A stretch of 48,141 bases of DNA from an uncultured Anaerolineaceae bacterium (GTDB lineage: Bacteria > Chloroflexota > Dehalococcoidia > Tepidiformales > Tepidiformaceae), in NCBI GenBank assembly GCA_964436025.1, contig CAYTBM010000001.1, positions 8,619 to 56,759 of the forward strand, in the 5' to 3' direction. The translations under genes and the position numbers were made by a program. Positions within the stretch are counted from its first letter, which is position 1; each line of letters opens with the position of its first letter. Below, in pieces: positions 1 to 48,141 of this stretch. The notes under the pieces were generated by a model that ran no database searches, was not told the origin of the DNA, and saw nothing but the letters and a program-made list of their open reading frames with translations.

Positions 1-37
1 GCAGGACGTACACGGTAAAGGGCGAGGCTTCGGCCAC
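1..37 (-). CDS. GIY-YIG nuclease family protein, 5' fragment cut by the window edge (second tandem copy)
   Basis: nt 1-55 are identical to nt 339-393, which contain the GTG start (373-375) and the first codons (MAEASPFTVYVL) of the complete GIY-YIG ORF 106-375. With the 338-nt offset the start here falls at 35-37. Confidence 0.5.
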   Translation of the reverse strand, partial: MAEASPFTVYVL

Positions 38-86
38 GGCGCTCGCTCAAAAGAATTGGCTCGCCGACGTGGATTCGAACCACGAA
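1..86. repeat. Direct repeat, copy 1 (period 338 nt): GIY-YIG 5' end, 19-nt spacer, tRNA 3' half
   Basis: By eye, 1-86 aligns to 339-424 with only 2 mismatches (56 t/a, 63 g/c). Confidence 0.9.
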
Positions 87-131
87 TCCTTCCCGGGAAG
101 GACGGTTAAGAGCCGCGTGGGTGGCTGGCGA
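57..131 (-). pseudogene. tRNA-like remnant (D-arm-less, long hairpin in the variable-arm position, CTT at the anticodon position)
   Basis: The reverse complement ends ...cgtggttcgaatccacgtcggcgagcca. T-arm, 3' acceptor strand and CCA match tRNA-Asn apart from one substitution (63/401). The anticodon-like stem-loop is cggctcttaaccg, followed by a perfect hairpin tccttcccgggaagga. The 5' acceptor strand tcgccag pairs only partly, and only about 7 nt sit where a D-arm should be. The 5' portion overlaps the 3' end of CDS 106-375. Confidence 0.45.
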
Positions 132-375
132 GGCGCTCGCGGAGTTCCTGATTGGCGCGACCGGACTTGAGGGTGCGTTCGCGACGTGCGGCCTCGGCTC
201 GGGAAGGAAACGACTCGGTGAGAACGAGTTCCCATGGACCCCGGGAGGCGGTCCATCGGCTTTCGCCGGCCGCATGTTGGGCCATGCGGCGAGCAAGGTC
301 GGCGGTGTGGCCGATGTAGAGCTGTCCTTGATCGTTTTGCAGGACGTACACGGTAAAGGGCGAGGCTTCGGCCAC
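106..375 (-). CDS. GIY-YIG nuclease family protein (small, UPF0213/YhbQ-like)
   Basis: 89 aa. N-terminus FTVYVLQNDQGQLYIGHTADLARRMAQH is the classic GIY-(x10)-YIG module followed by R..QH. GTG start. The TAA stop (106-108) lies in the anticodon-loop-like ttaa of the tRNA-like remnant. Confidence 0.8.
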   Translation of the reverse strand: MAEASPFTVYVLQNDQGQLYIGHTADLARRMAQHAAGESRWTASRGPWELVLTESFPSRAEAARRERTLKSGRANQELRERLASHPRGS

Positions 376-424
376 GGCGCTCGCTCAAAAGAAATGGCTC
401 CCCGACGTGGATTCGAACCACGAA
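339..424. repeat. Direct repeat, copy 2 (period 338 nt)
   Basis: See copy 1. Covers the first 37 nt of the GIY-YIG CDS, the spacer, and the acceptor-3' strand plus T-arm of tRNA-Asn. Confidence 0.9.
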
Positions 425-469
425 CACCGCGGTTAACAGCCGCGTGCTCTACCGTTGAGCTATCGGGGA
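395..469 (-). tRNA. tRNA-Asn (anticodon GTT)
   Basis: Reverse complement: tccccgatagctcaacggtagagcacgcggctgttaaccgcggtgttcgtggttcgaatccacgtcggggagcca. It folds as a perfect cloverleaf: 7-bp acceptor, gctc/gagc D-stem, cgcgg/ccgcg anticodon stem with loop ctGTTaa, cgtgg/ccacg T-stem with loop ttcgaat, and encoded CCA. Confidence 0.95.
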
Positions 470-490
470 TCGCTTCTCAGTTTCGGAAAT

Positions 491-520
491 GGGCCGTGAA
501 GGTGCAACTCGGGACGGCCC
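491..520 (-). terminator. Possible terminator hairpin downstream of the CoA-transferase gene
   Basis: gggccgt(16 nt)acggccc, a 7-bp GC stem. On the minus strand it is followed by auuuccgaaa, a weak U-tract, and the loop is large. Confidence 0.25.
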
Positions 521-565
521 CTATCTCAATCCCGGCGGCGAAGTTCGTGCGCCAACCTGCGCCAA

Positions 566-1765
566 TCACTCGGCGCGATACGTCACGCCCGACACCCGCA
601 TCGCCTCGATTTCGTCCCAGGTGTAGCCAATCTCCAGCAGCACTTCTTCCGTGTGCTGGCCGAGTTCGGGCGCCGGACCCTGGATCCCGCCGGGCGTCTC
701 ACTCAGCTCGACCGGGATTCCCACGACACGATGGTCGGGGAAGTTCGGGTGCTCAAGCTCCGCGAGGTAGCCGTTGACCCACATCTGTTCGTCCGCTGCG
801 ACTTCGGCGTAGTCGTAGACGGGGCCGGTGGGGACATCTGCCTCCATGAGCCTGCGCATTGCTTCATCGCGCGGGAACTTCGCGAAGGCTTTTTCGAGTT
901 CGGCGAAGACCCACTCGCGGTTGTCGGAGCGAGCGAAGGCGTCGGCGGAGCGAGGGTCCGTGGCGAGGTCGGGGCGTTCGAGGGCTGCGCAGAGTTTCGG
1001 CCAGTTCTTTGGGTCGAGGACGCCCACGGTTACCCATTTGCCATCGCTGCCCTGGTACCACGAGAACGGCGGGTTGCCGGCGCGGGCATACGGAAGGACG
1101 CCCTGGCGGCCGTTGTGAAGGAACGCCTGCAGCCCGAGGGCCTGCAAGGTGAGCATCGCGCCGAGCTGCGAGACATCGACCTTCTGGCCGACCCCGAAGC
1201 GCTCGCGGGCGACGATGGCGTTGGAGATTCCGAAGGCGAACACCATGGAGCCTACCTGGTCAGCCAGCCCCCAGGGCCCGTTGCGAGGCTCAAGCCCGGG
1301 GCCGCCGCCCATGGAGACCATGGCGCCGCTCATGCCCTGGGAAACGACGTCGAATGAACCGCGTTCGCGCCATTGGCCACGCGGGCCAAACCCGCTGTTG
1401 GTGGCATAGATCAGCCGGGAGTTCGCCTCGCGGAGCACCTCATAGCCCAGGCCGACGGAATCGAGGAATCCCGGCCGGAAGTTCTCAGCGAGGACGTCGT
1501 ACACCTGGATGAGCCGCAGGACGACCTCTCGGGCGGATTCCTTTCGCAGGTCCAGGGTGATGCTCTTCTTGCCGCGGTTGAGGGCTTCGAAATAGGAGCA
1601 GAACCCGTCTTTGCCAACGCCGAGAGCGCGCCCGAGGTCACCACCGGCCGGGGTTTCGACCTTGAGCACGTCCGCTCCCATGTCCGAGAGCATGACGGTC
1701 GCGTGCGGGCCGTTCTGGTAGCGGGTGAAGTCCAGCACCTTAATCCCGTCGAGCGGACCCTTCAT
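566..1765 (-). CDS. CaiB/BaiF family III CoA-transferase
   Basis: MKGPLDGIKVLDFTRYQNGPHATVMLSDMGADVLKVE is the canonical family III N-terminus. The ATG at 1763-1765 is preceded by GGAGG. The upstream 71 codons of ORF 566-1978 are Pro/Arg-rich and look like an artefact. Confidence 0.9.
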   Translation of the reverse strand: MKGPLDGIKVLDFTRYQNGPHATVMLSDMGADVLKVETPAGGDLGRALGVGKDGFCSYFEALNRGKKSITLDLRKESAREVVLRLIQVYDVLAENFRPGFLDSVGLGYEVLREANSRLIYATNSGFGPRGQWRERGSFDVVSQGMSGAMVSMGGGPGLEPRNGPWGLADQVGSMVFAFGISNAIVARERFGVGQKVDVSQLGAMLTLQALGLQAFLHNGRQGVLPYARAGNPPFSWYQGSDGKWVTVGVLDPKNWPKLCAALERPDLATDPRSADAFARSDNREWVFAELEKAFAKFPRDEAMRRLMEADVPTGPVYDYAEVAADEQMWVNGYLAELEHPNFPDHRVVGIPVELSETPGGIQGPAPELGQHTEEVLLEIGYTWDEIEAMRVSGVTYRAE

Positions 1766-1826
1766 GAGCAACCTCCAAGCGCAGCGGATTGTAGTGTGTT
1801 TGGCCCGCGTGGGGGCCAGCGCGGTG

Positions 1827-2411
1827 CTAGACCTCGGCCCGCGGCGTGGCGGGAGCGCAGAATTGCCGGATCTGGGCGGCGTGTTCCGCTGTGTGGGCGG
1901 GCAGTCCTGCCAGGATCCAGGCGTGTGGCCGCCCGGCGTAACGATGCGCGGGAGGCAGCTCCCTTGATGCGGATTCATCGGTCATTGGCGCAAGGCTCAC
2001 GTTCGCGCGTTCACGGCAGTAATCGATGTACGCACCGATGTCGGTCGCACTCCAGGCGGCCGGAAGCGCCGGCAGGTCACGCCAGTGCGGATGGCCTGCG
2101 AACGGCGGCGGAGGAGACCAGCGGCTGAACTCGCCGTTGAGGTCGTAATCGAGGCTCTCGAGGGCGTGCCAGGCCACGCTCCAGGGGGTTGATCGGCGCC
2201 GTACCCATTGCCTGGCCAGATTTGACCGTTGCAGGGTATCCGTGACTGGCGCCCAGTTTTCGTCCAGGAACTGGTGGTCGGGCGGGAGAGTGGGGGTTTG
2301 CCACATCGGCTGCTCCCAGAGCCCGGCGGGGCAGTCGCGCACTGCTTCTGCCAGGTCGTCCAGCGTGTGGGCAAGGCTGCGGGCGAGGGCGTTAGCCCAC
2401 ACGGAGGACAT
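1827..2411 (-). CDS. DinB-like (DinB_2 superfamily) protein
   Basis: His-containing four-helix-bundle-like pattern (LAHTLDDLAEAV...WHALESLDYD...AEHAAQI). The start at 2411 lies 3 nt past the stop of the upstream SDR gene (2414), consistent with coupling. Confidence 0.6.
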   Translation of the reverse strand: MSSVWANALARSLAHTLDDLAEAVRDCPAGLWEQPMWQTPTLPPDHQFLDENWAPVTDTLQRSNLARQWVRRRSTPWSVAWHALESLDYDLNGEFSRWSPPPPFAGHPHWRDLPALPAAWSATDIGAYIDYCRERANVSLAPMTDESASRELPPAHRYAGRPHAWILAGLPAHTAEHAAQIRQFCAPATPRAEV

Positions 2412-2413
2412 GG

Positions 2414-3241
2414 CTAGTGCTGAACCGCCATGCCACCGTCGATGTTGATCGACTGTCCGGTGATCCATGAACCCTGATCGCTGCAGAGGTAGATGGTTGC
2501 CCAGGCGATCTCCTCGCCGGCGCCCATGCGGCGAAGGGGAATGCGGGCAGTGGAAGCGTCCCAGGCTGGGGTGCCGCGGATGTCGTCGATGCGGACGGTG
2601 TCAACGAGGCCGGGGCAAATGGCGTTGACCCGGATGCCGAACTGCCCGACTTCCTGTGCCATCGAAGCGGTGAGCGCCTGGATGCCGGCCTTGCTCGATG
2701 CGTATGCGGATGTGTTTGGCGGGAGGATCTTCCCTGCGATGGAAGAGATGTTGACGATGGAGCCTCCCTGCCTGGCGTCGATCAGGTGCTGGCCGAAGAT
2801 TTTGGACATCAAGAACGTGCCGCGGAGGTTCACGCGGATGACCGTGTCCCAAGCGTCGATCGGCATATCAACCACCGGGACACGGTCCCGGCCGCGGGCT
2901 GCCCCGGCGTTGTTGACGACGAAGTCGACGCGGCCAAACTCGTCGAGCGCGCGCTTGAGCAGTGCGCGGACGGAGCCTTCATCACCGACATCCGATGCGA
3001 GGCCGATAGCCGTGCCGCCGGCGGTGCGGATCTCCTCTTCGACCGACGCGACATCGCGCCAGCCCGCGGCTTTCTCCTCGTCGGGGTAATGTTCGGGCGA
3101 GCGGCCGGAGCCTGTGACAATGATCTTGCAGCCGGCTTTCGCCAGCTCGACAGCTATGGGCCGGCCGATGCTTCGCATCCGGCCGCCGCCGGTAACTACG
3201 GCGACTTTGCCTTCGAGACCGGAGAGTTGAATCCCGTCCAT
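2414..3241 (-). CDS. SDR family oxidoreductase (FabG-like)
   Basis: GKVAVVTGGG...NNAG...catalytic S..YASSKAG...PG motifs. Confidence 0.9.
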   Translation of the reverse strand: MDGIQLSGLEGKVAVVTGGGRMRSIGRPIAVELAKAGCKIIVTGSGRSPEHYPDEEKAAGWRDVASVEEEIRTAGGTAIGLASDVGDEGSVRALLKRALDEFGRVDFVVNNAGAARGRDRVPVVDMPIDAWDTVIRVNLRGTFLMSKIFGQHLIDARQGGSIVNISSIAGKILPPNTSAYASSKAGIQALTASMAQEVGQFGIRVNAICPGLVDTVRIDDIRGTPAWDASTARIPLRRMGAGEEIAWATIYLCSDQGSWITGQSINIDGGMAVQH

Positions 3242-3277
3242 GAACCTGCCTCCAGAGCGAGGGTGTGGGGCGGGATT

Positions 3278-3466
3278 CTACGCGGACGGCGGTGGTGGCT
3301 GTGGCTTGCCTGCTTTCGTGTCTGGCTGGTTGGGCCGGGCATGCGCGGACTGAAAAGGCTCTCCCCGCTCGGAGCCGCTCCGGCACGCGCCACATTGGCC
3401 GAATGCGCGAGAAATGTCGGAGTGCAGCGTGGTGCCGCAGGTCGAACAAGTTTGCGAGCTGCTCAT
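3278..3466 (-). CDS. Small putative zinc-ribbon protein
   Basis: 62 aa with CSTC...(14)...CGAC and a Pro-rich tail. Its start overlaps the stop of the upstream phosphoesterase gene as ATGA (3463-3466). Confidence 0.45.
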   Translation of the reverse strand: MSSSQTCSTCGTTLHSDISRAFGQCGACRSGSERGEPFQSAHARPNQPDTKAGKPQPPPPSA

Positions 3467-4077
3467 GCGCCACCCGCGGCTGACGCAAGGTACTCATCGC
3501 GGCTGCGTTCGAAGTCCTCGGTGGTCACGTCGATGGCAATCGCCTGGCAAGGATTCGGGGCGCCTTCGCTGTGGCCAAGCACAATGATTTCCGCGTGGAT
3601 CCGGCCGGGCTTTACCTCCAGGATGCCCAGCGTGCCCAGTCTCGTGGACAGGTGGTGCGGGAGGATCGGGCTGCCGGAGTTCATGAGGAGGGTGCCCTCG
3701 CGGTGTTCGAGCCGTTCGACGTGAGTATCGCCGCCGATGAGGATGTCGACGCGCTCGCCCTGGAGCGATGAGCGCAAAATTTCCTCGATTGGACGGGATT
3801 CCGGGCGCAGCTCGTGCGTCATGCCGATGCGCCATCCGTTTACATCGAGCAGCTGCCGCTTGGCCATGCGCGCATCGTCGAAAAGGTCGTTGTTACCTTC
3901 AGCGATGAGAATTGGGGCGAACTGGGCGCACCACTCAATAACAGAGGGCGCGGTCACATCCCCACCGTGAAGGATGAGGTCCACGCCGCGGAGGACATCA
4001 CCGATTTGCGGTCCGAGCTCATCCAGAGAGCGGACGAGGGAAGGCAAGTGGGTATCAGCGATGAGGCCGATGCGCAT
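3463..4077 (-). CDS. Metallophosphoesterase, YfcE/MJ0936 family
   Basis: MRIGLIADTH...HGGD...GNND...GDTH motifs. SD-like acggag upstream. Confidence 0.9.
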   Translation of the reverse strand: MRIGLIADTHLPSLVRSLDELGPQIGDVLRGVDLILHGGDVTAPSVIEWCAQFAPILIAEGNNDLFDDARMAKRQLLDVNGWRIGMTHELRPESRPIEEILRSSLQGERVDILIGGDTHVERLEHREGTLLMNSGSPILPHHLSTRLGTLGILEVKPGRIHAEIIVLGHSEGAPNPCQAIAIDVTTEDFERSRDEYLASAAGGA

Positions 4078-4206
4078 CTCCGTACGCTATCCTCGTCCCC
4101 GCTGGGCGACAAGCGGCGGCGGAGACCCGGGAGGGGGCGCGCCGTTGCCGGCATTCGCGTATGCTCCGGCCTTCCAAGACACCCTGGTTGAGGAAGGTTT
4201 CGACCC

Positions 4207-5388
4207 ATGAGTCAAACACGAAATGCGGCAATAGCCGGCATCCACGAGTATCCGCTGCGAGTTGCTCCGGGCGTTTCGGCGATGCAGATTAAGGCTGCGT
4301 CGCTGAAAGCGGCGCTCGACGACGCCGGTCTCAAGTGGAGCGACGTAGACGGACTTTACGACGCAGGCGACGGGGAAGGCGGCGGTGGGCTCGGGCTTGC
4401 GGCGTACCTCGGGCTCAAGCCGAACGTCATCGACACCACGCAGGTTGGCGGCTCTTCCTACGAATTCCATGCGGCCCACGCGCTGCGTGATATTGCAGCG
4501 GGGCGGGTGAAGGTTGCCGTGACGACGTACGGTTCGACGGCCGCATCGCAGCGGTTCGCGATCGGCACGGGCGGAGGCCGCGGAGGGGCGAGCTGGTCCA
4601 CGAACATGGAGGCTCCGTACGGCTCCACGCTGATCAGCAACTACGCCATGGTGAAGCAGCGGCACATGCACCAGTACGGCACGACGAACGAGCAGCTCGC
4701 AGAGATCTCTGTCGCGACCCGCAAGCACGCGATGCGCAACCCTGAAGCAGTCAAAGCGATGACTGACCTCCAGTTTGTGAAGGTCGACAACATCAGCGTG
4801 GGCGATGTCCTCGAGTCGCGCATGGTGGCATCGCCCCTGCGGCTGCTGGAGTGCTGCATGGTGTCTGACGGGGGCGGCGCCTGCGTGTTCGTCGCGCCGG
4901 AGATTGCTCGCGACATCAAGAAGAAGCCGGTCTGGATCCTTGGCTCGGGCGAGGCGACGAAGTACCGCGAGAACGGTGGAGATATCACCGTGAGCGCCGC
5001 GCGGCAGAGCGCCCCGCCCGCGTTCGCACAGGCCGGCGTACGGCCCGACGAAATCGACATCGCGATGATCTATGACTCGTTCACGATCACAGTCGCCGTG
5101 TGTCTGGAAGACCTGGGCTTCTGCAAGAAGGGCGAGGCGGGGCAGTTCGTCGGAGACGGGCACCTGGCGTTCGACAAGCCGGGCTTGACCCTGAACACCG
5201 ACGGCGGCGGCCTCTCCTCAAACCACCCGGGTATGCGCGGGCTCTTCCTCCTGCTGGAGGCGACGCGGCAGCTCCGCGGCGAATCAACCTCGCAGGTGGC
5301 GGGCGCCAAGCTCGCTGTGGCGCACGGCAACGGCGGACTCCTCGGCGGCACGCATACCGGCGGCACCGTCATTCTCGCAGCCGATTAG
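4207..5388 (+). CDS. Thiolase-fold protein (SCP-x / lipid-transfer-type, non-acetoacetyl)
   Basis: 393 aa of thiolase-like sequence (AIAGIHEYP...; C-terminal NTDGGGLSSNHPGMRGL, GNGG). Followed by a DUF35 OB-fold partner gene, which is the usual pairing. Confidence 0.85.
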   Translation: MSQTRNAAIAGIHEYPLRVAPGVSAMQIKAASLKAALDDAGLKWSDVDGLYDAGDGEGGGGLGLAAYLGLKPNVIDTTQVGGSSYEFHAAHALRDIAAGRVKVAVTTYGSTAASQRFAIGTGGGRGGASWSTNMEAPYGSTLISNYAMVKQRHMHQYGTTNEQLAEISVATRKHAMRNPEAVKAMTDLQFVKVDNISVGDVLESRMVASPLRLLECCMVSDGGGACVFVAPEIARDIKKKPVWILGSGEATKYRENGGDITVSAARQSAPPAFAQAGVRPDEIDIAMIYDSFTITVAVCLEDLGFCKKGEAGQFVGDGHLAFDKPGLTLNTDGGGLSSNHPGMRGLFLLLEATRQLRGESTSQVAGAKLAVAHGNGGLLGGTHTGGTVILAAD

Positions 5389-5447
5389 ACACTCATTCGG
5401 ACGGCTCCGGCCCCCGGAAACTGACTGAAGACAAGGAAGGACCAGCA

Positions 5448-5861
5448 ATGCCGAATCGACCGCAACCGCACTTCCCAGAGCCGGACACGAAGCACTACTG
5501 GGACGGCGTGAAAGAAGGCGAGCTTCGCTACCAGACGTGCGACGCCTGTAACAGCGTGAATTTCTATCCCACGGCCCATTGCCAGGCGTGTGGCAACCTC
5601 AGCCTGACGTGGAAGACGTCGAAGGGCGAGGGGGCCGTTTACACGTTCTCCGTGGTCATGCAGAACCGCATCCCCGGGTTCCAGGAACTGGGCGCGTACG
5701 CCGTAGCCTACGTCGACCTGGACGAAGGCTTTCGCATGCTCACGAACGTGATGGTCGACGGGGACCCGACGCAGAATGTGAAGATCGGCCAGCGGGTGAA
5801 GGTCGACTTTGAGAAGCAGGACAGCGGCGAGTACCCGATCCCGATCTTCCGCCCTATCTGA
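5448..5861 (+). CDS. Zn-ribbon/OB-fold protein (DUF35 family)
   Basis: CDACNSVNFYPTAHCQACG rubredoxin-like knuckle followed by an OB fold (GAVYTFSVV...). AAGGAAGG SD 8 nt upstream of the ATG at 5448. Confidence 0.85.
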   Translation: MPNRPQPHFPEPDTKHYWDGVKEGELRYQTCDACNSVNFYPTAHCQACGNLSLTWKTSKGEGAVYTFSVVMQNRIPGFQELGAYAVAYVDLDEGFRMLTNVMVDGDPTQNVKIGQRVKVDFEKQDSGEYPIPIFRPI

Positions 5862-5876
5862 CCAGGAGGTGGCACT

Positions 5877-6794
5877 GTGGCCCTGAATCCGCAGGCACAG
5901 GTTGTTCTTGACATGATGGCGGCCGCTGGTTTTCAGCTCGAAGGAGATCCGCAGGCCGTCCGCGACATGATGGCCCTGGCCCCGCGCCCCCAGGGCGAGG
6001 ACGTGGCCGCGGTTGAAGACCGCACGATTCCCGCGAACGGCGCCGAGATCCCGGTGCGCATCTACCGGCCCGACCTGCGCCAGGGAGCCAAGCCGGTCCT
6101 TGTATGGTTCCACGGCGGCGGTTGGGTGATCGGTTCACTCGATGGCGCCGACTTTGGGTGCCGGCTGATGACCAACGCGAGCGGCTGCGTTGTCATTTCG
6201 GTCGATTACCGGCTCGCGCCGGAGAGCAAGTTCCCGACTGCCGCGGATGACTGTTTCGCGGTAACGACGTGGATTTCCGAGAACGCCCGGGAACTCGGAG
6301 TGGACGCGAACCGGCTCGCGGTGGGAGGCGACAGCGCGGGTGGGAACCTGGCCGCCGTTGTCTCCCAGATGGCGCGTGACGCCGGGGGACCGGCGATCAA
6401 GTACCAGGCGCTGATCTACCCGGTGACTCACCATAACTACGACACCCCTTCGTACACGGAGAATGCCGAAGGGTTCCTGTTGACCAGGTCGTCGATGGTC
6501 TGGTTCTGGGGACACTACCTCCGCAGCGAGGACGACGGGCGTCATCCGAAGGCTTCGCCGATCCTTCATGAGGACTTGAAAGAGCTGCCGCCGGCGCTCG
6601 TCATCACGGCCGAGTACGACCCGCTTCGCGATGAGGGCGAAGCGTACGCCAAGAAGCTGAAGGAAGCCGGGGTGCAGGTCGAAGCGAAGCGGTATGACGG
6701 GCAAATCCACGGCTTCTTTGCCAACCCGGCCATCGACGATGGCGTCGCGGCGGCTCGGATGGTCGGCGAACGTCTGAAAGCGGCGCTGGGCTAA
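5877..6794 (+). CDS. Alpha/beta hydrolase, hormone-sensitive-lipase (family IV) esterase
   Basis: HGGGW oxyanion motif, GDSAGG nucleophile elbow, C-terminal DPLRDEG and H. AGGAGG SD before the GTG. Confidence 0.9.
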   Translation: MALNPQAQVVLDMMAAAGFQLEGDPQAVRDMMALAPRPQGEDVAAVEDRTIPANGAEIPVRIYRPDLRQGAKPVLVWFHGGGWVIGSLDGADFGCRLMTNASGCVVISVDYRLAPESKFPTAADDCFAVTTWISENARELGVDANRLAVGGDSAGGNLAAVVSQMARDAGGPAIKYQALIYPVTHHNYDTPSYTENAEGFLLTRSSMVWFWGHYLRSEDDGRHPKASPILHEDLKELPPALVITAEYDPLRDEGEAYAKKLKEAGVQVEAKRYDGQIHGFFANPAIDDGVAAARMVGERLKAALG

Positions 6795-6801
6795 CGCGCT
6801 G

Positions 6802-7413
6802 GTGAAGACGCTCGTCGCAGTCCTCTTTCCGAACTTCGAGCTGCTTGACCTCGCCGGGCCGCTCGAAATGTTTGGGAACCTGAAGGACCGTCTTGAGGTC
6901 CTCACGGTCGCTGAGCGGACCGGGGAGGTAGCGAGCGCGCAGGGAGTCGCCGTGGAGGCCCAGCAGGCGTTTGAAAGCTGCCCGGGAGCCGATTGGGTGC
7001 TGCTACCGGGCGGCATCGGGACGTTCACGGAAGGTAGGAATCCGGCGATGCTCGGGTTCCTTCAACGGATGTCGGCCGGAGCGGAGCAAGTCATGACGGT
7101 TTGCTCCGGAAGCGGGCTCCTGGCGCGTGCCGGCGTGCTCGACGGCCTGCGAGCAACGACGAACAAGGCGTACTTCGCGCAGTGTTCCGGCGAGGGACCG
7201 GCGGTGGACTGGGTGAAAGAGGCGCGGTGGGTAGAGGACGGCAAGTTCGCCACGTCGTCCGGCGTTTCCGCGGGCATGGATATGGCCCTGGCCGTCATCG
7301 CGAAGCACTTCGGCGCCGAAACAGCGGAACAACTGGCGCTGATGACGGAGTACGAATGGCACCGGGATCCGGGCTGGGACCCCTTCGCGAAGGCGCACGG
7401 CCTCGTGGTCTAA
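6802..7413 (+). CDS. DJ-1/PfpI family protein
   Basis: LLDLAGPLEMF...VCSGSGLLARAG nucleophile-elbow Cys. GTG start. Confidence 0.85.
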   Translation: MKTLVAVLFPNFELLDLAGPLEMFGNLKDRLEVLTVAERTGEVASAQGVAVEAQQAFESCPGADWVLLPGGIGTFTEGRNPAMLGFLQRMSAGAEQVMTVCSGSGLLARAGVLDGLRATTNKAYFAQCSGEGPAVDWVKEARWVEDGKFATSSGVSAGMDMALAVIAKHFGAETAEQLALMTEYEWHRDPGWDPFAKAHGLVV

Positions 7414-10019
7414 GCGGCTCTGCGCTTCTGCCCGAGGAGGTGCGTCAGTTGCTCCATCGGCAGGGGACGTGAGAAGAAAAACCCCTGGCCGCGGTCGCAC
7501 CCGAGGCCGCGGACGGTGTCGACCTGGGCGAGGTTTTCGACGCCTTCGATCGTGACCGTGAGGCCGATGCTCTCGGCGAAAGCAACCACGGCCTGCACGA
7601 TCGCAGTATCACGGCCCTCGATTTCGATGCCCTTGACGAAGGATCGGTCGATTTTGACGGTGTCCACCGGGAGCCGCTTGAGATAGCTCAGTGATGAGTA
7701 TCCGGTGCCGAAGTCATCGATGGCGATGCCAACGCCGGCGAGGGCGAGGCGCTCGAGTTTCGTCACTGCGCCGTCGCCGTCGGTCATCATCAGGCTTTCG
7801 GTGACCTCGAGCTTGAGGTGCCGCGGCGGCAGGCCGGTCTCCGCGAGCACAGCGAGTATTTCGTCGACGATCTTCGGACGCTCGAGTTGCTTGACTGACG
7901 CGTTGACGGCAACGCGGAAGTTGGGGCTGAGGTCATACTCGGCGAGCCAGCGGCGGGCATCGTGGCAGGCTTTGCGCAGGACTTCGCGGCCGAGGGCAAC
8001 GATCAGGCCCGACTCCTCGGCCAGATCGATGAACTCGCTTGGCATCAGGATGCCCCGCTCAGGATGCTGCCAGCGGGCGAGGGCCTCCATCTCCGCGAGA
8101 TCGCCAGTCGCCAGGTCGATGACCGGCTGGTACCAGACGACGATCTCGCCAGATTCGATCGCGTGGCGCAGGTCCGTTTCGAGGTCCAACCGGTGGCGGG
8201 CGATATCCTGGAAGGACGAATCGAAGAGCTGGACGCCGCCCTTGCCGCGGCGCTTGGCTTCGTACATGGCGATGTCCGCGCGGCGAAGGAGCTCCTCTGC
8301 GCCGATGGCAGTGTCGGTTTCGAAAATGAGGCCAATGCTCGCGTCGACGTAGACATCTCGCTCGCCGACGGTGAACGGCACTTCGAAGGCCTGAGCGAGC
8401 GCTTCCATGCGCGCCCGTGCATCGTTCTCCGACACCGGGTCTTCGAGGAGGATAGTGAACTCATCGCCGCCCATGCGGGCGATGGTGTCGGCCGGCATGA
8501 GGAAGTCGCGCAGGCGCCGTGCGACGGCGACAAGAAGCTCGTCGCCGCTGGCATGCCCGAGACTGTCGTTAACCACCTTGAAGTCGTCCAGGTCAAGGAG
8601 GGCGACGGACACCGCGGAGTTCCGCTGCAAGGCGTGGCCGAGGCGGTCCAGGAAGAGCGTCCGGTTGGGCAAGTCGGTGAGTCCGTCGTGAAATGCCTGG
8701 TGCGCTATCTGACGCTGTAAGCCGTTCCGCTCGCTGACGTCGATGTACATCGCGCAGACGCTGATCAGCCGGCCGTTCGGTGCGTATTCGGGCGTTGTCC
8801 TCAGCAACGTGTCGATAACCTGGCCACCACGGGCGACGAGCGTACGTTCTTCGTCATTCGCGAGGACGCTGACACGCCGGTTCCGGCTGTGGCGTTCGGA
8901 AGGGTCGAACTGGTTGAGCGGGCGTCCAATGACTTCGGCGCGGTCGTAGCCTAGGGTTTCGAGGAAGAGCTCGTTGCAATCGACGATGAGCGGAACGGAA
9001 CTCTCCAGGCCGACAATTACGTACATGGCTGGTGCCGCCTGAAAGAGCTGCTGGTAGCGCTGTTCGGCGGCGCGGAGCTGGACTTCGCGAAGGCGGCTGG
9101 CGAGGGCCTGGGCGAGCACCGTAGAGAAGAAGCCGAAGAACGCACGGTCGGCATTGCTCAGCGGCACGGCGCCGTTGGTCGCGAGGGCCAGCCAGCCCAT
9201 CGTTTCTGAACCGCGCGCGAGCGGCAGCAGGATGACCGAGGGGTGAGGGGGCGCGGCCTGCTCAATCGCGCCGTGAACAGCTTCAAGCGCGGCATTGCAA
9301 GCGGCGGCGTCGCCGACCTGGGCGAGCAACTCGGGAGGACCCTCCGGGTCGGCGGCGACGAGCACGAGGCCATCTACCGGTGCTGTCTGGGCGATGAGCC
9401 CGCTGAGGCGTACGAAGAGCTCTTGCGGCTCTTCGTCACCATCGGGCCAGCGGCAGACCTCGGAGACGAGATCGCGGCGGGCGGCCTCTTCACTGCTCTG
9501 GCGGCGCGCGTGAAATGTGCCGAGCTTCCGGCCGATCGTGCGAGCGACCTCGACGATGGTTCGAGTGGATTCCGCGTCGAACCGGGCTTCGGAACGCCGT
9601 GAGAGCGAGAGCATTCCGAGCGTCTGACCGTTGGAGATCAGCGGCGCGGCGAAAGCTGAGGTGATGCCGGTGGCAGCCATCTCCCGGGCAGCCTCGGTAT
9701 TGGATTCGGCAGGGACGAATTCGATGCCCGTGGGGAATGAACCGACAACGTCAAGCCCTACTTCGATGGAGGGCCGGAGGCGGACGGTGTTGTCGCCGAC
9801 TGGATCTTCGTAAACGACGCGGACCCACTCGCGATTGCGCTCCGAGACGATGAGGACGAGCTGGTCGTAGGCGATGAGTTCACGGAGGAGAGCGACACAC
9901 GCTGCGAGCGCCCCGCCCGTCTCAGCGGGTGTGGTGACGGGTTCGAGCGCGGCCGCAAGTTGGCGCAGGAGCCCCGTACGCTTATCCCCCATAGCGTCCA
10001 TCTCCATGGTTAACGGCAC
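7410..10019 (-). CDS. GAF-PAS-GGDEF-EAL signalling protein (diguanylate cyclase/phosphodiesterase)
   Basis: RMGGDEFTILL (GGDEF), EMEALARW (EAL), DDFGTGYSSLSYL, N-terminal GAF-like repeats, and a PAS-like segment (MYVIVGLE...VDCNELFLETLGY). The exact start is uncertain (GTG 10019 or downstream ATGs). Confidence 0.9.
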   Translation of the reverse strand: MPLTMEMDAMGDKRTGLLRQLAAALEPVTTPAETGGALAACVALLRELIAYDQLVLIVSERNREWVRVVYEDPVGDNTVRLRPSIEVGLDVVGSFPTGIEFVPAESNTEAAREMAATGITSAFAAPLISNGQTLGMLSLSRRSEARFDAESTRTIVEVARTIGRKLGTFHARRQSSEEAARRDLVSEVCRWPDGDEEPQELFVRLSGLIAQTAPVDGLVLVAADPEGPPELLAQVGDAAACNAALEAVHGAIEQAAPPHPSVILLPLARGSETMGWLALATNGAVPLSNADRAFFGFFSTVLAQALASRLREVQLRAAEQRYQQLFQAAPAMYVIVGLESSVPLIVDCNELFLETLGYDRAEVIGRPLNQFDPSERHSRNRRVSVLANDEERTLVARGGQVIDTLLRTTPEYAPNGRLISVCAMYIDVSERNGLQRQIAHQAFHDGLTDLPNRTLFLDRLGHALQRNSAVSVALLDLDDFKVVNDSLGHASGDELLVAVARRLRDFLMPADTIARMGGDEFTILLEDPVSENDARARMEALAQAFEVPFTVGERDVYVDASIGLIFETDTAIGAEELLRRADIAMYEAKRRGKGGVQLFDSSFQDIARHRLDLETDLRHAIESGEIVVWYQPVIDLATGDLAEMEALARWQHPERGILMPSEFIDLAEESGLIVALGREVLRKACHDARRWLAEYDLSPNFRVAVNASVKQLERPKIVDEILAVLAETGLPPRHLKLEVTESLMMTDGDGAVTKLERLALAGVGIAIDDFGTGYSSLSYLKRLPVDTVKIDRSFVKGIEIEGRDTAIVQAVVAFAESIGLTVTIEGVENLAQVDTVRGLGCDRGQGFFFSRPLPMEQLTHLLGQKRRAA

Positions 10020-10049
10020 CGAAATAGAGTTCCGTAGCGCCGAGATGTC

Positions 10050-10640
10050 TCAGTTTTCCTGAGACAATCGGGCGAGAAACGCCTCGCCGCGCGGTGAGAG
10101 CCTGTAACCGGTACCGAGGCTGATGGTGAGCCCGAGGTTCTTCAGCTTGCGCACGTTCAGCTTGAAGTCGGGGAGTTCCTGACCCATCCGCGGGGCCAGA
10201 TCTCCCGCGCGGACGGCAGGATTTGCAGCGATGAGCGTGAGGACGGCATGGGTCCAGGCGCCGGATCTGCTCGCGCGGTCCAGACGCTCCAGCGTGCGGG
10301 TGATGTCCGCCCGGGATTCGGCATCAAGAACGGCGTCAGCCGCGAGTTCGTCCCGCGGGTCCTCGCCGGGCGCGAGGTGGAAGGCGACCCGGCAGATTGG
10401 GAGCGCGGGATCGCCGCGCATGTCCGCTCGCAACGCATCGGCCGAAGGGTGGCCTGCGCGGATGGCTTCATCGTCGGCGATGCTCCCGGGATCGACGGTC
10501 CGGACGGAATCGATTACCAGGCGGCCGGCAGCCGTTCGGTAGGTCTTGCCGGAGATCACCTGCGGCCGCTTCCACCGTCGAAAGGTGAGCGTCACCGAAC
10601 CGTCGGCGATGCCCTTGCGGTACTTCGTTTCGAACTGCAC
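10050..10640 (-). CDS. Hypothetical protein, ASCH/PUA-like N-terminus plus possible wHTH C-terminus
   Basis: GSVTLTFRRWKRPQVISGKTY resembles ASCH-domain starts. High third-position GC. No overlap with better ORFs. Confidence 0.55.
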   Translation of the reverse strand: MQFETKYRKGIADGSVTLTFRRWKRPQVISGKTYRTAAGRLVIDSVRTVDPGSIADDEAIRAGHPSADALRADMRGDPALPICRVAFHLAPGEDPRDELAADAVLDAESRADITRTLERLDRASRSGAWTHAVLTLIAANPAVRAGDLAPRMGQELPDFKLNVRKLKNLGLTISLGTGYRLSPRGEAFLARLSQEN

Positions 10641-10641
10641 G

Positions 10642-11808
10642 TCAGTACGAGCGCGGCAGGCCCAGTTCGTGCTGCCCGATGAAGTTGAGGACCATCTCGT
10701 TGGTGACCGGGGCGATCTTCATGACGCGCACCTCGCGCCAGTAACGTTCGACATTGAACTCCTTCGCGTAACCGAAGCCGCCATGAACCTGCAACGCGCG
10801 GTCCGCTGCTTCGAATCCCCACTCCGAAGCGAGGTACTTCGCCATGTTCGCTTCGGCGCCGCAGGGCTCGCCGTTGTCGTAGAGCCAGGAGGCCTTGCGG
10901 ATGAGCAACTCGACCGTCTTGAGCTTTGCGTAGCTGTCGGCCAGCGGGAACTGGATGCCCTGGTTCTGGCCGATGGGCCGGCCGAAGACGACGCGGTCCT
11001 TCGCGTACTGAACGGCCCGATCGAGGGCAACGCGACCGGTGCCCAGCGCTTCTGAGGCAATGAGGATGCGTTCCGGGTTCAGGCCATCGAGCAGGTGGTA
11101 GAAGCCGCGGCCCACTTCACCGACCACATCGCGAGCATCGACCGGCAGGTCGTCATAAAACACTTCGTTGGAATCGACGGCGTGGCGGCCGAGCTTTTCG
11201 ATCTCGCGGATGGTGACGTGCGCCGGGTCCAGGTTCGCGAGGAAGAGCGTCATGCCGTCGGTGCGGCGCGCGGCGTCTTCGGCCTTTGTCGTGCGGGCGA
11301 GGAGGAGGACCTTCGTGGATTCCTTGGCCTTCGATGTCCAGACCTTCTGGCCGCTGATGATGAAGTTGTCTCCGTCGCGGCGGGCGAAGGTCGTGATGCT
11401 CGGCGTGTCGCTGCCGGCAGTGGGCTCCGTGACGCCGAAGGCGACGTGCAGGTTGCCTGCGGCGGCCGCTGGGAGGATGCGCGACTTCAGTTCTTCGGTG
11501 CCGTGCTTCGCCACCGGGTTGAGCCCGAATATGGTCAGGTGGAGTGCGGTGGCTCCGTTCATCGCTGCTCCGGAGGCGGAGACCTCCTCGAGTAAGACGG
11601 AGGCTTCGGTGATGCCCAGTCCGGCGCCGCCGTAGGCTTCCGGGATGGCGATGCCGAGCCAGCCGGCTTCGGCGAATGCTTTGTAGAAGTCCCAGGGGAA
11701 CTCATGGGCCATGTCGCACCGCCGCCAGTAGGAGTCATCAAAGCGGCCGGCGAGGGCCCGGGCCTGGGCGCGGATCTGGGTTTGTGCCTCGGTGGGGGCG
11801 AAGTCCAT
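10642..11808 (-). CDS. Acyl-CoA dehydrogenase
   Basis: MDFAPTEAQTQIR..., YGGAG, TEPTAGSD, QVHGGFGY motifs. The start is taken at 11808 (MDFAPTE). An alternative ATG at 11859 exists, and the longer track ORF to 12207 is rejected. Confidence 0.9.
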   Translation of the reverse strand: MDFAPTEAQTQIRAQARALAGRFDDSYWRRCDMAHEFPWDFYKAFAEAGWLGIAIPEAYGGAGLGITEASVLLEEVSASGAAMNGATALHLTIFGLNPVAKHGTEELKSRILPAAAAGNLHVAFGVTEPTAGSDTPSITTFARRDGDNFIISGQKVWTSKAKESTKVLLLARTTKAEDAARRTDGMTLFLANLDPAHVTIREIEKLGRHAVDSNEVFYDDLPVDARDVVGEVGRGFYHLLDGLNPERILIASEALGTGRVALDRAVQYAKDRVVFGRPIGQNQGIQFPLADSYAKLKTVELLIRKASWLYDNGEPCGAEANMAKYLASEWGFEAADRALQVHGGFGYAKEFNVERYWREVRVMKIAPVTNEMVLNFIGQHELGLPRSY

Positions 11809-12001
11809 GGGCGGGATTGTACGTTCAGCGCGCGGGGTCTGGTTACTCAGCTCAACCATCCGCTTACTGCCGTAGCAGTTCGATTCGCTCCATTTGTTCA
11901 CCGGTAGCGCCTCGTGGGTCGCGAGCAGCCGCGCTGGGAGGCCGAGATGCTTACAATCGCGACAACCCGGTGGCGGACCGTTTCGGAAGAAGTGAGACCC
12001 C

Positions 12002-12760
12002 ATGGGACGACTTGAAGGTAAGGTGGCGGTAGTAACTGGTGGCGGCTCGGGGTTGGGGGCGGCCGACGTCCGGCGCCTGGCTGAGGAAGGCGCACGCGTG
12101 ATCCTGACGGACGTGAACCAGGACGCCGGGCGCGCAGTCGCGGAACCAGCTGGTGCGCGTTTCTTCGCACAAGATGTCGCTGATGAGAACTCGTGGCCGT
12201 CGCTCATCGAGACGGTCTTGAAGGACTATGGACGTCTCGACGTCCTGGTGAACAACGCGGGCATCGCTATAGCCCAGGATATCGAGCAAACCACCACGGA
12301 AACCTGGCGGCGGACGCTCGCCGTGCACCTGGATGGGACGTTTTTCGGCTGCCACTACGCGATTCCGGCGATGAAGGCGTCCGGCGGAGGCTCGATCATC
12401 AACATGTCATCGACCGCCGCCTTGATCGGGATCCCTCCGTTTCTCGCCTATTCGGCTGCGAAGGGCGGAATTCGGGCGATGACCAAGTCTATCGCCGTCC
12501 ACTGCCGCGCCAGGGGATACGGCATTCGATGCAATTCCATCCATCCCGGGAGCATCGACACCCCCATGGTCCACGCTGCGCTCGAAAACACGCGCGGGCT
12601 CAGAATGGCCGACGCAGAGGATCCCGAGGCCCTGCGCAAAACACTGGGCCTCGGCGAACCGAACGATGTTGCGAACATGGTGGTCTTCCTGGCGTCGGAC
12701 GAATCCAAGCACGTCAATGGCGCAGAGCTCGTCATCGACAACGGTGACACCATCGTCTGA
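12002..12760 (+). CDS. SDR family oxidoreductase
   Basis: GKVAVVTGGGSGLG, NNAG, S..YSAAKGG, IHPG motifs. Confidence 0.9.
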   Translation: MGRLEGKVAVVTGGGSGLGAADVRRLAEEGARVILTDVNQDAGRAVAEPAGARFFAQDVADENSWPSLIETVLKDYGRLDVLVNNAGIAIAQDIEQTTTETWRRTLAVHLDGTFFGCHYAIPAMKASGGGSIINMSSTAALIGIPPFLAYSAAKGGIRAMTKSIAVHCRARGYGIRCNSIHPGSIDTPMVHAALENTRGLRMADAEDPEALRKTLGLGEPNDVANMVVFLASDESKHVNGAELVIDNGDTIV

Positions 12761-12800
12761 GCCGTAACTTGTCACGTTTTGTGTACGTCTGGGAGTCGAA

Positions 12801-13259
12801 GTGACTATCACCGGCCTCGTCCATGTGAACATCAACTGCAGCGATTTCGACCGGTCGGAAGAGTTCTATCGCCTCCTCGGCTTCGAACGCTTGATGGAGG
12901 TCGCGCCGACAACCACTCCAGAAGTCGCCGCAGCGGTGGGAATGCCTCCGTACGAGGTGCGGGGCGCGTTGATGATGCTGCGCACGGGCAACCAGCCTGT
13001 GGTCATCGACCTGTTGGAGTGGCGCAGCCCGCGCGACGAGGAGGAGCCTTACGCGCATCTCTACCACCTTGGTATCGCTCGAATCGCCTTTGCGACGAGT
13101 GACCTCGATGGCGAAATGAACCGGCTGAAGGAACATGGCGTGCGATTCCTGTCGGAGCCGGCCAAGGTCACACTGCCCGGGGCCACTGCGGGTTCGCGCT
13201 TCGTGTGCTTCTTTGATCCAGACGGAACGGCGCTGGAGCTGGTGGAAGCAACGAGTTGA
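12801..13259 (+). CDS. VOC/glyoxalase family protein
   Basis: LVHVNINCSDFDRSEEFY...HLGIARIAF...DPDGTALELVE, a typical paired beta-alpha-beta-beta-beta module. Confidence 0.8.
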   Translation: MTITGLVHVNINCSDFDRSEEFYRLLGFERLMEVAPTTTPEVAAAVGMPPYEVRGALMMLRTGNQPVVIDLLEWRSPRDEEEPYAHLYHLGIARIAFATSDLDGEMNRLKEHGVRFLSEPAKVTLPGATAGSRFVCFFDPDGTALELVEATS

Positions 13260-13477
13260 GGCGCGTTGCGTGGCCCCTGCTCGGATGCCTGTGACTCTGG
13301 CACGTTGCTCAGTCCACGAACTGGTTACTGACGTGCGCGGTCCATTTCCACACCGCCTCGCGGCTCTCGAACCCTCGAACGAGCCGAACCTGGGGCGGAA
13401 ATGGTTACTCCCACAGGAGTGAATGCGTGCGGCGCAGGGACCCACGAAGTCTCCGGCGTGCCCCAAACGAGGCCAGC

Positions 13478-13981
13478 TCAGTAGATCGTGATGTACGTTT
13501 CGCGCGTGGGACCGTCCGGCAAGACCCGCAGCGTTTCGTTCTGCAGGTCCGGTTCGAGCCCCATGCCTTCGAGCGGCAGGAGCCCGAGCAGTGGTTCAGC
13601 GTCTTCCGGGAGGGCGAGGCACTCATAGGTTCCCTCGCGACCCATCACGGCGATCCGGGCATCATCGTGGACAACCACGGGCCGGACGCCTGCGGCTGTC
13701 GACGCGAACGCCTTCTTGAGAACAGGCAGCCCCAGCCGTTCAACGAGCGACTGCGGGAGGCAAAGCGTGTTTGCACCCGTATCCACGAGAATGCGGTCAA
13801 GGTGGATGCGACGAACTTGGTCCTCACGGATAGTCCCGTCCGCCGCGCGAATCTCATCGGCATGGTTGGTGATCGTGATGCTTGCGAAGACCTTGCCCAC
13901 GTGCCTTTGCCGACCTTGAGGCTGTGTCTGGATCGCCGTCATGTCCCAAGTATACGCTCGAACGGTGATCGGTTCGTCCAT
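13478..13981 (-). CDS. Retropepsin-like (clan AA) aspartic protease
   Basis: ILVDTGANTLCLP contains the D-T-G-A catalytic motif in the usual small single-lobe context. The downstream LLGLLPLEGMGL matches the dimerisation-region pattern. Confidence 0.7.
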   Translation of the reverse strand: MDEPITVRAYTWDMTAIQTQPQGRQRHVGKVFASITITNHADEIRAADGTIREDQVRRIHLDRILVDTGANTLCLPQSLVERLGLPVLKKAFASTAAGVRPVVVHDDARIAVMGREGTYECLALPEDAEPLLGLLPLEGMGLEPDLQNETLRVLPDGPTRETYITIY

Positions 13982-14012
13982 GGTGATGCGGAAGCAGACC
14001 TGCTAGCCAGCG

Positions 14013-14773
14013 CTAGAAGACCTCGAACAGGTTGAACCTGGGGCCGTCCTTGCAGCAGAGCTTGACGCCGTGGTGCTTGGTGAAGATGCCGCAGCCGTAG
14101 CACATCCCCCAGCCGCAGGGCATGTTCTCTTCCATCAGGATTTCCGGGAACTGGCGGCGGCCGTTGTTGCGCAGGACGTCCGCGAGGGACTGGAACATCG
14201 GGTTCGGGCCGCAGGAGTAGATGCGGTTCGCCCACTCCTGGTACTTGCCCAGGTGCTGCGTCACGAAGCCTTTCGGGCCGGCTGAACCGTCTTCCGTGAC
14301 TACGACGTACTCGACTTCCTTCGGCCATTCGCTCGCGGCCAGGAGGTGGCGCTCGCTGCGCCCGCCCATCATGGCGACGACCTGGTGGCCGGCGCGGATT
14401 GCGCGTTCGGCGGTATCCACGAGCGGGGCGATGCCTACGCCGCCGCCGATGAGCAGCAAGTTCGCCGGCGTATCCGGGAAGGTGAAGCCGTTGCCGAGGG
14501 GCCCGTAGATGCGGACGGCCGTGCCCGGCGGTTGCTCGCTGAGCCAGCGCGTGCCCTTGCCCACAACCGCGTAGAGCAGCGCGAACCGGTCACCGTCGAT
14601 CCTGTAGTAGCTGAAGGCACGGGCGAACAGCGGGTCCGCACCATCCGGACTGCAGTGCACCATCACGAACTGGCCAGCTTCGACCCCGCGCGTAAGCGAC
14701 GGGCCATGAAACCAGGTGATGAACGCGCCGTCCCAGGCGCGCTCAGTCGAGATGATGCGGGTCTCTTCGATGT

Positions 14774-14777
<4 letters not shown>
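14013..14777 (-). CDS. pyrK: Dihydroorotate dehydrogenase electron-transfer subunit
   Basis: FNR-like FAD/NAD fold with C-terminal 2Fe-2S cysteines CGWGMCYGCG...CC. GTGA start/stop overlap with carB. Confidence 0.85.
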
Positions 14778-18022
<3,245 letters not shown>

Positions 18023-18113
18023 GCGGATCCTCCTCGGGTGTTGGCGGTTTTCGGTACGCAGCGAATGGTCGCCCGCTGTGCCGGCGGGACGATAAAGGCT
18101 GGGCTCGCCATCG

Positions 18114-18560
18114 CTACCTCCTGCCGCGGTTCGGCCGGACGGCGCCGGCCAGTGAACGGCGGACGGGGCGAAGGGCGAAAACCAGCAGGAGTATGGGCGC
18201 AACCAGGAAGAGCGGCGGCTGGGCCTGGAGAAACAGCCATGCCTCGAGCCCGCCGATGAGGACCCCAAGCAACAGCGGCGTGCGGTACCGCTCGAACTGG
18301 TCGCGTTCGTCGCGGAGGAGCAGCAGCCCGAGCAGGAAGGCGAACACGGCCGAAATGGCGAGGGTAGCGGCGAAGGCGCGTGCGAGTGTGGTGCCTACGT
18401 CTCCGGAGGAAAGCGAGTCATCGAAAAAGCTGGCGAGGAAGAAGATGACGGACATGGTGAGCAACGCCATGCCGAGTGCGAAGAGCACATCGGGGACGGT
18501 CGTCGCGGGCCGGCGCGGGCGCAACGGTGCGTTGTTCCTGCGCCGGCGTGGTTCGGTCAT
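18114..18560 (-). CDS. Hypothetical membrane protein (Arg-rich N-terminus, about 4 TM segments)
   Basis: Hydrophobic stretches VLFALGMALLTMSVIFFLASFF, ATLAISAVFAFLLGLLLL, LLLGVLIGGLEAWLF, LFLVAPILLLVFAL. The start is uncertain (ATG 18560 or GTG 18587). Confidence 0.55.
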   Translation of the reverse strand: MTEPRRRRNNAPLRPRRPATTVPDVLFALGMALLTMSVIFFLASFFDDSLSSGDVGTTLARAFAATLAISAVFAFLLGLLLLRDERDQFERYRTPLLLGVLIGGLEAWLFLQAQPPLFLVAPILLLVFALRPVRRSLAGAVRPNRGRR

Positions 18561-18588
18561 CTGGCGGCCCCCAAGTATGCGTTCCACC

Positions 18589-19038
18589 TCAGAGCGGCAG
18601 CTCGAAGGTCATGCTGGGATTGCGCAGCGGCACCATGGCGCCAATGCCGGAGAGAAAGCTGAGCGCGGGCTCGTTGCCTTCCGGGAGGCGGCCGCGGATA
18701 CGCTTGTAGCCGTTTTCGCGGGCGAATTCGAGGATGGTGTCGGCGAGGTCGGTTGCCAGTCCCCGGCGGCGGTGGTCCGGAAGGACCCAGACGCCGAGAA
18801 GGCCGGTGTGGGCTTCGGCAGTGTCAAAGTCGAGTGCGCCGAAGGCGACCGGAATGCTGCCGTCGTAGGCAACGAAGAGGGCGCCGTCTTCTCCGAGGCG
18901 CTTGAGCCAGCGGCGGACGTAATCGCCATCGAACGGACCCTGGAGGCCAACATTCTCCTGGCCCATCCCGCGGAGGATGGCGGCGACGCCTTCGGCGTCG
19001 CTCGGAGTTGCCTTGCGGATATCGGTTGCGCGAGTCAT
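18589..19038 (-). CDS. GNAT family N-acetyltransferase
   Basis: VLPDHRRRGLATDL acetyl-CoA-binding (R/Q-x-x-G-x-A) motif. ATGA-type overlap with the carA stop. Confidence 0.8.
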   Translation of the reverse strand: MTRATDIRKATPSDAEGVAAILRGMGQENVGLQGPFDGDYVRRWLKRLGEDGALFVAYDGSIPVAFGALDFDTAEAHTGLLGVWVLPDHRRRGLATDLADTILEFARENGYKRIRGRLPEGNEPALSFLSGIGAMVPLRNPSMTFELPL

Positions 19039-20132
19039 CGAACCCCTCCACGAACTGTTGCCATCATCTCGACAAACCGGTCGAAGATGTAGGCGTTATC
19101 AAGCGGTCCCGGGCAGGCTTCGGAATGATACTGGATGGTCATCAGCGGTTCGTGCCGAAGCGCGATGCCTTCGACCGTCTGGTCGTTGAGGTTGATGTGG
19201 CTGACGAAGGCAGCGCTGCTTAGCCCGTCCGGATCGACGGCGTAGCCGTGGTTCTGGGCGGTGATGGTCACTTTCCCGGTGGTCACGTCCTGGACCGGGT
19301 GGTTGCCGCCACGGTGGCCGAACGGCAGCTTGAAGGTGCCCGCGCCGAGCGCACGGGCGGCGACCTGGTGGCCGAGGCAGATGCCGAGGATCGGGGCCTT
19401 GCCGATGAGCTTGGATACTTCGCCGACCATGGAGTCGAGGAGCCGCGGGTCACCGGGTCCGGGCGAAAGGACGATGCCGTCCGGACCGAGAGCGAGGAGA
19501 TCGTCGGCCGGCGTGCTGGCGGGAAAGACGCGGACCGAGCAGCCGCGAGCTTCCAGTGAACGCATGATGTTCCGCTTTACGCCGCCGTCGAGGAGGACGA
19601 CCTTGTGGCGGGCCTCGCCGGGCGGGACGTTCCAGTCGAAGACGTGGTCAGTCGTCACCGAGTCGACCCAGTTCACGTCGTCGTAGCCGGCGAAGCCGCG
19701 GAGACGGTCGAGTGCCTGGTCGGCCGACTCGGTGGTGGTGATGGTCCCGGGCATGACGCCAGACATGCGAATGCGGCGGGTGACGGCACGCGTATCGACG
19801 CCCTCAATCGCGACAACGCCGCGCTCGGCGAGGAAATCGCGGAGGGTTTGCTGGGAACGAAGGTGGCTGGCACGGACAGCGGCCTCGCGGACGATGAGGC
19901 CGGTTGGCTGGATGCGGGCCGATTCCTCGACACGGTCATCGATGCCGTAATTGCCAATGAGCGGATAGGTGAGGACTAGCAGTTGTCCAGCGTAGGAGGG
20001 GTCGGTCAGCATCTCCTGATAGCCGGTCATGGAGGTGTTGAAGACGACCTCGCCGTCACTGAAACCAGACGCGCCGATCCTGCGGCCTGGGAAGACGGAC
20101 CCGTCCGCGAGCACAAGCAGGGCATCAGGCAT
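19035..20132 (-). CDS. carA: Carbamoyl-phosphate synthase small (glutaminase) subunit
   Basis: LTDPSYAGQLLVLTYPLIGNYG, GICLGHQ catalytic Cys, HRGGNHPV, QYHSEA. Confidence 0.95.
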   Translation of the reverse strand: MPDALLVLADGSVFPGRRIGASGFSDGEVVFNTSMTGYQEMLTDPSYAGQLLVLTYPLIGNYGIDDRVEESARIQPTGLIVREAAVRASHLRSQQTLRDFLAERGVVAIEGVDTRAVTRRIRMSGVMPGTITTTESADQALDRLRGFAGYDDVNWVDSVTTDHVFDWNVPPGEARHKVVLLDGGVKRNIMRSLEARGCSVRVFPASTPADDLLALGPDGIVLSPGPGDPRLLDSMVGEVSKLIGKAPILGICLGHQVAARALGAGTFKLPFGHRGGNHPVQDVTTGKVTITAQNHGYAVDPDGLSSAAFVSHINLNDQTVEGIALRHEPLMTIQYHSEACPGPLDNAYIFDRFVEMMATVRGGVR

Positions 20133-21438
20133 GGGCGGCCTCCAGTTCGTATGCCAGGGCGCCGTTCATCACCACCGCCCGGACGGCTCCCATGAGCGCT
20201 GCGCCGGCGAGAGGAGTGTTTCGGCCCTTCGAAGCGAAGTTCTTCGGGTCAACCGTCCAACGGTGGGCGGGGTCGACGATCACGAGATCAGCCGCGCCGG
20301 GCGAGAGTGTCCCCGTGAACTCGGGGAAGCCGAAGACGGATGCGGGGCCGCTCGTGAGCGCCCGGACGGTCGCCGCCAGGTCAAGTTCACCGCGATCGAC
20401 GAGCGTCATCAGGGAGCCGAGGGCGGTTTCGATGCAGCTGATGCCGAAGGCGGCGTCGTCGAACTCGCAAAGCTTGTCTTCGATGGCGTGCGGCGCATGG
20501 TCAGTGGCGATTGCGTCGATGATGCCGGCGTTGACTCCTGCGACGAGGGCCCGCCGGTCGGCTTCAGTGCGCAGCGGGGGGTTGATCTTGGCGTTGGTGT
20601 CGTAGGCGGCTTCAGGCGCGCTACCGAAGACCGCGGTTTCGGTCAGGAACAGATGGCTCGGCGTTACCTCGCAGGTGACCGGAAGCCCTCGCCGCTTCGC
20701 GTCGGCGACAAGTTCGAGACCGCGCGCGGTGGTGAGGTGGGCGATGTGGAGACGGGCGCCGGTTGTCTCGCAGAGGGCGAGGTTGCGTGCGATGGCGGTG
20801 GTTTCCGCGGCTTCAGGCTGGCCGGGCAGCCCGAGACGCTCACTGACGCGGCCCTCGTTCATTGAGCCGCCGTGGCTCAGCTCAGGGTCATCGCAGTGCT
20901 CAGAGATTGGGAGCCCGAGTGCGGCCGCGAGCTCCATCGCGTTGCGCATGAGGCGGGCATTCGCGACCGGGTTTCCGTCGTCGCTGAGGGCGATGCAGCC
21001 CCCGGCGGCGAGCTCGGCGAGCTCTGCGAGTTCCTTGCCCGCACGTGCTCGCGTGACGCAGCCGATGGCGAACACCCGAACCCGGGCATCCCGCTCGATG
21101 CGCTCCCGGAGAGCCCGCAGTACGTCTGCCGCGTCGGGCGCGGGGCTGGTGTTGGGCATGGCGCAGATGGTGGTGAAGCCGCCGCGCAGAGCCGCGAGCG
21201 TCTCGCTTGCGATGGTGCCTTTCTGTTCGAAGCCGGGTTCGCGCAGGTGGGTGTGGAGGTCGACGAAGCCGGGAGTCACGAGGTAGCCGCGGGCATCGAT
21301 GACGTTCGCGCCAGGCGCCTCGATGTCCGAACCGATACGTTCGACTGCGCCGTTCGTTACCAGCACGTCAGCATTCGAGTCGAAACCAGAAGCGGGATCG
21401 ATGACGCGGCCAGCGCGAATGAGGAGGGTGTCAGTCAT
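20125..21438 (-). CDS. pyrC: Dihydroorotase
   Basis: VDLHTHLREPG metal-binding HxH, DHAPH, amidohydrolase fold. Overlaps both carA and pyrB. Confidence 0.95.
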   Translation of the reverse strand: MTDTLLIRAGRVIDPASGFDSNADVLVTNGAVERIGSDIEAPGANVIDARGYLVTPGFVDLHTHLREPGFEQKGTIASETLAALRGGFTTICAMPNTSPAPDAADVLRALRERIERDARVRVFAIGCVTRARAGKELAELAELAAGGCIALSDDGNPVANARLMRNAMELAAALGLPISEHCDDPELSHGGSMNEGRVSERLGLPGQPEAAETTAIARNLALCETTGARLHIAHLTTARGLELVADAKRRGLPVTCEVTPSHLFLTETAVFGSAPEAAYDTNAKINPPLRTEADRRALVAGVNAGIIDAIATDHAPHAIEDKLCEFDDAAFGISCIETALGSLMTLVDRGELDLAATVRALTSGPASVFGFPEFTGTLSPGAADLVIVDPAHRWTVDPKNFASKGRNTPLAGAALMGAVRAVVMNGALAYELEAAHA

Positions 21439-22424
21439 GCGTGCCTCGCAGTCGCCATGAGGTACAGGATGGCCATTCGCACGGCGACACCATTCGCGAC
21501 CTGCTCTTCGATGACGGAGGCCATGCCATGGGCGACCTCGGGTGAAATCTCGATGCCTTCGTTCATTGGGCCGGGGTGCATGACCAGCGCGCCCGGTTTC
21601 GCCAGCCCGAGCCGGCGGGCGTTCACCTGGTACCCGGCGATGTACTCGCGGAGGGACGGGATGAGTCCCTTCTCCTGCCGCTCCTTTTGCATGCGGAGCG
21701 CCATCACGATGTCGGCGCCGGCGATTGCTTGGTCAATGTTCGTGGTCACCTCGCAGCGGCCGATTTCAGCAACCTGGGATGCGAGCGTGCGAGGCAGCAG
21801 CGTGGCCGGGCCGCAGAGGGTCACATCCGCGCCGGATGTGAGAAGCGTCCAGAGGTTCGAACGTGCGACCCGGCTGTGCAGGACGTCGCCAACGATGACG
21901 ACTTTTTTGCCCGCCAGCTCTCCCACGTGGCGGCGCATGGTGAAGAGGTCAAGCAACGCCTGGGTGGGATGGGCGTGGGTCCCGTCGCCGCCGTTGATGA
22001 TGCCCGCGGAAGTGTTCCGGGCTGCCAGGTAGGGCGCGCCAGACTTTCCGTGGCGCATGACCACAAGGTCGGCGCCGATGGCCTCGAGCGTTCTCACCGT
22101 GTCGATGAGGGTTTCGCCCTTCTCCACGGAGCTGCCTGACGCGGTGAGGTTCACGACATCGGCACCGAGCGCTTTGGCGGCGACCTCGAAGCTTGCCCGC
22201 GTCCGCGTGGACTGCTCGTAGAACAGGGTGATGACGGTGACGCCGCGGAGGGTGGCAACTTTAGCGACGGGCCGGCTGCGGACTTCACGCATGCCCTCAG
22301 CCGTTTCCATGACCAACTGGATCTCGGCGGGTGTCATTGTGTCGGTGTCGAGGAGGTCTTTGCGGGTCCATGCCGGCGCTTCGCCGGTGAGGATCGGTGC
22401 TTCGGGGTTTCGAAGTTCAAGCAT
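21435..22424 (-). CDS. pyrB: Aspartate carbamoyltransferase catalytic subunit
   Basis: [22 protein letters not shown] motifs. Start at MLELRN (22424), overlapping the pyrR stop by 8 nt. The 88-codon upstream extension is rejected. Confidence 0.95.
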
Positions 22425-22965
22425 GGGCGGCCTCCTCTCCGAACACGTAGACCGCGTCCTCGCCGTCGACTTCGCGGAGGTGGACGCGGACCTTTTGCAC
22501 CAGCGCGGTGGGGATGTTCTTGCCGACGAAGTCCGGGCGTATGGGCAGTTCGCGGTGACCGCGGTCGATGAGGACGGCGAGGCGGACGCGAGCGGGCCGG
22601 CCGAAGTCGAGTAGCGCATCGAGTGCGGCGCGGATGCTTCGGCCGGTGAACAAGACGTCATCCACAAGGACCACGGTTGAGCCATCAATCGAGACCGGGA
22701 TTTCGCTGGGGCGAATGGGCGGCGGCGCGGAACGGCGCGTCACGTCATCGCGGTAGAGCCCGATGTCGAGAGCGCCGACCGGGACAGAGACACCCTCGAA
22801 CTCGCGGATGGCTTCGGCGAGGCGGCGGGCGAGCGGATAACCGCGGGAAAGCAGGCCGACGATGACGAGGCCCTCGGTGCCGCGGTTGTTTTCGACGATT
22901 TCGTGGCCGAGCCGGCGAAGGGTGCGGGCGACTTCGTCAGGGCCGAGATAAGGGGCCGGAGTCAT
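22417..22965 (-). CDS. pyrR: Bifunctional pyr operon regulator / uracil phosphoribosyltransferase
   Basis: [22 protein letters not shown]-binding motif, the typical length of about 180 aa, first gene of the pyr operon. Confidence 0.95.
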
Positions 22966-22966
22966 G

Positions 22967-22998
22967 AAAAACGCCTCCCCCGGACGACGGGACAGGCG
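22967..22998 (-). terminator. Attenuator/terminator hairpin in the pyrR leader that also sequesters the SD
   Basis: Minus-strand RNA CGCCU-GU-CCCG-ucguc-CGGG-GG-AGGCG followed by UUUUU, then C-AUG (pyrR start). The 3' arm contains the GGGGGAGG Shine-Dalgarno. Confidence 0.5.
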
Positions 22999-23030
22999 CG
23001 CACAGCGAATCTCTTGCCGGGCATACCGGC

Positions 23031-23075
23031 ACCTCCTCCCTTGGCAGCCTCACGGGACCACCTTAAAGGGTCTGG
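23031..23075 (-). promoter_or_regulatory. PyrR-binding RNA element (anti-antiterminator loop)
   Basis: Minus-strand RNA CCCUUUAAGGUGGUCCCGUGAGGCUGCCAAGGGAGG resembles the conserved PyrR site (UUUAA...GUCCAGAGAGGCU...AAGG), with a closing stem CCCUU/AAGGG. Confidence 0.55.
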
Positions 23076-23114
23076 ATTGAGAATAGCGGCGCACAAAACG
23101 CAGATCAAACGTGG

Positions 23115-23144
23115 TTAACCGTAACGAGTACGCCGGTATACTCG
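23115..23144 (+). promoter_or_regulatory. Candidate promoter (TTAACC-16-TATACT) and palindromic operator upstream of the TetR gene
   Basis: -35-like 23115-23120 and -10-like 23137-23142. The imperfect palindrome cgagtaCGccggTAtactcg (23125-23144) overlaps the -10. cgccggta is repeated at 23131 and 23143. Confidence 0.3.
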
Positions 23145-23198
23145 CCGGTAAGTCGAACCGTCCCGGGCCCCCGGACGGCGAGCACAGCTGGAGCCTTC

Positions 23199-23804
23199 GT
23201 GAGTTCAGTACCGTCCAGCCCGAGCGGCCGCGAGGCCGAGGTCCGCGATCGCATTTTCGCGAGCGCGCTGCGCCACTTCTCACAGAAAGGGTTCGCGGCG
23301 ACATCTCTGCGCGAAGTTTCCGAGGACGCTCAAACTACGAAGCCGATGATCTACTACTACTTCGGCTCGAAAGAGGGCCTGTACGCGAGCATCGTGCGCC
23401 AGATCCTCGAAGAGATGGCTGAAGGCATTCGCGCGCAGTTGCCAGCCGAGGCGCCGGTGGGCGAGCAGATCATGGCGTTTTGCGAGCGGTACCTGGACCA
23501 CTTTCTGCAGCAGGAGGAGATCATCGCGCTGGTGTTGCGGGAGGTATTCGGGTTGGGCGGTGTGCCCATGGCCGAGTTCTCGCAGGCGCTGGGGGAGCGG
23601 GTGCGCCAGCCGCTCGATACGATCATTGCGCGCGGGATGGAGACTGGAGTGTTGCGCAGGGACGGCGTGGCAACCTGCGCAACGGCAGTTACCGGCATCC
23701 TGAACATGTTCATCCTCGCGCATGTGTTCGGTGGCGCGGACATCGACAAGGCGACGCCACTCCGCCAGGTCCGCTATTTCCTGGACGGTCTCTGCGCCAG
23801 GTAA
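23199..23804 (+). CDS. TetR/AcrR family transcriptional regulator
   Basis: RDRIFASALRHFSQKGFAATSLREVSEDAQTTKPMIYYYFGSKEGLY is the canonical TetR HTH. GTG start. Confidence 0.9.
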   Translation: MSSVPSSPSGREAEVRDRIFASALRHFSQKGFAATSLREVSEDAQTTKPMIYYYFGSKEGLYASIVRQILEEMAEGIRAQLPAEAPVGEQIMAFCERYLDHFLQQEEIIALVLREVFGLGGVPMAEFSQALGERVRQPLDTIIARGMETGVLRRDGVATCATAVTGILNMFILAHVFGGADIDKATPLRQVRYFLDGLCAR

Positions 23805-23852
23805 ATTCTCGTCTTTGCCCCCTCATGTTCACGCTTGCACGGCCGTTTGTAG

Positions 23853-24272
23853 ATGGTAGGGAGGCGGAGTGTGTCTGACGCGAAGCTGCTTGATTACTAC
23901 GCGGTGCTCAACCTGCCGCCGAAGGCCGACCTTTCCGGCATCGAGAACGCGTATGCGCGCCTCTCCGACGACCTGATGAAACAGTCGGAAGACGACGAGA
24001 CGTACCGGCAGGCAATGCAACGGCTGAACGAAGCGTATGCCGTGCTTTCGAAGCCGGAACTCCGGCGCGAATACGACCGTGCGTTCTTCAAGGGAGAGCT
24101 CGAACGGCTGGAACGCGAGGCACGAGCAATCCGGCGCCGCCGGAACCTTGCCAGCAACGCGCTCGTGGCAGCGCTGGGCCTGGTGGTCGCGGTGCAGGCA
24201 GGCGCGCTGCTCTACCTCGGCGGCGATGCCGTCACGGGGCTGTTCAGCGCGATCTTCGGCGTGTTCCTTTAG
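23853..24272 (+). CDS. J-like domain protein lacking HPD, with C-terminal TM anchor
   Basis: DYYAVLNLPPKADLSGIENAYARL...LNEAYAVLSKPELRREYD matches J-domain helices I-III, but the HPD position reads DLMKQSEDDE. C-terminal hydrophobic ALVAALGLVVAVQAGALLYLGG. An alternative GTG start at 23871 has a better-placed GGGAGG. Confidence 0.7.
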   Translation: MVGRRSVSDAKLLDYYAVLNLPPKADLSGIENAYARLSDDLMKQSEDDETYRQAMQRLNEAYAVLSKPELRREYDRAFFKGELERLEREARAIRRRRNLASNALVAALGLVVAVQAGALLYLGGDAVTGLFSAIFGVFL

Positions 24273-24356
24273 GACCCTGACAGGATCTGACAGTTGCCGC
24301 GGTACGCGGCGCTCAGCGAGGATTGTCGTGGCGCCGATTCGCGCCCGGATCGGTCA

Positions 24357-24986
24357 GTGAGGCAGTTCTCCAACGTCATCGCCAATGAAGCCGCCCTGCG
24401 CGACGTGATCGCTGAGCCGCGTGGTTCGGGCGCGTGGGATAAGTCACTCTCATTCATCGACCGGCACGCAGCGGCGTTCATTGCTCGCAGCCCGTTTTGT
24501 ATGATCGCTACGGTTGATGGCGGCGGGCGAATGGATATTTCGCCGAAGGGCGATCCCGCGGGCTTCGTCCGTGTCCTGGACGAACACACGATCGCCATAC
24601 CTGACAGACCCGGGAACGGCCGCGCCGACACGTTCCGCAACGTGTTGGCGAACCCGCGGGTGTCGGTCTACTTCGTGGTACCGACGCGGTCAGAGAGCCT
24701 GCGAGTCAATGGCTCGGCTAAGCTGGTGACCGATCAGTGGCTGCTCGACGAGATGTCGGTGAAAGAACGGCCGGCGCAACTGGCGATGGTGATTACGGTG
24801 GAGGAGGCGTTCTTCCACTGCTCGAAGTGCGTTGTGCGTTCGAACCTGTGGGATGCCGATGGCTGGGCCGACGTCTCGGACCTGGCGCCTCTCGGCACGG
24901 TGATGCGAGACCAGTTGAAGCTGGACGTGCCGGCAGAGGCAATCCAGGCGGGATTGGATAAGGACATCGAGAAGCGGCTCTATTGA
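24357..24986 (+). CDS. Pyridoxamine 5'-phosphate oxidase-fold (FMN-binding split-barrel) protein
   Basis: SPFCMIATVDGGGRMDISPKGDPAGF...RPGNGRADTFRNVLANPRVSVYF. The start is uncertain (GTG 24357, or TTG 24294 as in the ORF track). Confidence 0.75.
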   Translation: MRQFSNVIANEAALRDVIAEPRGSGAWDKSLSFIDRHAAAFIARSPFCMIATVDGGGRMDISPKGDPAGFVRVLDEHTIAIPDRPGNGRADTFRNVLANPRVSVYFVVPTRSESLRVNGSAKLVTDQWLLDEMSVKERPAQLAMVITVEEAFFHCSKCVVRSNLWDADGWADVSDLAPLGTVMRDQLKLDVPAEAIQAGLDKDIEKRLY

Positions 24987-25026
24987 GGGAGTTGGAAGGC
25001 GAAAGGTAAAAGCGTCGGGCCGAGGG

Positions 25027-26193
25027 TCAGGGAGTTGTGCTGCGCTTGAACTGCTTGCTCAGCCCCAGGCCCTGGTCCTGGTACGACGATCCGGAGTTGA
25101 CGCCGTAAAGACGCCGCGGCACCGCCAGCATCCGTTCATACATCAGCCGCCCGATGCGCTGGCCGTCCTTGAGGGCGTACGGAATTTCGTGCGAGCGGAC
25201 TTCCAGGATGGCGCGCGTACCCTGGAGTTCGCCGGTGCCGTAGCCGAACCCCGGGTCGAAAAACCCGGCGTAGTGGACGCGGAACTCTCCCATCGCCTGG
25301 TCATACGGGAGCATTTCGGCGGCATACGTCGGGGGTACCCGGACGCGTTCCTTGGAGCCGAGGATGTAGAACGCGTCCGGGGTGAGGATGAGCTGGCGGG
25401 AGGGCTTCACCGCTTCCCAGAAGTCCTCCGGGTCGTAGTAGCCGATGCGTTCAAGGTCAATGACCGGGGCTTCGCTGCGGGCTTTCCAGCCGACAGTCCG
25501 GTCCCCCGCGCGTCCGGAGATGTCCACGGAGAACCAGATGCCGCTGTCAACAGTGGCCTTCATGGGTTCGCCGTTCTCGTCGAAAACGAGGGCTTCTTCG
25601 TCGGCTGCTTTGCGACTCGCGTGAGATGAAACCGAGCGCCCGCGTACGAAACGCAGCTGATTGAGCCGGGTACCCGTTTTGACCCGAACGTTGAACGTCT
25701 TCGGCGAGACTTCGGCGAAGAGGGGACCCTGGTAACCGCGTTCGATGATGTCGAACTGGTCCGCGCGGTCTGTGATGAGGCGTGCGAAGACATCAAGGCG
25801 GCCTGTGGTGCTCTTTGGGTTGGCCTTGGCAAGCAGCCCGCCGCGGTTGGCGAGGTCCAGGTCTTCGAGGAGGGGAATGATGTAGACGGCGCCTTTCTGG
25901 AGGACGGCGCCATCTTCAAGCGAGATCCGCTGGACGAGCAGTTCATCGGCGGCTTCGAGGACGGTTGTGCCGCGGCCGGGGAGGAAGCTCGCGCGAACCT
26001 GGAGCGCGTACGCGCCCAGGCGAAGGTCGACGCTGGCAGGTTGCAGCTGGGTTTCTTCGATGCCCGACAACGACGAGAGAGTGCCCTCGGCAGCGAGCTC
26101 TTTGAGATGCTCGAAGGGAAGGACGCCGCGGTCGTGCTCGCGGACTTCGCGGCCAATTTCGGGGAAGAGCCGAGGTCCGGGCGGGGAACTCAT
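25027..26193 (-). CDS. Long-form 2'-deoxycytidine 5'-triphosphate deaminase (DCD, PF06559-like)
   Basis: GVLPFEHLKELAAEG...QLQPASVDLRLG and a second dUTPase-like beta-barrel half. At about 388 aa it is roughly twice the length of canonical Dcd. Confidence 0.75.
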   Translation of the reverse strand: MSSPPGPRLFPEIGREVREHDRGVLPFEHLKELAAEGTLSSLSGIEETQLQPASVDLRLGAYALQVRASFLPGRGTTVLEAADELLVQRISLEDGAVLQKGAVYIIPLLEDLDLANRGGLLAKANPKSTTGRLDVFARLITDRADQFDIIERGYQGPLFAEVSPKTFNVRVKTGTRLNQLRFVRGRSVSSHASRKAADEEALVFDENGEPMKATVDSGIWFSVDISGRAGDRTVGWKARSEAPVIDLERIGYYDPEDFWEAVKPSRQLILTPDAFYILGSKERVRVPPTYAAEMLPYDQAMGEFRVHYAGFFDPGFGYGTGELQGTRAILEVRSHEIPYALKDGQRIGRLMYERMLAVPRRLYGVNSGSSYQDQGLGLSKQFKRSTTP

Positions 26194-26257
26194 TTGGGGC
26201 AGACTCCGGCGGCGTGAGACATGCCCGGAAGTCTAGGGGTAGCGGCTTTCCCGGGCA

Positions 26258-27613
26258 TCAACCCGCTGCGTCGCCGGCTGCAAGTTCCGCGAGCTTGCGG
26301 GCCTCGCCCTCGGCGTAGGGTGTGATCGTTTCGATCACGTCGACGCGGCTGTCAAGGCGCTTCTGGAGGCCGCTCATCAGGCCGAGGACGCGGAAGATCA
26401 GGAGGATATCGCCCGGGATCTCGGTCACAGGGTTGGCCTGGAGGATACGGGAGAGGCGCTCGTTGACCTCGGGCATGACGTCCTGGTCCACGTACGGCTT
26501 GTTGTCGGCGCCGCCGTATTCGAAGAACGACCGGCCAAGCGCGACCAACGAATCAGGGTCTTCTGACTTCGTCTTGAAGCCGATGGCACGGAAGGCTTCG
26601 ACCATCGCGGCGTCGTCCTGGCCGATCAAGGCCATGATGAGCTTCGCGTAGTTGCGCCGGAAAGTTTCCGGCAGTTCCTTCGAGAGCCCGAAATCGAGGA
26701 AGACCACGGTCGGACCGGGAAGGACAAAGAGGTTCCCCGGATGCGGGTCAGCGTGGAAATAGCCGTGGACGAGGATTTGCTCGCAATAGGCTTCCGTCAT
26801 GATGAGGGCGACCTGGTTGGGGTCGATCCCTTCCGCGACCAGAGCCTCGATGTCGGAGATCTTCGTTGCCTCGATGAACTCGGTGGTCAGGATCCTACGG
26901 CGCGTCGTCTCCCAGAAGACCTTTGGCACCTTGATGTCAGAACGGTGGGCAAGATCGGCCGCGACTCGCTCAGAGCTGCGGCCCTCGAGTTCGAAATCGA
27001 GCTCCCGCGGCATGTCTTTGTTCAGCTCGTTCATGAGGACGCGGAAGTCGAAGTTCTTTTCGATGCGGGCGAGGAGCCTGACCAGGATTGCGACGTTGCG
27101 GAGGTCGGTCTCGAGGATCCGGTCGATGCCCGGGTACTGGACCTTCACCGCGACGTCGTGGCCGTCCTTGGTGCGCGCGCGGTGCACTTGAGCGAGCGAC
27201 GCAGAGGCGATGGGCGCGCGGGTGAAGCCGTCAAAGAGCTCGTCTGGGTGGCGCCGGAACTCGCGTTCGAAGACCTGGACCACCTGGCTGAACGGGCGCG
27301 CGGGCACAGAGTCCTGCAGCCTGCTGAGCACGGAAACGTATTCGGTGGGGGCGACGTCAGCTCGGGAGCTGATGAACTGACAGGTCTTGATCATCATGCC
27401 TTCGAGGCGAGTGGCGAGGCCGTAAACGCGTTCGGCATTTCGCGTGTGAGCGCGTGAGAGGCGAGCTTCGCGTTGCTTCGGCGAGAGTCTCTTGTTGCGC
27501 TGGATGCGCTTGTAGCTCAGGTAGATGACAAGGAAGGTCCAGCCGACATCGAGGAAGCGGCGGGCGCGATGGTGCCAGGGGAGGGGTTGGGTGCCAGTGA
27601 GTGTCTTGGCCAT
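26258..27613 (-). CDS. ABC1/UbiB (AarF) atypical kinase family protein
   Basis: FISSRADVAPTEYVSVLSRLQD, ASLAQVHRA, VAVKVQYPG, HADPHPGN, LDFGL motifs. ATG at 27613. Confidence 0.9.
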   Translation of the reverse strand: MAKTLTGTQPLPWHHRARRFLDVGWTFLVIYLSYKRIQRNKRLSPKQREARLSRAHTRNAERVYGLATRLEGMMIKTCQFISSRADVAPTEYVSVLSRLQDSVPARPFSQVVQVFEREFRRHPDELFDGFTRAPIASASLAQVHRARTKDGHDVAVKVQYPGIDRILETDLRNVAILVRLLARIEKNFDFRVLMNELNKDMPRELDFELEGRSSERVAADLAHRSDIKVPKVFWETTRRRILTTEFIEATKISDIEALVAEGIDPNQVALIMTEAYCEQILVHGYFHADPHPGNLFVLPGPTVVFLDFGLSKELPETFRRNYAKLIMALIGQDDAAMVEAFRAIGFKTKSEDPDSLVALGRSFFEYGGADNKPYVDQDVMPEVNERLSRILQANPVTEIPGDILLIFRVLGLMSGLQKRLDSRVDVIETITPYAEGEARKLAELAAGDAAG

Positions 27614-27699
27614 GGAGCGTGATCGTAGTTGAACGAGGTTCAGATGCGAAGAAGCCGGGCGGTTTGGCCCGGCTTCCGGTGAGCAGCGAGTCTGTGGCC

Positions 27700-28011
27700 T
27701 CAGGCCTTGAGGGCGATCCCGTCGACCTTCCAGGCGCCGGCGATGTCCTTCCAACGAGTGGCGATGGTCCGAGAGTCGGTGCTGCCCTCGGCGCTCATGA
27801 CGAGATCGACGAGATGATCCTCACCCTCCTGGCCGGTGACATTGACGGTGACAATGGGCTTACCGGCCGGCTGCGGCTGGGCGGCCATTTGCCCCTGGAG
27901 GGCCATTGCCTGGCCCATGCCGTTGGGCGTGAAGGCCATCATGAGGCCCGCGATGTTCTGGTTAATGAGATCGTTCGCGAACTGCTCCGCGCTGGCCTTG
28001 AGTTCCGCCAT
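27700..28011 (-). CDS. Hypothetical protein (103 aa)
   Basis: ATG at 28011 preceded by AAGGAG. High third-position GC. No family recognised by eye. Confidence 0.55.
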   Translation of the reverse strand: MAELKASAEQFANDLINQNIAGLMMAFTPNGMGQAMALQGQMAAQPQPAGKPIVTVNVTGQEGEDHLVDLVMSAEGSTDSRTIATRWKDIAGAWKVDGIALKA

Positions 28012-28093
28012 TTTTGGGTGTTCTCCTTGCGACCCCGGGGGTGTTGGTCGGGGGCGAGGATAGGGTAGGGGAGGGCGGAACGGTGTCAACTGG

Positions 28094-28489
28094 TCAGCGC
28101 GGAGGGTGAGCGGCGTCGCCAGCCATCCACACGTGCGAAACATCGCACTCCCGGCGGGGTGGGGTGTCCCAGTCCACGGAATCGACGGGTCGAACCAGTT
28201 CGGAGCCGCCGAAGACCGTGACCTGGCCCGGGAGGAGTTCGACTCCCGAGAGCTTCAGCGTTGCTTTGGCTGACCGCCAGGCGGTTGCGACGGCAGGCAG
28301 CGCTACGAGAAACCGTGTGCCGCCCGAGGTGAGCACGTAGAGACAGCGTCCATGCTCGATCAGAAGTTCGCCCTGGAGAGCGGCGTCGTCCGCGTTGGGC
28401 TCGCCCTTGTAAGTCGGAAAGGGAACCTCAGATTCGCCACAGCCGACGAGAATGAAACCAACCGCCGCGAACAACCAGTTGCGGTACAT
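28094..28489 (-). CDS. Putative lipoprotein
   Basis: MYRNWLFAAVGFILVGC: signal peptide with lipobox L-V-G-C. The upstream extension of the track ORF is rejected. Confidence 0.6.
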   Translation of the reverse strand: MYRNWLFAAVGFILVGCGESEVPFPTYKGEPNADDAALQGELLIEHGRCLYVLTSGGTRFLVALPAVATAWRSAKATLKLSGVELLPGQVTVFGGSELVRPVDSVDWDTPPRRECDVSHVWMAGDAAHPPR

Positions 28490-28523
28490 GGCGACGATAC
28501 GTCGTTGTCTGGCGGTGCGGACG

Positions 28524-29012
28524 CTAAAGCCTGGCCAGCCGGGGCTTGTCGCCGGCGGCAATTTCCGTCGCCAGGCCGGCCTGGACGCGGTAGGGAGTGA
28601 AACGCAGGACTTCGAAACCGGCGGCCGTTGGACCTTCCGGCCAGATGGTCGCGGGGTCATAGCGGGCGGGTTCAGGGGCATTGAGGAACGCCTCCCAGCA
28701 GCGGTGCTTGCCGGCGGGGTCTTCGACCCACTCGGCCGTACAGTCGAAGTAGGCCAGGTCGTGGTTCGACGCGAGGTAGGCGAGTGAGACGTGGGGATTG
28801 GCGGCGAGGTGACGGGCTTTGAGGGGCGTCCGGCGGGTGGTGAGCCAGCCGGTCAACCCGTCGCGGTCGAGCGTCCAGACGGGATGGACAACGCGGCTGC
28901 GTGGGCGGTTGCGCGAGTCCACGGTGGTCATTTGCGCCCAGACGGCGGTGTGAGCGATGGAGACGGCGAGTTCGCAAACGGAATGAGTGGCGGCATTCAT
29001 GGAGATACTCAA
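28524..29012 (-). CDS. Pyridoxamine 5'-phosphate oxidase family protein
   Basis: WAQMTTVDSRNRPRSRVVHPVW...LKARHLAANPHVSLAY, a split-barrel pattern. Confidence 0.7.
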   Translation of the reverse strand: MSISMNAATHSVCELAVSIAHTAVWAQMTTVDSRNRPRSRVVHPVWTLDRDGLTGWLTTRRTPLKARHLAANPHVSLAYLASNHDLAYFDCTAEWVEDPAGKHRCWEAFLNAPEPARYDPATIWPEGPTAAGFEVLRFTPYRVQAGLATEIAAGDKPRLARL

Positions 29013-29019
29013 CCTCGCG

Positions 29020-29814
29020 CTAGCGTTCTTCCGGGAGAAAGGCGGAGAACTGGTGCATCAGGTCCGGGCCCTGGCGAAGGTGGTGACCGCCATCGGCAGG
29101 CAGGACGAGGCCGGTGACCCATCCCGCCTCGTCGCTGAGCAGGAAGGCGACGGAGTGGGCGATGTCTTCCGTGGTGCCCAGCCGCGAGACGGGCATGCGG
29201 CGAAGGTACTCCTGCACCGTCTCTTCGTTGCCAACGAGGCCGGCGGCCAGATCCGTCGGCACGAGGCCGGGCGCGACCGCGTTGACGCGGATGCCGTGCT
29301 TCCCGAGGTCGTCAGCGGCGCACCGGGTGAGCATGTTGAGTCCGGCTTTGGAGACGCAGTAGGCGGTCATCCAATGGTGAGTGTGCGTGCCGGCGATGGA
29401 GCTGATGCTGACGATGCTTCCGCCGCCCGAAGCCTTCATCAGCTTCGCCTCTTCGCGGATGCAGCGATAGGGGCCGGTGAGGTTCGTCTGCATAACGCGT
29501 TCGAAGTCGTCGGTCAGGCCATTCAAGACCGAGCCGACGGCACCGGTTCCGGCAGCGTTGACGGCCAGGTGCAACGCCCCGTGCCGTTGCTTCACGGCGG
29601 CGATCGCGGCCGCTACGTCGGCGTCTTTGGCAACGTCGCACTGGATGAAGCTGGAGCGCGCGCCCAGCAGTTCGACAGCAGCCCGGAGCGGGGCTTCGCG
29701 CCTGCCGGCGACGACCACGCTTCCGCCATCTTCAATGATCGCCGCGGCGCAGGCGAAGCCGATGCCGGTGCCGCCGCCCGTGACAAATCCAACCTTGTTC
29801 GAGAAACGGCCCAC
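29020..29814 (-). CDS. SDR family oxidoreductase
   Basis: NKVGFVTGGGTGIG, S..YCVSKAG, VAPG. GTG start with GGAGG upstream. Confidence 0.9.
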   Translation of the reverse strand: MGRFSNKVGFVTGGGTGIGFACAAAIIEDGGSVVVAGRREAPLRAAVELLGARSSFIQCDVAKDADVAAAIAAVKQRHGALHLAVNAAGTGAVGSVLNGLTDDFERVMQTNLTGPYRCIREEAKLMKASGGGSIVSISSIAGTHTHHWMTAYCVSKAGLNMLTRCAADDLGKHGIRVNAVAPGLVPTDLAAGLVGNEETVQEYLRRMPVSRLGTTEDIAHSVAFLLSDEAGWVTGLVLPADGGHHLRQGPDLMHQFSAFLPEER

Positions 29815-29851
29815 GGGAGTGCCTCCGGCTACGGTTCGCCGCGAGTATCGC

Positions 29852-30418
29852 TCAGTAGCCCCGACTGTCCCAGAGCAAATCGCCCTTGCCGGCGAGCTTC
29901 GCCTGGTAGCGCGAAGCGACGAAGAGCAAGTCGCTCAAGCGGTTCAGGTAGGGAATGACGAATTCGCCGACTTCTTCCTCGCGAGAGAGCGCGATTGTGG
30001 CGCGCTCGGCGCGGCGGCAGACAGTGCGGGCGACGTGGAGTTGCGCAGCCGGAAGGTCGCCGCCGGGGAGGATGAAGCTGCGGAGAGGTTCGAGGGATTC
30101 GTTCCACTCATCCATCCAGGATTCGAGGTCAGTGACGTGGTGCTCTTCGATGCCGGGGACCGCGAAGCGTTTCTTGTCGGACTGAAGGATGCTGAGGTCG
30201 GAACCGAGGTTGAACAGCACTTGCTGGATTACGAAAAAGCGGTCGCGCATGGACTCGTGAAGCCCCGCGCTTACGGTGACGCCGATGGTTGAGTTGAGTT
30301 CATCGACGGTGCCGTAAGCTTCGATGCGGAGGGAGTCTTTGCGGACGCGCTGGCCGCCCCCGAGGGCGGTCGTGCCGTCGTCGCCGGCGCGGGTGTAAAC
30401 GCGGTTGATGTGGACCAT
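29852..30418 (-). CDS. Cob(I)yrinic acid a,c-diamide adenosyltransferase, PduO type
   Basis: IYTRAGDDGTT-type N-terminus (VYTRAGDDGTTALGGG), AYGTVDELNS, LPGG, HVARTVCRRAER. Confidence 0.9.
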   Translation of the reverse strand: MVHINRVYTRAGDDGTTALGGGQRVRKDSLRIEAYGTVDELNSTIGVTVSAGLHESMRDRFFVIQQVLFNLGSDLSILQSDKKRFAVPGIEEHHVTDLESWMDEWNESLEPLRSFILPGGDLPAAQLHVARTVCRRAERATIALSREEEVGEFVIPYLNRLSDLLFVASRYQAKLAGKGDLLWDSRGY

Positions 30419-30525
30419 GGCCACTATGGTGCGCCACCGGCGAGCAGTCGTCAGCCCGTAGAGATGACGTACCGGCGGACGGCGGGCGACAATGCGCTGG
30501 CGGGAGCACCCCGCAGAGGGACATA

Positions 30526-30762
30526 ATGCCGAACGAAGAGCAGCGCTGTATCCGGTGCCACGCGGTGTACTCCGGTGCGCCGTATCTCATGGCGGGGCGG
30601 AAGTTCTGCTGCCAGAGTTGCTCCGTCGGCTCTGCCTGCGAGCACCAGGGTGTGCACCGCCCCACGAGTGTCCGGCGGTACGACTCAATGTTTGACCGGT
30701 TCCGGCAGGTTGCGCGCGAGAACAGCCCGTACGAGGTCCAGAAGGGCCCCTCGCTGCACTGA
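30526..30762 (+). CDS. Small Cys-rich protein, TRASH/YHS-like metal-binding motif
   Basis: 78 aa. C8-x2-C11-x16-C28-C29-x2-C32-x5-C38-x-H40 (CIRCHAVYSGAPYLMAGRKFCCQSCSVGSACEH) resembles the TRASH pattern C-x2-C-x19-22-C-x3-C. GC3 of about 85% supports coding. The SD is weak. Confidence 0.55.
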   Translation: MPNEEQRCIRCHAVYSGAPYLMAGRKFCCQSCSVGSACEHQGVHRPTSVRRYDSMFDRFRQVARENSPYEVQKGPSLH

Positions 30763-30963
30763 TCCAAAAGTTTACGAACCGCGTCGTCATAACATCGCCG
30801 CTGAGCGCTGGGTGCTGGCTATAGTCGCGTGCGAGGGTTCGGCGCCTCTCCCAGGACAGGTGCTCGACCCGCCGGCCGAAGACTGGGTGGAGGAGGCGCG
30901 CCCGCCCGCGTCCACCAACGCCCGGCGCCGACCCTCACCTTTCCCCTCGTCTGGTGCGACGCC

Positions 30964-31392
30964 ATGGCAGTCGGTACGATGCCAGCGGTGCCGCAAGAAC
31001 AGCGTTACGAAGTGAACCGACCGGATGTGGTGGACGAGAGCGTCGATGGCGAAGTGCTGATCGTGCATCTCGGCACCGGCACCTATTACAGTTCACGGGG
31101 CGCGGGCGATGCCGCGTGGCAGCTGCTCGCCAGCGGGCGGACCCCTGGCGAAGCGGCGACTCCGCTCGGTCAGGACGAGGCCGCCCTGCGGGATTTCCTG
31201 GCCGAACTGGTGGAAGAAGGTCTGCTTCGCACTCGCGGCTCAGAACCTGACGGGTTGCCCGAATTCCAGCCGGTGCCAGGGCCGCTCGTGCTGGAAAAGT
31301 ACACGGACATGCAGGAGCTCCTCCTCCTCGATCCGATCCACGACGTGGACGACGAGGAAGGCTGGCCGAATGTCCGCGCTGGTGGCGCCTGA
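30964..31392 (+). CDS. PqqD-family peptide-chaperone-like protein (RRE-type) with acidic C-terminal extension
   Basis: VDESVDGEVLIVHLGTGTYYSSRGAGDAAWQLLASGRTPGEAATPL...LRDFLAELVEEGLL matches the PqqD pattern (beta strands, then N..g..iW.ll.g.t..ei, then a helix ending in G-L-L). The start is uncertain (ATG 30964 or 30979; the frame is open from GTG 30829). Confidence 0.75.
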   Translation: MAVGTMPAVPQEQRYEVNRPDVVDESVDGEVLIVHLGTGTYYSSRGAGDAAWQLLASGRTPGEAATPLGQDEAALRDFLAELVEEGLLRTRGSEPDGLPEFQPVPGPLVLEKYTDMQELLLLDPIHDVDDEEGWPNVRAGGA

Positions 31393-32431
31393 CGTGGAGG
31401 CCTGGCCCGGCGAGCGACGAGCGTTTGACGACCTGGAAGCAGCATTCGTCGCGGCGTCGGCCGGCGGGGTCATCGCGCGGCTGCTCAATGTGGGCGGGCA
31501 CAAGGTCAGGCTCGAGTTCGCGGGTGGCGGGCTGTTCGAGGCGATGTTCCGGCCGTTTGCCCATCTCGAGACGTCGGGCGAACCGGAGATAACAATTAGC
31601 TGCTGGGACAGCGAAACCACCGGAGTCCCACTGCCGGCAACGGTGAACTGTGGTGAAGTGGCGACGCAGAGCCTCCCTGCGTTGCAACGCGACCTCCCGC
31701 GCCGCTGGGCGCTGACTCGCCCGGACCCTGGTTTGAGCGCGTATTCGCGGGACGATTCGAGAGGTATCTACTGGTGGCCGGCCGCCAGCGAATTAACGTA
31801 CGGCGACCTCGCCGGTGGCCTGCGGGCGATTATCAACTGGTCCATGGCCGACCGCGGGCTGCACTTTCTGCACACGGCGGCCGTTGCCCAGGACGGCGTT
31901 GCGGCGCTGATTGTCGGGCAGAGTGGTTCGGGCAAGTCCAGCACCGCGTTAACGTGCCTGCTTGACGGACTGGACTACCTCGGCGACGACCACTGCCTGG
32001 TTGACCCGGCCGGGACGCCGACCGTCCACGCGGTGTATGCCGCGGCGAAGCTGCACACAGGACAATTGCGGCGCTTTCCGGAACTCGAAGCGCATTTGGT
32101 GAACCCTGACCGCGACCCAACGGAGAAGGGCGTGGCGATCCTGTATCCGCATTTCGCGAAGCAGCTGCCGCTGCACCTGCCAGTGGCGGCGTTGCTAGTC
32201 CCGGTGATTGGTGAGGCGTTGGTAAGCCGGATCGAGCCGCTCTCCCGCGGGGCCGCACTGCTGGCGCTGGCGCCCAGCACGCTGCTCCAGATGGCGGCCG
32301 CCGACCGGTCCGGGTTGGGACCCATGGGTGAGCTGGTCCGCAAAGTGCCCTGCTACCGAATCGTCCTGGGTTCCGACCGCTCGTCAATCGCGGCCGAAAT
32401 CGCCAACCTGCTCCGCCGGGCTACGAAGTGA
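31370..32431 (+). CDS. HPr-kinase/phosphorylase-related P-loop protein (HprK-related kinase)
   Basis: LHTAAVAQDGVAALIVGQSGSGKSSTALTCLLDGLDYLGDDHCLV parallels the HPrK/P core HG.lv...G.GvLi.G.SG.GKSe.AL.L...Gh.L.aDD. The start overlaps the PqqD-like gene by 23 nt. GAGGAAGG upstream. Confidence 0.8.
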   Translation: MSALVAPDVEAWPGERRAFDDLEAAFVAASAGGVIARLLNVGGHKVRLEFAGGGLFEAMFRPFAHLETSGEPEITISCWDSETTGVPLPATVNCGEVATQSLPALQRDLPRRWALTRPDPGLSAYSRDDSRGIYWWPAASELTYGDLAGGLRAIINWSMADRGLHFLHTAAVAQDGVAALIVGQSGSGKSSTALTCLLDGLDYLGDDHCLVDPAGTPTVHAVYAAAKLHTGQLRRFPELEAHLVNPDRDPTEKGVAILYPHFAKQLPLHLPVAALLVPVIGEALVSRIEPLSRGAALLALAPSTLLQMAAADRSGLGPMGELVRKVPCYRIVLGSDRSSIAAEIANLLRRATK

Positions 32432-33117
32432 ATCCCCTCGTCTCGGTCATCATCCCGGTCTTCAACGGCGAGCGGTTCCTGGGGGAAGCCATTTCGTGCG
32501 CGATCGCGCAGGACTACCGCCCCATCGAGGTGATAGTTGCCGATGACGGGTCAACCGACGGCTCAGCTGTGCTCGCCCGATCGTTCCCAGGCGTGACCGT
32601 GCTTGAGCTGGAACACACAGGCGTATCAGTGGCACGCAACGCAGCGGTTGCCGTGTCGCGAGGGGAGTGGTTGGCGTTTCTCGATGCTGACGACCTCTGG
32701 TACCCAGAGAAGATTGGCAAACAGGTCGCGCTGGGCTCGACCAGCCCGAACATCGGGATCGTCCTTTGCGAACAGATGCACCGGTTCGACGCCGTGCCTT
32801 CGTGGTGGGTCTGGCCGACCGAACCCAAGAGTAAGACGTGTTTCGAACCCAGTGCATGGCTCGTGCGGAGGACGGTGTTCGACCACGTCGGCGGCTTCGA
32901 GGTCGGGCGTGCGCTGGGTGAGGACCTGAACTGGCTCATGCGCGCCTGGAGCCTGAATGTGCGGCATCGCGTCGTGCGGGAGACGCTGATGAACCGGCGC
33001 ATCCATGAGACCAACGCCTCGGCGCAGTTGCCAACCGCCGAACTGCAACTGATTGGGCTCATCCGCGAGTCGGTTGCCATCAAACGGGCACTACGGGCGG
33101 AGGCGCGAGATGCCTGA
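32428..33117 (+). CDS. Glycosyltransferase family 2 (paralog 1 of 4)
   Basis: VSVIIPVFNGERFL...DDGSTDGS...ARN...FLDADD (DxD)...RRIHETNAS. GTGA overlap with the upstream stop. Confidence 0.9.
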   Translation: MNPLVSVIIPVFNGERFLGEAISCAIAQDYRPIEVIVADDGSTDGSAVLARSFPGVTVLELEHTGVSVARNAAVAVSRGEWLAFLDADDLWYPEKIGKQVALGSTSPNIGIVLCEQMHRFDAVPSWWVWPTEPKSKTCFEPSAWLVRRTVFDHVGGFEVGRALGEDLNWLMRAWSLNVRHRVVRETLMNRRIHETNASAQLPTAELQLIGLIRESVAIKRALRAEARDA

Positions 33118-33790
33118 CCCGCTGGTTTCGGTGGTTATCCCGGTCTACAACGGCGAACGGTTTCTCGAAGCCGCCCTGCGGAGCGTTGGGGCGCAGACAT
33201 ACAGGCACTTGGAGGTGTTCGTTATCGATGACGGGTCCAGCGACGCCAGCCGGACGATTGCGCAAGGGTTCGCTCAGTTCAACGTAATTGGAGGGGCGCA
33301 TCGCGGGGTGTCCGCGGCGCGCAACCTGGGCGTGGAGCAAAGCCGAGGCGAGTTCATCGCGTTTCTGGACGCGGATGACATCTGGTATCCCGAGAAGATT
33401 AGCGCGCAGGTCGCACTTGCGGAGGCGGAACCCCGCTGGGGACTCGTGACCGTCCTCCAGGATTACCTGTTCGAGGGCCCGGTCCCAGAGTGGTTTCGCG
33501 GGCCGGTGGACGGCGGTACTGAGGCCGGATTCATGCCGAGCAGCTGGCTCCTGCGCCGAGCCTGGTGGGACGCAGTTGGGCCGTTCGACACAACGATGAC
33601 CCACGCGGAGGATGTCGATTGGCTGGCGCGCGCGCGGGACCACGGCCTCAAATCCGGCACCGTGGAGCAGATCCTGCTCACGCGCCGCATCCACGATGCG
33701 AATGCGAGCGGAGTTGCTCGAGAATCACGGGCGGGACTGATGACGGCGTTGCGCGGCTCTTTGCAGCGGAAACACGCGGCGCTGCCATGA
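33110..33790 (+). CDS. Glycosyltransferase family 2 (paralog 2 of 4)
   Basis: VSVVIPVYNGERFL...DDGSSDAS...FLDADD...RRIHDANAS. 8-nt overlap with paralog 1. Confidence 0.9.
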   Translation: MPDPLVSVVIPVYNGERFLEAALRSVGAQTYRHLEVFVIDDGSSDASRTIAQGFAQFNVIGGAHRGVSAARNLGVEQSRGEFIAFLDADDIWYPEKISAQVALAEAEPRWGLVTVLQDYLFEGPVPEWFRGPVDGGTEAGFMPSSWLLRRAWWDAVGPFDTTMTHAEDVDWLARARDHGLKSGTVEQILLTRRIHDANASGVARESRAGLMTALRGSLQRKHAALP

Positions 33791-34473
33791 AACATCAGAT
33801 TTCGGTGATCATCCCGGTATTCAACGGTGAGCGGTATCTCGGAGAAGCGCTTGATTCGGCGCTGGCGCAGGAACCTGCCCCGCTCGAAGTTATCGTCGTG
33901 GACGACGGGTCGACCGACGGCTCAGCCGCGATCGCGGAAGCGCGCGATCGGGTGCGTTGCATCCGTGTCGACCATGCGGGCGTTTCCGCCGCCCGCAACC
34001 GCGCCATCGTGGAAGCGCGCGGCGAATGGCTCGCGTTTCTCGACGCAGATGACCGCTGGCTCCCAGGGAAGCTTGCCCACCAACTGGAGGCAGCCCAGGC
34101 GCGGCCTGACGTTGCCATCTTCCTTGGCGTGAAGCGAATCTTGATGGATGGGCCAGCGCAGGAGTGGTACGACGGGCCGGGGGACGGGGAGGAACTTGCT
34201 TCGTACGAGCCGTCGGTCTGGCTCGTGAAGCGTTCAGCATTCGAGCAGGCTGGGCCGTTCGACGTGACTATGGCGATTGGCGAGGATACCGATTGGCTCG
34301 CCCGCGCATCGGACGCGGGGCTTCGGATGCACGTGTGCGAGCAGGTCCTGACCGAACGGCGGATTCACGCCGGCAACGCCTCCGGGGTGCGGTACGACCG
34401 ACGTGGCTTGATGCTGGGCATTCTCAGGGACTCGGTCCGACGCAAACGTCCGGTGACCGGGGAGGCACCATGA
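33787..34473 (+). CDS. Glycosyltransferase family 2 (paralog 3 of 4)
   Basis: ISVIIPVFNGERYL...DDGSTDGS...FLDADD...RRIHAGNAS. ATGA overlap. Confidence 0.9.
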   Translation: MKHQISVIIPVFNGERYLGEALDSALAQEPAPLEVIVVDDGSTDGSAAIAEARDRVRCIRVDHAGVSAARNRAIVEARGEWLAFLDADDRWLPGKLAHQLEAAQARPDVAIFLGVKRILMDGPAQEWYDGPGDGEELASYEPSVWLVKRSAFEQAGPFDVTMAIGEDTDWLARASDAGLRMHVCEQVLTERRIHAGNASGVRYDRRGLMLGILRDSVRRKRPVTGEAP

Positions 34474-35117
34474 GCGACCCCTTGGTGTCGGTGGTGATCC
34501 CCGCGTTCAACGCCTCGGCTTTCGTGGGCGAAGCGATCGGTAGCGTGCTCGCAGAGGAGGGCCCACGCTCCGAAATCATCGTCGTTGACGACGGCTCGAC
34601 AGACGGCACGGCCGACGTCGCCAAAGGATTCCCGGAAGTGCGGCTGATCAGCCGGCCGAACGGCGGGATCGGCGCCGCACGGAATACCGGCCTGCGATTC
34701 GTCCGCGCGCCGCTGGTGGCTTTCCTGGACGCCGACGACATTTGGCCACGGGGGCGGCTCACAGCACTCCTCGACGGCCTGGCGCCGGACGTTGACGCCG
34801 TTTTCGGGCAGGCTGTGCAGTTTGGTGAGGCGCGGGAGGAGACCGTGCCTCAATCGGCGCTGGTAGCCGGCACCATGCTGATCCGGCGGGAGGTCATCGG
34901 CCGGATTGGGGAATTTCGCGAGGAGCTGAAGGTGGGAGAGTTCGTGGACTGGTGGGCGCGTGCGGAGGAGGCGGGAGTGCGATCGAGGCAGATCGACGAG
35001 GTAGTGCTGCGACGCCGCATCCACCGCACGAACACGGGCATTCTCCAGGCAGGCAGCCGCGTGGAATACACGCGTGTATTGAGGGCCGCGTTAGAGCGGC
35101 GGCGGGGCGCCAGCTGA
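34470..35117 (+). CDS. Glycosyltransferase family 2 (paralog 4 of 4, most divergent)
   Basis: VSVVIPAFNASAFV...DDGSTDGT...FLDADD...RRIHRTNTG. ATGA overlap. Confidence 0.9.
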   Translation: MSDPLVSVVIPAFNASAFVGEAIGSVLAEEGPRSEIIVVDDGSTDGTADVAKGFPEVRLISRPNGGIGAARNTGLRFVRAPLVAFLDADDIWPRGRLTALLDGLAPDVDAVFGQAVQFGEAREETVPQSALVAGTMLIRREVIGRIGEFREELKVGEFVDWWARAEEAGVRSRQIDEVVLRRRIHRTNTGILQAGSRVEYTRVLRAALERRRGAS

Positions 35118-35152
35118 CCGCGCCGTCGCTGCGTCCGCCCAATCCAACGCAA

Positions 35153-36235
35153 TTGGCGGCACTCCAGTGCGCGTTGTTGCCGTCCCGGCAGGCCCTCGAA
35201 GCGTGGGCGCGCCTGCGCGAGCGGTCCGACGAGCTGGACAAGACCGACATCGCAACCTTCCGAATGCTTCCGATGGTCTATCGGAACCTGCGGAACGCGG
35301 GGCTGGACGAGGCGGAGATGACGCTGCTCAAAGGCGTCTACCGGCAGTTCTGGCTCAAAGCCCGGATCACGCTGCGGTCGGCAGACCTCGCCATGCGCCG
35401 GCTACGCGCAGCCGGGGTGGAACCGGTCGCATTGAAGGGGCTGGGGCTGCTTGCAACCGCCTACCCGGAGTCAGCTCTGCGTCCGATGCACGACCTCGAC
35501 TTCTTGCTCCGTCCGGGCGAGTTCAAGCGCGGCTTCGAAGCGTTGAGCGCGGCAGGCTGGAAGCCGCTGCGCGGAGGGGCGGATGAGTACTTCCGGCGGC
35601 TCAAGACATTTCACGCGCTCCCGGTGGTGTCGCCCGACGGGCTGGAGATCGACCTCCACCGGTACATGCTCGAAGAGAATTGCTTCCCTGGGGCCGACGA
35701 CCGATTGCTCGGGCGGCTGCGGCAAGGCGTCGTGGACGGGATACAGGTCACCACGCTGTCCGCGGAGGACCTGGTGATCAACGCCTGCGTCCATGGCGTG
35801 CGCTGGGACCCCGTACCGCCGCTGCGGTGGGTGGTGGACGCGGTGATGGCCATCCGCTCTGCCGGGGATGCATTCAACTGGATGTATCTGGAAGGTGAGG
35901 CCATGGAACGTGGGGTGTCGCTGGCCATGGCGGCGGCGTTGAGCTTCGCGCGGGAGTTCGAGCCGGCTATCCCTCCGAGGACGATCGAGGCGCTGGCGGG
36001 CAGGCGCCACGGCCGGCTGGAACGGTGGGACTTCCGATTCCAACAGGGGGGCTACTCGGCGCCTGTCCAGGTTGGCCGGTATGTGACGCGCTACATGCGA
36101 CTCTCGTCCCGCCGCGGTCAAACCCGGCGGCTGCAGGAGTTCCCGCGGTATCTCGCGGCGATGTGGGAACTGGACAGCCCGCGCAGCGTCCCCGCTGAGG
36201 GGGTCAAGCGGCTGTGGACGGCGTTGCGAAGGTGA
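35153..36235 (+). CDS. Nucleotidyltransferase family protein (PF14907 / NTP_transf_5-like)
   Basis: VEPVALKGLGLLATAYPESALRPMHDLDFLLRPGEFKRGFEALSAAGWKP matches the characteristic LKG...R.m.DiDlLv core of this family. The stop is firm. The start is uncertain: there is no in-frame ATG/GTG between the GT2-4 stop and ATG 35264, and candidates are CTG 35114 (CTGA overlap), TTG 35153 and ATG 35264. Confidence 0.75.
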   Translation: MAALQCALLPSRQALEAWARLRERSDELDKTDIATFRMLPMVYRNLRNAGLDEAEMTLLKGVYRQFWLKARITLRSADLAMRRLRAAGVEPVALKGLGLLATAYPESALRPMHDLDFLLRPGEFKRGFEALSAAGWKPLRGGADEYFRRLKTFHALPVVSPDGLEIDLHRYMLEENCFPGADDRLLGRLRQGVVDGIQVTTLSAEDLVINACVHGVRWDPVPPLRWVVDAVMAIRSAGDAFNWMYLEGEAMERGVSLAMAAALSFAREFEPAIPPRTIEALAGRRHGRLERWDFRFQQGGYSAPVQVGRYVTRYMRLSSRRGQTRRLQEFPRYLAAMWELDSPRSVPAEGVKRLWTALRR

Positions 36236-36238
36236 GGC

Positions 36239-36322
36239 TGGTACCGGGGGAGGGATTCGAACCCACACGCCTTGCGGCCGCCGGGTTTAAGCCAGCTGCG
36301 TCTGCCATTCCGCCACCCCGGC
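36239..36322 (-). tRNA. tRNA-Leu (anticodon TAA)
   Basis: Reverse complement: gccggggtggcggaatggcagacgcagctggcttaaacccggcggccgcaaggcgtgtgggttcgaatccctcccccggtacca. Class II tRNA with a long variable arm, anticodon loop cuUAAac, ttcgaat T-loop and encoded CCA. Confidence 0.85.
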
Positions 36323-36366
36323 GAGAGCATTGACTCTACCCGACGCGGAGTTCCCGCGGTACGGCG

Positions 36367-36798
36367 TCAGCGACGGCAATCGCGGCAGAGGCCGTAGAGT
36401 TCAAGGCTGTGGCCTTGCAGCGCGAATCCCTGGGCGCGCGCCTGTTCGGAAATGCGCGCGTCAAGCTCAGGGTCGCTGAACTCGGTCAGCGAACCGCAGT
36501 TGCGGCAGACCAGGTGGTGGTGATGCTCGCTCTCCGAGACCAGGTAGCGGGCCGTCCCATCTTCAAGCGGTACGCGGCACATCATGTCGAGTTCTTGCAG
36601 CAGTTTTATGGTCCGAAAGACCGTCGCTCGCCCGACCGCAGGGACCTCCGCCAGGAGGTCTTCGATCGTGAATGGCCCGTTGGCCGATTCGATCGCCTGG
36701 AGCACGGCGCGGCGCGGGGCCGTGGAGCGGAAGCCAATCGTCTCCAAGCGTGCAGCAGCGGTATCGGCAAACGTCACGGCGCAATCGTAACAAAGCAC
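36367..36798 (-). CDS. Fur family transcriptional regulator
   Basis: STAPRRAVLQAI winged helix, HHHHLVCRNCG...(x)...CRDC: the two CxxC pairs and His cluster typical of Fur/Zur/PerR. GTG start, uncertain. Confidence 0.85.
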   Translation of the reverse strand: MLCYDCAVTFADTAAARLETIGFRSTAPRRAVLQAIESANGPFTIEDLLAEVPAVGRATVFRTIKLLQELDMMCRVPLEDGTARYLVSESEHHHHLVCRNCGSLTEFSDPELDARISEQARAQGFALQGHSLELYGLCRDCRR

Positions 36799-36864
36799 CG
36801 AATGGCAACCTACGCGCTCATTCCCGCTTTCCGATGATCAGGGTGTTACCAGCGGAGGCTCGAC

Positions 36865-37335
36865 ATGTCTGAAATTGCGCTGCTGCGTGTCCCCCGGCAG
36901 CTCGTGGTCTTTCGGGTTGGGGAAACCTATTACGGCATGGACATAGAGGCGGTTGAGGAGATCCTGACGCTCCTCCCCATCACGGCCACTCCGGGCGCTC
37001 CGGCGGGGGTGCTTGGGCTCGCTGATGTCCGCAAGCGGGTAGTGCCTGTCTATGACCTGCACGCGCGGTTCGGTCTTCCGAGACCGGCCGAAAGTGGCGA
37101 AACGCGGCTGATCCTGGTCAATGTCGACGGTGCTTCGGTTGCCATGCTCGTAGACGAAGTCGACGAGGTGCTGAATGTGACGCGGGATGACTTCCAGTCG
37201 GTGACGACGCCGGGAAGCACTGCCGACGTAGGCTATCTGAGCGGGGTGGTCCGTACGGAGGCGAAGCTGATGTTGTGGGTGGACCACGCGCGCCTGGTGC
37301 CCCACGCAGTGCGGTCGGTTGCCGTCGCCGCCTGA
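36865..37335 (+). CDS. cheW: CheW-like domain protein
   Basis: QLVVFRVGETYYGMDIEAVEEIL...PGAPAGVLGLADVRKRVVPVYDLHARFGL...VAMLVDEVDEVL is a classic CheW fold sequence. GGAGG SD. Confidence 0.85.
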   Translation: MSEIALLRVPRQLVVFRVGETYYGMDIEAVEEILTLLPITATPGAPAGVLGLADVRKRVVPVYDLHARFGLPRPAESGETRLILVNVDGASVAMLVDEVDEVLNVTRDDFQSVTTPGSTADVGYLSGVVRTEAKLMLWVDHARLVPHAVRSVAVAA

Positions 37336-37336
37336 G

Positions 37337-38275
37337 TCAGGCCATCCAGAGGCCGCCGGCGAAGCGCGCTTCGCCGGCCTCGTCGAGAACATCCAGGTGG
37401 CCCTGCACGGTCGATACGATCTGCCAGAACCGGCGGCGAAGGGCCCTCGGGTACATCCTCTCGGCGAGCGCGTAGAGAGATGAGGGCCCAGTTTCACGCA
37501 GGTCGTGTCTCAGCCGCTCCGTGCGGGTACGAGCCTGGTCGAGGTTCGCTGAAATGACATCGTGGACGTTGGCGAACGGCTCGCCATGGCCGGGATAGCA
37601 GGTTTGCCAGCGGGGTTCCGCTGCCAGGTGCTGCAGGGACTCCAGGAATCGAGGCAGGCTCGGGAAACGCTCCCCTTCGTGAAACTGCACGGCGGGCGTT
37701 GGCGTGATTTCTGGGAGCAGGGTGTCACCTGAGAAAAGCAGGCCCTCCATGTGGTGGAGTACCACGAGGTTGCCGGGCGTGTGCCCTGGCGCGGGGGCCA
37801 CGACGAGCCCGCAGGCAAGCTCGACAGAACCGCTGACCGGCTGGAGGGGCTGGAAGGCGGGATACAGCAGGGCGGTGGGCCATCGGCCGTCTCCGGGCTC
37901 GCGCCAGGCCGAGGCTGTCCGCATCTGATGCGACCAGAGCCGGCGTTGCTCAAGCCCCGCCTGGACTTCGGCAACAACCAGTGCCGGAGCGCCGCAAGTG
38001 GCGACGAATTCCTCCAGGTCGTCGATGTCGCGGTCGGTATGGCCGAGGGTCTGGGCGATGTCGGCTTCGCCTGCGAGCACCGGTACACCTCGTCCCTGCC
38101 ACCACGCCCCGAGGCCGGAGTGATCGAGGTGGCCGTGCGTGGCAACGACGAGGGCCGGGGTACGTCCGGCGAGCGCGGCCAGGAGTGTTTCGCGTGCGCC
38201 GCGGTAGTCGGGCCCGGTATCGATGACTACGAGGTCGTCTGCGTCGGAGACGAAATAGACGTTGTTGTAGGCCAT
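37337..38275 (-). CDS. MBL-fold metallo-hydrolase
   Basis: VVATHGHLDHSG (HxHxDH), later PGHTPG. Start at MAYNNVYFV (38275). Confidence 0.85.
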   Translation of the reverse strand: MAYNNVYFVSDADDLVVIDTGPDYRGARETLLAALAGRTPALVVATHGHLDHSGLGAWWQGRGVPVLAGEADIAQTLGHTDRDIDDLEEFVATCGAPALVVAEVQAGLEQRRLWSHQMRTASAWREPGDGRWPTALLYPAFQPLQPVSGSVELACGLVVAPAPGHTPGNLVVLHHMEGLLFSGDTLLPEITPTPAVQFHEGERFPSLPRFLESLQHLAAEPRWQTCYPGHGEPFANVHDVISANLDQARTRTERLRHDLRETGPSSLYALAERMYPRALRRRFWQIVSTVQGHLDVLDEAGEARFAGGLWMA

Positions 38276-38373
38276 GGCAATGCGTTCGACAGAGACCACG
38301 GGGGCGAGTGTACGGAGGCCGCGCGGTTCACCCCAGTTCGCGTTCGCAGCCTGCCACCGCGTACCATCCGCCG

Positions 38374-39348
38374 GTGACCACCGCCGACCGCCTTTCAATC
38401 GAAGACGTTGCCCTTATCAAGACGACTGCTGACCGGCTCGAAGAGAGCATCGAGCGAGTGATCGTCGGGAAGCCGGAAATCGTGCGGCTCGCCCTCGTGG
38501 CATTGCTGTGCGAGGGTCACATCCTCCTGGAGGATGTCCCGGGGCTGGGAAAGACGACGCTGGCGAAGGCGATCGCGCGATCGCTGGGGTGCAGCTTCCG
38601 CCGCATCCAGTTCACGCCGGACTTGATGCCAGCGGACATCACGGGGATCAACTACTACAACCAGAAGCTCGGAGAGTTCGTCTTCCGTGAGGGGCCGCTG
38701 GTTGCCCAGGTAGTCCTTGCCGACGAGATCAACCGCGCCACGCCGCGGACGCAGTCGGCGCTGCTGGAAGCGATGGAAGAGCGCCAGCTGACCGTCGAGG
38801 GCGTGACGACGCAGCTGCCGCGGCCGTTCCTCGTGGTCGCCACACAGAACCCGGTCGAGTTGGAGGGGACGTTCCCGCTTCCCGAGGCGCAACTGGACCG
38901 CTTCCTCATCCGGTTGAAGCTCGGCTATCCGGGCGAGGACGAGGAGGACGAGATCCTTCGGCGCTTTGAGGGCGAATCGCCGCTCGAGTCGCTGCAACCG
39001 GTAATCACCGGCGAGGAGCTGACGCGGCTTGCGGCTGCGCTGCGGCACCTTCACGTCGACCCGTCAGTCCGTCGGTACGCGGTGCAGATTGTGCAGGCGA
39101 CGCGGCAGGACACGGCATTCGAACTCGGCGCGAGCCCCCGCGGCAGCCTGGCGCTTTTTCGCACTGCACGGGCCCTGGCGGCCATCTCCGGCCGGGACTA
39201 TGTGCTGCCGGACGACGTCAAGACCATGGCTCCTTACGTGCTGCCGCACCGGCTCATCCTCTCGACACAGGCGCGGTTGCGCGGACGAAATGCCGACGAC
39301 CTGCTCGGCGAAGTCCTGAAGCGCGTGCCAGTCCCGATCGAGGGCTAG
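38374..39348 (+). CDS. MoxR-family AAA+ ATPase
   Basis: VIVGKPEIVRLALVALLCEGHILLEDVPGLGKTTLAKA (Walker A), VLADEINRATPRTQSALLEAMEE (Walker B/sensor), ATQNP. The start may instead be GTG 38308. Confidence 0.9.
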   Translation: MTTADRLSIEDVALIKTTADRLEESIERVIVGKPEIVRLALVALLCEGHILLEDVPGLGKTTLAKAIARSLGCSFRRIQFTPDLMPADITGINYYNQKLGEFVFREGPLVAQVVLADEINRATPRTQSALLEAMEERQLTVEGVTTQLPRPFLVVATQNPVELEGTFPLPEAQLDRFLIRLKLGYPGEDEEDEILRRFEGESPLESLQPVITGEELTRLAAALRHLHVDPSVRRYAVQIVQATRQDTAFELGASPRGSLALFRTARALAAISGRDYVLPDDVKTMAPYVLPHRLILSTQARLRGRNADDLLGEVLKRVPVPIEG

Positions 39349-40560
39349 ATGCCGTTCCGCGATTCCTGGGTCGTCGTGGGGCTGCTGCTCATTTTCGCGG
39401 GTTTCGGCGCCGAGCAGCCGATCATCGGGATCATCGGCACGCTCGTGCTCGTGCTTGGCTGGGTGGCGCGCTATTGGAGCAGGCACGTGTTCGATCGCGT
39501 GACCTTCACCCGCGAACCGTCCGAGTGGCGTGCGTTTATCGGCGAAGAGGTCGGGGTCGACTTCACGCTTGTCAACAAGAAACCGCTGCCGATGCCCTGG
39601 TACGAATGGCGATTCGCGCTGGGTGAACCGCTTCCGGTGGACGGCGAGGCGCTTGGCGCCGCGGCAGTGCCGGGGTTGAAGTGGCTGTACCGGCGAGGAT
39701 CGCTGGGGTGGTACCAGCAGCACAAGTGGCACTTCACGCTTCGGCCGACGGAACGAGGGTTCCATCAGTTCGGGCCGGCAAGCATCAAGTCGGCTGATCT
39801 CCTCGGTGCTTTTCCCCGCACGATCGAAGACGAAGGCAAGGACCACCTCGTGGTGTTCCCCGCAGTGCTACCACTGGAAGACCTTGGGCTACCGTCCGAC
39901 CGGCCCTTCGGCGAACGGCGAGGAGGCGACCGCGTATTTGAGGACCCGTTGCGGATTGCCGGCATGAGGGAGTACCGGCCCGGCGACCCGCTGAAACGCA
40001 TCGACTGGAAAGCGACGGCGCGCTCGGGCGATTTGCGTTCACGCGTTTATGAGCCGTCGGCGACCCAGCAGCTCTACCTGATGGTGAATATCGACACGAT
40101 GGAACACTCCTGGGAGGGATACCTGAAGGAAGAGCTCGAGCGGATTGTCACGGTGACCGCTTCGCTCGCGGCCTGGGCCGCCGGTGCGCGCTACTCCGTT
40201 GGCCTGCTGGCGAATGGCGCCTTTCCTGACGCCGACCGGCCAATCCGGCTTGCCCCGTCGCGCTCCCGTGATCAGCTGACGCGCATTCTCGAGTCGCTCG
40301 CCGTTATCCAACCGCTGACACTCGGGGACCTCGCGGGCGCAATCCACAAGGAGAGCGGCCGAATGCCGGCGGGTTCGACGCTGGTGGTCGTCGCCTCGCT
40401 GATGCCCGACGCGTTGGCGGGGGTGCTGGCCCGGCTGCGGGACGAGGGCCACCACGTGTTCGTGATCGCAACGAGTCCGCGCGTGCGCGACGTGGTGCCG
40501 CCGGGCATCGGCATGCGGGAAGTGCGCGGCGCATTCTCCGGCGAGGCGGTGTTCGCGTGA
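39349..40560 (+). CDS. DUF58 domain protein (vWA-like, MoxR partner)
   Basis: Two N-terminal TM segments. MREYRPGDPLKRIDWKATARSGDLRSRVYE is the DUF58 signature. Starts 1 nt after the MoxR stop. Confidence 0.85.
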   Translation: MPFRDSWVVVGLLLIFAGFGAEQPIIGIIGTLVLVLGWVARYWSRHVFDRVTFTREPSEWRAFIGEEVGVDFTLVNKKPLPMPWYEWRFALGEPLPVDGEALGAAAVPGLKWLYRRGSLGWYQQHKWHFTLRPTERGFHQFGPASIKSADLLGAFPRTIEDEGKDHLVVFPAVLPLEDLGLPSDRPFGERRGGDRVFEDPLRIAGMREYRPGDPLKRIDWKATARSGDLRSRVYEPSATQQLYLMVNIDTMEHSWEGYLKEELERIVTVTASLAAWAAGARYSVGLLANGAFPDADRPIRLAPSRSRDQLTRILESLAVIQPLTLGDLAGAIHKESGRMPAGSTLVVVASLMPDALAGVLARLRDEGHHVFVIATSPRVRDVVPPGIGMREVRGAFSGEAVFA

Positions 40561-41888
40561 TTTCCCGGGTTGCGGCGACTTCGCTGCTCCTCGCTGAAGC
40601 AATGGTGGTAGCTGCTTTCGCGGAGTTCCTGGCAGCCACCTACAGCGGGCCGATGCCGCACGCTGTCGCGGCGTGGGCCTTTGGCCTGGCGGCACTTGCG
40701 GGGTTCGGCGTGCCGCGGTTTGTGGAGGGATTCGAGCTCTCTGCGGGGAAGGCCTACGCCATCACCGGGGCGGTCGGCTTGCTGCTGATCTACACGCTGA
40801 CGCGCATCACAGTCGTCGGTGACATCGCTGTCTGGGACCTGAGCTGGATTGGCGACTTCCTCCGGGATTCGCAGGAGGCGGCGGAGCGCGGCGGCCACGC
40901 GATCGTTGGTGCGGTCTTGCTACTCGTCGTGTGGGCCCGAGCCAACATGCGCGCCGCGGACGAAATCGAGATGGAGACGATGCCCCGATTGGTGACGGCG
41001 CCGTTCGCAATCGCCACGATCGTGGTCATCCTTGGGGCGATGGGCGATCGCTCCGGAGAGGTAGGGCGGGCCGGTGCCGCGTTCTACGTGTTCGCGGTCC
41101 TGGCGCTGGTTTGTTCGCAACTGTCGATGAGCGGGGCGACGTATGGCGAGATGCGGGCAGGCAGCACCGCCGGCATCCTGTTGGCCGGCACGGCCGCGGC
41201 GGCGCTCGTCGTGTTGCTGCTCATCGGGTTGTTCGTGGCGGTGCTCGGTCCGGTGCTCGGACCAGTGATCAGTGCGAGCGTCAAGTGGACGCTCACGATC
41301 ATCCTTACGCCGTTCGCCTGGGTGCTCACGTGGTTTTTCGACCTGATATTCAGGGGCGCAAGCCCGCTTCCCGACATCCAGGAGCAGGTTGCGACGCGAA
41401 GCCAGGAGGCGAGCCACCCTGACGGTGAGAAGTCGACGGCGACGCGGGTGAGCGCGTTCTTCATGCGCATGGTGGCGCTCACGTTGATGATCGGCGGCGC
41501 AGCCCTCGTCGCGACGGTTTTCGCGAGGATGCGCCGCCGCCAGCGCCAACGGGAGGACGAGGGCCGGGAGGTGTCGGCCATCGGCGACCTTCGAAACGAC
41601 CTTGGCTCGATGTTCCGTTCGCTCTTCAGGCGCCAACCGGCGCGGTCGCCGGGCGAAGCGAGGACGGAGGCGACACGCCTCTACCTGGAAGTCCTGGCGA
41701 AAGCAGAATCACGCGGCCACCCGCGCGACAGCGGTGCGACTGCGCGGGAGTTCGCGCCGGTGTTGCAAGATACGTTCGCGGACCCCGTGACGGATGACAT
41801 AACACGCGCGTTCGAGGCCGCGCGCTACGCCGGCCGGGAACCCGACGCGCGGGTGTTGGCCGAACTTCGCCAGCGCTGGGAGCGATAG
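40557..41888 (+). CDS. Polytopic membrane protein with C-terminal DUF4129-like domain
   Basis: Multiple TM segments. C-terminal ...ATRLYLEVLAKAESRGHPRDSGATAREFAPVL...AFEAARYAGREP matches the DUF4129 pattern. GTGA overlap with DUF58. Confidence 0.7.
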   Translation: MISRVAATSLLLAEAMVVAAFAEFLAATYSGPMPHAVAAWAFGLAALAGFGVPRFVEGFELSAGKAYAITGAVGLLLIYTLTRITVVGDIAVWDLSWIGDFLRDSQEAAERGGHAIVGAVLLLVVWARANMRAADEIEMETMPRLVTAPFAIATIVVILGAMGDRSGEVGRAGAAFYVFAVLALVCSQLSMSGATYGEMRAGSTAGILLAGTAAAALVVLLLIGLFVAVLGPVLGPVISASVKWTLTIILTPFAWVLTWFFDLIFRGASPLPDIQEQVATRSQEASHPDGEKSTATRVSAFFMRMVALTLMIGGAALVATVFARMRRRQRQREDEGREVSAIGDLRNDLGSMFRSLFRRQPARSPGEARTEATRLYLEVLAKAESRGHPRDSGATAREFAPVLQDTFADPVTDDITRAFEAARYAGREPDARVLAELRQRWER

Positions 41889-42617
41889 CTACGAGACTCG
41901 ATACGCGTGATCTTCCAGTTCGGCCCGGCCGTCGCCGAACGACGTAACCCGAGGGACAGAGAACGACGAGTCAGGGCTTGCGGCGAAGTCCACGTCCGGT
42001 GCGAGCCCGAGCGATCGGAGGATGGACGCGTGGCTGCCGGACCCGATCAGCGCCTCCGGGTCGACGACACGGGAGCCGGCTACCGCGCCATCGCCCATCT
42101 GGAGGTCACCAACAGTGTCCGCCAAAGCCTGGACGAGCGCTGCGCCAACGGCGAAGTCTTCCAGCGAGAAACGCGTAGCGCCGCCGTTCCCGGAGCAGAC
42201 GATCAACGCCGACTCATCCATCGCCGCGAAGTCCGCAACCGCCGACAGGTTCGCCAGCGACGCCGCGACCGTCACTCCCCGCGGGGCGACGGCGCAGAGC
42301 GCCACCGTGCCATTGGATGTGACCAGGACTGCATTCCGCCCTACCAGGTCCAGTCCTGCCGTCTCGACCGGAGAGTTTCCGAAGTCGAACCCGTCAGGGC
42401 GTAGTCCGCCACTCTCCCCGAACAAGAGCACGTCCCCATCGCGCATGGCGATGGCCTGGTCGATCGAAGAGACGACGGTCAGCCGTGCGAGTCCCCGTGC
42501 GAACAGCGTCGCGATGGTGGTAGTCGCCCGGAGTGTGTCGATGACGAGGTAGCAGTCCGCCGGAGGCAGGAGGAGCGCGTCCGCGGGGGTCATTGCGATG
42601 TCGATGTGCCGGAGCAT
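41889..42617 (-). CDS. 2-phosphosulfolactate phosphatase (ComB) family protein
   Basis: YLVIDTLRATTTIATL..., GESGG, FDFGNSP motifs. Start at 42617 or 42593; the longer track ORF is rejected. Confidence 0.8.
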   Translation of the reverse strand: MLRHIDIAMTPADALLLPPADCYLVIDTLRATTTIATLFARGLARLTVVSSIDQAIAMRDGDVLLFGESGGLRPDGFDFGNSPVETAGLDLVGRNAVLVTSNGTVALCAVAPRGVTVAASLANLSAVADFAAMDESALIVCSGNGGATRFSLEDFAVGAALVQALADTVGDLQMGDGAVAGSRVVDPEALIGSGSHASILRSLGLAPDVDFAASPDSSFSVPRVTSFGDGRAELEDHAYRVS

Positions 42618-42678
42618 GCGGCAGGTAGCATCGAAGGACTGGGCGTTTCGCGCACTTCCCATGCTATGGTGGAACCTG

Positions 42679-43464
42679 ATGGACAACCGCCCGGTGGGGA
42701 TGTTCGACTCAGGCGTGGGCGGCCTGAGTGTCCTCAAGGCATTCCGGGAGCTGGCGCCGAACGAGCGCGTCATCTACTTCGCAGACACCGCCTGGTTCCC
42801 CTATGGCCCGCGACCCGCGGCGGAAGTGCGCAAGCGATCGTTCGCCATTACGCATCGACTCCTGGAAAGCGACGTGAAGCTCATCGTCGTCGCCTGTAAC
42901 ACTGCGTCAGCGGCGGCGATCGCGGATCTGCGCGACGCATTCCCGGTGCCGTTCGTGGGGATGGTGCCGGGGGTCAAGCCTGCCGCGTTGCGTTCGCAGT
43001 CCGGGCGCGTTGTCATTCTTGCGACGGAAGGCACGCTCGATGGCGAGCTGTACGCACGAGTCGTCGATGAGTTCGCCCGCGGGACGAGCGTTGAAGCTGT
43101 GGCGGGCACCGGTCTAGCCGAACTCGTCGAGGAAGGCCGCGCCGGCGGCGAACAATCCCGCGCGGCCATCCGGGAGATCCTCGGGCGACAGGTGGCCCGC
43201 GGCGCGGATACCGTGGTGCTTGGCTGCACGCACTATCACTTTCTCGCCGGCGATATACGCGCAGAATTTCCAAAGGTCACGATCATCGATACGTCGGAGG
43301 CGGTAGCCCGGAGGGCAGTGCAGGTGCTCGACGAAGGGGAGCTGCGGGCAGATCCCGCGGAGCCGGGTGAGCTCGACCTTGTCGTGAGCGGCGACCGGCG
43401 CACGTTCACTGAGGCGATGGCGCGCCTCGGGTTCAAGGCAACAGCACAGGAGGCAGTGGCATGA
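42679..43464 (+). CDS. murI: Glutamate racemase
   Basis: VGMFDSGVGGLSVL, ACNTAS and GCTHY catalytic-Cys motifs. ATG at 42679. Confidence 0.95.
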   Translation: MDNRPVGMFDSGVGGLSVLKAFRELAPNERVIYFADTAWFPYGPRPAAEVRKRSFAITHRLLESDVKLIVVACNTASAAAIADLRDAFPVPFVGMVPGVKPAALRSQSGRVVILATEGTLDGELYARVVDEFARGTSVEAVAGTGLAELVEEGRAGGEQSRAAIREILGRQVARGADTVVLGCTHYHFLAGDIRAEFPKVTIIDTSEAVARRAVQVLDEGELRADPAEPGELDLVVSGDRRTFTEAMARLGFKATAQEAVA

Positions 43465-44255
43465 CGTTCTTCGCCGAACTGGAGTCCCGGAGCCGCGAGG
43501 TCGATTCCCTCGTCTGCGTGGGGCTTGACCCGGACTACCAGAAGACGCCCGTCGAGCGCGTGGTGGGCCTCAACAGGGCGATCATCGCTGCCACAGCCCC
43601 GTATGCCGCTTGTTTCAAGCCAAACATCGCTTTTTACGAGCAGCACGGCATCCCCGGGCTCCGCGCGCTCGAAGAGACGTTAGCGGCAATACCGGCCGGC
43701 ATCCCCGTGATCGGCGACGTAAAGCGCGGCGACATGGGCAACACGGCGGAGGCCTACGCGCGGGCGATGTTCGAGCAGTGGAAGTTCGGGGCGGTCACCG
43801 TGAACGGCTACCAGGGAAGCGATGCAGTCGCGCCCTTCCTCTCGTACCGCGACAACGCCGTATTCGTGCTTTGCCGGACGTCGAACCCAGGGTCGCGGGA
43901 GTTCCAGGAGCAGCGGCTGGAAAACGGCCGGATGCTGTATCAGCACGTTGCCGTGACGGCGACGAGCTGGGCGCCAAACGTGGGCCTTGTCGTGGGCGCG
44001 ACCGCCCCGGCGGAGCTGCGCGATGTGCGGCGTCTGGTGCCCGGCACCCCGCTGTTGGTGCCGGGTGTCGGGACGCAGGGTGGGCTGCCGGATGACGTGG
44101 TGAAGAACGCCGGCTACCAGCACGGCAAAATGGTGGTAAACGCGAGCCGTTCGATCATGTACGCATCAGAGGGTCCGGACTTCGCGGAGGCGGCGGGCAA
44201 CGCCGCGCGACAGCTTCGCGACGAGTTGCGCGCGGCGGCGGCTCTGCCGGCGTGA
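43461..44255 (+). CDS. pyrF: Orotidine 5'-phosphate decarboxylase (type 2)
   Basis: LVCVGLDPD, FKPNIAFYE, DVKRGDMGNT, LVPGVGTQGG. ATGA overlap with murI. Confidence 0.9.
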   Translation: MTFFAELESRSREVDSLVCVGLDPDYQKTPVERVVGLNRAIIAATAPYAACFKPNIAFYEQHGIPGLRALEETLAAIPAGIPVIGDVKRGDMGNTAEAYARAMFEQWKFGAVTVNGYQGSDAVAPFLSYRDNAVFVLCRTSNPGSREFQEQRLENGRMLYQHVAVTATSWAPNVGLVVGATAPAELRDVRRLVPGTPLLVPGVGTQGGLPDDVVKNAGYQHGKMVVNASRSIMYASEGPDFAEAAGNAARQLRDELRAAAALPA

Positions 44256-44446
44256 ACCCGCCCGAAATCTCCGATGGGGAGGTGTACCGTATGCGCCGGC
44301 AACACCCCTGCGGAGGTTGGGAGTGGCGGGTCTGGCGGACCGGCGCGGATATCGGCATCGAATGCACTACGTGCGGCCGGCGCGTCCAGTTGGAGCGCCG
44401 AAAGTTCGAATCGCGCATGAAGGCACGCGTCGCGCGTGACGGTTAG
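44252..44446 (+). CDS. DUF951 family protein
   Basis: RRQHPCGGWEWRVWRTGADIGIECTTCGRRVQLERRKFE matches the YyzM/DUF951 pattern (KHPCG...W...R.GaDi.i.C..CgR.v.l.R..Fe). GTGA overlap with pyrF. Confidence 0.8.
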   Translation: MNPPEISDGEVYRMRRQHPCGGWEWRVWRTGADIGIECTTCGRRVQLERRKFESRMKARVARDG

Positions 44447-45752
44447 CGCAGCCCGCCACGATATGCCCCTGCTCCAGCAGCGGCCGTTCCGGATGCTCAG
44501 CTACACCCGTTTTTTTTCGCGGGTGGCCCAGAACGCCATCAACTTCGGGTTGGTGCTGCTCATCAACGAGGAAACGGGCAAGGCGTTCCTCAGTTCATTG
44601 CTTGTCCTGGCCCTCGTCGTACCGTCCACGGTAGCCGGGATTGTGGCCGGCACTGCCGCGGATGTCCTGCCCAAGCGGCTGCTTGTGTTCCTGGGCGACC
44701 TCGTGCGTGCGGCGGTCTGCCTGTATTTTCTGCGCAACCACGGCGGCGTTGCGTCGTATTACGCGCTGGCGGTGCTCCTCGCGACGGCAACCCAGTTCGC
44801 CTCGAGCGCCGAAGGAGCAATCCTCCCCGCCATCGTCGAGCGGAGCGCGTACGTCCGTGCGAACGCGATTAGCCATGCAGTGGGCGGCGCGGCGCAGCTC
44901 ATCGGCCTCGGCCTGCTCGCGCCGGTGGTACTGCGCGTGGTCGACAGCCCACGGACGTTGTTCGGAATCTGTGCGGGGCTGTTTGCCGCGGCAGCGGTCC
45001 AGGCCATCTTCATCGGCAGGACAACCTCGCCCAAGCGCCAGGAGATTGGCGGCAGCGAGCCTTCCGGGCGCTGGTGGCTGGCGGGCTGGCGGGCGATGCA
45101 AGCCGACCGGCTCGTCATGCGGGCCGCGCTGGAGCTCACACTGATCTCGACGGCGCTGATCATCTTGAGCGGGCTCATTCCAAAGTACATCGAAGATGTC
45201 CTGGACCTGCCGGTCGACGTGGGGGCTGTGATCCTGACGCCGGCAGCCCTGGGCGTGGTGCTCGGGCTGCGGATTGCGAGCTTCCTTTCGCACCGGGTGC
45301 CCCACGCGGTCCTGAGCACGGTGGGCTTCCTGAGTTTCACGGTCCTCCTGGCGCTGCTGGCATTCGTAAACAAGGAGGCGGATTTCCTCGGCGGCTACGG
45401 GTTCTTCAGCTGGATCAACAACGTGAGGATTGGCAGGTTCGATGGTGGTGGCGTCATGGCCATGCTCATTGCGGCGCCGCTCGGGTTTTCGTACGCGCTG
45501 GTCAATGTCGCCGCGCAAACGGTGATCGACGACCGGGTCCCGCTTCACTTGCGGGGACGGGTGGGCGCCACGCAGGCAGCGATGGCCGCGCTGGCCTCGT
45601 CGTTGCCAGTGCTCGCGGCGGGAGCGCTTGGCGATCTGGTGGGCGTCCCACCCGTCATTGCCGTGGTTGCCCTGGGGATCGGGTTCGTGGCCCTGGCGAA
45701 CCTCCGGCAACCGCGCGAAAGCCGGCTTTCCGCGGGTGGTTTTCTCAGGTGA
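44436..45752 (+). CDS. MFS transporter
   Basis: About 12 predicted TM segments. FRMLSYTRFFSRVAQNAINFGL is an N-terminus typical of the enterobactin-exporter-like MFS_3 family. Alternative ATG start at 44463. Confidence 0.85.
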   Translation: MTVSAARHDMPLLQQRPFRMLSYTRFFSRVAQNAINFGLVLLINEETGKAFLSSLLVLALVVPSTVAGIVAGTAADVLPKRLLVFLGDLVRAAVCLYFLRNHGGVASYYALAVLLATATQFASSAEGAILPAIVERSAYVRANAISHAVGGAAQLIGLGLLAPVVLRVVDSPRTLFGICAGLFAAAAVQAIFIGRTTSPKRQEIGGSEPSGRWWLAGWRAMQADRLVMRAALELTLISTALIILSGLIPKYIEDVLDLPVDVGAVILTPAALGVVLGLRIASFLSHRVPHAVLSTVGFLSFTVLLALLAFVNKEADFLGGYGFFSWINNVRIGRFDGGGVMAMLIAAPLGFSYALVNVAAQTVIDDRVPLHLRGRVGATQAAMAALASSLPVLAAGALGDLVGVPPVIAVVALGIGFVALANLRQPRESRLSAGGFLR

Positions 45753-45829
45753 CTCCTTCATTGACTGCCTGATCGGGCCGAACCTATCATCGGGTCGAGG
45801 GTCCACGCGTCCCAGGGGAGGCAAGGGTT

Positions 45830-46372
45830 GTGAAAGAGCTGAGCATCGAGAGCATCCGGCTCAGCCTGATGAACTATCAGCGGGTCGTGATTCTCCGTGA
45901 GAAGGACAGCGACCGTTACCTGCCGATCTGGATTGGCCCGGCCGAGGCAGACGCCATCGCGGTTCGGTTGCAGGATGTCGCGGTTGCGCGGCCGCTGACC
46001 CACGACCTCCTGCGCAATCTCATCGAGGAACTGGGCGGCCGCGTCGCCTACATCGTGGTGAACGACCTTTCGAACGACACGTTCTACGCGCGCATCGTTT
46101 TGGACGTTAATGGAGCGACGATGGAGATTGATTCGCGGCCCTCGGACGCGATCGCGCTGGCGGTACGAACGGAGGCGCCCATCTACGTCGAGGACTCGGT
46201 GCTGGACAGGGCTGGCGTGGTGCTCGAAGAAGAAGTGGAGCACGCGGAAGTAGGTAGCGGAGGTGCGGAGCGTGCCAAGCCGGTGGATCCCGCGGAGCTG
46301 GAGCGATTGGGCGCGTTTAAGGACTTCATTGAAGGTCTTGATTTGGACGACTTCGATACACGGAAGGGCTAA
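45830..46372 (+). CDS. Bifunctional nuclease family protein (DUF151/BFN)
   Basis: VVILREKDSDRYLPIWIGPAEADAIA...RPLTHDL...RPSDAIALAVR are signature stretches of the family. Confidence 0.85.
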   Translation: MKELSIESIRLSLMNYQRVVILREKDSDRYLPIWIGPAEADAIAVRLQDVAVARPLTHDLLRNLIEELGGRVAYIVVNDLSNDTFYARIVLDVNGATMEIDSRPSDAIALAVRTEAPIYVEDSVLDRAGVVLEEEVEHAEVGSGGAERAKPVDPAELERLGAFKDFIEGLDLDDFDTRKG

Positions 46373-46426
46373 CCGAAGCGTTTGACGGGGATCTCAGACA
46401 AGGGCTGGAAGTGGCCCGAATTTCGC

Positions 46427-46456
46427 TTGCGCATTCCGTCACAATCCACATATGAT
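46427..46456 (+). promoter_or_regulatory. Candidate sigma-70-type promoter for the atp operon
   Basis: TTGCGC (46427-46432), 18-nt spacer, TATGAT (46451-46456), about 40 nt upstream of the atpZ GTG. Sequence-only guess. Confidence 0.3.
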
Positions 46457-46494
46457 GCGCAGGGTCTGGAGTCCGGGCGCCCGGGGAGGCGTGC

Positions 46495-46728
46495 GTGAGC
46501 AGTTGGATCGTCCCTTCTGCCTCGCTGCTCGGCGCAGGGTGGTTCTTCGCCACCGCGCTCATCCTCGGAGTGGTCATCGGCCAGTGGGTCGATGGAAAAA
46601 CCGGTCTTGAGCCCACATTCACTTTGATAGGGATCTTCGTGGGGCTGGCTGTCGCGGCCGTCGGCGGTTATCGAATGCTGCTGCCGTTCATCCGCAAAAT
46701 CAGCTCCACGGACCCAGGACAGGGCTGA
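46495..46728 (+). CDS. AtpZ/AtpI family protein (ATP synthase protein I-like)
   Basis: 77 aa with two TM helices (LLGAGWFFATALILGVVIGQWVD; TFTLIGIFVGLAVAAVGGY), directly preceding atpB. GGGGAGG SD. Confidence 0.75.
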   Translation: MSSWIVPSASLLGAGWFFATALILGVVIGQWVDGKTGLEPTFTLIGIFVGLAVAAVGGYRMLLPFIRKISSTDPGQG

Positions 46729-48063
46729 GTGAAAGCTTTAACCATCGCCGGTGCAGTCGTCGGAGTGCTCGCATTCCTGGCGGTGGGCCTTTTCATCGCC
46801 CAGGGCCCGCAGCCCGAGATTATCGTCCCCGCCGAAAAGCTGACGGCAATTGGCCCGCTCAACATCACGAACACGCTCCTCACTTCCTGGGTGGTGATGG
46901 CGATCATCGTCATCATCGCCTGGCTGTGCACTCGGTCGATGAAACTGATCCCGAGCGGCGGGCAGAACTTTCTCGAGGCGGTTATCTCCTTCCTCGTAAA
47001 CCAGATTGAAGAGATCGCCGGCGAGAAGAACGGGCGCAAGTTCTTCATGGTGATCGCGACGATCTTCCTCTGGGTGATCATGAATAACTGGTTCGGCCTG
47101 CTGCCGTTCTTCAATGCGATCGGCAAGACCGAGGACGTGAACCACCACATCTTCGAGACGATCGCGGACCAGGAGAAGGACGGCGCTCCGTTCGAGAAGC
47201 GCGACAAGTTCGGCGCCTGGTTCATGGAAAACTCGAGCGGGATGACGATCGCGAAACCGCGTGCCAAGGCGACCGAGTTCGAAATCCAGGGTGGCGACAC
47301 CGCCGCGGTGGCGACTGACCGGTACATCGTCTTCCTCGCCGAAGAGTTCACCGACTTCGAGTCACACGCGGAGGACGAACTCGCCCCGCCGACGAAGGAA
47401 GAAGTGGAAGGAGCTCTCGCGGCACTCAACGCCGATCCGAAGGCCCCGAAGGTGCACCTGGCCGCAGCCGCCGGCGACCATGCCGCCGAGGACAGTCACG
47501 CCGAAGGTTCAGGCCACGAAGCCATCCCCAGCGCAACGGTTGGCGCGGTTGAGTCGATTGACTTCCCGGGGAAGAAGCTCGGACTCGTCATCCCGTTCTT
47601 CCGGGGGACGTTCAGCGACGTGAACAACACGCTCGCGATGGGCATCATCGCCTTCCTCTGCATCGAGTTCTGGGGTTTCCAGGCGCTCGGGCCGGGTTAC
47701 CTCAAGAAGTTCTTCAACCTCAACGGCATCATGTCGTTCGTCGGCATCCTGGAGCTGCTGTCGGAGTTCATCCGCATCATCAGCTTCTGCTTCCGCCTCT
47801 TCGGCAACATCTTTGCTGGTGAAGTGCTGGTGTTAATGCTGACGTTCCTCATGCCGTTCCTGTTCGTGGACGTGATTTACGGCCTCGAACTGTTCGTAGG
47901 CTTCATCCAGGCGTCGGTCTTTGCGCTGCTGACGCTGGTGTTCGCGGTGGGCGCGGTCGAGCACCACGGAGACGAAGAGCATCACGATGGGCACGAAGCG
48001 GGCGGAGCCGACGCCCACCACGAAGCGGAAGCGCACCAAACAGGGGCAGTCCAGGCCCATTGA
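46729..48063 (+). CDS. atpB: F0F1 ATP synthase subunit a, with large loop insertion and His-rich C-terminal tail
   Basis: PSGGQNFLE, NNWFGLLP, SDVNNTLAMG, and FRLFGNIFAGEV (essential Arg). At 444 aa it compares with about 230-290 aa typically. Confidence 0.9.
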   Translation: MKALTIAGAVVGVLAFLAVGLFIAQGPQPEIIVPAEKLTAIGPLNITNTLLTSWVVMAIIVIIAWLCTRSMKLIPSGGQNFLEAVISFLVNQIEEIAGEKNGRKFFMVIATIFLWVIMNNWFGLLPFFNAIGKTEDVNHHIFETIADQEKDGAPFEKRDKFGAWFMENSSGMTIAKPRAKATEFEIQGGDTAAVATDRYIVFLAEEFTDFESHAEDELAPPTKEEVEGALAALNADPKAPKVHLAAAAGDHAAEDSHAEGSGHEAIPSATVGAVESIDFPGKKLGLVIPFFRGTFSDVNNTLAMGIIAFLCIEFWGFQALGPGYLKKFFNLNGIMSFVGILELLSEFIRIISFCFRLFGNIFAGEVLVLMLTFLMPFLFVDVIYGLELFVGFIQASVFALLTLVFAVGAVEHHGDEEHHDGHEAGGADAHHEAEAHQTGAVQAH

Positions 48064-48126
48064 GGCCTGTTCGCAATCGACATTCGAAAACGCACCCCGG
48101 AAGGGTGCAACGGAGGCAACTGAGTC

Positions 48127-48141
48127 ATGGACCTTCTGAGC
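48127..48141 (+). CDS. atpE: Probable start of ATP synthase subunit c (5 codons only, cut by the window edge)
   Basis: ATG preceded by GGAGG at an appropriate spacing. Supported only by its position after atpB; MDLLS alone is not diagnostic. Confidence 0.35.

Follow-up and report, generated by a model that had tools for sequence, protein, structure and literature searches.

The most likely function of the seven-gene operon described here is to attach phosphate and sugars to a peptide, and its best candidate acceptor is the C-terminal tail of the RiPP recognition element (RRE) protein that the operon itself encodes. It lies in a 48,141-nucleotide stretch of DNA from an uncultured Chloroflexota bacterium (the window hereafter). 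The chaperone-guided phospho-glycosylation of a peptide or protein proposed in a first-pass annotation is consistent with the evidence below. The combination of a PqqD-like gene, the kinase, one to five GT2 glycosyltransferases and a nucleotidyltransferase recurs in 58 GTDB species from about 13 phyla, and the presence of the same gene set in 58 species-level genomes puts the arrangement far beyond chance.

Layout, tailoring genes and conservation of the cassette

The genes occupy window positions 30964-36235 as follows:

30964..31392, forward strand: RRE (PqqD-like) protein, 142 aa; lasso B1-type PqqD-fold domain at about residues 14-90, variable linker, conserved C-terminal tail
31264..31368, forward strand: tail motif within the RRE gene (residues 101-135, FQPVPGPLVLEKYTDMQELLLLDPIHDVDDEEGWP); leader-like xPxL segment, then the DPIHDV..GWP motif
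31370..32431, forward strand: HprK-like P-loop kinase, 353 aa; PEPCK/HprK fold
32428..33117, forward strand: GT2 glycosyltransferase copy 1, 229 aa, class A paralogue; PF00535 103 bits
33110..33790, forward strand: GT2 glycosyltransferase copy 2, 226 aa, class A paralogue; PF00535 107 bits
33787..34473, forward strand: GT2 glycosyltransferase copy 3, 228 aa, class A paralogue (paralogy by comparison); PF00535 116 bits
34470..35117, forward strand: GT2 glycosyltransferase copy 4, 215 aa, class B, the conserved type adjoining the nucleotidyltransferase; PF00535 113 bits
35114..36235, forward strand: nucleotidyltransferase-fold protein of family PF14907 (NTP_transf_5), about 373 aa, with CTG as the probable start; PF14907 127 bits

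This is one translationally coupled, co-directional unit, as had been claimed, with junctions formed by a 23-nt overlap, GTGA, 8 nt, ATGA and ATGA; the last junction, earlier called non-canonical, is a CTGA overlap. Judged from sequence, the nucleotidyltransferase most likely starts at CTG 35114, because the homologous junctions are ATGA in locus L004 and GTGA in L005 and because a conserved N-terminal 'RPPxPTQ' precedes the first TTG. A transmembrane segment is predicted in none of the seven proteins, which makes the once-suggested lipid-linked acceptor unlikely.

The assignments of the four GT2 enzymes (PF00535, 103-116 bits) and of the PF14907 protein (127 bits) were upheld. The DxD motif is conserved in the GT2s of the cassette. 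Copies 1 to 3 are lineage-specific paralogues: copy 1, with a DAD motif (FLDADD) and a C-terminal RRIHxxN motif, is 45% identical to copies 2 and 3, and copy 2, which shares 45-48% identity with copies 1 and 3, has its nearest relatives confined to the same Chloroflexota lineage. Only these extra copies are so limited; beyond the lineage, copy 4 is best matched by the GT2 that comes last in cassettes from other phyla (L007, L010, L014, L017, L029, L039). In the nucleotidyltransferase, a pol-beta-type acidic motif (DxD...D, within LKG...HDLD...EIDLH) is conserved across an alignment of 15 homologues; a sequence search for a solved homologue of this protein returned none.

Within 8 kb of the kinase, the 58 species carry a GT2 in 56 cases, a PqqD-like gene in 53 and a nucleotidyltransferase in 46. 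Among the 34 loci with enough flank, the RRE is found in 32 and short GT2s in all, and RRE, GT2 and nucleotidyltransferase all stand beside the kinase in 30. The GT2s thus belong to the cassette's core, and the proposal that they expand a smaller trio is not supported. Several of the genes are also fused, namely RRE-tail to kinase (L048, L053, P0244, P0247), GT2 to kinase (P0098), kinase to GT2 (L052) and GT2 to RRE (L027). Around the related loci we found an MsbA-like ABC exporter in 21 (about one third), sulfotransferases in several, as in the clusters for paeninodin and for linear polyphosphorylated peptides (LPP), and, again in several, surrounding GT4s, epimerases and other sugar genes. 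Clustering all neighbours of the 58 loci yielded no candidate for a conserved substrate gene acting in trans.

The first-pass annotation rightly described the window as devoid of a lasso cyclase, B2 protease, radical SAM enzyme, YcaO, LanM and ABC exporter, and this holds across all 48 kb; the same stretch contains no signal peptidase or other peptidase, and an SpI-like leader peptidase was found neither there nor among the conserved neighbours of the cassette. A 78-aa Cys-rich ORF, earlier put forward as a candidate peptide, was rejected as a component: its conservation does not extend past close relatives within Chloroflexota, and a GNAT gene stands between it and the cassette in L005.

The recognition element, its tail and the kinase

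By profile and predicted fold, the 'PqqD' of the window is a lasso B1-type RRE. The original assignment fell short in Pfam (PF05402, 21.7 bits; gathering score 23.4), and the protein matches no NCBIfam model; the assignment was rescued by a family profile and an AF2 model. Against PDB sequences the profile recovers TbiB1 (4e-17), PbaB1 (4e-12) and LppB (9e-7), with true PqqD at 0.2-0.45, and the model (pLDDT 84) has as its top Foldseek matches the TbiB1-leader complexes 5v1v/5v1u at 30-34% identity. The full-length RRE profile matches 1451 clusters (50% identity) at E<=1e-30.

The claim that the locus has no obvious precursor did not survive, for the RRE protein itself bears a conserved leader-like tail, (F/Y)xxPxL-EKY(T/S)DMxELLLLDPIHDVDxxGWP. 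Across 165 unique tails, F/Y is present in 70%, P in 82%, L in 86%, D-P-(I/V)-H in 100% and GWP in about 80%, and D115, M116, L119, D123, P124, H126, V128, G133, W134 and P135 are invariant. By sequence, the start of the tail is equivalent to the [Y/W]xxPx[L/V/I] motif by which the leaders of lasso and LPP precursors bind the RRE (PMC6784204, PMC13381572). In the window protein this motif is out of register (PGPLVL, with F101 four residues upstream). The AF2 model places residues 101-120 at pLDDT 80-92, with a strand at 111-113 directly after xPxL; a strand on the three residues that follow xPxL is the register of the PbaA/LppA leaders in crystal structures. Residues 121-142 are modelled at pLDDT of about 55.

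Tail and separate peptide complement each other: in L008 and L027 an RRE without the tail is followed by a 37-aa ORF with YxxPx(L/I), which in L027 also contains DPIN, whereas in loci with a tail-bearing RRE such ORFs were not found above chance. A second RRE in L062 is joined to a peptide of the L008 type whose end is GVGS. No Ser, Thr or Tyr of the tail is invariant, and thus we assign no acceptor residue there; the best candidate is T114, which is T/S in 85%, but among 20 diverse loci 5 have D/E here and yet retain kinase, GT2 and nucleotidyltransferase.

The HprK assignment likewise failed in Pfam (PF07475, 18.5 bits against 33.3) and was rescued by a family profile and an AF2 fold. The profile matches the HprK/P catalytic domains 1jb1/2qmh/1ko7 (E about 2e-6) over H..GxSGxGKS..DD, and the model (pLDDT 93.4) has the PEPCK/HprK fold, with ATP-PEPCK as its top Foldseek match (E 1e-11). 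H168, G183, G186, G188-K189-S190 and K253 are invariant, and S187, D206, D207 and K227 are conserved in at least 90%. The family is distinct from every characterised peptide kinase. Its NCBIfam scores (39 bits to TIGR04352 against a cutoff of 200; 28 bits to TIGR04355, also far below cutoff) do not support the suggestion that the locus is a GT2-expanded variant of the TIGR04352/04353 trio. A weak NCBIfam match to FomB, an HprK-like small-molecule kinase, was also seen.

Alternative readings of the cassette

We consider it about an even bet that the genes specify soluble tailoring enzymes scaffolded by the RRE, a complex of the paeninodin/LPP type, with leader and core fused in cis and with the cyclase and dedicated leader peptidase lost or never present. 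We infer that the RRE's own tail, from (F/Y)xxPxL onwards, would dock in cis as an additional beta-strand, as pLDDT and DSSP suggest, thereby presenting the next conserved segment, DMxELLLLDPIHDVDxxGWP and a short variable end, to the enzymes. The kinase would then phosphorylate this segment, and the PF14907 protein with the short GT2s (three class-A, one class-B) may build a hexose/HexNAc-type glycan on or beside the phosphate, in parallel to PsmK/PsmN acting on pseudomycoidin and to LppK on LPP. The small RRE protein itself, phospho-glycosylated, would be the product, or else a peptide freed from it by a host protease. This reading is favoured by the conservation and fusions of the cassette, the B1-type identity of the RRE, the leader-like tail with its complementary 37-aa peptides, the conserved catalytic motifs, the precedents of LppK, PsmK and PsmN, and the accessory exporter and sulfotransferase genes; against it count the lack of an invariant hydroxyl residue in the tail (LppK being strictly Ser-specific), the out-of-register motif of the window protein, the missing peptidase and exporter, and a kinase family apart from the characterised peptide kinases. 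Rather unlikely, in our estimate, is a role for the RRE protein as scaffold and not substrate, with a cis-bound pseudo-leader (a 'constitutive leader') stabilising the RRE, DPIHDV..GWP recruiting or activating kinase, GT2s and nucleotidyltransferase, and a leaderless acceptor, either some other protein of the cell or a peptide whose gene lies elsewhere, being modified in trans. The lack of an invariant hydroxyl residue in the tail speaks for it, as does the low pLDDT of DPIH..GWP in the monomer model, expected of a partner-binding linear motif. In the planctomycete RRE::kinase fusions the tail is internal, with no free C-terminus, and the multi-RRE proteins P0241 and P0242 have an FxxPx(L/V/I) element after each RRE and a single DPIH..GWP; these arrangements are as compatible with a structural or scaffold role as with that of a substrate. 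Yet the 37-aa tail-homologous peptides are encoded, precursor-like, precisely where the RRE has no tail, the hypervariable residues past GWP resemble a RiPP core, and the neighbour clustering gave no conserved trans-substrate gene.

A sugar pathway appears improbable, in which the kinase would produce a sugar phosphate, the PF14907 protein would turn this into an NDP-sugar and the GT2s would polymerise it or transfer it to a non-peptide acceptor (soluble oligosaccharide, small molecule or cell-envelope glycan), with the RRE as a regulator. Kinase, nucleotidyltransferase and glycosyltransferase together are the canonical set for salvaging and activating sugars, which the sugar genes around several related loci and the FomB match would suit; the closest structural match of the kinase, PEPCK, is a small-molecule enzyme and counts against a peptide kinase; and PsmN, whose biochemical role like that of LppN is putative, might simply supply a substrate. 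A pure sugar pathway, however, leaves unexplained a lasso-type RRE that is near-constant in the well-flanked loci and fused to kinase or GT2 in several lineages; neither a priming phosphoglycosyltransferase, a flippase or a polymerase nor any membrane protein is encoded in the window, and the characterised HprK-like enzymes of RRE-containing clusters are peptide kinases. We regard as very improbable both membership in the TIGR04352 'HprK-related kinase A / PqqD-related' trio and a functionless, decaying lasso/LPP remnant. The trio was named in the first-pass annotation and TIGR04352 is the kinase's best NCBIfam match, but the window kinase and four distant homologues reach only 39-49 bits against 200, refuting membership, and no TIGR04353 match was found. 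A split GT2 and a truncated nucleotidyltransferase in one relative, L005 (Ca. Amarobacter glycogenicus), would fit decay; the seven window genes, however, are intact and overlapping with catalytic motifs kept, and a remnant cannot be reconciled with a spread over about 13 phyla and with over 1400 protein clusters.

Comparison with known systems

On the preferred reading the cassette, itself uncharacterised, is related to the phosphorylated ribosomal peptide systems described recently. The claim that it fits no characterised RiPP class needs amending: since May 2026 the literature has contained a close analogue, the class of LPP clusters from Bacillota (LppA/K/B/S/D/N; Popov et al., Nat Commun 2026, PMC13381572), although membership in it, as in the paeninodin/pseudomycoidin group, fails because SpI peptidase, cyclase and separate precursor are absent. 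Both the cassette and LPP clusters possess a discrete lasso-derived RRE along with an HprK-like kinase, an uncharacterised NTP transferase, a YxxPx(V/L)-type leader motif and glycosyltransferase-rich surroundings, no macrolactam cyclase and, in about a third of cassette-related loci, an MsbA-like exporter. LppK, which has strict Ser specificity, and PsmK polyphosphorylate Ser of the RRE-bound peptide, and PsmN is needed for the +162 Da hexose(s) on phosphate. The cassette differs in having its leader-like peptide fused to the RRE (LPP precursors are separate, 35-200 aa), in the motif past YxxPxL (EKYTDMxELLLLDPIHDVDxxGWP as against VLxHQxIxFETxxS), in short GT2s as core genes, in an RRE profile nearer TbiB1 than LppB and in its wide phyletic spread, LPP being restricted to Bacillota according to its authors (PMC13381572); the window also has neither exporter nor SpI-like peptidase.

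The claimed analogy to kinase and nucleotidyltransferase tailoring in paeninodin-type lasso clusters holds. Paeninodin/pseudomycoidin clusters (PadeK/PsmK kinase, PsmN nucleotidyltransferase) likewise unite a B1-type RRE with an HprK-like kinase and a protein of NTP-transferase fold, with Ser polyphosphorylation followed by a PsmN-dependent hexose on phosphate (PMC6993621), and in Firmicute clusters genes for GT2s and sulfotransferases are found alongside (PMC7533575). Unlike these, the cassette has no Asn-synthetase-like cyclase, B2 protease or separate precursor with a C-terminal Ser, and its product cannot be a lasso. HprK-related kinases A/B and SynChlorMet ScmC/ScmD (TIGR04352, TIGR04355, TIGR04249/04248) share the pairing of HprK-like P-loop and PqqD fold and weak reciprocal matches, but scores of 17-49 bits against cutoffs of 100-200 set the cassette apart as a family in its own right, in which the RRE bears a tail and the GT2s are core members.

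In borosins the core peptide is fused to its own modifying protein, a catalytic methyltransferase. If the tail is the substrate, the cassette would likewise join a substrate peptide covalently to part of its own maturation machinery; here, however, the fusion partner is a recognition element, in Planctomycetota the kinase too, and the tail modification is putative.

Operon layout and genomic surroundings

The system singled out by the first-pass annotation is real and non-trivial. The ORF list and a check of the junctions confirm seven co-directional, overlapping genes, which encode a small PqqD-like protein (142 aa), an HprK-like kinase, four short GT2 glycosyltransferases (GT1 to GT4 in gene order) and a PF14907 nucleotidyltransferase (NTase):

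30964-31392 (+), PqqD-like protein
31370-32431 (+), HprK-like kinase
32428-33117 (+), GT1
33110-33790 (+), second GT2
33787-34473 (+), GT3
34470-35117 (+), GT4
35114-36235 (+), PF14907 NTase, with an inferred CTG start

According to the junction check, the successive overlaps are 23 nt, GTGA, 8 nt, ATGA, ATGA and finally CTGA. The NTase probably starts at CTG 35114, since its homologues in the related loci L004 and L005 use ATG and GTG, respectively, as start codons within the equivalent 4-nt overlap, and since the conserved N-terminal "RPPxPTQ" sits 5' of the first TTG; these upstream residues likewise rule out TTG 35153 as the start. There are two explanations for the CTGA at 35114-35117: translation starts at a rare codon through termination-reinitiation coupling, or a point difference has weakened expression of the NTase here. 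The cassette is a minimal system of seven genes in 5.3 kb without membrane parts, with no transmembrane segment in any of the seven proteins (maximum KD19 = 1.8). Scanning 30300-36500 for promoters and terminators gave no signal above shuffled expectation, and an Rfam scan found no riboswitch, its sole match being a tRNA. A tRNA-Leu(taa) at 36239-36322 (-) begins 4 nt past the NTase stop and sets the 3' limit of the operon; the window also has a tRNA-Asn(gtt) at 395-469 (-).

Outside the operon the window, which comes from a member of the Chloroflexota, consists of housekeeping genes:

Neighbours: CoA-transferase, acyl-CoA dehydrogenase, SDRs, GGDEF-EAL protein, TetR, DnaJ
Further neighbours: PNPOx, dCTP deaminase, ABC1, Cob(I)alamin adenosyltransferase, Fur, CheW, MBL-fold protein
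Pyrimidine operon genes: carA/carB, pyrB, pyrC-like, pyrR-like, pyrF
MoxR-DUF58-DUF4129 genes and the start of the ATP synthase operon

The pyrimidine operon at 14013-23049 (-) comprises pyrR-like, pyrB, dihydroorotase-like, carA, carB and pyrK-like genes and is broken by a GNAT acetyltransferase (18589-19095) and a 164-aa ORF without a Pfam match (18114-18608). A small retropepsin-like aspartyl protease ORF (13478-14002, -; PF13975/PF13650, E ~3e-7) lies 17 kb from the cassette, with no evidence of a link to it. The earlier statement that the locus lacks a lasso cyclase, leader protease, radical SAM, YcaO, LanM and ABC exporter holds across the 48-kb window, which has no Asn-synthetase-like cyclase, transglutaminase-like protease or signal peptidase.

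Syntenic loci with the same flanks are found in a Dehalococcoidia MAG (kinase 66% identical) and in Ca. Amarobacter glycogenicus (kinase 56%), with the GT2 copy number varying from 3 to 5 among them. In the latter (L005, 11739-13886) a GT2 is in two pieces of 57 and 173 aa and the NTase is truncated with a divergent C-terminus, which may represent cassette decay or assembly errors. A 78-aa Cys-rich ORF at 30526-30762 (+), with a CxxC...CCxxC...C pattern and a good GAGGG ribosome-binding site, is a called gene in the public contig and had been put forward as a candidate peptide. This does not stand: its homologues occur only in close Chloroflexota relatives (L002, L003 and L005), in L005 a GNAT gene separates it from the cassette, and it has neither a YxxPxL motif nor a match in Pfam or NCBIfam. 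It looks like a small metal-binding protein outside the cassette.

Protein families and distribution of the cassette

The Pfam assignments proposed earlier fared unevenly: the four GT2s (PF00535, 103-116 bits) and the NTase (PF14907, 127 bits) match strongly, whereas the small protein falls below the gathering score of the PqqD model (PF05402; 21.7 vs 23.4 bits), as does the kinase with PF07475 Hpr_kinase_C (18.5 vs 33.3 bits). The weak calls are backed by more sensitive comparisons. A profile built from 45 sequences of the small protein matches the recognition elements (RREs) TbiB1 (4e-17), PbaB1 (4e-12), TfuB1 (3e-7) and LppB (9e-7); its matches with true PqqD are weak (0.2-0.45). Its AF2 model (pLDDT 84) has the TbiB1- and TfuB1-leader complexes as best Foldseek matches, those to TbiB1 at 30-34% identity. 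The kinase profile matches HprK/P catalytic domains (~2e-6) across H..GxSGxGKS..DD, and its AF2 model (pLDDT 93.4) has the two-domain PEPCK/HprK fold. In an alignment of 60 sequences H168, G183, G186, G188-K189-S190 and K253 are invariant, with S187, D206, D207 and K227 kept in at least 90%. A search of PDB sequences with the NTase returned no match.

Far from being an orphan, the cassette recurs in at least 58 loci in a survey with one genome per GTDB species. The loci listed are from Chloroflexota, Cyanobacteria, Verrucomicrobiota, Acidobacteriota, Actinomycetota, Planctomycetota, Chlamydiota, Bacteroidota, Gemmatimonadota, Patescibacteria, Margulisiibacteriota, Myxococcota and alpha-, beta-, gamma- and delta-proteobacteria, a spread of at least about 13 phyla. 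A full-length profile of the small protein recovers 1451 clusters at 50% identity (E<=1e-30). An iterative HMM search on raw ORFs drifted (231 "PqqD" matches, 67 loci) and was discarded; neighbours were instead counted using family HMMs from the window proteins, with domain-trimmed matches at E<=1e-5 within 8 kb of the kinase. By this count GT2s accompany the kinase in 56/58, the PqqD-like protein in 53/58 and the NTase in 46/58 of the loci listed. Among the 34 well-flanked loci of these, the figures are 34, 32 and 31, with all three partners present in 30. Most often the PqqD-like gene comes first, then the kinase, one to five short (~230-aa) GT2s and finally the NTase.

The GT2s are thus integral to the cassette, and the suggestion that they expand a known PqqD-like/kinase/NTase trio does not hold, given also that the window kinase scores 39 bits against the TIGR04352 cutoff of 200. 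Kinases and PqqD-like proteins from four or five distant loci likewise stay below the curated NCBIfam cutoffs (TIGR04352, 17-49 bits), and the best PqqD-type matches of the latter are lasso B1 chaperone models; the cassette is thus a separate family. GT1-GT3 of the window are paralogues (45-48% identical) with nearest relatives only within the same lineage, and the GT4 class adjoins the NTase in distant phyla too. Clustering of neighbours among the loci listed places an MsbA-like ABC exporter near 21 related loci, glycosyltransferases of the GT4 family near 15, sulfotransferases near several and radical SAM genes near a few; no peptidase family is among the conserved neighbours of the 58. One distant locus (L007, 824-3982, -) has Asn_synthase and CapK_C genes in a group of sugar-modifying genes, 6-9 kb upstream and on the other strand; such a gene was not found as a conserved neighbour across the loci listed.

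The tail of the RRE protein, domain fusions and the candidate substrate

The small protein (~145 aa) has the same three parts across phyla: RRE, variable linker and conserved C-terminal tail. The consensus of 165 unique tails is (F/Y)xxPxL-E-K-Y-(T/S)-D-M-x-E-L-L-L-L-D-P-I-H-(D/E)-V-D-x-x-G-W-P, with 3-15 variable residues after it. Its first part is the [Y/W]xxPx[L/V/I] motif by which lasso and linear polyphosphorylated peptide (LPP) leaders bind discrete RREs (PMC6784204; PMC13381572); in the window protein the motif is slightly off-register (PGPLVL). The AF2 model has residues 101-120 at pLDDT 80-92 and the DPIHDV..GWP part at ~55, and predicts a strand at 111-113, the three residues straight after xPxL, in the same register as the PbaA and LppA leaders where these lengthen the RRE sheet in crystal structures.

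The locus had been described as having no obvious precursor; the leader-like tail speaks against this, as do the two complete loci with tail-less RREs (L008 and L027), each of which has a 37-aa ORF directly downstream (...PYEKPILKKFERLYEPGFGT in L008 and ...YTKPTIDKHDPINSAAIGTPPS in L027). A scan of all loci for separate precursors ([YFW]xxPx[LVIMF] in 20-100-aa ORFs) matched 68/1952 ORFs, about chance level, the only real-looking matches being these two, a frameshifted tail (L038) and a contig-edge tail (L052); no ORF comparable to the 37-aa peptides was found at tail-bearing loci. At L062 (15594-15989) a second RRE is fused to a peptide ending in GVGS (LYKKPTMKRYEQLHEIGVGS) that is homologous to the free L008 peptide, and the L052 tail (35-214, Mycobacterium sp. 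MAG), YAVPSLVPHSQL... / YAVPSLVPHSQLIDLVKMYDAPLCW, is near the LPP leader motif YxxPxVLxHQxI. These variants suggest several sub-families with differing putative "cores".

Fusions confirmed by Pfam join GT2 to RRE (L027), GT2 to kinase (protein P0098) and kinase to GT2 (L052), and Planctomycete fusions of ~615-850 aa (L048, L053, P0244 and P0247) combine the RRE and full tail with a further RRE part and the kinase. This further part is a degenerate segment, or two further RRE modules in P0244 and P0247; the 780-850-aa proteins of this type have tandem RRE modules and an HprK-like domain. Another protein taken for an RRE-tail::kinase fusion (P0118) carries merely a degenerate RRE remnant. The fusions argue that RRE, kinase and GT2 would act as one complex on one substrate. 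P0241 and P0242 have two and three RRE modules, respectively, with FxxPx(L/V/I) after each and DPIH..GWP after the last only. These multi-RRE proteins show that xPxL can complement the RRE in a purely structural way. Tandem RRE::FxxPx(L/V/I) architectures are not described in the RRE literature cited here.

The best-supported reading of the operon is an LPP/paeninodin-like tailoring system without a cyclase or dedicated peptidase, in which the RRE would present a cis-fused leader/core to the kinase, and the PF14907 protein and GT2s would then assemble a glycan at the phosphate or close to it. The general idea of chaperone-guided phospho-glycosylation from the first-pass annotation survives. 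The main weakness of the tailoring reading is the acceptor, because the tail alignment contains no invariant Ser, Thr or Tyr: T114 is T/S in 85% of tails and D/E in five complete cassettes, which weakens its candidacy as a universal phospho-acceptor. The same lack of an invariant acceptor makes it a serious rival that the small protein is a scaffold, or "constitutive leader", for a substrate supplied in trans. A sugar-activation pathway running from kinase to NTase to GT is a weaker rival, since it leaves unexplained the near-universal and sometimes covalently fused RRE.

A bolder form of the tailoring reading, which we regard as possible but rather doubtful, takes the 142-aa protein as a self-contained RiPP precursor, combining recognition element, leader and core, whose highly conserved core in the DPIHDVDxxGWP region would be phosphorylated and glycosylated in cis to yield a conserved, widespread, peptide-derived molecule of cofactor or signal type, as PQQ and mycofactocin are, and not a variable antibiotic. 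If true, this would be the first class of precursors fused to an RRE, with the GT2 array writing a defined phospho-oligosaccharide. What sets the system apart is the RRE-leader fusion, its one original feature, and the system is very broadly distributed. It could reveal the role of the NTase fold, how an RRE passes the same substrate to a kinase and to several glycosyltransferases, and whether RRE-leader fusion is a natural route to constitutively engaged RiPP enzymes. The question is directly testable in the cultured carriers Verrucomicrobium spinosum DSM 4136 (cassette at around 6.158-6.163 Mb of ABIZ01000001), Anabaena sp. UHCC 0187 and Synechococcus sp. ATX 2A4.

Comparison with known systems

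Measured against lasso, LPP, TIGR04352, glycocin, mycofactocin and exopolysaccharide (EPS) systems, membership fails every time on defining features. Firmicute lasso clusters often carry added HPr kinase, NTase and GT2 genes (PMC7533575). In pseudomycoidin, the kinase PsmK phosphorylates the C-terminal Ser (PMC6993621), and PsmN, an uncharacterised protein of the NTP-transferase fold, is needed for the phosphate to receive one or two hexoses (+162 Da) (PMC6993621; PMC11912497). A lasso B1-type RRE, predicted to bind a YxxPxL leader, is shared, on the profile match to TbiB1, the Foldseek matches to TbiB1 and TfuB1 and the (F/Y)xxPxL motif in cis. No PF00733/GATase-type cyclase match occurs in any ORF of the window or of L002, L004 and L005, and the window has no B2 transglutaminase-like domain, the downstream DUF58/DUF4129 genes belonging to the MoxR operon.

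TIGR04353 finds no match among six PqqD-like proteins, and TIGR04352 stays far below cutoff with the kinases of the window and four distant homologues. HPr kinase/phosphorylase proper (TIGR00679, 20 bits vs 240; PF07475 under gathering score) has only the P-loop core, H..GxSGxGKS..DD, in common with the kinase. For glycocins, TIGR04195 (SunS) gives 18-23 bits vs 350, the PDB SunS match (5e-4) covers only the N-terminal Rossmann part, and a Cys-containing precursor was not found; for mycofactocin, TIGR03965 (MftF) gives 51-83 bits vs 280, and neither MftA nor the radical SAM enzyme MftC occurs in the window. Regarding EPS or lipid-linked glycans, the window has no priming phosphoglycosyltransferase, flippase/polymerase, ABC exporter or membrane-associated GTs.

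A full-text search for HprK, RRE and glycosyltransferase together found a single paper, that of Popov et al. (Nat Commun, May 2026; PMC13381572), which defines the LPP class. Its clusters encode an SpI-like peptidase, a discrete RRE, LppK (HprK-like), LppN (NTP transferase), an MsbA-like pump and a precursor that carries YxxPxVLxHQxIxFETxxS; the residue polyphosphorylated by LppK is core Ser3, LppN was without activity, and both LPPs and paeninodins are Bacillota-restricted according to the authors (PMC13381572). The cassette has a similar set of RRE, HprK-like kinase and NTP transferase, the likeness to LppN being by description. It differs in having no peptidase domain in or beside the operon comparable to LppS (archaeal-type signal peptidase I-like), no exporter in the window, and no separate precursor ORF with core Ser3, the fused tail having (F/Y)xxPxL alone in common. 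Tailoring by an HprK-like kinase and a PF14907 protein had until now been tied to Bacillota lasso peptides and the 2026 LPP family; here the same enzyme logic recurs in compact, soluble form without cyclase or peptidase, in at least about 13 phyla and more than 1,400 clusters at 50% identity, with short GT2s as core members and the presumed leader fused to its own RRE.
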